64,000 nt of DNA, taken from the NCBI GenBank assembly GCA_002269645.1, contig NIVC01000974.1, positions 124,001-188,000 on the forward strand. The letters are read 5' to 3'. Origin of the DNA: Macrostomum lignano (lineage: Eukaryota). This document shows positions 1 through 64,000 of the stretch, in pieces; positions within the stretch are counted from its first letter, which is position 1; every line of letters starts with the position of its first letter. The notes under the pieces were generated by a model, which saw nothing but the letters and a program-made list of their open reading frames with translations, had not been told where the DNA came from and searched no databases. Made by a program: the position numbers and the translations under genes.

Positions 1-1590
1 AAAGCCTCGAGCCCAGCACCCGTCTCAACTGCAGAATAGGGCGATCTTCAGAGTGTCGGTGGCGAGTCGGCAATTGAAGATGGAGCGAAGGTGGGAGGAC
101 CCGCCACGCCAGCTGCTTGCGGTTTGTTGACAATGACATCCGGGTCAGTGACCATGCAGGACGCCCACAGATACTTGAACGTGTTGCCGTCAGGTAGAAG
201 CAGCGGAAGAGAGATCGGAGGCAATGGCAACATGCAGCACATCTGTCGATCTTGCCGCAGTTGATGTGGAGCCCTACGCGCTTTCCCTCGTCAACCAGCC
301 GACTCACCGCCCTCTGCGCAGCTAAATTTGGGGTTCCAGCAGATCGCACCAGGGGGTCATCGGCATAGGCGAGGCAGGTAAGCTTCACGCAGGGATCGTG
401 GAAGCTACGGCGAGGCACCACTTCATATAGCGGTCTTCGTCGCACAGAGCCTGCAGCGGCATGACGTAGTCGATCAGGATGGCAAATAGAAATGGGAATA
501 AGGTGTCACCTTGCAGAACCCCGGAGATGGAAGCAAATTCAGTTGTATGTAGGGCCGTGGTCAGTCTGGAAAAAAGCCTTGGACGAGCTGTAGAGGTCCA
601 TGATCGTCTGTACCAGCAGCTGAGGAACTCCATGCTGCTGAAGAAGCCAGGTAATGCCATGACGGAGTCAAAAGCCTAGCAGAGATCTACAAAGAAAATT
701 GGCACTGCCTTTTGGCGAGTCTCGCAGGTGTCCATGATGCATCGGATCGCAGCGACTTGTTCTGCTGTTGACCGTCCAGGTCGGAAGCAACTCTGGATGT
801 TGAGAAGCCGCTGGTTGAAGATGAGCTGAATGCGGCTTCGAAAAAAATAGTTTTGAGGACTTTGGCCAGAGTTCATTCCAGGGAAATGCCACGCAAGTTG
901 TCGAGGCCTATGTCGCTCTTTGCTCTGGGGCACTAGCGTTTGAGTCCCCACACAGGCAGCTGGAGCGGTTGAGAATTCCGGTGATGACAGGCAGCAGCTC
1001 GGGCATCTTCAGGACACGCGGTGGGATTTAGTCGATTCCCGAGACCGCATGGTCCTTAAGGCCTTGGAAACTTCATCCATATAGAGATCGGGGCGCAGTT
1101 GAAGTCGGATGGGCAGGCGAGCGGGCAAAGAGCAACGCTGGGAGCTGGGGCATTGTGCACAACATGGAAGTGGCCCGCAATCAGCTGTAGGCGGTGCACG
1201 ATGGAATCAGCGCTGATTGATAGCATTCGGTGTGGCTCGCCGTCCCGTGAGGCGGTTTATGGTGCGCCAGGCCGCAGCATGACGGCAGTTGTCAGTAGCA
1301 GCTTGGATCTCCATCACAGCTTCTTAGGTGGACAGCTCAGCAGCTTGGATGTGAGCGGCTTGCAGCGCCTGTGCCTCAGCCGCGGTGGAGGCAGCAATGC
1401 TGGCAGTGCCATGCCGGGCAACTGCGGCCTGCATGTCTTGACGGGCTCTGATAACATCCGGGTGAGAGATCTCAAGTGTGCGCCCGATTGCTGCGGTTGC
1501 CTCTTGGAGCACCGGTCTGACGCAGAGCTTCCAGCAACAGCTCCCAGAAGTTGGCTAGGAGTGATAACTTCGTCAACCAAGAGTTGCATG
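1..1590 (-). mobile_element. Decayed non-LTR retrotransposon (LINE) ORF2/reverse transcriptase fragment; continues past the left edge
   Basis: RT motifs in order on the minus strand across several frames: QSCFRPGRSTAEQVAAIRCIMD...IFFVDLC (676-951), SGVLQGDTLFPFLFAILIDYVM (385-660), KLTCLAYADD (~358-387). Frameshifts and stops throughout. Confidence 0.85.
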
Positions 1591-1784
1591 TTTCGACTGG
1601 TAAGTCAAAAGTATGAAGGCAGCAAAAAAGATAACCGGATAATTTTAAGAGATCTTTTCGAATTAGTTCAGTCTTAAAGTATTGTGTGTTTTCATTGCAT
1701 GGAAGCAGATGGCAAGGATTTCCACGTTCGAAAATTGTCAGTTTAACAACTGAACGTTTTACATGTACTGGTTTTAACCTACTT

Positions 1785-2350
1785 CGGCGAAAGAATTTTC
1801 GGCGAAAGTCAATAACGGCGAAAAATACTTTCGCAATGACCATTTCGTCTAAAGCTGACCATTTCGGCGAAAATTTTATTCCAAGCTTCGCTGAAGAGTT
1901 TTTTGTTTTAGAAGAAAGTTAAAAAGAAAAACGACGAACTTTAAAAAAGACTAATTTTATCGTGACATGTTTTTGTTTTGCCGCAGTTTAATTTATTGAT
2001 AGTTGTTTTATTAGATGCCCTTCCGTTACGGCGGAATTTCAAAGTACGATTTTAGGAGCCTGGATAGTCTGAAAAACCACACCGTCATCATCCCTAATCT
2101 ATCAACTGCATATCGATAGATCGCATGTACAGTCATGAGTTTTTAAATTTTCTAACTGCAAATAATTTGCAGCAATGAACAATGTATTTAAAGCTTCAAT
2201 CACCAAAGTGGTATATTTGCAATATATACGTAGCCAATCTTTTCGCCGAACTGGCACTTTCTTTCGCCGAAATGTACATCTATTGAAACTTAAAATTCAC
2301 TTTCGCCGAAGCGTCTTTCGCCGAAAATTCCTTCGCCGAAATGGGCTGCA
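1785..2350. mobile_element. Probable non-autonomous DNA transposon (MITE/foldback-like) with inverted subterminal motif clusters
   Basis: Cluster of TTCGGCGAAA motifs at ~1785-1875 mirrored by TTTCGCCGAA motifs at ~2240-2345, around an AT-rich core. Termini and TSD not resolved. Confidence 0.5.
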
Positions 2351-3775
2351 CCCGTTTTACTTGGGGACTTTGTGCACAACCTGAGTCTGCTACCGAATGG
2401 TCCTCATTCTGGCTAGTAGCTTGTAGCGTTTTCTCAATGCTCACAAAGCGGCGCTAATTTGATCCGCGCAAATTTCTCACAGCCCTGAGTGACTTGACAT
2501 CTTTCGAACTGTTCATTGTTAACTGTGCTAACCGGTAAATACAGTTACGATGCTCCATTTTGAGCGCTTTGACTTTTCACTTTTATGTCAAATTAAAACA
2601 TCTTATTGATGTCTCGAAAAGTGTAGAATAAAGGAAGGTTTTAATGTAATTTCTTCTTCCATATGTTGCATGTCCATGTACAAACAATTTCGAAATTCTT
2701 AACAATTGGTCCGGCGCGTTATAGTTTTTTAATAAAAAAATAAAACAAACTTCATTCGACGATACTCGTACAAACAGTGTATTGTGCTAGTGAGCACTTC
2801 TCTAGGTTCATGCGTTTCACATCTTGCAGGTGTTACAAAGCAAACCAAATATAATTAAAAGCCAGTGCACGATCTTGTCAGGCAACTGCGACATCATCCT
2901 CTTTCGTCTCCCACCCCCCGCTAGCTGTCAATACAGTCGCGAGCTTTGACTGGGAAACTTGAGTTGCGGTGGTCGGCCTGCAAATTACAGAGAATCTTCT
3001 GAGAGTCCTTCGCTGCGGAGTCTACTCAACTATAATACTCTTATCGCCGTGAGGAATTAGTCAAAAGAGCTAAACATACAGTGGCTATAGTATAATAGGG
3101 CAGGAAGCCGACAACAGCAAGGATATGGAAACAGGATACAGAGCAGCTGCCGTAGGAAGAAACAAGCAGCGCGGCAAAAATAAAGGGAAAGAGCTGCTGG
3201 ATAGCAACTACCTGTAGAGTCGGCCGGGGATGCGACGCTAAAAGAACTGATGATCATCGCAGCAGCCCATGCACGGCACGCGAGCCATGCTGAGTCCGCG
3301 CTTCTCAACCTATTATATCCTATAGCCTAAAGCTCGGCTGCAGAGTAAAAATTGCATGCGTTTGATCTTGCAAATATGAGATTGCTTTGCGCTCTTTTTC
3401 TCAGCTAAAAATAGAAAGCTTTCTTGCTGCGCCTTGCGCGTTACAACCTGCAGAGGTGGCGGGCAGATGCGGAACTTCACTTAACTGAGCTCAAGAATAG
3501 GCAGCTTTCTAATTGTCCCAAAGTGACTCGGAACCGCCCAACAAATCGCAGACATCCAACCTTCGGCGGCGAAGAATAGACGATAATTTTGGCTGGCTAT
3601 TTTGACGAATTCTGCGCACAGGCCACGCAGCCGGCTGGTGGCATCAATAATGCTTTCGGCATTAATTCAATATGGATTTGTTTAAATAAGGAAAGCTCAA
3701 AGACGTATACATGTACTCGTAAGCTTAAACATTTGACTGGCAACAGGCTGCTGAGACTCGGGCTCCCTTTCCATG

Positions 3776-4100
3776 CCTCCCTCTCCGTACCTCCCTCTCC
3801 GTACCTCCCTCTCCGTACCTCCCTCTCCGTACCTTCCTCTCCGTACCTCCCTCTCCGTACCTCCCTCTCTGTACCTCCCTCTCCGCACTTCCCTCTCCGT
3901 ACCTCCCTCTCCGTACCTCCCTCTCCGTACCTCCCTCTCCGTACCTTCCTCTCCGTACCTCCCTCTCCGCACCTCCCTCTCCGTACCTCCCTCTCCGCAC
4001 CTCCCTCTCCGTACCTCCCTCTCCGCACCTCCCTCTCCGCACCTCCCTCTCCGTACCTCCCTCTCCGTACCTCCCTCTCCATACCTCCCTCTCCGCACCT
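3776..4100. repeat. 14-bp minisatellite (CCTCCCTCTCCGTA)n
   Basis: Directly visible tandem units; accounts for the overlapping low-complexity ORFs at 3589-4213. Confidence 0.95.
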
Positions 4101-4699
4101 GCTCCCAGTCCGGCAATCGGGATGAAAAGCATAGCTGCCAACCGGATGTTTTTCTTCCGCGATTTTCATGGCTCTCGAATTTCTGCACTGCCTCTCATGG
4201 CATGCTTCGCTGATGTGGGCATCTGATCGAAAATCAGCTAAAGTCAGTAAAAATTTAATCTAACCATTTATTATACACATGCATTGACGAAATAAGAGAA
4301 ACATTAATTTAAGCTTAGCAAGTATGAAATGGCAAAGGTAGTAATTAGAATAGACAGTCGGCGGTCATTTCATCCATCAGAGCCTTCTGTTTGCTGTTCT
4401 AAAGGCTGTGAACTGCTAGTGTCCTTTTTGTAGGTTAAAATATGTCGGATACAGCAGAAGCCGTGCATGGTCAGAAGTCCTTGGCAGCTGGTTATTAAAT
4501 ATTTACGCATATCGCCTGTAGCACCAAGACCCACGTGGCTTACTAAGGTCCTTAAATACTTTGTAATTTCTCAAAGCCTATCATCTGACATGTGCCTATA
4601 TAGTTGTTTAGTGTATTCAAAACCGATGCCCGATTTCTGTGGCAGTAAAAGTACTGCTCCAGCTCAGCCCTTATAAAACTTTCATCATTGTCTCTGCCC

Positions 4700-5234
4700 T
4701 GAGAATCGCCTCTGATCCGCCCCCCCCGTCTACCACTGAGAATCGCCTCTGATCCGCTCCCTCCGTCTACCACTGAGAATCGCCTCTGATCCGCCTCCGT
4801 CTACCACTGAGAATCGCATCTGATCCGCCCCCCCCCCCGTCCACCAATGAGAATCGCCTCTGATCCGCCCCCGTCTACCACTGAGAATCGCCTCTGATCC
4901 GCCCCGTCTACCACTGAGAATCGCCTCTGATCCGCCCCGTCTACCACTGAGAATCGCCTCTGATCCGCCCCCGTCTACCACTGATCCGCCCCCGTCTACC
5001 ACTGATCCGCCCCGTCTACCACTGATCCGCCCCCGTCTACCACTGATCCGCCCCGTCTACCACTGATCCGCCCCCATCTACCACTGATCCGCCCCCATCT
5101 ACCACTGATCCGCCCCCATCTACCACTGATCTGCCCCCGTCTACCACTGATCTGCCCCCGTCTACCACTGATCTGCCCCCGTCTACCACTGATCCGCCCC
5201 GTCTACCACTGAGAATCGCCTCTGATCCGCCCCA
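4700..5234. repeat. Minisatellite with long (~33-35 bp, CTACCACTGAGAATCGCCTCTGATCCGCCCCCGT) and short (~20-21 bp, CTACCACTGATCCGCCCCCGT) units
   Basis: Visible tandem units; the short unit is an internal deletion of the long one. Confidence 0.95.
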
Positions 5235-5715
5235 GTGGTCAATACGCATGCACTTAGATACAAAGTACTCTAGACGGCCCGATTTAAAGCCAAAAAAATT
5301 CATTCATCATGCTCAACAGTTTGACAGAGACAATTGAGTTTTCTGCTGTTTATTTGATTTCAGTTCCGAGCAGCTAGAACAGCCGAACTCTTCTAGAAAG
5401 AAGAATCAGGAAAAAAGCGCCTAGGGAGTCCAGAATCCAGAAGAATTTAGCAGCAAGATTTTACAAAATAAAACTTGGTCTCCTTTTTTGCATTGTCGAT
5501 GACAGCTGACGAGTAACTACTTATGTGGGTGAATCGCTTATAAAAGCAGAAAGTACGCGGCAAACTGAAAACAACAGTGTTTATTGGTAGTAATGAAAAT
5601 TACATATTTCATATATTATATTCATACCATTCTATATTCATACTCTAAGAGAAGTAGCGTGCTCCGAATGCTTCAGCGACGGCTTTGTCCATACTGTTAG
5701 GTTTGTGACAGCAAA

Positions 5716-6128
5716 GGGCGAGTGAGGACACAGCAAGAGGGCGAGTGAGGACACTACTCAGAGTGAGGACACAGTAAGAGGGCGAGTGAGGACACAGCAA
5801 GAGGGCTAGTGAGGACACAGCAAGAGGGCTAGTGAGGACACAGCAAGAGGGCGAGTGAGGACACTACTCAGAGTGACGACACAGTACTCAGAGTGAGGAC
5901 ACAGTACTCAGAGTGAGGACACAGTACTCAGAGTGAGGACACAGTACTCAGAGTGAGGACACAGTACTCAGAGTGAGGACACAGTACTCAGAGTGAGGAC
6001 ACAGTACTCAGAGTGAGGGCACAGTAAGAGGGCCAGTGAGGACACAGTGCTCAGAGTGAGGACACAGCAGAGGGCGAGTGAGGACACAGCAAGAGGGCGA
6101 GTGAGGACACAGCAGAGGGCGAGTGAGA
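5716..6128. repeat. Minisatellite of 20-23 bp units built on GAGTGAGGACACAG
   Basis: Visible units GAGTGAGGACACAGTACTCA and GAGTGAGGACACAGCAAGAGGGC. Confidence 0.9.
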
Positions 6129-6698
6129 ACTGAGGATGAGGCTCAACAAGAACACGTGGGTGAGTTTGAACAGAAAGTGCTGAGCTGCCAGGGCTCATTC
6201 TGACTGCAAGCCGGGCACGCAGGGTTAAAAAAGACAAATGACAAGCAAGCGGACATGCAGGGTTAGTCAGACCAACAAACATGCGTAAGTTTTTTATCCA
6301 AAATTTAGGAATGAGTTAGAAACCTATTTTGCACTTATTTGCGAAAAAATTGGTTAATTAATCAAATAGTAAAGACTGGCTGTAGGAGGGGTAGCATTAT
6401 AGTGTATAGCTTTGATCCTTACAGGTACGAAATTCGCGTGAATAGATAGATATTCAGGTAAATAATGTCAATATCAATCTAACTGCTTCTTATGCTGATG
6501 AGCTAATTAGTAATTATTCATAGGGGTCACTGGGCATGGGGGCGTTTAGTTCTCCAGCATTCACCCGGTATCTGATATCCGCAGGTATCTCAGGGGTGAA
6601 TGGTAGAATGAAGATTTGTACTTTTTTATCAATTTCCCCTACTAATTTCCGGCTGCAGTGTCTGCTTTGTCTAAGAGACTACAAAACTGATTGACCAT

Positions 6699-7352
6699 GG
6701 TTCGGGCTGTCAGTAGAATACCCCTCAGTCGGGTTCGGGCTGTCAGTAGAATACCCCTCAGTCAGGTTCGGGCTGTCAGTAGAATACCCCTCAGTCAGGT
6801 TCGGGCTGTCAGTAGAATACCCCTCAGTCAGGTTCGGGCTGTCAATAGAATACCCCTCAGTCGGGTTCGGGCTGTCAGTAGAATACCCCTCAGTCAGGTT
6901 CAGGCTGTCAATAGAATACCCCTCAGTCGGGTTCGGGCTGTCAGTAGAATACCCCTCAGTCAGGTTCAGGCTGTCAATAGAATACCCCTCAGTCGGGTTC
7001 GGGCTGTCAGTAGAATACCCCTCAGTCAGGTTCGGGCTGTCAGTAGAATACCCTTTCAGTCGGGTTCGGGCTGTCAGCAGAATACCCCTCAGTCGGGTTC
7101 GGGCTGTCAGTAGAATACCCCTCAGTCAGGTTCGGGCTGTCGGTAGAATACCCCTCAGTCAGGTTCGGGCTGTCGGTAGAATACCCCTCAGTCAGGTTCG
7201 GGCTGTCAGTAGAATACCCCTCAGTCAGGTTCGGGCTGTCAGTAGAATACCCCTCAGTCAGGTTCGGGCTGTCAGTAGAATACCCCTCAGTCAGGTTCGG
7301 GCTGTCAGTAGAATACCCCTCAGTCAGGTTCGGGCTGTCAGTAGAATACCCC

Positions 7353-7358
<6 letters not shown>
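6699..7358. repeat. 33-bp minisatellite (GGTTCGGGCTGTCAGTAGAATACCCCTCAGTCA)n at the 3' end of the C2 gene
   Basis: About 20 near-identical units; the rightmost unit overlaps the gene's stop codon (7353-7355). Confidence 0.95.
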
Positions 7359-15000
<7,642 letters not shown>

Positions 15001-17656
15001 GATGGCGGCAACTTAGCGAGGTTTGAAGTCATGGATGGCGTTTGAAGCCGGCTAGAGGGAGGCTGCAGCCGTCCTTGTAACCTCATATAGCGATAAGGCC
15101 GCCCGCGCACTGTCGCAGCCTTTCATTGGCTGTCAGCGCCTTTCCCAATTATTCTCAGTTCTATTTCTGCTTTTTCAGCATCGAGCATTTGTTCTTCCGT
15201 TCAGCATGCTGTACTGCATCTAGATGTAGCTCGTAGAGAGCTTTCTCTTCCGGTTGTGGGGTGGTTGGATTTGGGGGATTCTGTCTCTCCAGAGCAGAGC
15301 AGGGAGGCTGGTTGAACTAGCGAGTAGAAAGTGAAATTTTATATAAGGCAGATTTTTGTAAAGTTTCTGCCACGAAAACGGTTGCACAGCCGTTCATGGG
15401 GGGTCGGAATTCTATTACATCTCGGGCCGCGCAAAGATCCAGCTGGAGCCACAGAAAACCAAACCCAGCTTAATGTTGTCACTGCAAAATTATGGGACTG
15501 ACTATTGCAACAAGCGGAAAAGCTCCCACTAGTCTTTTAGTGTTTAGTCTGAATCAGCCACGCTTTGAAGTCAGCGGGAGTTGAAACGAGGTTAAAACAC
15601 ACGGCAGACTGTTTAGAATGTCTATGGTTAAAAGCCTATTGATACAGTGCAAAGCCATTGGCCGGGCACAAAGCGCATTTCACTCCCGCCGAGGCTGTCT
15701 ACGGTAAATCCTCCACTTGGCGCTATTCTAACTGCAACACTACAGAGCCTGCAGCCTGTTGAGGGCCATAACGACCATAAACTATCTAACGCGTGCAATA
15801 TAGCAAAGGGTCAAACGATTGAGTTAAGTGGAACTAAAGTAGGACGCTAACACTCGCAACAAATTGACTATACTCACTTTCTGAACTTTCGATTTTCGAT
15901 TAAAATACTCGTCAATACGCATTTTTCAGAGGTTCGCCATGCTATATTTTTGAAATTCTACCCGAGACCGGCAAGTCAGCAAAGTTTTAGAGAAACTTCA
16001 GCTGTTCCGACCTCTTTTATTGCATTTTTCTAAACGATCGAGCTTTGACTCGGACACAGAAGCAAAAATTATCGGAGAGCAATCCGAATTTGGTAGTTAT
16101 GAATGTTAAATGAGTTGAATATTCAATTCAAATCAGTGCATATGCATAATTACTGTGCTGAGCCAACCCCCATCTGCGTCACTTAAAGTGTCAAGAAAAC
16201 ATCGATTTGTCGCTTGAGTTTTCGCATTTAAAATTCAGTTGACTCAGCTGTCTCACTAACTCAAGCTGAAATTCAGCTCCCAAGCAGACGAAAAATCCCC
16301 GCGGCTGAGGCAAATGAAGCGACAGGCTGCTGGTTCCGTAATTTGTTACTCTCGGTTGCTGCAGGTCTGGCGCTGTCAAAAAATTCTCAGCGAGCACTTT
16401 CTTAGTGACAACACAGCTCACCCAGTTCGCACCGCTTTTGCAACCTTAAAAGCGCTATACACCCTTGCAGCAGCAACCGAAGACCTACACGCTTCCTCAT
16501 CAATAATGCATTCTAGCAATGCGAAAAGCACATTGACGTCTGATTTAGTCTATAGTGCGGTTTCTTCAGACTGTCGCGGGGGACTTTCAAAGGAGAGCAA
16601 TGGGAACTTCATTTAGCCATGCTTTGCTGCAGGTCGGGCACTGTTTGAAATAAACCTTGCAACCATGAGTATCGAGCGCTCCCATTAAGGTATACTATTC
16701 TTTCTGCTAACTAAACATTTATGAATAACCACGTGATGTCTCTCTGGCATTTTAAGCTAGCAAAGCTTAATATCAGTGGCAGCCTCGGCTAAATGCTGCT
16801 GATTTCAAAATCAGGATGGCGATTCCAGCAAAAATGACACTCCGTTGCTTACAATAACTGCCTGTCTATCGCCAGTTTCGCTAAGCCAGTTTTAATTAAA
16901 CCCAGAATTATAGTATAGTGCACAGTGTATGCCTGCATACTACTATCAGTAGAATTAGCAGGAAAAAGCATTGAATCCGGAAATTTCACGTCGCAAAAAC
17001 AAAAGGCGATGTGAATTTTGGTCTTGTCAAAGCACCCCCGTCAGTCGTTTGGGAAAAAGGTGCTAGCTGGCCCTTCTCGTGAATACTTTATGTTATGGTG
17101 CCCAGCTACCACGAGGACCTGTGGCTATATACACAGAGGACCTGATTTTCTCAGGGCGAATGGTTGTACGATCACATGGGTGACTGTCGCAGAGGCGCTG
17201 GATGAAGCAGCTTTATGGATGCGACATTCTACATGCACACTGCACGCCGCCTCCAAGATCCCCCACGCCATGCACCTACATGTACGTACCGTACCTAATC
17301 GACCCGGTGCTATACTTGGTTACTTTGATGCGACTTGTGGCAACTTTAACAAGTCGTGTGCACTAAGGCCTGCCTATTACCTAAGCCGGTACAAGAGGAT
17401 TCCCAGCCTGCTCCTCAACTTGCAGGGCAACAGAGACCCGGAGTTGGCGAGTGGACTCTTAGGTCCATTCGCTGTGAATTATTGTGTTGAATTTGCACCT
17501 ATAAGCCTAAGCCGCACCTTCTGATGGGGACTGCATGGCAACCAACGCTGTTTTGATGTGGTGATTGAGATCGTCCCGAGATCGATCCTACGATTTTGAG
17601 ACTCTGGCAGATTTTGTGCAAATTCAGTGAGGCGCACATTCGAGCTAAACAACGCT

Positions 17657-18515
17657 TTTCCTGCCGAGATTTGCCCGCCGAGCTTTTCCCGCCGAGCTTT
17701 TCCCGCCGAGATTTTCCCGCAGTGCATTTTGCCCGCGAGTGAATTTGCCCGCCGAACTTTTCCCGCAGTGCATTTTGCCCGCGAGTGAATTGCCCACCGA
17801 GCTTTTCCCGCCGAGATTTTCCCGCAGTGCATTTTGCCCGCGAGTGAATTGCCCGCCGAGCTTTCTCCCGCCGAGCTTTTCCCGCCGAGCTTTTCCCGCC
17901 GAGCTTTTCCCGCCGAGCTTTTCCCGCCGAGCTTTTCCCGCCGAGCTTTTCCCGCCGAGCTTTTCCCGCCGAGCTTTTCCCACCGAGCTTTTCCCGCCGA
18001 GCTTTTCCCGCCGAGCTTTTCCCGCCGAGCTTTCTCCCGCCGAGCTTTTCCCGCCGAGCTTTTCCCGCCGAGCTTTCTCCCGCCGAGCTTTCTCCCGCCG
18101 AGCTTTTCCCGCCGAGCTTTTCCCGCCGAGCTTTTCCCGCAGTGCATTTTGCCCGCGAGTGAATTGCCCGCCGAGCTTTCTCCCGCCGAGCTTTCTCCCG
18201 CCGAGCTTTCTCCCGCCGAGCTTTTCCCGCCGAGCTTTTCCCGCCGAGCTTTTCCCGCCGAGCTTTTCCCGCCGAGCTTTCTCCCGCCGAGCTTTTCCCG
18301 CCGAGCTTTTCCCGCCGAGCTTTTCCCGCAGTGCATTTTGCCCGCGAGTGAATTGCCCGCCGAGCTTTCTCCCGCCGAGCTTTCTCCCGCCGAGCTTTCT
18401 CCCGCCGAGCTTTTCCCGCCGAGCTTTTCCCGCCGAGCTTTTCCCGCCGAGCTTTTCCCGCCGAGCTTTTCCTGCCGAGCTTTTCCCGCCGAGCTTTTCC
18501 CGCCGAGCTTTGCCC
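17657..18515. repeat. Compound minisatellite: 14/15-bp (TTTTCCCGCCGAGC) units interspersed with a longer AGTGCATTTTGCCCGCGAGTGAATTGCCCGCC unit
   Basis: Visible tandem structure; ORFs in all frames are repeat translations. Confidence 0.95.
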
Positions 18516-21434
18516 GCAATGTTTTTTTCCTGAAGCGTATTTAGCAACGCGGCAGATTTTGTCTGCGTTTCCTCTCAATGTCAAGAGAATTAGGGGACAA
18601 AGCGACATGATATATGCATGAATTAACAGCTCACAGATGTACCCCTGCATGTATAGAGAAATGAAAACCTACAAGAAAATATGCATTTGATTTGCAGTTA
18701 CTATCGAAACGTTTTGATCGGGTAAATCTCTTCATTGAGATTTACTGAGCAATGAGGGCAAACCTCGGCGGGCTGATCTCGGCGGGAAAAACTCGTGCTC
18801 CTTGGGCCCTTGGGGGAGGTGTTGCGCAACGCGATTCGCACATTTAAAAAGGCCGTCCAAGACATCAGACATGAGCCCCATCGAAAATGTCTCATGGGGG
18901 ACTTCGTAAAGCAAGGAGTTCAGTAGGGTGCCCCGCAGAATGCTGAACAGTTGCGTTGCGACAGGCAGCTGCCCCTGAGAGTTCATCAACCTGCTGGTGA
19001 CCGGCGAGTGACGGCACACGATACTGAAGCTAGCATTAAAGACATTTGCTTAGCTTTTGTGCCAGCGTCAGTTGGGTGGGGGGGTTGACTGTTGCGTGTT
19101 GCTGTCGAGTATATGGTTAATGCAGTTAGATATTGGATGTACAAGGACTATAAAATATATATTACATATTAGCGTCAAATCCCAAGCTTTTTCGTCACCC
19201 AAGTATTGAACAATTTAAGTGACTTGGGTGTATACCTGCACTTTGGCTGCATTTCTCAACATTCCTCAGTTTGCGGAGTCCAAACTGAAACAGCCCCGGG
19301 GGGGGGGGGCACAGCATGCGTCACTGCGAGTCACTCATTGCTTCACGCAAACGCAATCGCAGCGTCTGTAGTAGTATGCACTGAACAGACAGTTTGTGAC
19401 GCTAAATTCTAAAAATAGTGTATGTACAAATGTACGCTCCCATGTTTTGTACCGTACAGTGCATTGGCAACAAATCTTGCTTCTTCTGTGCTAGAAAAGA
19501 AAGCAGAAATTTGTGTAGGTACGGCCAAGCTGTCGAGTGACAGTTTAGTTCAATGAAAATTGGCTTTGCCTGTTTATCAGTGTACACTGTGTGAGTTCAG
19601 TCCTAGCTGAGGCCAGGCTCAAGGCTCTCTTGTTGCTAAGGCCCTGCCAGGGGTGGGGGGGCTTGCCGTTCTCATGTCTTTGAGAAAAAACCTTAGAAAT
19701 AGGGGTGGTTCAGTGAGAAACACTCTCGTAAAAAATGATACAACGATAATTATTGAACTTATAAGTGAAGTTTCAGAATCTTTTTTTGCTGAATCATTAT
19801 TGATTAACTAATTCGATTCGAATTGCATCAGTCAAATAGGGATAATAAAATATTGATTGGATCGGATGGGGGGCGCCCTCGGGAAGCGCCATGGTGGGGG
19901 CGCCAGCACCAGAGGCGCCACAGCTGTTGTGAAGGGGCACCATAGTTTTTGTTTTTGCCAGCCTATTGGTAGGGGGGCAGCCCGTCTTCAACCTTGGACA
20001 CGCCATTGGCAGTGAATTGATAGAAATTTAGCAGAAACGGAGTCAGTAGTTATAGAAATAACTACTGTAGAAATCAGTAGTTATTTCTACTGCTAGGGCG
20101 ATCTGGATATCAACAGAGGAGAGAAACTCGAAAAACTGCTTTCTTTTACTTAAAAAATCTTTTTAAAAGTCGTGACTGAGAATACAACTGAACAATCCTT
20201 ACATTTTTTTAGTCGGCACTATTTTTTGTACCACCCTAGGATGAATTGCACAATGTTGCATTGAATTGAATGAACTCACTGATGAAACACGTTGCAAGCA
20301 GTGTGTCACTCTGGAGGGAGTGGCAGGGTGGGCGGGCTACAGGGGGGAGAGATTTAGGCAGACAAGGAGAGAAACTGAGAAAAGTACACTGAAGAGTTTG
20401 TGCGGCTGCTATTGATCGCCACAGCGTACACAGGGGGGTCCACTGTACACCGATTTAATTCAAGAATGTGGGGTTGGCGTTTCCACAGCCCTATTTATCT
20501 CGGCAAGCCCTCATACGTAGCGCCCGCCTTTCAGTGAACCCTCAAGCCGTTAGCGCTAAAGGTTTGGCTCAGTTGGCCTACACTCTACATTAAGTTTTAG
20601 GTGAGTTTATTTTTGCGCGGAGTCTCCATAATAACATTTACATACCAAGTAATATATTTCAGTTTCTGATTCTGTCTAAGCTGCCTACTTAGTATCGTGT
20701 ACTACTTTCGTATACTTTGAAATTGAACTATTAACCCTGCTTCACAGTTTAACCCTGTGAAGCAGAAATAGTGAAACAGTAGTTTCGAAAGAAGTACATT
20801 TCACGTGGGGGCCGTGGGCCGTGGGGGTGTCTTAGTAATTAATATACTATTAATAATATTCGTCTTTTTGGTAAGAAAAGCGTGTTTAATACTTCGAATT
20901 TCAGTTCAGTGACGCTTAGCTTCGTCAAAAGTAAGTTACACAAGTTCTACATATACGAAGTATAATGCTTCTAGGCCTTGTGGGCTATTGGCACTTTTTC
21001 ACTGCATGTACTACTCTTAGTACGCAGATTTTGCACAAATTTTTACAATATCGCCTTGGTTGGGGTATTCACCCAGCCATCAAATATTATCATTAGACAT
21101 TATTAGCGAGTGCTGGTTTTTTAATTTATTTTTTTGTCTCACCTGTTTCTTGATTCGCATACTTTCCGTCCGTAGCAACCCGTGCTAAAATTTTATTTGC
21201 ACAATTCCAGTTATAACGTTTATTGAAAATCGAAATACGAGCTTTTTTGTTATTTTTCACTTACTCAATTGATTTAATTCCGGAAATTTTCTGATCTGAA
21301 TTTGTTTATGAATATACACTCGTACGTTACGAGTAGTTAGCATCGTCTCTGCTCCCGATTTTTACATAAATCCCAAAACGGATTTTTAAATAGTTAACCA
21401 ACTGCCTGTCCGTGCAATTTCAGTTTAAAGAATA

Positions 21435-24400
21435 ATGAGCAAGAAGGGACCGCAGATGCCTGACGATTCAAGCCTGTTCCGCATTCCACCGTTCTACTAT
21501 GTGCATGTGCTGGACCAGAACACCAATGTGACCCGCATCGAGATCGGGCCCAGAACTTTCGTTCGCCAAGACAATGAACGAGTGGTGCTGGGCCCAGAGA
21601 AAATGGTTACTGTGCCGCCTAGGCACTATTGCGTCATCGAGAATCCGGTTTTTAAAGACGAGGATGCCAAGGTTGGTTTTTACTGCACTAATTGTTTTAT
21701 CATGTGCCCTCGCTTAGCAATGAGCAGCCAATTTAGAAGCATATATGTATATATATATAAGTCCCGCATTTGAGTTGCCAGCCGTCTAGGAGGAGATACG
21801 CGTTAAACCCGGCCGGTCGATCGATCGATCGATCGACCCACTCAGCTTTAGATATAAGATATTATCATAAATAGTTGTATTTATTTAAATCAGTTACTTC
21901 AACGTGAAGTCAAAGGCTACTGCTTGTAGACTGTAAGCTTGTAAGTTACTTTGTCTTAGAAACTGGATAAGAGCCGGAATGATTTCTAGGAAACCCGGAT
22001 ACTTTTTTAAAAGTGAAAGTTTCTAAGAAACGAATACGATTTCTAAGAATTCTCGGATTAGTAAAGACAATGAATAGCATACTATTTATAACAAAATATT
22101 AACAAACTTAAATAACCAGCTAATTTATAAGAAACCATATTTTTTCAAGAACATTCGGCTTTTTCTATATGACTATATGAAGCTTAAATCAAGTCTTATG
22201 AAGTATTGTGTTCTATGAGCTAAATTGGCCAATTAAGTTGTCAATTTGGTCTCAGTTTGCTCTTATCATTAAATTGCGCTTATCGGATTTTAGTCTGCTT
22301 TCTATATACCTCGTATGATAAGGATTTGTTTGCCAAAAAATTGAAATACAGGTGTGGCTCGGTGAATCATAAGTTTCTAACGGAACTCTCGACTAATAAA
22401 TCGAAGCGGTGAAAAGTGAAAACTTGCCTAGCCTAGTCACATTGACGCGCTTTTCTTAATTAGAACTCCCGTCTGCCTAGCCCTGAGCCAAAACGGTTTT
22501 CACGTAGACAGAATGAATATTGGACTAGTGCAGGGGTCGGTAATCTCCGGCCCCCGGGCCACATGACATGCGGCATGATGCGCGGCTTGAAGCCTCTCTA
22601 TCCGGCCCTCGGGTCCTTTGAAACTTAAAACTAGCAATCCGACCCGCTCAGGAAATGTCTCTTCTCAGCTCTCTTCTCTCCTCTCTTCTCTTCTCTCCCC
22701 TCTTCTCTCCTCTCGTCTTTCCTCCCTTCTCTTCCCTCTTCTCTTCTCTCTCCACTTATCTCCTCTCTTCTCTCATCTCATCTCTCCCCTCAACTCTATT
22801 TTCGCCTCTCCTCCTCTTCTCTCATCTCTATTTGTCATCTCGCTCGCAACAATGGACTGTTATTCTCTACTTGGTCCTTTCTGTAAAAAAGCTTGCCTCT
22901 AGTGGAAGTCGAGTCCGCACTTTTCACATTTCACAGTCTAATTCGGAATCCATCTTAAGCTTAGTGAGTGAACTTAGTGACATGGTTCACTCAGAATGAA
23001 AGACAGAACTGTACGTAACGCGCTATTTCAACACCTTCCCTGCACCCGGCCAGGTGGTGTACGATGAATTCGGTCAGGTGAAGCTGGCCCACGCCGACCA
23101 GGAGATCCGCATGGCGCAGGACCCGTTCCCCCTGTACCCTGGCGAGATTCTCAAGGTCGGCGTGTCGCCGCTGCGCATTGTGCCGCCAAACTCGGCCCTG
23201 CGCCTCAAGGCCCAGCTGGATTTCACCGACGAGGCCGACGTGACGCGGGTGGCCGGCGACGAGTGGCTGTTCGAAGGCCCCGGCACGTACCTGCCACGCA
23301 AGGAGGTCACCGTTGAGGAGGTGGTTCGCGCCACCATTATCCGGCCTAACCAGGTGAGCCGGCTAATTACGCAATAGAAATTCCCTTTGTCCTTCGGGCT
23401 TTTCTCATTGATCATCCCGACGGACCTTCTGGACCTTCACAACAGGTGCTATCACTATTCGCGCTACTAGGAGTAGACTCCTCAGAACACCCATTTTTAT
23501 TAACCTTGACTTGAACCCCATCTGCCCCCTCCCCCCTACTCAGGCGCTGCGCCTACGCGCTCGCAAGGAGTGCAAGGACCGGGACGGCCGGCCCCGCGTC
23601 TGCGGCGAAGAGTGGATCGTGAAGGTGAGCGGCGCCTACCTGCCGGGCGCCTACGAGGAGGTGGTTGCCACGGTCGAGGCGCACATTCTCACCGAGAAGA
23701 AGGCACTGCACATGCGCGCCCTGCGCACCTTTGTTGATGAGTTTCGCAAGACGCGCAAGTCTGGCGAGGAATGGCTCATCACCCTGTCGGACACGGATTC
23801 GCACATCACCGGTGAGAGCGGCCGTCGTGCTTACTGTTGGCTTATTAATAACAATAGTATCGATATTGTACGATTATTAGTCAGTATTATTCATTTGGGC
23901 GTTATCGTGGGCGCCAGCACCCTGGCATCTCAGCAATTCCCGCGTGAGCATTGGCATCTCAGCAATGCCCCCGTGAGCCTTGGCATCTCAGCAATGCCCC
24001 CGTGAGCCTTGGCATCTCAGCAATGCCCCCGTGAGCCTTGGCATCTCAGCAATGCCCACGTGAGCCTTGGCATCTCAGCCACTCCCCGTCTGAGCATTGG
24101 TATCTCAGCATTTCCATCGTGAGTTTTTGATCAGGATTTTGAGGAAATAATGAGATGAAGAGAGTTTATTAAGAACTAGGAAATGTGAACTTAACTGTCA
24201 ACTCGAACTGTCAATTCTCTCCTGCGCATTTCCGCTAATCTTATAGGCGTCCACGAAGAAGTGGTCGGCGTCATCAACATCACGACGCTGAACAACCGAC
24301 AGTACTGCGTCATCTGCGACCCCTGCGACGCGGAGGGCAAGCCGCAGCTGGGCAAGAAGAAGCTGGTCCGGGGCGAGCGCTCCTTTTTCCTGCTGCCCGG

Positions 24401-26929
24401 CGAGAGTCTGGAGAAGGGCATCCAGAGTGTCTACGTGCTGAGCGAGAACGAGGGCCTGATCCTGCGCGCTCTGGAGGAGTTTAAAGAGACCGCCGACAAG
24501 GTGCGCAAGCCCGGCGACCGCTGGATGATCCGCGGCCCAGTTGAATACGTGCCGCCCGTTGAAGTCGACGTCGTCTGCAAGCGGACGGCTATCCCGCTGG
24601 ACGTTAACGAGGGCATCTACGTGCGCGACATCAAGTCCGGCAAGGTGCGCTGCGTCTCCGGCGAGACGTACATGCTGAGCCACGACGAGGAGCTGTGGGA
24701 GAAGCACCTGCCACCGGCCGTTGAGACCCTGCTGGCCTCGCAGAAGGACCCACTGGCCGACAGGTCGGACCGGAGCAAGCACGACGCCGAGTCCAAGCAG
24801 CGGGACCGCACCCGCAGCGTCACCCTGCGCGTGCCGCACAACGCCGCCGTGCAGATCTACGACTACAAGGCCAAGGTGGCCCGCGTGGTGTTCGGCCCCG
24901 AGCTGGTCATGCTCAACCCTGATGAGCAGTTCACCCAGCTCTCATTGTCTGGCGGCAAGCCCAAGAAGCCCAACGTGATCAAGTCGCTGTGCCTGCTGCT
25001 CGGCCCCGACTTCTGCACCGACATTATCACCCTGGAGACCTCCGACCACGCCAGGCTGCAGATCCAGCTGTCCTACAACTGGCACTTCGACACCAGCAAG
25101 TGCATCACCGACGCCAAGGAGGCTGCCAAGCTCTTCTCCGTGCCCGACTTTGTCGGCGACATGTGCAAGGCCGTGGCCAGCCGGGTGCGCGGCGCCGTTG
25201 CGGCTGTCGGCTTCGACGATTTCCATCGCAATTCGGCGCGCATCATCCGCGGCGCGCTGTTCGGCTTCAGCGAGCAGGGCAAGATCCGGGACGAGTTCCG
25301 CATGCCGCAGAACAACCTGGTCATCACCTCGGTGGACATCCAGAATGTGGAGCCGGTGGAGCAGCGGACCCGCGACGCGCTGCAGAAGTCCGTGCAGCTA
25401 GCCATCGAGATCACCACCAACTCGCAGGAGGCCACGGCCAGGCAGGAGGCCGAGCGGCTCGAGCAGGAGGCCCGCGGCAAGCTGGAGCGCCAGAAGATCT
25501 CAGACGAGGCTGAGGCTGAGAAGTCCAGGCGGGAGCTGCTGGAGCTGCAGGTGCGTTCGCCCGAAGTGTTACCTGTGCTGTTCTGGAAAGCTCACTCACT
25601 CTACTCAGTGTCTGTTAACTGTTTCTGTAATAGGTTTCTTAACTCATCCTCACTAACCCAACAAGCTTCCCAAGCCACAATAAGCTCTTAAGCCACAATA
25701 AGCTCTTAAGCCACAATAAGCTCTTAAGCCACAATAAGCTCTTAAGCCACAATGAGCTCCCAAGCCACAATAAGCTCCCAAGCCACAATAAACTCCCAAG
25801 TCACAATAAGCTCCCAAGCCACAATAAGCTCTTAACTCACAATAAGCTCGCAAGCCACAATAAGCTCCCAAGCCACAATAAGCTCGCAAGCCACAATAAG
25901 CTCTTAAGTCACAATAAGCTCGCAAGCCACAATAAGCTCCCAAGCCACAATAAGCTCCCATGTCACAATGAGCTCCCAAGCCACAATACATGTAAGCTCG
26001 CAAGCCACAATAAGCTCGCAAGCCACAATGAGCTCGCAAGCCACAATGAGCTCGCAAGCCACAATAAGCTCGCAAGCCACAATGAGCTCGCAAGCCACAA
26101 TGAGCTCGCAAGCCACAATAAGCTCCCAAGCCACAATAAGCTCCCAAGCCACAATGAGCTCCCATGTCACAATAAGCTCCCAAGCCACAATAAGCTCCCA
26201 AGCCACAATGAGCTCCCCAACCCACCTGTCCCATCTTCGCCAGGCTCACTCGGCGGCCGTGGAGAGCACCGGCCAGGCGAAGGCGGAGGCGCAGTCCCGC
26301 GCGGAGGCGGCCCGCATCGAAGGCCAGGCGGCCGTGGAGCAGGCCCGCCTGCGTTCCGAGGCCCTGGGCATCGAGTCCACCGCCGAGCTGGAGCGGGTGA
26401 AGCTGGCCCGCGAGGCCGAGCTGGCCTACCAGCGCGAGCAGAACGACCTGGACGTGACGCGCCAGAAGGAGCTTTCAGAGATCGAAGTGGAAAAGTTCAA
26501 GCGCTTCGTGGACGCCATCGGCACCGACACCCTCCGGGCTATGGCCAACGCCGGGCCGGAGATGCAGGTGGGTGGTGCGGGGATTGTGATGCAGGAAGTG
26601 GGATGCAGGAGTCAGGATGCAGGAACTGGGATGCAGGAGTCGGGATGCAGGATGTGGGATGCTGGAATCGGGATGCAGGAAGTGGAATGTTGGAGTCGAT
26701 ATGCGGGTATCGGGATCTTCAATGACAGATAGACAAACAAGAACTTAGTCCCGAATTTCTGTACATCACTCTCTAGGTGAAGATGCTGCAGAGCCTGGGC
26801 CTGAAGTCCACGCTGATCACGGACGGCAACTCGCCCATCAACCTGTTCAGCACCGCGCACGGCCTGATTGGTGGCGAGATGATGTCCCGGATGCAGCGTG
26901 ACCGGGGCTCCGAGCACGTGCCCGAATGA
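21435..26929 (+). CDS. MVP: Major vault protein, ~861 aa; exons 21435-21671, 23054-23353, 23544-23811, 24247-25550, 26244-26567, 26777-26929
   Basis: Characteristic MVP sequence throughout: [88 protein letters not shown]-terminal [17 protein letters not shown]. All five introns GT-AG and phase-compatible. Confidence 0.97.
22531..22835. mobile_element. hAT-like MITE end (CAGGGGTCGGTAATCTCCGGCCC) followed by a TC-rich low-complexity tract, MVP intron 1
   Basis: Start resembles the CAGGGGTCGGCAA terminus typical of hAT elements; no partner TIR found. Confidence 0.35.
23915..24115. repeat. ~30-bp minisatellite (GAGCCTTGGCATCTCAGCAATGCCCCCGT), MVP intron 3
   Basis: About six visible units. Confidence 0.9.
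25663..26220. repeat. 18-bp minisatellite (AGCCACAATAAGCTCGCA)n, MVP intron 4
   Basis: About 30 units ending ~20 bp before the exon 5 acceptor. Confidence 0.95.
26568..26715. repeat. Degenerate GGGATGCAGGA-based repeat filling MVP intron 5
   Basis: Repeated GATGCAGG cores at ~14-bp spacing directly after the donor. Confidence 0.75.
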
Positions 26930-27014
26930 GCGCGGCCGGCCTCGATTAAGCGGATTTCAATTCTGAAACCCACCTATGTCACTTTTTATGGGACCTTTTC
27001 TCATTGATGATTTC

Positions 27015-27020
27015 AATAAA
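27015..27020 (+). terminator. Candidate polyadenylation signal of MVP
   Basis: AATAAA ~85 bp after the MVP stop codon. Confidence 0.55.
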
Positions 27021-28307
27021 AAGTGTTCAACCAGACACTAGCTGAATGGCCTTGCAGGTCCACTTACAATATACCATGACATCCCGTTGAAAAACATTGC
27101 CCTAACCAGAGTCGCTCAAGAGTCATCGCAAACAACTCACTAGTGACTCTTGTGACTCTTCATTGCAATACGACGGTGAGGCGACTGTTGAGTCACGAGC
27201 GCGTCACGTGAGTTGCAGAATCGTAAAACCCAAGCCGCAAAAAGTCGTCCGAGAGCCGTTGTGTTAGCGCTTTAATTTCTACTAACTCGAGTAGACTAAA
27301 TAGAGTTGTCATAAATGCAAAAAGCGATTCCAATTCATAAAGCAGATGCGCTTTAGACGCAACCCAGTGATTCTACAGCGACTCTGGCACGTCTCAGATC
27401 CGACTCTACGGCCCCAGAGTCATTTCAGAGTCGCAGGCAATAGAACGCCTCAAATTGACTCTTAGGTGACTCTTTGACGACTTTTTGGCGACTATCAGAC
27501 TGGAACTTGTAGGATTGCTAGGGATGGAACAGCTCCGCCCGCGGTGCACCCTGCGACCCCATTTTACTCCAAGCCCAACCAGAGTTAGGTAGTATCTATA
27601 TACACTGAACATTTAATATAACAGTTTATTCAAGCGCGTATAAAACCCACACTGTCTGCTATTTTGCGACTCCTCATATTTCTTTTTGAATTTTGTTTGC
27701 CCATTCAATAATAGATATACCTGCACCACCTGTTGGCACAATACAATTCTTTTTCCCATGGTTATTCTTTCTCTTATTCCGACATCCGGTACTTATCACT
27801 ATTTTAGTTTTTTTTCTATCGTTTTCGCTCTATCGATTCCCTCAACCCAAATCGGTCTTTGAGTCTTGACTCGTTAATGAAGCTTTTGCTGCTTGATGAG
27901 TAGTTTTGAATACGGCTTCAAGAGAGTAATAGAGTCCGATATGAGTTCTGAGCTCTCTGGGTCAGCCGAGGGCCGAGGCCTCACCACCAGGCATGGCTGT
28001 GCGTGACTATTTTATCTCTCTTTAACATATATTTTGCGCGTGTGTGTGCCTTTTGACTTTTCTAACCAGAGCCGAGAAATTTACTTCTTTTCTCCCGTTG
28101 CATTCTGTAGTTTAAACAAAAGTGTGTTTTTTGTTACTCTTCAAACAAGATTAGCGTCATTCTAGCTAGGTTAATTAATCTAATAAACAAAATTTTTACA
28201 CTAGCTTATTTCTCTGCACTTTTTGTTTTGTTTTAATCATTGACTTTACCACCGGCCATTTAGTCAGCAAATCACGTGACCTACACGGCATCGCACATGC
28301 CACTATT

Positions 28308-29010
28308 TTAGGATGCTTGAGGAGGCATTAGACCGTATCAATAAAATTGTCAGGACTCTTAGGTTGCTTGAAGGCGGCATTGTGTCAGAACTTTAGGATG
28401 CTTGAATAAGGCATTGTGTCAGAACTCTAGAATGCCTGAGGAAGGCGTTGTGTCAGAACTCTCAGGATGCTTGGAGGCATTATGTCAGGACTCTCAGGAC
28501 GCTTGAAGGAGGCATTGTGTCAGAACTCTAGAATGCCTGAGGAAGGCGTTGTGTCAGAACTCTCAGGATGCTTGGAGGCATTATGTCAGGACTCTCAGGA
28601 CGCTTGAAGGAGGCATTGTGTCAGAACTCTAGAATGCCTGAGGAAGGCGTTGTGTCAGAACTCTCAGGATGCTTGGAGGCATTATGTCAGGACTCTCAGG
28701 ATGCTTAAAGGAGGCATTGTGTCAGAACTCTAGGATGCTTGAATAAGGCATTCTAGGATGCTTGAAGGAGGCATTGTGTCAGAACTCTAGGTTGCTTGAA
28801 TAAGGCATTCTTGGATGCTTGAAGGAGGCATTGTGTCAGAACTCTAGGATGCTTGAATAAGGCATTCTAGGATGCTTGAAGGAGGCATTGTGTCAGAACT
28901 CTAGGTTGCTTGAAGGAGGCATTCTTGGATGCTTGAAGGAGGCATTGTGTCAGGACTCTCAGGATGCTTGGAGGCATTGCATTAGGACTCTAGGATGCTT
29001 GAAAGAGCAA
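28308..29010. repeat. ~33-bp minisatellite (GAGGCATTGTGTCAGAACTCTAGGATGCTTGAA) with a ~100-bp higher-order trimer
   Basis: Monomers visible; a three-monomer block recurs at ~101-bp spacing between ~28400 and 28710. Confidence 0.9.
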
Positions 29011-30395
29011 TTGTGATCGAGAGTACTTGAAAGAGACCTTTTGTGTCGTGTCCAGTTGTAGAGCAAGGCATTGATACAAGTGCATATGCAATAGTCGATA
29101 AATTTCATCCTTTCGTCCAGCTCATTATATAAAACTGAGTTTGGTAGATCGAAATCAGGTACAGTATTATGTACTAATTAGAGCAGAGTACAGAACTTTA
29201 TCACTCCAGCTGGAACGTTCACTTGCTAGATTCACCGGCCGCAACCATTCCTATATCTTGCACTTGGTCGGCTCAGCGGCGCTGTTTGTACACAAGCTAC
29301 CAGCAGGACACTTGGTGCATTCTTTGGACCCCTTCGTGTTGGCGAAGCTGCCTGGTGAACACTAAAAACGGCTCACACTTGCCTTCGTAAAATAGAGCAG
29401 GCGCTCAACCCGGCTCGGTCAGCAATGCTTCCTGCCGGGTGCACTGGGTGCTACATATATAAAGCAACAATATTTGAATAAAACAAGACGCCTTTTTGTT
29501 TTATTTTTGTCTGGCTATAGGTGAAACGAAACTAAAACATGAGAACACTCAGGCAGCGGTTCGACAAAAATAAAATGTTTTAGTGATAAGTACAAGTGCA
29601 TGCTTGTTATTATCGAATTCGAAAATATTGAAAAAGAAGAAAACTACTGAATAGTGCTGAGCTGAGGTTAAAGTTAAAGTTATTTATTGTTGCTTATCTA
29701 AGATTGTCGGCAGTTCCAGTTTGTCGACCTGTCGTGTTGCTTTTGCTTAAAAGTACATGCAGCTTAAAAAGTAATGTTGTAGTACGTGTTGCTGTTTTAT
29801 TTGATTAGGAAATATTGAATATTAGGGAATAAATATAATAAATCATTAGATCCTGAGATTTACACGTACAGCGATGAGTGATACACTTATATCACGGATG
29901 GTTACTCTGGAAAATAGATACAGTGCAACAAAAGCTGCGAGCGGCCTTGTTATGAGTATAACATGGCGTAAAACTCAAAGATCGGGTGTTTTTTGGGATC
30001 AATTTCCTGAAAAAATACGCTGTGAAGATCGGAAAAATCCTTTTTTCATCACTTGATCTGGGCAAGTGTGGTCTGGGCACTTCTATTAATTTAGCATGCA
30101 CAGCACGTTTCTCTGTTGCATTTTATATGGTTGTGTGGTGAAGGTTTCATTTTCATATTTTTATTTCATAAGTAAATCTGTAGTTTTGTTTCATAGATTT
30201 TTGCTATCTCCATCGATTTTTGCTATTTTTTATGGAGATTGGCAAAAACATTACACGATCCTTGAGCTTTACGTCCTGTTTATACTGCAGCAGTCCTTGG
30301 CTGCGAGCACAGCCAGAGAATTCAAAGTTTTGTCTGCTTTATTTTTGTTAAATAAATTTTTAATTGTTCACTGCAGATCAGTCTGAAGTCTCAGC

Positions 30396-30884
30396 TCACT
30401 TCTTGCTTGGCGGCGGCACCACAGTGGTGGGGACGTGGCTGTGATGCAGCACGTAGTCCGACACCGAGCCCATGAAAGTGCGCCGCATGGTGCCAAGCCC
30501 GCGACAGCCCATTACCACCAAGTCGGCGGGGACCTCCCGCATCATGGCGCAAAGAGCCTCGCCCGGATTGGCTGACACGCGATTGTGGACGAAGATGTTG
30601 GACTCGGCCAGGTCCGGCATGAGCCGCTTCAGCCAGTTGTCGCGCGCTCGAGCCTGCATCTCCTCGGTCTCGCGCACCCGCTTGCTCCAGGCCTCCTCGT
30701 ACTTGCTGGCCCTGTGGCCGCCGCCGAATCCGGTGCCAGTGTTGTAGTCCGGTGGATCCACCACGCTCAACAGGTGCAGCCGGTCTTCCGGCTTAGCCAA
30801 GTACTCGGCGTAGTAGGCCATGGCGTCATGGCTCTGCTGACTGCCGTCGATGCACAGAGCGATGTTACGTTGGCTGGGAGACAT
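30396..30884 (-). CDS. Universal stress protein A (UspA/USP) family protein, 162 aa, intronless
   Basis: N-terminal NIALCIDGS; C-terminal ADLVVMGCRGLGTMRRTFMGSVSDYVLHHSHVP, containing the G-2x-G-9x-G-S ATP-binding signature. Confidence 0.95.
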   Translation of the reverse strand: MSPSQRNIALCIDGSQQSHDAMAYYAEYLAKPEDRLHLLSVVDPPDYNTGTGFGGGHRASKYEEAWSKRVRETEEMQARARDNWLKRLMPDLAESNIFVHNRVSANPGEALCAMMREVPADLVVMGCRGLGTMRRTFMGSVSDYVLHHSHVPTTVVPPPSKK

Positions 30885-31774
30885 TGTAGTTGTTTACTGT
30901 TTTGCGCTTGTTTTTGAGATGCAAGAGAGGTTCTCGCGAGCGAACGAACAGCTTCTTAGTTATTCAACCCATTTATACACCCTTTTTGCACGACAGGCAG
31001 AGGGAGAGAGAAAGAGGGGAGAGGTGCATGCACGATGGACGGCAGGTAGAGACGATACCGGCACGTTATTACTGTTCACACGGGTTGCGCACCTATTATA
31101 TGGATGAGAAGATGGTTGCGCGGGTGCTCCAATGACCGGGCCGGGTGCATATCTACAGTAATTCGAAGGTTGCTTATAACCTTTAAGTGAAACCGAATAG
31201 AAATGCTGCACGCTCTTTATATCACCCATTTCTCGCATTCATGTGCCATCACTAGTGAGTTGTGAGCTCGGCGGAAAACACAGCAGCAACCCTCACTTCT
31301 CTCCCACAGAAGTAAACTATACACAATACTTCTACAGCAGAATTGGAGGCAAGAGGCCATTCTGTTGAACTGCATTGAGGCCTCTATTGTTACATTGTTT
31401 TCGCCTGGCCGCCTGGCCTGGCTGTGTAGTCAGTGCTCGCTCAGCCTTGGGTAGTAGCTCATAATCGGCATGCAGTAGAAAGCATTCAATCCTAAATTGC
31501 ATTTAAGTTGGTGTGGCCAAGCTCTGGCCAAGCATATTCCTATGTAAAATACAGAGTTACTGTGCCTGGCTGAGCACACCAATGGCACCTTATTACATTG
31601 TCAAACTGATATTTTTGATGCAGCACCCACTCAAGCGTACAGCCTCATTCGTTTTATTTGGCTTCATTCATGGGTATATTGCCAGTAAACTCTAAATATG
31701 AACGCTCTGAGAATGAACGCGATTCTTTTTGCTTTATATTATTGTGTCTTGATGTCTTGATCTTGCTGGGCGCC

Positions 31775-32295
31775 CTTGTCTCTTGGTGTGCGTTACACTA
31801 TCTCTTGATAATGCGCCACTGTCTCTTGGTGAGCGCCATTGTCTCTTGGTAATGCGCCACTGTCTCTTGGTAATGCGCCACTGTCTCTTGGTGTGCGCCA
31901 CTGTCTCTTGGTGTGCGCCACTGTCTCTTGGTAATGCGCCACTGTCTCTTGGTGTGCGCCACTGTCTCTTGGTGTACGCCACTGTCTCTTGGTGTGCGCC
32001 ACTGTCTCTTACAATTGGTGTGCGCTAATGTCTCTTGGTGTGCGCTAATGTCTCTTGGTGTGCGCTAATGTCTCTTGGTGTGCGCTAATGTCTCTTGGTG
32101 TGCGCTAATGTCTCTTGGTGTGCGCTAATGTCTCTTGGTGTGCGCTAATGTCTCTTGGTGTGCGCTAATGTCTCTTGGTGTGCGCTAATGTCTCTTGGTG
32201 TGCGCTAATGTCTCTTGGTGTGCACTAATGTCTCTTGGTGTGCACTAATGTCTCTTGGTGTGCGCTAATGTCTCTTGGTGTGCGCCACTGTCTTG
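31775..32295. repeat. 20/21-bp minisatellite: TGTCTCTTGGT(A)ATGCGCCAC-type units switching to TGTCTCTTGGTGTGCGCTAA
   Basis: Visible array with a polarised switch of unit type near 32025. Confidence 0.95.
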
Positions 32296-33130
32296 GTGAG
32301 TCTTAAAAAACTATACCGGTGTTTCCTTTCCTCTCACTGTTCAGCCTCACAAAACAGAGCCTCGAACATCGTCTAATGCACCGGCAGGAATGATGAAATT
32401 CATGGCACGTTGCCAAGCACAGTACGCGCGCTAAGTTTGAAATTTAAGTCCTATCCGAACAGGTATGCAGGATCAATAGAACGAAGGACAGAGCTACCTT
32501 GTTGTCAAAAGGAAGATATGCAAATTCAATGGACATACAAGATCAGAGTAAAATTCACGCACAAACTTTTAGAAACCGACTTTTTCGATAGTAAGAAACT
32601 GGAGAATCCTAAATTGTCTCCCGCGCCCGGATGGCTGAGCAATTACTAAATCTTTGTTATTTAGTTGGCAGGCCGTTTCACTAGCCTAGGCTCTAATTGG
32701 ACACGAGGGTCTGCAAAGGACCTTTATTAAAGGTCTACAAAGGACATGCTTCCCTCGACAACGTCACCGTTCACAAAGCATAGAAGGTGTCACTAAAAAA
32801 ATCTAATTTCTTAAATTTGAATATAGAAATGATGAAAACAAATGTACATGTAAAAATAAATTAACTAAGAATATCTGACACATTATGACTTCTTTGCACT
32901 TTTGGGATTAAAACATTTTGCATCACTCTGAGTGGGAGCTTGAAGCGAGAGAGTTTTATGAGGAGAGTTCGTCTACTAACAAGTAGAAAGTATAGAGTAA
33001 AGCACGAAAAATTTGAAAAATCGAGAGAGCGCAAGCAAAAGTAATAACTCTGTCTTGCAGATTTATTAGCTACTAAGGTTCGATTCCAGTTTTTGCTAGA
33101 TGACACTTGACTTAAGAAAGTGGCAGTTTT

Positions 33131-33350
33131 CAGCGGCGTACCCAGGAATTCCCATTGGGCCGCCATTTGGGTTAAGGGGTGGGGTCGGATTACATTTGTG
33201 ATGTAGCTTGTCAGTTATCTATTGACTTGACAGTTGGTCAAAGGTAGGCCAGTAAAAGATGGAAGAGAAAGTGGTACTCAGCCTGGTGGCCGCCGCCACC
33301 ACAGACCTCCGTCACCCCCCCCCCCAGGCAATTGATGTTATACGCCACTG
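33131..33350. mobile_element. hAT-type MITE, 220 bp
   Basis: Termini CAGCGGCGTA...TACGCCACTG; flanking 8-mers GCAGTTTT / ACAGTTTT (7/8 match), consistent with an 8-bp TSD. Confidence 0.7.
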
Positions 33351-33557
33351 ACAGTTTTGGACTTTTATTTGTGGTTTGCGTGTCATACTGCAATTTGCAA
33401 TTTTAATGAATCATCTTAATAAACCTGTCAATCCGCATATTCCTAAATGTCTAAGATCTTTACAACACTAATGCTGATTACAATACTGATACTAGTGAGT
33501 AGTGATGCATCGCACTCGTACTGTAAGGTTAATAAGAGGTTGAAAAGTATGAATATA

Positions 33558-34199
33558 CTCAGCAACAGCTAAACCCCCCCCCCCAACTCACGCTGTCACA
33601 CGGGCACAAAAGTTAAGCAATGTCTTTAATTCTAGTCTCAGTATCGTGTGTAGGAACCACGAGCATGCATTGCCGTGACTCGTCGTGGCATCCTGATCAC
33701 CAGCCGGTTGATGAACTCTTGGGGCAGCTGCTGCCAGACATTCAGCACCGCCAGTCGCAACTGTTCAGCATTCTGTGGGGCATCTTGCTGAACTCTTCGC
33801 TTTACAAAGTCCCAGACATGCTCGATGCGGTTCATGTCTGGAGACTTTGACGGCCAGTTCAATGTGCGAATGCCGAGCTGCTCCTTCAGCAGCTGCACGT
33901 GTGCTGCTCGATGTGGCGCAGCGTTGTCGTCTTGAAGAATGCAGTTCTGCGGGCCGCCAAAGGTTGTCGTAGCAAATGGCAGAAACTGCTGCTGTAGCTG
34001 TAGCTCTGATGGTTTACCATTGCGCAATGCAGCCACTAGTGGGTTGAGTTGCGCCACCCCCTCCCCAAATCCCCCATGCCGCACTTTGCGCTCGCGTCTG
34101 GCGGCGGCAGCCTTCACACATTTCTGAGTCACCGATGGCATACAAAACTTTTAGGCCGTGTGACAGCGTGAGTTGGGGGGGGGTTTAGCTGTTGCTGAG
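33558..34199 (-). mobile_element. Internally deleted Tc1 (DD34E) transposon, 642 bp, with ~45-bp TIRs and TA TSD
   Basis: TIRs CTCAGCAACAGCTAAAC(C)nAACTCACGCTGTCACACGG at 33558-33603, reverse complement at 34156-34199; TA on both sides. Internal ILQDDNAAPH...WPSKSPDMNRIEHVW has 34 residues between D and E. The N-terminal DNA-binding region is absent. Confidence 0.93.
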
Positions 34200-34200
34200 T

Positions 34201-34975
34201 ATCTCTACCTATAAAAATCAAAACTCTGTCTGTCTGTGGACAAATTACTTCGCTATGGACTCCCAAACCGCTCAACCAAATGACACCAAACTTTACACCC
34301 ACCCTAAACTTACTACGGAGAATGTCTTAGGCTACCTTTTAATTTCCTAAATTTGAGTCTTCCTACCTAAAAGTGCAAAAAACTGCTCAAAATGCGCAAT
34401 TTTTTCACTAAATCCTCCATAGCGCCGCTCCACTTCTACCGATTCTCTTCAAATTTGACACAGATAATCTTAAACTATTTTGGCACAATCATGTAAAATT
34501 TCGAGTCTGAAAGTTAATCCTGAACGGCGCTGTGCACTTTTAAAGTTTGGCTGTTTTTTTCAGCGAGGCAGCCACCCCAACCTCCGCCCGCCTGCCTCTC
34601 TTTCCCGATCTGGGCAAACGGTGTGAGTAGGTTTTAAAATGCCTAACTTTCGGCTGCCATAGTTTTGCTCCACGTGAAGCGATTGACTTCAAATTTGACA
34701 AAATTCTTTATTGACTCATTCTCTGCCTACATGTAAAGTCTCAACTCTGTATCTCAATCAGGACAGAAACTGTAAGCATGTGAATTTTGTCTGCTTTTTC
34801 TGTTGTTTGTGCCTCTCACTCGCTCATTCCCCCAGCCCAGACGAAGGGTCAGGCGATAGGACTGAATGTACATAGCAAATGTACAGTGTTTTGGAATAAC
34901 TTTATTTATAGCCTTCTCTGCACCCCGAGAGTGGAGAGGCTACGTTTAGCCATGACGGTTTAGTGAGAAATTCTA
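34201..34975 (+). mobile_element. Possible non-autonomous Helitron/Helentron-like element
   Basis: 5' ATCTCTACCTATAAAA followed by a (CTGT)n microsatellite; GC hairpin (AGCCTTCTC...GAGAGGCT) near 34913-34941. Canonical 3' CTRR not clearly identified. Confidence 0.35.
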
Positions 34976-35404
34976 ACCACTGCCCTCCCCTCTGTATTGG
35001 CAAACTCTGCAGCAGTTTAACACTGGATGGCAATTGGCAAATCGAGGGAATCCAGCATGGTTTGTAAAAGCGAAAGATTTATGAAAAGGCGATGCGATGC
35101 AATGAAATACAACCCTACTAAATTAGGCACACCATTGAAATTTTAAGTTTCTCTTAAAAGTACTTTGAAATTTAAATGGCCTAAGAAATGCATATTTCAT
35201 TGGTTGTTAGACTGATGCAGACTGCAGTGGAGCTGAAGATACACAAATTCCTTTCAGGGCTGCAAATTGGCAAGAAAGATGACGTGATCAAAGCATGAGA
35301 ATAACGATGAGAGTAGTACGTCCCACAAACTGGCTTTCGAAGCAGGGATCGGCAGACTTTTACTTCAAAAGCCAGATAAAGAATCCAGCTTATGTGCGGG
35401 CCAG

Positions 35405-37145
<1,741 letters not shown>

Positions 37146-37993
37146 AAATTTTAAAGGATCCAAGGGACATAGGGAGAGTCAGGGAGAGGCCAGAGTTTGC
37201 CAATACATGTTTTAGAGTCAGACAGACATTGCCTGACATTCTGTGAAGTAACCCAGCCAACAATATCAATGTTTGCTTCAAATCCTAATTTTACACTAAT
37301 GTGTTCATTTTATGTCTACCTCTATCCTACTAACTATTAACAAGTTTTTGTTTGTGTATGACCTTAGATTTCAGAATACATGCAAAAGTAGTTCCGGGGA
37401 TTGGAATTCCCCGGGTTCAAAATCCGCGGGTTTCAACAGCTTGTATACTATAAAAATGAGAAAAATTCGGAAATACATTATACTCGTAAGTAGTTATACT
37501 CCACTCTTCCCTTCAAACCTCAGACAATCTGCATTGTACTCCTGCTCGTACGAGCAACTTAATTATTTTACGGGGCGCGTACACACGAAGAATATTCGAA
37601 TAAAAAATGAAATAATAATCATCTGAGTTATTTAACAAGAGGCAAACGACTAGTAGGCCACAGACATGAATTCACAACTGGGCTAAGCCCCAAAGCCTTC
37701 ATTCAGTTTTCTTTCCAAGTCACTCCAGTGTACATTCAACTGGGGGGGGTTGGTCGGGGGTGGCGTATGTGCGTGGGGGCGGGAATTGGATGTACACAGA
37801 GAAAGAGAGACGAAAGGGAAGGGTTTGAGGGAGATACGTGAACCCTTAAATTATGCTGAGTAAGAACGGCGCTTTGCTTGCGAACCTCAGAAATATAGCT
37901 GCTGCTCGTGTATTTAATAGATTAGCTTTCCTCGCATTTAATTCAACTGGGCAAGATTTTGTGAAGCAGCCGGTTTGAGCTACACGCCTTAGC

Positions 37994-38200
37994 ATGGACC
38001 AAATCACCGATTTCATCTCGCCTGCTCGGCAGTTTGTGAAGGACTCTATCCGACTGGTGAACAGGTGCACTAAGCCTGACCGACGGGAGTTTCAGAAGAT
38101 CGCCGCTGCCACTGCCATCGGCTTTGCCATCATGGGATTTATCGGCTTCTTTGTAAAGTTGATCCACATCCCGATCAACAACATCATCGTTGGATCCTAA
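37994..38200 (+). CDS. SEC61G: Protein transport protein Sec61 subunit gamma, 68 aa, intronless CDS
   Basis: Recognisable sequence [59 protein letters not shown]. Confidence 0.98.
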
Positions 38201-39057
38201 TTCGCGCTGCTTGCATTTTCGATTGATTAAACTTAAACTTATTGTAGTATGCATAACTAAGATTAGTAACTCATAATCATATAGTATATTCACTGGTCGC
38301 TTCTAATCACATTTAATGCTTCTTTTTTGAAAGCCTGCTCCTGACTCGTATGATTTAGCAATCAAGGTCGGAACTATTTGACTACTTTAAGAAGTCTGGA
38401 GGTTTAAATAAGGATAGAAATTTAAATGTTTTAGATTACAACATTAATAGGGTTGGATAGATCAAGACTGAATCAATATACGATAAAGTTATCACACATC
38501 ATTATTTTATTAACACCAGCTCGTAGTCTGTCTGCGCTTATTCTCATTTTTACCATCAAACCATAGTAATTTTACAGGCTAATTTTAAATTAAAAAAATT
38601 AAATGTGAGGCTAATAATAGAAAAGTCAGTCTACTTAATTTGTCCAAGTATGACATTGAGTCCCAATTATGCAAGCTATGTATGAAGAATGTTATAGTCA
38701 TTGACTGTCAGCTCGTCTTCTATTTCAATTTTCTGCCATTAAAGTCAACTTAAATCTTTGTTGTTCTAGAATTATCAGTATAGTTCACGCGTGACCCTTT
38801 TCGATGTTCTGTTTTTTGTGCTGTTCACAGCTAATATTCTTGATTTTAATGTTATTAGCAATAACAATCTGTTTACTTCAATGTAAGTGAAAATAGATTG
38901 GTTGTTACTTATTAATAAAAGTGTAAATTAACAAAACGGAGCTGCTATTGTGCTAATGAATGAGCTTGTTTGAAGTTTGTTAATGAGTATTCAAGTACGA
39001 AACTAAGCACATAGGGGATAAGGCAGGGAGTAATGTCCCAATTTTCGGTGTTACAGC

Positions 39058-39254
39058 CAGGAGTGTAGCCAGAAATTTCCTACGGGGGGATACACCAAGG
39101 TGAATTTTCTACGGGGGGGGGGTTACACCAAGGTAAAAGTGCTATGACAGAGTCACATGGTAGCATGTATAGCAACAAAGGGCAACAAAAAAGTTTTGGT
39201 CAGGCTCTTCGGGGGGGGGATACATCCCCCCTATCCCCCCTCCCTACGCCCCTG
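39058..39254. mobile_element. hAT-type MITE, 197 bp
   Basis: Termini CAGGAGTGTAG...CTACGCCCCTG; perfect 8-bp TSD GTTACAGC at 39050-39057 and 39255-39262. Confidence 0.85.
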
Positions 39255-40504
39255 GTTACAGCTTACAGCAAATAAGCCAAATTATTTAATTCAAACTTCA
39301 ATCTACGTCTAGAAATTTACGCATCTATTTATAAATGGGCGCATTAAAGGTGCCCTCTGTCAGGACACTTGAAAAAAGGCAAGACCCGGTATATTTATTT
39401 AAAAATTTACCTACGAAGTCCGGGGCGCGGCCCACCAAATTTATGGTTGTGCCTGTCTATAAATGAACAACATAAATAGTGATAATTTTATGAAATATCA
39501 ATGTGGCGATTTGCAGTTTTTCCACACGCACTGTCAATTGGGGGAATGAAGATATTGAAATTTCAATTGATGGGCCACCACCCGTAAATCATAAATAATA
39601 CATCAACATAAATCATTTCATTTTCAATGCTGGAGCCAATAGTCCTTGATGTAAAAAATTCTGTTTTCCAAGCGACACACATTTTTCAGGAATTAAAGTA
39701 CTTAAATTAGTACTTATTATTTCTTCATTTCTTCATTATTATTTCATTTAGTAGACAGCTCTAAACAGTGTTGTCAGCAAAGTAACGCGTTCTGCTTAAT
39801 AATCAGCCAATGAACCCATGCACATCGTCGTTATCGTCAGTTGTCCATAAAAACAAAGCTATTCATTTTAACATGAGTTTTAATTGAGAAAATAATATTT
39901 GATACATAATTTAGAGTGCTTATTTGGAGCAGCTTATTTGAAGGGCTTAAAGGTTTATAGCAAAAAATAGTTTTTCATAAACAACTATTTTTTCCGGTGT
40001 GACAAACATTTCCATGAAACGTTGAGCCAGACAATAGTGTGTGTAGTAGTATATATACTAGGTCATTCGTAGTCTTAATTCATTCTGTTTGTGTATGTCT
40101 TTGCTAACTTCTGCATGTAGGTCTTATTTATTATTTTATAGAAAATTGTTGTAAGTCTTTATTCATTAAAAAAAGAAGCTCAAAATGTTTCATTTGCTTC
40201 ACTGCTGTATCTGTACCAGTACCTGACCTGACAAACAAATGGAGTTTGACTGTTGTTAGAACTGCCTGACCTGACCTAGCCTAGACTAGACACCAAGACT
40301 AGGCCTACAGGCCTGGATAGATTTTACAGAAGTTTTCACAGAAACCTAAATAGAAATTTTAGTTTAATGTTTTCAAGATAGTATGTTATAATATATAAAT
40401 AATGATGTAGCCTAAGCAAGGTTTCACAACTAAATAAGCTGCTATGTGTGCACATTTTTAATAAATATGCTCCCTTCAGCTATCTTTTTTTGAACATTGA
40501 GGCC

Positions 40505-43500
40505 ATGGGGGCCCAAAGCACAAAACCAGAAAAACTTGACAGAAAAAATGCAGCACAAAATGCATTCACAAATTATGCATCAGGACAAAGCTTTTCTGAT
40601 ATAAGTCAAGGCAGTAGTTTTTTACGAAGCAATAGCATTAATGAAGGTAAGATAATCATTTATTGATTTGTCAATATAGGCCTAACCTATTGTTATCTTG
40701 AAAAAAAAATTTAAAATTTATATTCCTAATCATATTTTAATATAATTGTTTGAAATTTTCTTATTGTTATTGAGCATACTATAATAAAATTATGACAAAT
40801 TTTCAATTTGAAAATCCTGGGTTTTTTTGTCCATAACTTGGGTGCAATTTTGCACCCTGTGCTAGATTTCAGGGTGCAATTTTCAAGACCAAGATGCTAT
40901 TCGCATCGCACCTATTTGCACAAAAAATCTAGGCTGTCCACCATTCAGTATTCAATTTATCAGGTTCTGCTTACCAAAATTTAATCAACAGTTAACAATT
41001 CCTTAAATTACATTAATTAAGGATTCAAAAAATTACTGGCTAATTCTAAGAATACAAAGCTATGGACTTAAGATATCCATAACACTAAATTGTAAAATCT
41101 GCATCATATCCTTGCAAAAAATTCTGGTGCACTTTTCGCACTCTGAGTCAAATTTCAGGGTGCAATTTTTAAGACCAGGATACTATTCTCACCCATTTGC
41201 ACAAAAAACCCAGTGAAAATCTGCTTGCCTTTTATTTCTTATCCCTAAAGTTTTTAAATAAAGTATTAGAAAAAATATTAAATCTTGTTTTGACTCAAAG
41301 ACAAGGGTTAAAAATCTTCAAAAAGTTTGAAATTTCTTAATCTTAGTATGAGAAAAAAGTATAGATCTCATGTCATGATACCTTTAAGCTTAATAGATAT
41401 CATTGGGATATGCAATTGCAAATAAAAATATAGAGGAAAATATCTTAGCAACTTAACTTAGGTTATATTATTATATAAATATAATTAAAACCAAATAAAA
41501 TTTCAAATAGTTTTTTATTTTTAATAATATTTTTAAATGTTTTTTTAATTAAAACATTAATTATAATATAGTATTAGCCTATATAATTTATTCAAGTTAA
41601 TATTTTATTTATATTATGGTTGTAGTATTAGTCATTAAAAATGAAAAATCTTTTGTATTCTATTAATTGTTGTTACTATATAATGACCATTTATTAATAT
41701 ATTATTGCTCAAGATTAGAGGCAAATTCAAATGTCTCCCTTGTAGCTAGCAATTATGGCATCTGTTGTGGCCGTTGGCCAAATGAATAAAATCAATTCAC
41801 TTAAGGCAAAGGAGAAGTGGCTCTCAGCTATAGTGAGCTAGCCAATATATATTATGATGATAGGAGTGCGTAGATGTACATTGCTGCGTGTACATTACAT
41901 AATAGCATTGAGCATGCACATTCACAACATCATCCCCCCATGCAAAGAGGTGACAGATTATGGGTGGAATAAGCAGATGCATTAAAGCAAGCAATTTCAA
42001 AGAAACAGTTTTTGGTGCATGAGCAGTGAGTTAGTCAAGTCAGTCAATTGTGAGTCACAATGTTGCCGAACCATTGAGGGGGTTCACAAAGTCTCTCAGA
42101 GCAGCGCAGCAGTGGCGTTGGCAGTGGTGCCTCTGGTTGCCCACCGTCCGGCTGTTGCAGAGCCTCTGTGTCATTGGCCCCATCACCCCAGCCGTGGTGG
42201 TCATCAAGGATGCAGTGGCTGATGTGCCAGCGGCTGCCATTGGTCAGGGTGATTGTGTTGCCCTCGCGACTGATGACTGTCTGTGGCTCGGAGACGCTGC
42301 TGCTGAGCTTTCCGCGACTCGGCTGACAGATGTGGACGCGGCTCCCGACAGTCAGCACTGCGTCCTTCAGCGGCTGGTTCTGCTTGCGCATCCGGCGGCG
42401 GCTCTTGGCCTGCTGCTGTCACTCCGTGACGCTGCACTGCAGCTCCTGGTCCGTCGTTGACTCGGTGCTGGTTGAAGACGATAGAGAGGCAGGCGGAGCT
42501 TCCGTCCCAGCTCAGTTCAGCCGGCGACTTCTTGGTCAGCGCGTGCTCAGATAATCGATACGCTAGCAGGAGCTCCTGAACCGCCTGCTTCACTGGCACA
42601 CCGTCGGCGAGTAGTGCGCGCAGTGACGTCTTGATGAAGCCGTTGAACCTCTCGACTCCGCCATTCTGTTGTGGACAGTAGAACAGAGTGCGACGGTGCT
42701 TGATGCCGAGTGAGCTGAGGAAGTCCGTGAACTCGGTTGATACAAACTGAGGTCCATTGTCCGTGGTAATTTCGTCTGGAAGCCCAGCGGACGAACAGGC
42801 TGCGAAGGGCTTCGATACACGCAGCGGAAGTCACGGATGAGGATGCGATGATCTCAGGCCACTTGGAGTAGAGATCGTGGATGACGATGAAAAATCGATG
42901 GGACTGAGGCACATTGGCTTCCGGCAGCTCTCCAACGATATCGACTTGAAGCTGTCGCCATGGACCCGCTGGTAGCTCCGTCGTTGACCATGGGACCTTG
43001 ATCGGCTTGAACGCTTTCTCGGACAGGACGCAGGCACTGCAGTTCCGCACGAAGGCCTCCACGTTGCTGTCGATGCGCGGCCACCAAACCGTATCGCGGC
43101 ACCGCGCCTTGACCTTGGCGACGCCGAGATGTCCTTGATGCGCCTCTGCCAGCACAAGGTCGCGGAGGTCAGTCGAGATGACGGCTCGGCTGCCTCTCGC
43201 CAGGCAGCAACCATCGTTCCACAGGTAGAGTTCGTGTTGCACCTGGTGGAAGCCCTTCAGGTCGGCTGGAACTTTGGCTGGCCATCGGTTGATGAGGAAC
43301 CCGATGACTCGCTGCAGTTGGTTGTCGCTCTTGGTTGCATCGGCCAGTTGAGTGACTGAGATCGGCTCGGCGCTTCTGGCCAGCACCAGGTTGATGTCGG
43401 ACTCGCTCTGGTGCTGCTCATTGGACTCGTTGGCTGCGCTCTTGCCGTCGTAGCCGTAGCGAGACAGAAAGTCGGGCTGGACGTTGAGCTTGCCGGGGAC

Positions 43501-46500
43501 GTACTCGATGTCGAAGTCGTAGACGAAGAGTCGCTCGCACCAGCGCTGAAGTCGAAGAGGTCGTTGGCCGACTCCTCGAGGTGACAGCAGTGTCATCAGC
43601 GCTTGATGGTCGGTGAGAAGCTTGAACTTGCGACCGTACAGCAGCAGGTGCCAATGCTCGCAGCTCCAGACGCAGGCCAAGGCCTCCTTCTCTGACGCAG
43701 AGTAGCGGCGCTCAGTGTCGGATAGGGCTCGCGAGGCGAAGGCGACTGGCCGCAGCTGTCCGTGCTCGTCGACTTGGCTCAGGGTCGCGCCCAGGCCGAC
43801 GTCGCTGCTGTCGCAGGAGACGACGGTTTCGTGATCTTGGTCGAAGAACTTCAGGCACGGTGCTGATGAGATGAGCCGCTTCACCTCGCTGAAGGCTGCC
43901 TCGCATTTCACGTCCCAGTTCCATGGCGCGTCCTTCGCAGGAGCGCTGTCAGCGGCTCGGCGACGTGAGACAGGTTCTTGATGTAGAACTGGAAGAACTT
44001 TGCAAAGCCGAGGAACGAAGCCAACTCTGCCGTATTTGTGGGTGCCTTGAGTTTCGATACGGACTCGGTGTGCGACTGGAGAGGTTGAATTCCCGCTGCG
44101 CTGACGCGGTGTCCGACGAACTCGATCTCCGACGCCTTGAAGGTGCACTTCTTGAGGTTGACGGTTACTCGATGCTGCAGCAGCTTGTCCAGTACCTGAA
44201 GTACGCGAATTTCGTGCTCGGCTTCCGTAGCGGCGTGAATGGCGATGTCGTCTTGATAGTTAGTGAACGACGCCTCTGATGCCTTGGAGGATCTTGCCGA
44301 CGACCTTCTGGAAGGCCGCCGGAGCCGAGCTGATGCCGAACGGCATCCGTCTGAATTGGTAGAGGCCGGATTCGGTGTGGAAGCAGGTCAGGTTCTTGGC
44401 GTCATCATGCAGAGGCAGCTGTAGATACGACTGGTTGAGGTTGATCCTTGAGAAAAACTTTGAATTGTTGAATTCGGTCACCAGGTCGGCAAAGGTAGGC
44501 AGTGACATCGAGTCCGGGATGATCGCCTTGTTGACGCTTTGCAGATCAACGCAGAGGCGCAGCTTCCCATCGGCCTTGCGGGCACAGGTGACGTTGGACT
44601 GCCAGTCGGGGATGTCGTAGCCATAGCCATAGTTTTAACAAAAAGTCTAGGAAACAAAATATTTTGAATCAAGAAGATAACCTAGTGCTTAAACAACTGC
44701 AAATAAAAAAATAAAATAAAACAAACGCTCGATTGCTTTTGTAAGATTATATTTAATCCTTTTTACAAAGAGTAACAATACTTAATCACTACTGAAATTA
44801 CTAATACTAATGCTAAACTTTTTTACATTGATAAAAGTTAGAGTTTGCTAGTGTTTTATTGTACTTATTAGGTATAACCTATCTAAATATACTAAATCTC
44901 TAAGGTTTGTATATGCTTGAATGCTTGTCCATAACGCTCTAGTAAGTTTCTAAGTCTATAATACAGTTTACCAAAGTATCTTTGTTTTACTGTACCTGTT
45001 TCTAATATTTTTTTAATTAATACTCGTAACTATGTCTACAGGAATCTACCGAATGTGACAACAACTACCATATTCCCATAGTCATAGCTGTGAGAGCAGC
45101 TATTTACCATAGACGTATCCATACAAGCGTAGTTGCTGTAGGCACCTGTTTTACCATACATGTATTTGCCATAAGATCCTGTAGCCATAGCTACAGTGGA
45201 ACACTAGGCTGATGTATTTTATGGTGGCTGGTGCCCTTCTTGTTTATATTATGGCATCCCTCATCTAGATACATAAATCGTCTACATATTTTTTTGTCCC
45301 TTGTGAATTGGCCATCCCCAAAGGGGGCACAAGATTGTTAATAATACTTGCCTAAATTGCCATGTGAGGTAGAAAGTGAAGTTCAGTTCCTGTTTAAGTG
45401 TAGTTGGAACTTTATAGTGCTCCCTGTGATATATAGGAACCGGAAATCTCTGATAAAGTATAGAATTTTCAGAACCTTAATGCAGAAAAATAGAATTAGT
45501 ATAATTTCCTCAATAATAATTAATACCATTGATTTCGGCCAATCACTGCTATTAATAGTCTGTTTTTTATTTTCACTGTACAGACGGCTCATCTGGTCAG
45601 CGTCCACCAACCTGGCAGTCGTTTCTTGGCTCGGAGCCACAACCAACTGGTCGCAATCTGCCTCTACAACAACAGCAGCAACAGCTACAACAGCAGCAAC
45701 AGCTACAACAACAGCAACAGCAGCAGTCTCTGGTAGTAGCCGTCTTAGACTTTGTGGCCACTCACGAGGGCCAGCTGTCAATCCGTCGGGGCCAGCAGCT
45801 CCGGCTGACTGCGCTGGGCGGGCCCGGCGATTGGTCAGAAGTTGAAAGTCCAGTTAGCCGTAAGCGAGGCTGGGTACCAACTAATTATGTAGTGCAGCTG
45901 AGTAATCTGCACCTGTTCACCTGGTACCATGGACAGGTATGTTATTAGTTAGTTAATAAAATCAGAATAATCGTCACCGTTATAGCACGTAGCAATAAAA
46001 GGGACCATTCACCAACAGTATCGATATGAAAGCCCATTCACCAACAGTATCGATATGAAAGCCCATTCACCAACAGTATCGATAATGTCAAAGCCCATTC
46101 ACCAACAGTATCGATATGAAAGCCCATTCACCAACAGTATCGATAATGTCAAAGCCCATTCACCAACAGTATCGATATGAAAGCCCATTCACCAACAGTA
46201 TCGATATGAAAGCCCATTCACCAACAGTATCGATATGAAAGCCCATTCACCAACAGTATCGATATGAAAGCCCATTCACCAACAGTATCGATATGAAAGT
46301 CCATTCACCAACAGTATCGATAATGTCAAAGCCCATTCACCAACAGTATCGATAATGTCAAAGCCCATTCACCAACAGTATCGATAATGTCAAAGCCCAT
46401 TTACCAACAGTATCGATAATGTCAAAGCCCATTTTCCAACAGTATCGATAATGTCAAAGCCCATTCACCAACAGTATCGATAATGTCAAAGCCCATTCAC

Positions 46501-49500
46501 CAACAGTATCGATAATGTCAAAGCCCATTTTCCAACAGTATCGATAATGTCAAAGCCCATTCACCAACAGTATCGATAATGTCAAAGTCCATTCACCAAC
46601 AGTATCGATAATGTCAAAGCCCATTCACCAACAGTATCGATAATGTCAAAGCCCATTCACCAACAGTATCGATAATGTCAAAGCCCATTTTCCAACAGTA
46701 TCGATAATGTCAAAGCCCATTCACCAACAGTATCGATAATGTCAAAGTCCATTCACCAACAGTATCGATAATGTCAAAGCCCATTTTCCAACAGTATCGA
46801 TAATGTCAAAGCCCATTTTCCAACAGTATCGATAATGTCAAAGCCCATTCACCAACAGTATCGATAATGTCAAAGCCCATTTTCCAACAGTATCGATAAT
46901 GTCAAAGCCCATTCACCAACAGTATCGATAATGTCAAAGCCCATTTTCCAACAGTATCGATAATGTCAAAGCCCATTCACCAACAGTATCGATAATGTCA
47001 AAGCCCATTTTCCAACAGTATCGATAATGTCAAAGCCCATTCACCAACAGTATCGATAATGTCAAAGCCCATTCACCAACAGTATCGATATGAAAGCCCA
47101 TTCACCAACAGTATCGATATGAAAGCCCATTCACCAACAGTATCGATAATGTCAAAGCCCATTCACCAACAGTATCGATATGAAAGCCCATTCACCAACA
47201 GTATCGATAATGTCAAAGCCCATTCACCAACAGTATCGATATGAAAGCCCATTCACCAACAGTATCGATATGAAAGCCCATTCACCAACAGTATCGATAT
47301 GAAAGCCCATTCACCAACAGTATCGATATGAAAGCCCATTCACCAACAGTATCGATAATGTCAAAGCCCATTCACCAACAGTATCGATATGAAAGCCCAT
47401 TCACCAACAGTATCGATATGAAAGCCCATTCACCAACAGTATCGATATGAAAGCCCATTCACCAACAGTATCGATAATGTCAAAGCCCATTTTCCAACAG
47501 TATCGATAATGTCAAAGCCCATTCACCAACAGTATCGATAATGTCAAAGCCCATTTTCCAACAGTATCGATAATGTCAAAGCCCATTCACCAACAGTATC
47601 GATAATGTCAAAGTCCATTCACCAACAGTATCGATAATGTCAAAGCCCATTCACCAACAGTATCGATAATGTCAAAGCCCATTCACCAACAGTATCGATA
47701 ATGTCAAAGCCCATTCACCAACAGTATCGATAATGTCAAAGCCCATTCACCAACAGTATCGATAATGTCAAAGTCCATTCACCAACAGTATCGATAATGT
47801 CAAAGCCCATTTTCCAACAGTATCGATAATGTCAAAGCCCATTTTCCAACAGTATCGATAATGTCAAAGCCCATTCACCAACAGTATCGATAATGTCAAA
47901 GCCCATTTTCCAACAGTATCGATAATGTCAAAGCCCATTCACCAACAGTATCGATAATGTCAAAGCCCATTTTCCAACAGTATCGATAATGTCAAAGCCC
48001 ATTCACCAACAGTATCGATAATGTCAAAGCCCATTTTCCAACAGTATCGATAATGTCAAAGCCCATTCACCAACAGTATCGATAATGTCAAAGCCCATTC
48101 ACCAACAGTATCGATAATGTCAAAGCCCATTTTCCAACAGTATCGATAATGTCAAAGCCCATTCGCCAACAGTATCGATAATGTCAAAGCCCATTCCAAC
48201 AGTATCGATAATGTCAAAGCCCATTCACCAACAGTATCGATAATGTCAAAGCCCATTCACCAACAGTATCGATAATGTCAAAGCTAATTCACCAACAGTA
48301 ATAAAGTACAATCACTATCAATTTCAAAACAAATTTATTAACTCAGTGAACTTCTAAGAGCTTCTAGCCGCATTCACTGGAAATGTTACCCTCCCCTCCC
48401 CCCAGGTGAGCAGGCGCACCGCAGAGTACCTGCTCAGCTCGGGCATCAACGGCAGCTTCCTGGTGCGCGACAGCGAGTCCCAGCCCGGCCAGCTGAGCGT
48501 CAGCGTCCGCTGCAACGGGCGCGTATTTCACTATCGGATCAACCGCAACTCTGAGGGCGGCTATTTTGTTACGGCCGAGCATGCGTTCCCCAGCCTGTGC
48601 CAGTTGGTGCAGCACCACGCTGTACAAGCCGACGGCATCGTCTGCCTGCTGCTGTACCCGGCGCCGAAGCGATGGCGAGCCAATGCTTTGCAGGTAGAAT
48701 TAAATTGTCCATCTATCATGATGCAAGCCCGAATCCTGGGCCCTCAGATCCTCAGACCCTCTGACATTGAGCTCTCAAGCCTATGATATCAGCATCATAT
48801 TTTGAGCATTGGAATCTCTAGAATTCCCCTTTGCCCCCCTCCCCCTCAATCTTAGCGACTCCCCCTTAATCCTTGATATCTCAGCATTTCACACTGATCA
48901 ATAATGGCATCTCAGCTATCCCGTGTTTAGCCATGGTCTTCTATTGGTCTTTGTCCTCTGGCAGTCCAGATTTTTTCCTCAGGGAACAAGACTTCCCCAT
49001 TCATTATCGCTAGATGGGGGGGGGGCAGGTGACCCCTTGACCTCCTCTGGATGGCAGTAAAGCAATAACCTCAAACGTCAGGGTTCACATCTGCTAGTTA
49101 AAACCTATTAGAAAAGACGAAGCCAGAGTTTGCCTAGGTATTTTTGGGTGGAAATTTCCCAATCACAGGGAGGGAGTTCACGCTCAATAAACCAGACCCC
49201 CCCCCAACCCTCTGCTTTGCCAGCCTGGCAGCGAAGACACCTGGGAGGTGGAGCGCACGGAGCTGGTGATGCAGCAGAAGCTGGGCGCTGGCCAATACGG
49301 CGACGTCTATCAGGCCGTGTGGAAACGGTGCGGCAACCTCACTGTGGCGGTGAAGACGGTCAAGGTAAGCCGACTGACTAGGCAGTCAAGTTTGCGTCAC
49401 TTCAGGTGTTTTATGCTTTTCAAGGGCTAACAAAACAGGCTTTGGTGCAATTCAACAAGTTGAAGAGCTATTGCTGCTAAAGAAGATTTTCTGTTCTGTG

Positions 49501-52500
49501 CTGTTTTTCTTTTAGTCTCGTACAGAAGTATGAAAATGTGCTTATAATTAATGGATCTAAGCTCGCCGCCACAATATTGTGAGGCAAAATAGACCCAGCC
49601 CAGTTCTGGTCAAATTGTGCATTGAATTTCAGCTGCTTTGTATAGAAACTTGATATGCCGCGTTAGGCCTGTGAATTCTAATTACGAGCTAACATCGCTT
49701 TTTGCAATTAATTTTCCACTCGTATATAAAACCAGAAGATCTTCTTGGCAAGTCCTAAAGTGTACTGTGTCTCCCCGTTTGTGTAAATGAATGATGAGTT
49801 ACCGCGTTTCATCGCTAATCTTGGCATTTTGGATTTGTTTAGGTTGAACCTCTGCCCTCGGAGAGCAGACAACGTGTCAGTCAATCAAGTCTTAAAAAAG
49901 AAAGGCTCTTTGTGGTCTTTCTAAGTTTACAGCTTATTGTCTGTAAACTGATCAAAGCCTCTCAGAAAAGCTTCTGCATCATTGAATTGTCTCAGTATAG
50001 CTTGGCCATAGACAAAATTCCGCTCATTTTTTCATGAAGTCCTCTGCTTACAGGGTGTGGAAAACTGATTGCGCTTTCTAGCCATTTTGGTTTGGGCCAT
50101 AGACTACTTTGACTAGGCGAAGCCACATGGTCTCCGTGTCAACTTTTGAAAGCCCCAAGTTAAAAATTGACTGCAAAAAGCGATATATAATTGTTAAACT
50201 GGACTTTTTTTACTAGAAATGTCTACTGCAATGTTATTCAAAAACCTCGTAAAAGTTAGAATATTTATTAACATCTATGTTTTCACTCCATCAAGTTTCA
50301 GGAGGACATGTCAACTAAAGTGAATGATTTTCTAGCCGAAGCTCACATTATGAAGCATCTGAGGCATCCTAATCTGCTGCAAATATTGGGTAAGTTAGCT
50401 TTAGATGCCCAGCTGTCTGTCTATCGTAGCAGTTAAACCCAGCTGACTGTCTATGGTAGCAGTTAAACCCATCTGACTGTCTGTCTATGGTAGCAGTTAA
50501 ACCCAGCTGACTGTCTATGGTAGCAGTTAAACCCAGCTGACTGTCTGTCTATGGTAGCAGTTCAGCCCAGCTGACTGTCTGTCTATGGTAGCAGTTAAAC
50601 CCAGCTGACTGTCTGTCTATGGTAGCAGTTAAACCCAGCTGACTGTCTGTCTATGGTAGCAGTTAAACCCAGCTGACTGTCTGTCTATGGTAGCAGTTAA
50701 ACCCAGCTGACTGTCTATGGTAGCAGTTAAACCCAGCTGACTGTCTGTCTATGGTAGCAGTTAAACCCAGCTGACTGTCTATGGTAGCAGTTCAGCCCAG
50801 CTGACTGTCTATGGTAGCAGTTAAACCCAGCTGACTGTCTGTCTATGGTAGCAGTTCAGCCCAGCTGACTGTCTGTCTATGGTAGCAGTTAAACCCAGCT
50901 GACTGTCTGTCTATGGTAGCAGTTCAGCCCAGCTGACTGTCTGTCTATGGTAGCAGTTAAACCCAGCTGACTGTCTGTCTATGGTAGCAGTTAAACCCAG
51001 CTGACTGTCTGTCTATGGTAGCAGTTAAACCCAGCTGACTGTCTGTCTATGGTAGCAGTTAAACCCAGCTGACTGTCTATGGTAGCAGTTAAACCCAGCT
51101 GACTGTCTATGGTAGCAGTTCAGCCCAGCTGACTGTCTGTGGTGGCAGTTCAGCCCAGCTGACTGTCTATGGTAGCAGTTCAGCCCAGCTGACTGTCTAT
51201 GGTAGCAGTTCAGCCCAGCTGACTGTCTGTCTATGGTAGCAGTTAAACCCAGCTGACTGTCTATGGTAGCAGTTCAGCCCAGCTGACTGTCTGTGGTGGC
51301 AGTTCCGCCTAGCCAATGACAGAGCTCCGTTCCCATGCAATCCACAGGCGTGTGCAGCCGCGAGCCGCCATGCTACATCATCGCCGAGTTCATGCCGCAC
51401 GGCAGCCTGCTAGACTTTCTCCGCAGCCAACGCAGCCAGCTGGCCCCATACGCCCTGCTGTACATGGCCACCCAGATCGCCGGCGGCATGTCCTACATGG
51501 AGTCCGAGTCCTACGTGCACAGAGACCTGGCCGCCAGGAACTGCCTAGTTGGCCAGGACTGCATTGTGAAGGTGGCGGACTTCGGCCTGACTCGCCGGCT
51601 GCAGGGTGCCAGTCCGTACGTGGCCAAGCGGGGCGCGAAGTTTCCCATTAAATGGACAGCGCCGGAGGGCCTGGCTTATAATCAGTTCACCAGCCGGTCG
51701 GATGTCTGGTCGTTTGGCGTGCTACTGTGGGAGATTGCCACCTTCGGTTGCTCTCCTTATCCCAGAGTGGAGCTCACTGACGTCTACCGGCTGCTGGAGA
51801 GTGGACACCGGATGCAGCGGCCCGCTGACTGTCCAGACAGCGTCTACCAGTTGATGCTGGCCTGCTGGCAGTGGCAGCCGGAGCAGCGGCCAGCGTTTGC
51901 TGAGCTGCACACCCGGCTGAAGGCCATCTGCGACAGCGCTGGAGCTGGTAAGGCTGCGGCTGGGGTTAGGGTTATGGACAGTGTCTGGAGCAGGTCTAAT
52001 AATAATAATTCTTCTGCGACATAGTGTCGCATTCAGCTCTGGGGCGATTCCCAAGCGCGTCAATACTGTACGCAGGCACCACACTTTCTGTGTCTTAGGG
52101 CTCCGGTCCTCATGCCCCTCCCCACCAGGGACTGGGTATAAATATATAATAAACACCAACAAGTATGTCCATGGTTATTTTGCCTTTCACTCCACCCAGA
52201 ACCGGACGATTCCGCTGTCAGACAGCAGCAGTACCAGCAGCAGTCGCAGGTGCACGCCAACGGTGGCGGAGTGCTTGGCGCTGCCAGCTCCGTTGACTGC
52301 GAGTTCTTTCCTCCGCCGCCGCCTCCGGTGCAGCAGCCTCAGCAGCAACTTCAATTTCGGCACCCGTCAGGCATCCTTGCCAGTGCGTAGCAGCTCGCCT
52401 ATTGAATTGTTTGAAGTCTGGCAAGCCTCAGTTGAGTTAAAAAACCCACACGTCCATCCCGCAGCTCCGCCGCCTGCCTCCTCGCCGCTGCCGCCACCGT

Positions 52501-52895
52501 CCGGACGCTCGAAGCCGAGGCTGGGCACCGCCTCCTCTTCCTCCTCGTCATCGGCGCCTCAGCCCCCCAGGCGGGCTCCCATCGGCCCGTCCGGGTCTCG
52601 GGGCGGCGCCGCCTCGCCCGAAGGCAGCAGCGAGTCCAACACGTCGTCGCGGGAGTCGCTCTGTGGCCATCGGCCAGTCGGCAGCGCCCCAAATGCTACT
52701 CACAGTAGCAATGGCGGTAGCAACTGCGCCAATCGGCCTGTCGGTGGCAGCAACGGTCGAAGCCGGGCGCTGGCCGCCTCTGTGGGGACCCCGACGGCTG
52801 CTGCTGCCGTTTCTACGGCCGCTTCCGTAGACCCGAACCTGCTGGTGGTTCGCCTGCCGCCACCAGCTGGCCGGGGAGCCACCTGCGGCAATTAA
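40505..52895 (+). CDS. ABL: Abl-family non-receptor tyrosine kinase (myristoyl cap-SH3-SH2-kinase-Pro/Ser-rich tail), ~741 aa; exons 40505-40646, 45584-45936, 48406-48693, 49224-49364, 50302-50389, 51348-51947, 52200-52382, 52465-52895
   Basis: MGAQSTK myristoylation-type start; SH3 ([23 protein letters not shown]); SH2 ([30 protein letters not shown]); kinase [43 protein letters not shown]. All introns GT-AG and phase-compatible. The last two exons and the stop are less certain. Confidence 0.92.
40835..41215. repeat. Two diverged ~90-bp direct repeats (GGGTGCAATTTT...CCATTTGCACAAAAAA), probably a DNA-transposon remnant
   Basis: Copies at ~40840-40930 and ~41125-41212. Confidence 0.55.
41763..44617 (-). 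mobile_element. 5'-truncated, frameshifted Ty3/Gypsy LTR retrotransposon (RT-RNase H-integrase, PPT, candidate 3' LTR), antisense in Abl intron 1
   Basis: RT ([30 protein letters not shown] after a 1-bp frameshift); RNase H ([29 protein letters not shown]); integrase HHCC (HQGHLG..CSAC) and core. GGGGGGA purine tract next to a TGTTGTG...CACAACA segment (41763-41929), taken as the LTR. Confidence 0.92.
46003..48300. repeat. 2.3-kb minisatellite of 29-bp (CCATTCACCAACAGTATCGATATGAAAGC) and 32-bp (..CGATAATGTCAAAGC) units, Abl intron 2
   Basis: About 70-75 visible units of two length classes plus point variants. Confidence 0.97.
50405..51305. repeat. 30/34-bp minisatellite (GTAGCAGTTAAACCCAGCTGACTGTCT[GTCT]ATG)n filling Abl intron 5
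   Basis: Runs from ~15 bp after the donor to ~45 bp before the acceptor. Confidence 0.95.
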
Positions 52896-53959
52896 CCTCT
52901 TGATAAATATGACAATACATGCAGATCGAAGCGAAGTTAACTCCTAGAATCCTAGTCAAGTCGGTAACTAAATTCCAGGTGATCTGTCCGCCGGAAAAAA
53001 TAGTATTCATCACATAATTAGCTGCCAACTCCGTACACGGTGCAGTCTGTGCAGTTCGACTCTCCCTGGTACCCGAAGTGTTTCCTTGTTCGAGCTTTGC
53101 AGCAAGCCGGCCATTTCAATCTGTACAGTCATGACTCGGCAGCGTACTGCAGCAGTGTAAATTAAATCTCAAATGGCGTCTTGTTATTGTTTACAGTTCT
53201 GCTTTTCACATAAATACTCGGTTTGCATGATCTTAATAATAATCCTAGTTTGTGTTCGAATTCAATTAGCGCTGAATATGCCCTGCCGTTCTGTTCTTTC
53301 TATATGCTTATTCGAGTATTTAATGTTTGTATCTATAGTTATATATGCTTTATGCAAAGTAGCCGAGATGAGGTCTGTCTCTAGCTAATTAACCCGTGGA
53401 TCAACGGCCGTTTTTTTGACGATTTCCGGCAATTTGTAATACCAATTGCACTTTTAAACTCCCGCTAATTCAATGCAGATTTTGTAAGTAAAGTTCTGCG
53501 TATGCAATCTACACCGCCGCAAGGTGTGAAAATATACTGGCATCATTTATTTATCATATTACTACTGATACATACTACTGACTATCATTGTAAAACTAAG
53601 GATTATCACTGTAAAACTACAAGTTTGTAAGGATTAACAGTGTGACTGTCTAGTTTTTTTTAACAGAACAAAAAACAAAACTTGCTTTCAGTTTTTTAAA
53701 GATGTTTTTATTAGTGTTGAGCTTGCCAATGCTACAGATAACAGACATAACAAGGCCCGTATAAAACTTTGTAATATAACTCATAAGAAGACTAAAAAAT
53801 TGATTGAGAACGAAAATGCAAAACACGCGAACTGCAACAGCAAGAAGCAAGGAAGCTTCAGAAGACATGAAAGATAATTAAATGCAAACATTACTAATGT
53901 CATCACCAACACAAACCAAACCAAAATAAAATCAACATCATTCATTCAGCATCGCCTCT

Positions 53960-56900
53960 TCACTTGAACCGGCCCCAGCCGCCCATCAATTGGCCTGGCG
54001 GCAAAGTAGGCAGCTGTGGCAGTGTTGAGACTGCACCAGATGATAGTGGAGGCTGCTGCTGCGGCTGCAAGTGAGCGAAAGATGAGCAGTGTCTTTCGAC
54101 CAGCGCCTATCACCTGGCCAACCATTTTGATAAGACAGCGGAGATCTTACCGTCGTGGCAGACTGTTGCTGCCCTGCGAGCAGCGCACGAAAGCGAGGCG
54201 GAGCAAGAGGCCGCCGCAGAGGCGAGAAAAACGGCACCGCCTCTGGGCTGAGCACAGTCGAGTCTGAAATGGAGCAACACAACGAATCCATAGAGAATGG
54301 TTCACTCAATTAAGGCTGCCCATATTGGGCTCACACAAAGCGTTGGAACTGAGAGGGGGCGAGGTGGCGGGAGGAGGCATTGGAACTCACTCTGCTGAGT
54401 CTGACTGGGCAAATCAGACTCGCTGCTGCTGCTGCTGCTGGCATCGGAGCCCTGCTCAGGTTCTTCTTCCAAGCAGAACAGCTGCAGCTGCACTGAGCAG
54501 CGAGTCAGCCTGGCCCTGGCTGAGCTGAGCAGCCCGCTGCAGGCCGGCTGCCGCACCGAGGCCAAATCGGCTCGGACGCCAGCCAGGGCGCCGGCCGCGA
54601 GGGAGACCCTCTGGCGGATGCTGAGTCTGGACTTCGTCAACGGAACAGCGCAGCGGGAGACGCGCCCGCTCAAACCTGCCCATTGTCAATCAATCAACAA
54701 AGAACAGAAATGGTGAAACTGAAACAGTTGCACGGTCAAAATAATAAAAAACTGTAAACAGAATTTTTTTAACGCTTACGAGATTGCGATGACTCGTGCG
54801 GAGAAAAATCCTTTTTTAAATTGCAACAACGATTAGAAACTGGGGAAAAGGTTTCAAGAGACTGAGAACAAATCTCACTAAAAACCATTAGTGATCAATG
54901 TGTCACAATTGTCCTCAATGACTTTTGTCCTCACGACTCCTCCCCGTTGCCTCAAATCAATATGATCTTCATCGTTAAATTATGGATGATTAACTCTTCC
55001 TTCTTGGAAGCTGCGCACCAGTCGTTCTCTCTATTCTGCAGAGATCCACGCGCCTTAGACAAAAATGTCAACAATGTGTCGCCAAAATCAAAGTCACTTT
55101 TGCCAAAGTCTAGATTGAAATGGTATACAGCACAGGTGAGTTACTAAGCTGGTTAATGGTGATGGCTTTGTCGTGCCGATCGGGTTCCCTTCGAATTCCC
55201 TCGCTTCTTTGTGCCGGTACGGCCTGTGACTCCGGTGCATCTGGTCTCTGACCATTGCCTCGTCTGCAATTACCTCGCACGAGTCATCGCAGTCTCGGTA
55301 AATAAACAAACAAAATTAACGGGATTAAACGATAGCGCTGTCGTGAACTTAAACAGGCCCAACTTACCGCCAGAGCCAACAATTTGGCAAACGGCTGCAC
55401 CGTCTGTATGTTTAGGCTGCTCGTCGGCAACTCGGCCGCTCTCTGCAGAGTCGGGAGAGGAGTTTCAATAAATCATGGCACTCTACACAATGCAGTGAGC
55501 AATTGACATAAAAAGGAAAATCAAAGCCGATTATATTCACCATGCGAACCCGTTGCGCCCTGAACGCGGGCCTGATCACCAGCTTGGCTTGCGGCAGGGA
55601 TCCCAGCATGCGATTCCTTTTGCTCAGTTGGTTTCACAGCAAACTTAAAGACTGACTGCTTAGCTTCAAGAAATTTGTCAACCTGCTGCTCATAACCATG
55701 CTGCTCATAGTCTTGTTGATGCTCATTATCGGCCTGCTGCTCATGGTCCTGTTGATGCTCATCATCGGCCTGCTGCTCATAAGCTTGCTGCTCATCATCG
55801 GCCTGCTGCTCCTCATCGGCCTGCTGCTCATCATCGACCTGCTGCTCCTCATCGGCCTGCTGCTCCTCATCGGCCTGCTGCTCATCATCGGCCTGCTGCT
55901 CCTCATCGGCCTGCGGCTCATAATCCTGCCACTCATTATCAGCCTGATGCTCATAGCCCTGCTGCTCATAATATTGACGCTCATAGTCCTCCTGCTGCTC
56001 ATAATCTTGACGCTCATAGTCCTGCTGCTCATAATCTTGACGCTCATAGTCCTGCTGCTCATAATTTTGACGCTTATAGTCCTGCTGCTCATAATCTTGA
56101 CACTCATAATTCTGCCACTCATAATTCTGCCGCTGCTCATCATCAGCTTCCTGCCCATCATCAGCCTGCGGCTCATCATCAGCCTGACGCTCATAGTCCT
56201 GCTGCTCATAATCTTGACGCTCATAGTCCTGCTGCTCATAATCTTGACGCTCATAGTCCTGCTGCTCATAATCTTGACGCTCATAGTCCTGCTGCTCATA
56301 ATCTTGACGCTCATAGTCCTGCTGCTCATAATCTTGGTTATGATCATATTCCTGCAGGTTCTCGTCGAGGCCATCGCCAGCTTCGCTGCCGGGCGTCATG
56401 GCGCGGCTGCTGCCCGCTTCCGCATCGGTGCCGACCTCTTCGATGTCGGAGTGGCCGCCGGTGCGCACGCTGGCCTCGGGCTCGCATTGAGCGGCTACGG
56501 GACCGGGGAATGAAAAACATTGTCCGACTTTGCAAAGGTAGGCAGAGTTTCAATATAAATCCCCACTGAGGCCTACAGGCCCAATACAAAACTCATTATT
56601 TACCCTTCTTGCCGTCTGGCTTGCAGAGCCTGTCCACCTTGCCCAGCGGTGCGAAAGCCTTCTGCTTGAAGTCAATCTGAAGTTTCAGCACGAAGCGGTA
56701 TTATACATTGTCAAGCGCTTTTAACTACCAGCAATCACCTGTACAACAGTAATAAATCACTCACCTGAATCGGCAGCAGTCCGAGCGACTGTCTGCTGAA
56801 AAATTCCAAGAAAGAGCCCATCTCTCCATCCAGATACACAGAGTACGGCGCGTGCGGCTGAAGAGCAAAGTTGCAGACCCACCAATCAATTTAATAACTT

Positions 56901-59900
56901 GCAGATTAAATATGACAACAAAGGAACCAACCTGATCAGCTGGGGGCTCAAGATCCACAGTCAGCTTGAGCAGCACGTCCTGAGTGATTCGGTGGAACTC
57001 TTTCACGGCGGCCTCATCAAACTGGGCGGCTCCGCCATTCGGAATCAGAAAGGCCAGTCGGCACAGAATTGCGTGGGCGGGGACTCCCTCCGCGAACCTC
57101 CGGTGCATGCAGCGCAGGTCGGACACGCCAACAGTCAGCAGCTCTCCGTAGTCGACATCCTCCACCAGCCGTCGGTCAGCGGAGCCGTCGGCAGCATGAC
57201 TGACGATTCTCACCCGCCGACAGCCCTGCTTGGTGACGGCCACGCACAGCTGATCAGGCCTGGTGTACACCTCCGGCATTGGCGGGTGCTCAGCCGAGTC
57301 CAGCTGCTCCATCAGCTTGTCCAGACGGTTCGACACCTCGCCGTGTGGAATCACGAAGAAGCGGCCCGGGCCCGAGTTTGAGGCCAGCGGCACCAGCACG
57401 TTGTACTGCTGCTGCAGCAGGTAGTGCGCGCTCACTTCGGTGCCAACAGCGGGCTGCCGCGGCCGCCGCATGCGCTCGACGGGCAGCCGGTAGCCGGGAG
57501 GCACGCAGTTCTCGGGAAACGGCGGCGCCTTCGGCAGGTTGGGCAGCCGCGTGCCGTACACGGCGATGCGGAGATCCGGGTCAATGGGATTTTTCATCAG
57601 CACTATGCCCGGGATTTGGCGCAGCAGATCCAACAGATTGTTGCAGCCCATGCTAGAGAAGCTGGGCAGGTCGCACTTAAATCTGTCGGAATGAGGTCAG
57701 AAAATGATTATCCAATCGGGGCTCTGTCCAATTTAAGCTAAATAATGCAGCGTTGGCGTTGGCTGTGAATAACGGTCAAGCTTGCGCAATTTCAGATACA
57801 AACGTGTTATGTTGGAAGTTACGAGCTACGTACTTTGTAGCGCTTTTTCATATCGTAGTAATGTGTTAGTAGTAACAAATTTCATATCGTAGGCAGGTTA
57901 GTAGTAACAAATTATCGCAATATAATAAAAGTGACGCGTTGTTTGTGTGTGTTATGTGTGTTTCATAACATCTCTGAAACTACTGGGCCAATTTTTATGT
58001 GACAAGTTTTTTAAAACTATAAAACTTAAGTTATTTACTGGCTGTGTGACCCGCTAACTTTGGCACCAAGCAGGTCGCCGAGGTGTGAAGAGTTGTAAAC
58101 AGCCGGTCCCGCACCCTGGCCTGCCTGTCGGCTAGGTCATGGGGCTGGCCTAAGGAGAGCATCATGTGCACCTTCAAAGCCCTACTACACGGCGTGGCAA
58201 CCCTAGCTTTCTGACTCCAGCGTGCTCAAAACCAGGTCCTGCGCATTGTTACGTCAATTGCGCACTACGCCGGTGGAAGCCCTGCATCTGGAAGCCGGTA
58301 TCTGCACGGCGGACACGATGCGCAAGCAGCTGTCTCACCGCGTACGAGAAGGCGCTCTGCTTGCCTGCCGCGCACCCTTGCCGCTGTACCGCGGAGGGTC
58401 AGGTCCCGCACCGCACGGCCAGAAGTAGCTGGCGTCACCGCGCCGAGCTGCTCCTGACAAATATGCCGGGAGACTTTTTCCCCGCGAGCCGCTGTCGGCC
58501 GTTCCACCGTGCCCGTGGAGGCGCTCCACCGCTGCTCTCAGCGCGTCTACAGCCCTCCACCCGCTTCACGCTGCCCCTACCGACGCGGATTCTCAGGCTG
58601 ACGCCGCGATGCGAGCCAGGTGGCACGCGGAGAATACCATTAGACAAGCGGCGGCTGACCTGGTCCTGTCCTGAGCGGTCTGTCTGATCACCAGCGGCGA
58701 CCCCGCCAAACCGACCGTCATCGATACGATCACCGCGCGGTGCTGCATTGACCTGCAGCTTCAGACGATTCAGGAGTGGCCACTCTATGGACCTGGTGGA
58801 GTACAGGAAGCGTATGGGTAGACAAGAGGAGGGCTGGTGTACGAGGTGCGGTTTGGAGGCCGAGACGCTGGAGCACGTCATGGAGTGCCCCGTCACGCGC
58901 AGCCTTAGGGAGGAGCTTTTTCGCAATCATACCGTCTCTCCGAGGCGACCCGGCCCGAGGCAGCCCCTCCAGAACCGCCATTAACGATAGAGAAAAAGCG
59001 AAAGCGTTTTGCGGTCTCTACGCCAGCATCTCACGGAACCCACGCGACCGCGACGACTGCACCATCAACTACCAGGCCTACAGAGCTATGCAAGCCACCT
59101 GCTGTAACAGGAACGATCGAAAGGGGCTCTGCTCAGCCTTCTCCGCAGCTGAGCTTAAAAACGTACTGACCAGCCTTAAGTCCGTCAAGAGCCCCAGCGA
59201 CGATCAGGTCACGAACGAGATGCTGAAGTACCTTGGGAGCCCCACGGAAAAAGGCTGCTCGACTTGGTGAATAAATCGTGGCTGACCGGGAAATGCCCGC
59301 ACCAATTGCGATGCGCCACTATCATTTCCATACCTAAGCGCAGCAAACGGCGGAGGAACTCGGCAGTTACAGACCGGTCGCCCTCACCAGTTGTATTGCA
59401 AAGGTCGCAGAACGACTGGTCTACCACCGGCTCAGCCACTTCCTTGAGTCCACCGGTAAGAGCAGCGGAGTGCAAGCCGGGTTCCGAAAGGGCAGATCAT
59501 GCGAGGAGCAGATCGCCCGCATCTCCCAATGAATCTTCGACGGCTTCGAAAGATCCCCAGCACTGCGCTCCATCCTCGGACACCTGGACTTCTCCCGCGC
59601 CTACGACAGGGTCTGGAAGAGAGCCCTCCTTCTGAAAATTAAAGAGGTCGGCACCCCACCCTGTGTCCTAAGATGGATCAACAGCTTTCTGGCGTACATA
59701 AGAGCCAAGGTCCGGGTAGGCACCAGCAACAGCAAGGAATGCACTTTCCGCGAGGGGCTCCCACAAGGCAGCGTCCTGGCCCCGCTCCTATGGCTTGTCT
59801 ACATCAACGCCCTCCCGGACACTATCCACGCCGCTTCACCGGACACGAGTGTGAGCCTGTACGCCGACGACAGCGCGATACTCGCCACCAAGAAAAGTCT

Positions 59901-62900
59901 GCACGAATGCAAGAACAGCCTGCAACCGGCTCTGGACGTCATCGTCGGGTGGTGCAAGAGATGGAAGGTCGTGCTCAGCCCCGAGAAATGCAGCTACAGC
60001 ACCTTCACGCTAACCCCGGCCGAGAACAGAGGCAAAACACGACTCGACCTCAACATCGACGGAGCCCCACTGCGGTTCGAGGCGACCCCGACCTTCCTAG
60101 GCGTCAAATTCGATTACCACCTCGGCTTTGGAGAGCACGCCAAGGACATCAGACGCAGAATGGTAGCTAGACGCCGACCGATCCAGATGCTCGCAGACAG
60201 ACAAACGGGCGCCGACCAAAGAACACTGTGCGCAGCCTACATCGCAACCTGCCGCTCCATTGCGGACTACGGCAGTGCCATCTGGCTAACGAGCGCAGCC
60301 CCAAGCAACCGGGCCCTCGTTGAGCGCCAACAGAACGCGTGCGCACGCTTAATCACTGGCTGCGTAATGCCCTCCCGGACGGACAAACTGCTGGCCGTCG
60401 CCAACCTGCCGCTCCTCCATCACGTCGCCGCGGAAAGGGCTGTCAACCTCCGCGAGAGGATGGCCAGACTACCGGCCGATATTCCAGTGCACCAATCAGC
60501 AACCGCAACCCAGCGACCAAGACTCAAAAACCGGACCTACGAAGCCGCACGGAACACCCCGACCGACGGCGGCCGGCGCCAAGAACGCATTCCGGACGCG
60601 CTCTCGGACGCCAACCACCCGTTCCACGCCTGCTGGCGGCGCATCGCACAAGAACTGGACTGCAACGCCACGCTTAAGGCCCACCCAAGAGCACCAGCGG
60701 CAACCGGCCCAGCACCGTGGACCATCGACAACAGCCTTGAAGTCCGCTTCGACACGTCGGCCACCAAAGAAACATCACGTCAAATGTCAGCAGAACTCCG
60801 CGCAGCCTACGCTGAACCAACCGTGTCCCGTCTCACGGACCACGTCATCTGGACCGACGGTTCGGTCGAGGACGGCTTCAGAAGCGGCGGAGGAGCAGCA
60901 TGAGTAAGAGATCTGCATGAGTACACCAGCTACAAAGTTCAGGGAAAGAAAGATCATGGTGAAGAATGGCTACCAGAACGGGGCTTACGTGAGGGATGCC
61001 CCACGTCTCCGGTCCTGTTCAATATATTCCACCAAGCATGCATTAGACTATTAGAAGACAGAACCAGAGCAGCCGAAAGGAATGCCACACCACGCGGTAT
61101 CGAATGGCAATGGCTCCCGGGTCCCTCAGTGCCACCTCAGAGGATCAACCAATTTAACTCCGAAATGAGAGGACACCAGTTTCGGACATCCCTCTTCGCA
61201 GATGACACAACCATCATGGGTAAACGGAACGAATTGGAACAAGGTCTTGAAATAACTAAAAATGGATGAGCGAATTTGAAGAAAACACCTATGACGACAA
61301 GCAAGAGGAGATGGTGATGGGGACGACAGGAGGGAAAATAAGAATGCTGGGCTCATGGCCAAGGACGCCAGGAAGACACAAAAAACAAAATCCAACGAGC
61401 AGCACACAGCTGGAGCATTGGAATGCGCGCGGCAGGCCTGATAGGGGCAAGGATCAGTGTATTGCAAGATAACATGAGAGACAGAGACGAGAGGAGAGTG
61501 CGAGCCAGGACCCAGTGGAAACTGAGGACCATCCGAGAAAAGCCAGAGCCGAGATGGACTGAGAACAGAACACATAAAGAAGGCGAGAGAAGGGAGGCGA
61601 CGTTGGAGGAGAGTAAGGAGGAGGGAGATGAAAAACTTCGAAAAGAACAAAAAATCACTAAGACATGTTTAAAAATGAAGGGTCATGCTGCTAACAGAAC
61701 TGAATAAAGACAGCCAAGGGGTTCGAACCTTCCAGCACGGAAACAAAGAAGCAACAGTAGCATACTCGTACACCAACAAAGTGGGAATCTTGCTAGACGA
61801 GGAAAGCTTATCCCTATGGAGAATGTCCGGTCGCAAGATTACATACAGCGGAGCGAACGATCGCGATCGAGATAGGCAATTTCGAACTTATTGCCATCTA
61901 CCAACCGGTCAAAGAATCCGAGGACTACAACATAAAAAACCAAATTATCCGGGACGCAATCACCAGGATGATTTAATCACCCGAAACAGTTTGGGCAAAC
62001 TCGTTCTTCAGTAAGAAGCGGATGGGCACCTGGAAGAAACCGCATAGCAAACGCTGGTGGGAGGTGGGAGGAAGTGTCCGTTTTCTGGTCAATGAGGCCA
62101 TCCGCAAACAGTTGTCGCGATCCCGCAATTCTATTCTGGGATCCAGCCAACAAACGGGAAGCCAAGGCCAGGGAGAAAATGTCTTAAGGTCTCCGAGTCA
62201 GCTTGAAACAGACTTGGCAGCCAGTCAAGTAACGGCAGACCGACTCGCCAGGACAATGCGGACCATTCTCTCCGCAAGCCATTTGATACTACGAGCAATC
62301 AATTTAATACCCTGTGGGACCTGATCTCTGGCCTATCCTCAAATTTTACGTTGTCGAATAATTTTGAATTAGTAAAAGTAAATTTGTAAAAATGTTTCTT
62401 CACATCCTTACTACATTCGGAGCAACAACGGATGTTGCAGCGATGAGAATGGTTTCTATTCGACAATAAATGGTAGACTTACGATGACTGCAGCCAATCT
62501 ATGAACTTTTCGATACGTTTCTTCTTATCAAATGTTGCGTCATTTCGCTAATTTACACTCCTTTCCTATTTTACCTACGTCATCTCTCTGAAATGACTCT
62601 GGGGCGACGCAAGTGACTCAGGGACGCTTCCAGGCCTACGTGCCGTTTTAATCGACTTTACTCATTCCTTAGTTACAGAAACAATTGGATTTCATAAATC
62701 GCCAGTCAGGCCTTCGTGTCCGTAGCCAAAGGACCTACCACCCAACAAGACAGTTCAGCACATTCACTGAAGACGACCTGCTCACGAAGTCGTTGACGGG
62801 CCTGCGTGGCGGAGAAGTCGCTGGACGCGGTACAATACTTTTTAATATGGATTGTGAAGGAAAATTTACCACTTTCCCAGGTGCAGATTATGCCTTCCCG

Positions 62901-63682
62901 GGAACAGCAATTGAAGACATCAGTTAAAGGCATGTATTTTACTAAAGGTAAGGATCTCGCGTCAAAAAGTTGAACACCCTGTGTGAGTGCGTGCCTGTAT
63001 GTATATGTGCGTGCTCAGGGGTCAGCGGACTGGGCTGCGAGCCGACTATCGCCTTGACTTACGGCAAAAATAGCAAAGCAGAGAGTTGCAATAGAAATCT
63101 GCACTCACTCCTCCCGGTACTTCTCGGGCAGCAGGAGAACTGGCAGGCCGGGATAAACGTAGGCGATGCACAGCAGCCGCTTTTTCACCTCAGCAGGCAA
63201 ACTCAGCTGCCGCTTTGACGCCGATGCGCTGCACTTTGCCGACTCGACCATGGCGTTGCTGGCGACCCGCAGGCACCGCTTCGAGTCCAAGACGAGCCGA
63301 CCGGACAGCGCCAGGTTGACGGCCACCTCCTCGGCCGAGCTGCGGTCGAACAGGTCCAGCGGAAACGGCTGCTTGTAGAAGATCTCGAAGGATTGGGCCA
63401 AGTGGGCTGGACGCAGAGGCATCGACAGGCGCTCGGCGGCCACGCGCACCAGCTCGACAATCGACTCGACGGCCTCCGCCTGCTTCGCCGAGCGTTCGGC
63501 ATCGCGCTGCCCTTGCAGCTGCAGCTGGCGCTGACGCTCGCGCTCCTCCTCGCGCTTCTGTCTTCGTTGACGTTCGCGCTCCTCGTAGCGCTTGCGCTCG
63601 CGCTGCAGCTGACGCTCAAGCTCCTCCTCGAGCTCCTCGCGCTTCATCTGGCGTTCCTTCTCGCTTATGATTATTTCGTTTG
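53960..63682 (-). CDS. LOTUS (OST-HTH)-LOTUS-extended Tudor protein, TDRD5/TDRD7-like, 5'-partial, >=1007 aa in window; exons 63682-63109, 57682-56932, 56857-56765, 56676-56604, 56494-55541, 55442-55368, 54675-54391, 54263-54151, 54064-53960
   Basis: LOTUS-like VESIVELVRV..HLAQSFEIFYKQPFPLDLFDRSSAEEV, and EVKKRLLCIAYVYPGLPVLLLPEKYREE|FKCDLPSFSSMGCNNLLDLLRQIPGIV joined across a phase-2 intron. Extended Tudor GRFFVIP..QLCVA..RVRIV..DVDYGE..HAILCRLA. All eight introns GT-AG and phase-compatible. The 3' exon chain is hand-predicted only. Confidence 0.8.
54776..55301. mobile_element. MITE-like element with ~28-bp imperfect terminal inverted repeats, in an intron of the LOTUS-Tudor gene
   Basis: TTACGAGATTGCGATGACTCGTGCG at ~54776-54800 versus CGCACGAGTCATCGCAGTCTCGGTAA at ~55276-55301 (15-bp perfect core); TA at both outer edges. 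Confidence 0.6.
55690..56340 (-). repeat. Coding tandem repeat: 15-bp units (YEQQD/YERQD) and 18-bp units (ADEEQQ/ADDEQQ)
   Basis: Lies inside the phase-compatible 954-bp exon of the LOTUS-Tudor gene; unit lengths preserve the frame. Confidence 0.85.
58060..58935 (+). mobile_element. LINE ORF2 C-terminal fragment (post-RT region plus CCHC knuckle)
   Basis: RTLACLSARSWGW, LRTTPVEALHLEAG and CTRCGLEAETLEHVMECP in shifting frames. Confidence 0.75.
58936..60900 (+). mobile_element. Decayed LINE (I/R1/LOA-like) RT with the start of RNase H
   Basis: KSPSDDQVTNEMLK, SYRPVALTSCIAKV, QAGFRKGRSC, LDFSRAYDRVW, GLPQGSVLAPLLW, YADDSA, PTFLGVKFD, then IWTDGS (RNase H), where it breaks off. Contains frameshifts and a stop. 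Confidence 0.9.
60901..62325 (+). mobile_element. Third, unrelated LINE RT fragment
   Basis: GLREGCPTSPVLFNIF and SLFADDTTIMG at ~60980-61220, followed by decayed downstream ORF2-like frames. Confidence 0.75.
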
Positions 63683-64000
63683 CTGCATGGGACAAAAAAT
63701 TGCACTGCTAGAGCTAATAATTAAATAATAATAAATTAATACCAATAGTTGGTTATTACAAATAGATACGCTCGTAAGAAATAGTCTAACAATTTTATGT
63801 AGACAAAAATTTTAACAATTTCTAATCTTTCATATTTTATTTGCATACATTGGTTGCTCCCATTAGACCGCAACAACGTACGGTTCGCTGGGAGACATTC
63901 TATGGAGTGATGCTTGGCTTGGCTTATAGCCACAGCATAAATACGACGTACGCATTAATTATAAAGTTCTGCTGAAGACACTTAGCAAGTACAAGTTTGG

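Follow-up and report, generated by a model that had tools for sequence, protein, structure and literature searches.

How scaffold proteins of the TDRD5 family select and retain their RNA clients is the question that this locus raises. The 64,000-nucleotide stretch of Macrostomum lignano DNA analysed here (the window) holds, by the evidence of its sequence, most of the gene for a TDRD5-like protein. A first-pass annotation had read this protein as a LOTUS-Tudor scaffold ending in a PAM2-like motif and a terminal GW dipeptide, and had suggested that it could couple a Vasa-type helicase to poly(A)-binding protein (PABP) by a GW182-like logic. An insect origin, with the gene as Tejas or Tdrd5l of Drosophila or a mosquito, was considered and rejected: the window also contains a major vault protein gene, and its Tudor exon is nearly identical to M. 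lignano proteins.

The gene lies on the minus strand, and all seven of its window exons join in frame. Across 1860 nt, the window copy (copy B) and the second tandem copy on NIVC01002274.1 are 98.5% identical, and residues 182-431 of M. lignano GenBank PAA61288.1 match the window Tudor exon at 99% identity. The true first exon, which encodes the N-terminal LOTUS and begins MEQVAVNLRL...VRLVLTN, lies off-window beyond 64000 and was read from a near-identical contig (L002). Within the window, exon 1 (63109-63682) encodes a coiled-coil E/R/Q stretch, a second LOTUS-like domain and the N-terminal half of a third; it is bordered by the acceptor ccatgcag/ at 63683/63682 and the donor GA/GTGAGT at 63109/63108, its phase agrees with that of the off-window exon at L002 20661-20889, and the region is 98.7% identical to exon 1 of copy A, an old tandem paralogue. 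A first exon at 58398-58252 was dropped in favour of 63682-63109, whose phase is correct and which fills out the LOTUS domain and agrees with the paralogue. Intron 1 (57683-63108), compared with loci L001 and L002, spans 5.4 kb and holds a non-LTR retrotransposon reverse-transcriptase open reading frame on the opposite strand (59533-61266; Pfam RVT_1 E=2.7e-22); its copy A counterpart measures only ~175 nt.

Exon 2 (56932-57682) supplies the C-terminal half of the LOTUS domain and the Tudor core (Pfam TUDOR E=2e-9), and exon 3 (56765-56857), which is in frame with GT-AG borders and encodes a peptide identical to that in the transcript-based model P0001, ends the extended Tudor (SN-like) fold. 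Exon 4 (56604-56676) encodes IDFKQKAFAPLGKVDRLCKPDGKK and finishes with a phase-1 donor. It is followed by an acidic, Tyr-rich exon (55580-56494) in which a tandem repeat finder identified QDYE(Q/R) units of 15/30 nt. This repeat exon has phase 1-1, such that its inclusion gives a 1045-aa protein and its skipping one of 740 aa, with the frame kept either way. Three transcript-based models, P0001, P0108 and P0109, translate the QDYE(Q/R) repeat, and the donor of the exon at 55580 is a prediction of the present analysis.

The assignment of this protein to a LOTUS-Tudor architecture is borne out by domain searches. The window protein model contains a single Pfam TUDOR stretch (E=9.5e-9), and extended Tudor structures of TDRKH match residues 279-414 (E=2e-6), with an aromatic cage that looks degenerate in the alignment (CRRVRI opposite TDRKH WYRARV). 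With the off-window first exon included, OST-HTH/LOTUS is recognised at E=2.2e-7 (31.1 bits, cut-off 23.8) in two stretches, the best of which covers residues 23-61 of the L002-derived first exon; without that exon, the window sequence matches at E=0.12. The architecture is one of three LOTUS-like domains, the first of them off-window, one extended Tudor domain and a long disordered tail. Vasa binding requires an eLOTUS, that is, a LOTUS with an alpha5 extension (PMC5458760), and the N-terminal off-window LOTUS, which precedes a long E/R/K stretch predicted to be helical, is the only one of the three that could be such a domain. A full-library HMMER search matched only M. lignano copies and generic multi-Tudor proteins, and a LOTUS domain was present in 0 of the 30 representatives checked, so these proteins provide no test of orthology. 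The transcript identifier Mlig020006 was absent from the publication texts and supplements searched.

The peptide of interest is encoded at the 3' end of the gene. Exon 5 (54391-54675), which encodes ...KSRLSIRQRVSLAAGALAG...SSSSSSESDLPSQTQQ in a frame established from the annotated protein of copy A, with which it shares 90% of its amino acids, ends at the donor CAGCAGA/GTGAGT (54391/54390). The penultimate exon 6 (54151-54263) opens behind the acceptor ccatttcag/ (54264/54263), starts NSTVLSPEAVPFFSP..., encodes (N)STVLSPEAVPFFSPLRRPLAPPRFRALLAGQQQSATT and closes at the donor ACG/GTAAGA (54151/54150). The predicted terminal exon 7 (53960-54064) follows the acceptor cacttgcag/ (54065/54064) and encodes PQQQPPLSSGAVSTLPQLPTLPPGQLMGGWGRFK and a TGA stop, and a likely poly(A) signal, AATAAA, is found ~250 nt past this stop (53706-53711). 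Introns 5 (127 nt) and 6 (86 nt) are both GT-AG; G+C content is 66% in exon 6 and 61% in exon 7, whereas the introns have 50-52% and the 3' UTR 34%. Translation of the minus strand gives TVLSPEAVPFFSP at 54258-54220, PLAPPRF at 54210-54190 and GGWGRFK with the stop at 53983-53960, and the predicted copy B tail reads ...QTQQNSTVLSPEAVPFF. The sequences of the motif-encoding exon and of the GGWGRFK ending are both present as first annotated, in frame with exon 5. Exon 6 shows coding-frame similarity to the copy A tail, and exon 7 and the exon 6/7 splice are predicted from splice signals and, for the exon itself, composition. We rejected the idea that exons 6 and 7 form a separate downstream trans-spliced gene, as no ATG precedes the motif in frame and both copies preserve the phase across the junction.

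Comparison with copy A bears directly on whether the motif is translated. The DNA of the two copies is 95% identical over 54639-54374, with no alignment past 54374. Copy A nevertheless retains the donor CAGCAGA/GTGAGT and an in-phase acceptor, giving the predicted junction L001 14177^14397, and its spliced frame opens a 196-codon reading frame that starts KQSVSAALDPNAVSFFAPTVPPRF and contains AALDPNAVSFFAPTVPPRF as the counterpart of the window peptide. A tblastn search of the paralogue loci with exons 6 and 7 missed the motif (the query is short), and it was located by reading the sequence. In local alignment, exon 6 and the copy A tail score 58 (shuffle p=0.0002); this is the score of the coding frame pair, the other eight pairs reaching at most 26. 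Among the 21 aligned residues 12 are identical, 9 of these 12 through different codons, at a nucleotide identity of 57%. Ala7 of the motif, for example, is encoded by GCG and GCT in the two copies, and Phe10 by TTT and TTC. Because conservation is confined to the coding frame and is achieved with different codons, we conclude that exon 6 is read as protein and that selection maintains the motif. For exon 7, the match to the copy A tail is not significant (p=0.69).

Against this stands the proposal that the exon 5-6-7 chain is a minor product, with most transcripts ending after exon 5 through intron retention or intronic polyadenylation, or adopting some other 3' structure, and with the motif surviving as a relic or in a minor isoform. 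The copy A GenBank models, which are transcript-based, do run through the exon 5 donor and end in the intron beside an AATAAA: in P0001 and P0108, which are StringTie/TACO/TransDecoder assemblies, the reading SEFQCL... crosses the donor and terminates at L001 14327, where the AATAAA overlaps the stop. At least one copy A isoform accordingly lacks the motif, and the conserved 196-codon tail is missing from the deposited paralogue models. The annotated copy B products, located downstream of URO-D on NIVC01002274.1 (1116 aa) and NIVC01002050.1 (1082 aa), also differ in length from our 1045-aa model, a comparison in which exon arithmetic is unreliable as the repeat varies in length, and exon 7 is without comparative support. 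It is difficult, however, to reconcile a relic with synonymous changes in 9 of 12 conserved residues and with conservation in the coding frame only, which require translation and selection in both copies. Moreover, the donor and in-phase acceptors are kept in both copies, copy A has its 196-codon post-splice frame, and no poly(A) signal was seen in window intron 5. We consider a minor chain improbable. The hand-predicted exon chain of the first-pass annotation is thereby strengthened at the exon 5/6 junction, by the paralogue donor, the in-phase acceptor and the motif, and stays at the level of splice signals at the exon 6/7 junction; likewise, the expectation that transcripts reach the motif gains from the frame-specific conservation and loses from paralogue models that stop short of it.

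What might the conserved peptide of exon 6 do? The peptide T1 V2 L3 S4 P5 E6 A7 V8 P9 F10 F11 S12 P13 (54220-54258, minus strand), contained in the 20-mer QQNSTVLSPEAVPFFSPLRR, was compared position by position with the PAM2 sequences of Tob1 and Paip2 in the PDB and with the structural definition of PAM2, Phi3-(N/S)4-(P/V)5-x-A7-x-x-F10-x-P12, which treats A7 and F10 as invariant and calls P12 'usual' (Kozlov and Gehring 2010, PMC2854688). The window peptide agrees with this definition at positions 3, 4, 5, 7 and 10, and the resemblance first noted is upheld. Position 3 (hydrophobic, usually Leu) is Leu, position 5 (Pro/Val/Thr) is Pro, and the invariant Ala7 and Phe10 (Trp in PAM2w) are present, in both copies. 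Position 4 (Asn, less often Ser), which normally touches MLLE Glu587 (PMC2854688), is Ser in the window copy and Asp, outside the usual residues, in copy A. The usual Pro at position 12 is absent, with Ser in the window, Ala in copy A and Pro at 13 instead; this proline, one position late as the first reading had remarked, is likewise late in the bona fide Tob1 PAM2-2, ALSPNAKEFIFP, whose position 12 is Phe.

The pattern of conservation between the two M. lignano tandem paralogues, which make up the whole of this comparison, can be read in two ways. The four positions that contact MLLE in PAM2 (3, 5, 7 and 10) are identical and positions 4, 6, 9 and 12 vary, but residues 8, 11 and 13 are also kept, and the shared consensus, [VA]-L-[SD]-P-[EN]-A-V-[PS]-F-F-[SA]-P, is followed by a conserved PxxPPRF directly 3' of the motif (54190-54210, minus strand; PLAPPRF in the window, PTVPPRF in copy A). 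This could mean that the conserved island is a translated docking motif for a partner without an MLLE domain, its likeness to PAM2 being coincidental; candidates would be an SH3/WW-type reader of PxxPPRF with FF as an auxiliary contact, a partner from the granule or the piRNA pathway, or the Tudor domain of the protein itself. V8, F11, P13 and the PxxPPR-F string are not PAM2 determinants and are equally conserved, and Asp4 of copy A would be unfavourable for MLLE. The class II SH3 pattern is PxxPxR, and both PLAPPR and PTVPPR match it, although tails of this kind often contain Pro-rich strings that resemble SH3 ligands, and a match of this sort says little. On the other hand, it is precisely the PAM2-defining L3, P5, A7 and F10 that are invariant between the paralogues, and variation falls, as expected of a PAM2, on position 6, which is solvent-exposed, and on position 9, where there is only a preference; position 8, although solvent-exposed, is conserved.

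Pattern searches bear on the same choice. The strict pattern L[NSD][PVT].A..F is specific enough to match once in 128,000 six-frame window codons, at the motif site itself, which argues against coincidence; a looser core, [LFP].[PVT].A..F, matches 7 times in the same set. Neither a PAM2-type match nor the paralogue-consensus motif was found in any of 30 Tudor proteins (~36,000 aa), where a looser scan with L[NSD][PIVTAFL].A..[FYW] returned, from one protein, LDAEALGW, which is without Pro/Val/Thr5 or Phe10. The Pfam and ELM scans suggested with the first-pass annotation went the other way. Pfam PF07145 (PAM2) gave no match at E<=10, whether the query was the full model, its tail or the peptides by themselves, in a search whose HMMER filters may hide weak short matches; the ELM-type LIG_PAM2_1 regular expression was unmatched by the peptide; and phmmer of the PDB with either paralogue peptide as query had no PAM2 chain among its returns. 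These misses, together with the lack of Pro12, Asp4 in copy A, the additional conserved residues, which may suit another partner, and copy A transcript-based models that end before the motif, all weigh against the PAM2/MLLE reading, and we regard a partner other than MLLE as a serious possibility, though one that we would not call probable. The sequence nonetheless identifies the peptide as a real, conserved candidate of the PAM2 class, and binding to MLLE and PABP is plausible, if somewhat short of an even chance.

The terminal GW dipeptide (53980-53975, minus strand), within the GGWGRFK end of exon 7, does not share this standing. At least one GW or WG occurs in 26-38% of shuffled versions of the protein, the window tail has a single W, and several conserved GW/WG or W motifs of the kind found in a GW182-type region were not found in that tail. 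The GW is at chance level and without conservation, and as a signal it does not survive. With it gone, the 'GW182-like logic' hangs on the PAM2-like peptide alone. One could still imagine a module on the GW182 model, with effectors recruited by the PAM2-like peptide as well as by the terminal GW, the latter as an Argonaute or CCR4-NOT tryptophan motif: GGWG stands in a Gly-rich disordered context, and five tryptophans (NWP, VWP, NWS, YWW) occur among the 196 residues of the copy A tail. GW182-type binding, however, requires several W motifs, where the window tail offers one at the frequency of shuffles, and exon 7 is unlike the copy A tail. We regard such a module as highly improbable.

We propose, tentatively, that the most likely function of the exon 6 peptide is that of a PAM2-class docking motif for an MLLE domain, carried on a TDRD5-like scaffold. 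The partner would be the MLLE of cytoplasmic PABP or that of UBR5/HYD, to our knowledge the sole MLLE protein besides PABP. Leu3 and Pro5 would be expected to fill the MLLE pocket between helices alpha2 and alpha3, Ala7 to pack against the MLLE methionine and Phe10 to fill the alpha3/alpha5 pocket. PABP-coated polyadenylated RNAs would in this way be tethered to the scaffold through its tail peptide, which would compete with Paip, eRF3, Tob, PAN3, GW182 and other proteins bearing PAM2, while the N-terminal LOTUS would, by homology with TDRD5 and Tejas, recruit a Vasa-type helicase. The terminal GW would play no part in this mechanism. MLLE binding, Vasa binding and germline expression are what we infer for the TDRD5-like protein. 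That a single TDRD5-family germ-granule scaffold bridges a Vasa-type helicase, through eLOTUS, and PABP-coated poly(A) RNA, through a selected PAM2-class peptide, is a possibility that we put forward with more reserve than the docking function of the peptide itself.

If true, this would link a nuage-type granule to the poly(A)-tail machinery in a manner undescribed for TDRD5, TDRD7, Tejas or Tapas. The combination had seemed unfamiliar on first annotation, and no link of TDRD5, TDRD7 or Tejas to PAM2 or PABP appeared in the literature searched. In flies, the TDRD5 family is split into the transposon-silencing Tejas and the mRNA-repressing Tdrd5l, and we know of no physical link between Tdrd5l and the deadenylase or decapping machinery. 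Binding of the peptide to MLLE would provide a simple contact joining Vasa-containing granules to poly(A) tails; were another partner bound, the peptide would still be a conserved handle for finding a new scaffold partner, in an animal that is amenable to transgenesis.

Several known systems help to place these proposals. The closest peptides are those of Tob1, PAM2-1 (SFNPEAQVFMP) and PAM2-2 (PDB 5ci9/5ci8), which agree with the M. lignano peptide at L/F3, S/N4, P5, A7 and F10; PAM2-1 also shares Glu6 with the window peptide, PAM2-2 shares Pro13, and in each case the host is an RNA-regulatory protein, with the peptide in a disordered part of it. They differ at position 12 (Ser/Ala in M. lignano, Phe/Pro in Tob1), at position 9 (Pro/Ser, against Glu/Val in Tob1) and in their hosts, a LOTUS-Tudor scaffold in M. 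lignano, whose peptide is known from sequence, and a BTG/Tob deadenylase adaptor for Tob1. The canonical PAM2 of Paip2 (SNLNPNAKEFVP, 1jgn_B) shares the core Phi-x-P-x-A-x-x-F and its spacing, whereas the M. lignano peptide is without its Pro12 and Glu9. The silencing domain of GW182/TNRC6 likewise places a PAM2-type peptide in the disordered effector tail of a granule scaffold, but there the PAM2 is atypical (WPPEFHP) and GW/W motifs are numerous, in contrast to the one chance-level W and the Leu-type PAM2-like core of M. lignano.

The M. lignano protein resembles TDRD5 and Tejas, which recruit Vasa in nuage, in having a LOTUS at its N-terminus, additional LOTUS-like domains and a single extended Tudor domain; its apparently degenerate aromatic cage also has a counterpart in Tejas, whose cage is reported not to be intact. 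Tejas, for which no PABP link is reported, ends with the Tudor domain, whereas the M. lignano protein adds a long tail, the acidic repeat and the PAM2-like peptide. As to TDRD5 orthology, the database search gave generic Tudor matches only beyond the M. lignano copies. Because the host is a flatworm, Tejas and Tapas, which the first reading had cited as LOTUS-Tudor proteins, serve here as analogies rather than orthologues. Drosophila Tdrd5l interacts genetically with the deadenylase twin/CCR4 and with Dcp1, and the LOTUS protein MARF1 binds CCR4-NOT (PMC6168497). These links are genetic or run via CCR4-NOT, with a PAM2/PABP contact undescribed, and Tdrd5l is reported to be without a LOTUS domain; what they have in common with our reading of M. 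lignano is the idea of a TDRD5-family or LOTUS protein in poly(A)-tail metabolism. By analogy, such ties of the LOTUS and TDRD5 families to deadenylation may add biological plausibility to a scaffold that holds its RNA clients by their poly(A) tails.

The gene of interest is TDRD5-like, lies on the minus strand and belongs to a tandem pair, of which it is copy B and its paralogue copy A. Within the window it is predicted to form a chain of seven in-frame exons in which every intron is GT-AG: exon 1 (63647/63682-63109), exon 2 with the Tudor domain (57682-56932), exon 3 (56857-56765), exon 4 (56676-56604), exon 5 (54675-54391), exon 6 with a PAM2-like motif (54263-54151) and the terminal exon 7 with the stop (54064-53960). 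In the frame of the upstream donor, exon 6 translates to (N)STVLSPEAVPFFSPLRRPLAPPRFRALLAGQQQSATT and exon 7 to PQQQPPLSSGAVSTLPQLPTLPPGQLMGGWGRFK followed by a stop. The splice signals around them are canonical (CAGCAGA/GTGAGT, ccatttcag/, ACG/GTAAGA, cacttgcag/), and introns 5 and 6 measure 127 and 86 nt. G+C content is highest in these two exons (61-66%), lower in the introns (50-52%) and lowest in the 3' UTR (34%), which has an AATAAA at 53711-53706 (minus strand). The translation and exon chain that the first-pass annotation gave for 54263-53960 are thus reproduced.

An acidic, Tyr-rich tandem-repeat exon (56494-55580, minus strand; repeat core 56336-55680), built of QDYE(Q/R) units of 15/30 nt, is open in all frames, and in copy A the annotation treats it as coding. 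Placed between exons 4 and 5 as a phase 1-1 cassette, it varies in copy number from one gene copy to the other and might be a multivalent or condensate-forming module. With this exon our model reaches 1045 aa, 37-72 aa short of the annotated copy B products, so the model of 55580-54675 is provisional; exon 5 is unaffected because the annotated paralogue fixes its frame, and the exon 5/6 junction is likewise unaffected. Just before that junction both copies keep ESDLP(S/C)QTQQ (54415-54392), faintly reminiscent, as a weak sequence likeness, of a 'TQT' site for dynein light chain LC8. Intron 1 (63108-57683) spans 5.4 kb versus about 175 nt in copy A, and contains, antisense to the gene, a plus-strand non-LTR retrotransposon reverse-transcriptase ORF (59533-61266; RVT_1 E=2.7e-22).

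Exon 2 matches the Pfam Tudor domain (E=2e-9 to 9.5e-9) and the extended Tudor structures of TDRKH (E=2e-6). On the two GenBank contigs with this protein the order is copy A (837 aa), URO-D, copy B (1116 or 1082 aa). The window is assigned to copy B by its 98.5% identity, across 1860 nt, to the start of that copy on NIVC01002274.1. Copy B begins with an exon just beyond the window edge (MEQVAVNLRL...VRLVLTN, in phase to the acceptor at 63682). Once it is added, Pfam OST-HTH/LOTUS becomes significant in two stretches (E=2.2e-7), which, with the Tudor match, bears out the earlier assignment to the LOTUS-Tudor proteins. By sequence, the architecture is of the TDRD5 type, with three LOTUS-like domains and one extended Tudor domain. 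Of the LOTUS-like domains, the off-window N-terminal one alone could be an eLOTUS of the Vasa-binding kind that Jeske et al. describe (PMC5458760). Between that LOTUS exon and window exon 1, intron 0 is occupied by a minisatellite with units of about 46 nt (…agtgactaatctggtgacttccagtgacgcatctagtggcacattc…; 20889-22738 of GenBank locus L002). In the Tudor core (57260-57130), CRRVRI aligns opposite TDRKH WYRARV and LVEDVDYGE opposite YFVDFGD; the cage positions are mostly non-aromatic, and the domain therefore probably does not read methyl-arginine. A HMMER scan of the full library, 1.8 billion representatives, returned a single close match, at 99% identity, the Macrostomum lignano copy A model P0001 (PAA61288.1, 'hypothetical protein BOX15_Mlig020006g1'), and no orthologues beyond the two paralogues. 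A word-indexed protein search missed P0001 despite queries 90-99% identical to it, and its negatives are therefore uninformative for this organism.

The structural definition of PAM2 by Kozlov and Gehring is --Phi3-x4-(P/V)5-x-A7-x-x-F10-x-P12, with position 3 usually Leu, position 4 Asn or less often Ser, position 7 invariant Ala, Glu preferred at position 9, position 10 an invariant Phe that is the main determinant, and position 12 'usually' Pro (PMC2854688); the LARP4B paper gives an identical core, LNxxAxx[F/W]. The window peptide, T1 V2 L3 S4 P5 E6 A7 V8 P9 F10 F11 S12 P13, agrees at positions 3, 4, 5, 7 and 10 and departs at position 12 only. As the first-pass annotation had observed, its proline comes one position late, at 13, with Ser at 12. 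The copy A peptide, A1 A2 L3 D4 P5 N6 A7 V8 S9 F10 F11 A12 P13, agrees at 3, 5, 7 and 10; these required positions are identical between the paralogues, and 4, 6, 9 and 12 differ. Two validated PAM2 peptides of Tob1 in PDB chains share features with the window peptide, namely Glu at position 6 (IKNSFNPEAQVFMP) and Pro at 13 instead of 12 (KTSALSPNAKEFIFPNMQGQ). L[NSD][PVT].A..F has a single match among the 128,000 six-frame codons of the window, and each paralogue locus likewise has one, in every case at the motif site; a looser core matches seven times in the window. A looser pattern that also allowed Ile/Ala/Phe/Leu at 5 and Tyr/Trp at 10, scanned against 30 Tudor proteins (about 36,000 aa), found a single match, LDAEALGW. 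This lacks both Pro/Val/Thr at 5 and Phe at 10, and none of the 30 therefore has a PAM2-type match.

Several results count against a PAM2 reading. The Pfam and ELM scans proposed by the first-pass annotation are both negative: PF07145 matches neither the full model, the tails nor the isolated peptides at E<=10, and an ELM-type expression misses the window peptide at position 12. A phmmer search of the PDB with both peptides retrieved no PAM2 chain, and Asp4 of copy A should be unfavourable near MLLE Glu587. In addition, V8, F11, P13 and a subsequent PxxPPRF are conserved between the paralogues and are not PAM2 requirements. These extra residues, together with the PxxPxR look of the flanking prolines, favour the main rival explanation, that the conserved motif serves a partner other than MLLE; we regard it as nearly as plausible as MLLE binding. 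The observation itself is real, and one half of it, the motif, is conserved and well above chance.

Whether exon 6 is translated can be judged from copy A. Its deposited models P0001 and P0108 (StringTie/TACO assemblies with TransDecoder ORFs) continue past the exon 5 donor (…QTQQSEFQCL…) and terminate inside the intron, with an AATAAA overlapping the stop, and for this reason lack the PAM2-like exon; PAA61288.1 and PAA59344.1 both read past the conserved GTGAGT donor and end in the intron beside AATAAA. The deposited C-terminus (…FCFLLFVGLCSLFLFLLFTCIH) either belongs to an isoform made by intronic polyadenylation or is an artefact. These models favour a smaller rival, a main mRNA terminating after exon 5, which we consider unlikely; a poly(A) signal is absent from window intron 5 but present in that of copy A. 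Read on past the alignable DNA, copy A shows an identical donor and, 219 nt beyond it, a tttgcag/ acceptor in the same phase (14396/14397 of locus L001). Splicing there opens a 196-codon P/Q-rich ORF that starts KQSVSAALDPNAVSFFAPTVPPRFAAKQ…, with the conserved motif and five tryptophans, 3' of the annotated stop (L001 14178-14985; L002 14131-14940).

The two copies are 95-99% identical in DNA over exons 1-5, the repeat exon included, and similarity ends 17 nt past the exon 5 donor. Identity is mosaic (window 63556-54374 versus L001 10095-14192): no alignment is possible for the N-terminus, for a stretch of 1-1.5 kb separating the repeat from exon 5, or for any sequence past 54374, a pattern that looks like gene conversion over an old duplication. 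On the diverged tails, 12 of the 21 residues aligned between exon 6 and copy A are identical (S, L, P, A, V, F, F, P, P, P, R, F); different codons specify nine of them, at 57% nucleotide identity. Local alignment gives a score of 58, where shuffled sequences average 30 (SD 5; p=0.0002), and among nine frame combinations coding versus coding alone is conserved (58 versus 26 or less). The pattern is consistent with an old duplication in which gene conversion probably homogenised the 5' and central parts later on, with tails that would keep the old divergence save for one island under protein-level selection. Because conservation is specific to the coding frame on otherwise diverged tails, there is good comparative evidence for translation of exon 6 in the proposed frame, in the window copy and copy A alike, and for a functional motif; we think a translated, selected linear motif here quite likely.

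Exon 7 has no significant similarity to the copy A tail (local alignment with shuffles, p=0.69), so the splice joining it to exon 6 and the C-terminus are predictions from sequence signals only. The GW ending, previously put forward as a GW182-like element, is noise: it contains the single tryptophan of the entire window tail, 26-38% of shuffled proteins hold at least one GW or WG, and the copy A tail ends …MDYWWQQ, the terminal exon not being conserved. The 'GW182-like logic' therefore shrinks to the PAM2-like peptide alone.

Elsewhere the window carries, on the plus strand, a major vault protein gene (23412-26729; Vault repeats and MVP shoulder domain, with E values as low as 4.6e-50), in whose region a minisatellite reads 'HNKL(L/P/A)S' at about 25643-26470, and an Abl/Src-like cytoplasmic tyrosine kinase gene (48358-52021; SH2 E=3e-22, kinase domain E=4e-77), convergent with the 3' end of the TDRD5-like gene. 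The vault protein gene and the other neighbours are in keeping with an animal other than an insect. On the minus strand are a single-exon universal stress protein ORF (30399-30893; Usp E=4e-25), a C2-domain exon (14533-15012), an LTR-retrotransposon pol with RNase H and integrase (42207-44387) and a Tc1/mariner-type DDE_3 transposase remnant (33641-34150). Long minisatellites and a (GA)n tract (3580-4259, 6682-8240, 13514-14459, 17482-18668, 35368-37284, 11800-12100) yield ORFs 150-390 codons long, in several frames of each strand; the length of an ORF is by itself meaningless in this genome.

We propose, as the best-supported reading of these sequences, a TDRD5-like scaffold with a conserved PAM2-class docking peptide in its disordered tail. 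The peptide would dock on the MLLE domain of PABPC or UBR5, could compete there with Paip, eRF3, Tob, PAN3 and GW182, and would tie PABP-bound polyadenylated RNAs to the LOTUS/Tudor granule scaffold. That the window peptide binds MLLE is plausible, and we hold it tentatively; the original interpretation is partly supported and would be cheap to test by experiment. It places a known motif class in a new context, observed to date in a single flatworm lineage. The combination had been called unfamiliar in TDRD5/7 proteins, and indeed the literature searched yielded no link of TDRD5, TDRD7 or Tejas to PAM2 or PABP. Drosophila Tdrd5l interacts genetically with twin/CCR4 and Dcp1, and the LOTUS protein MARF1 binds CCR4-NOT (PMC6168497). 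Tejas resembles the window protein in that its Tudor domain, too, is reported not to read methyl-arginine, as is probable here.
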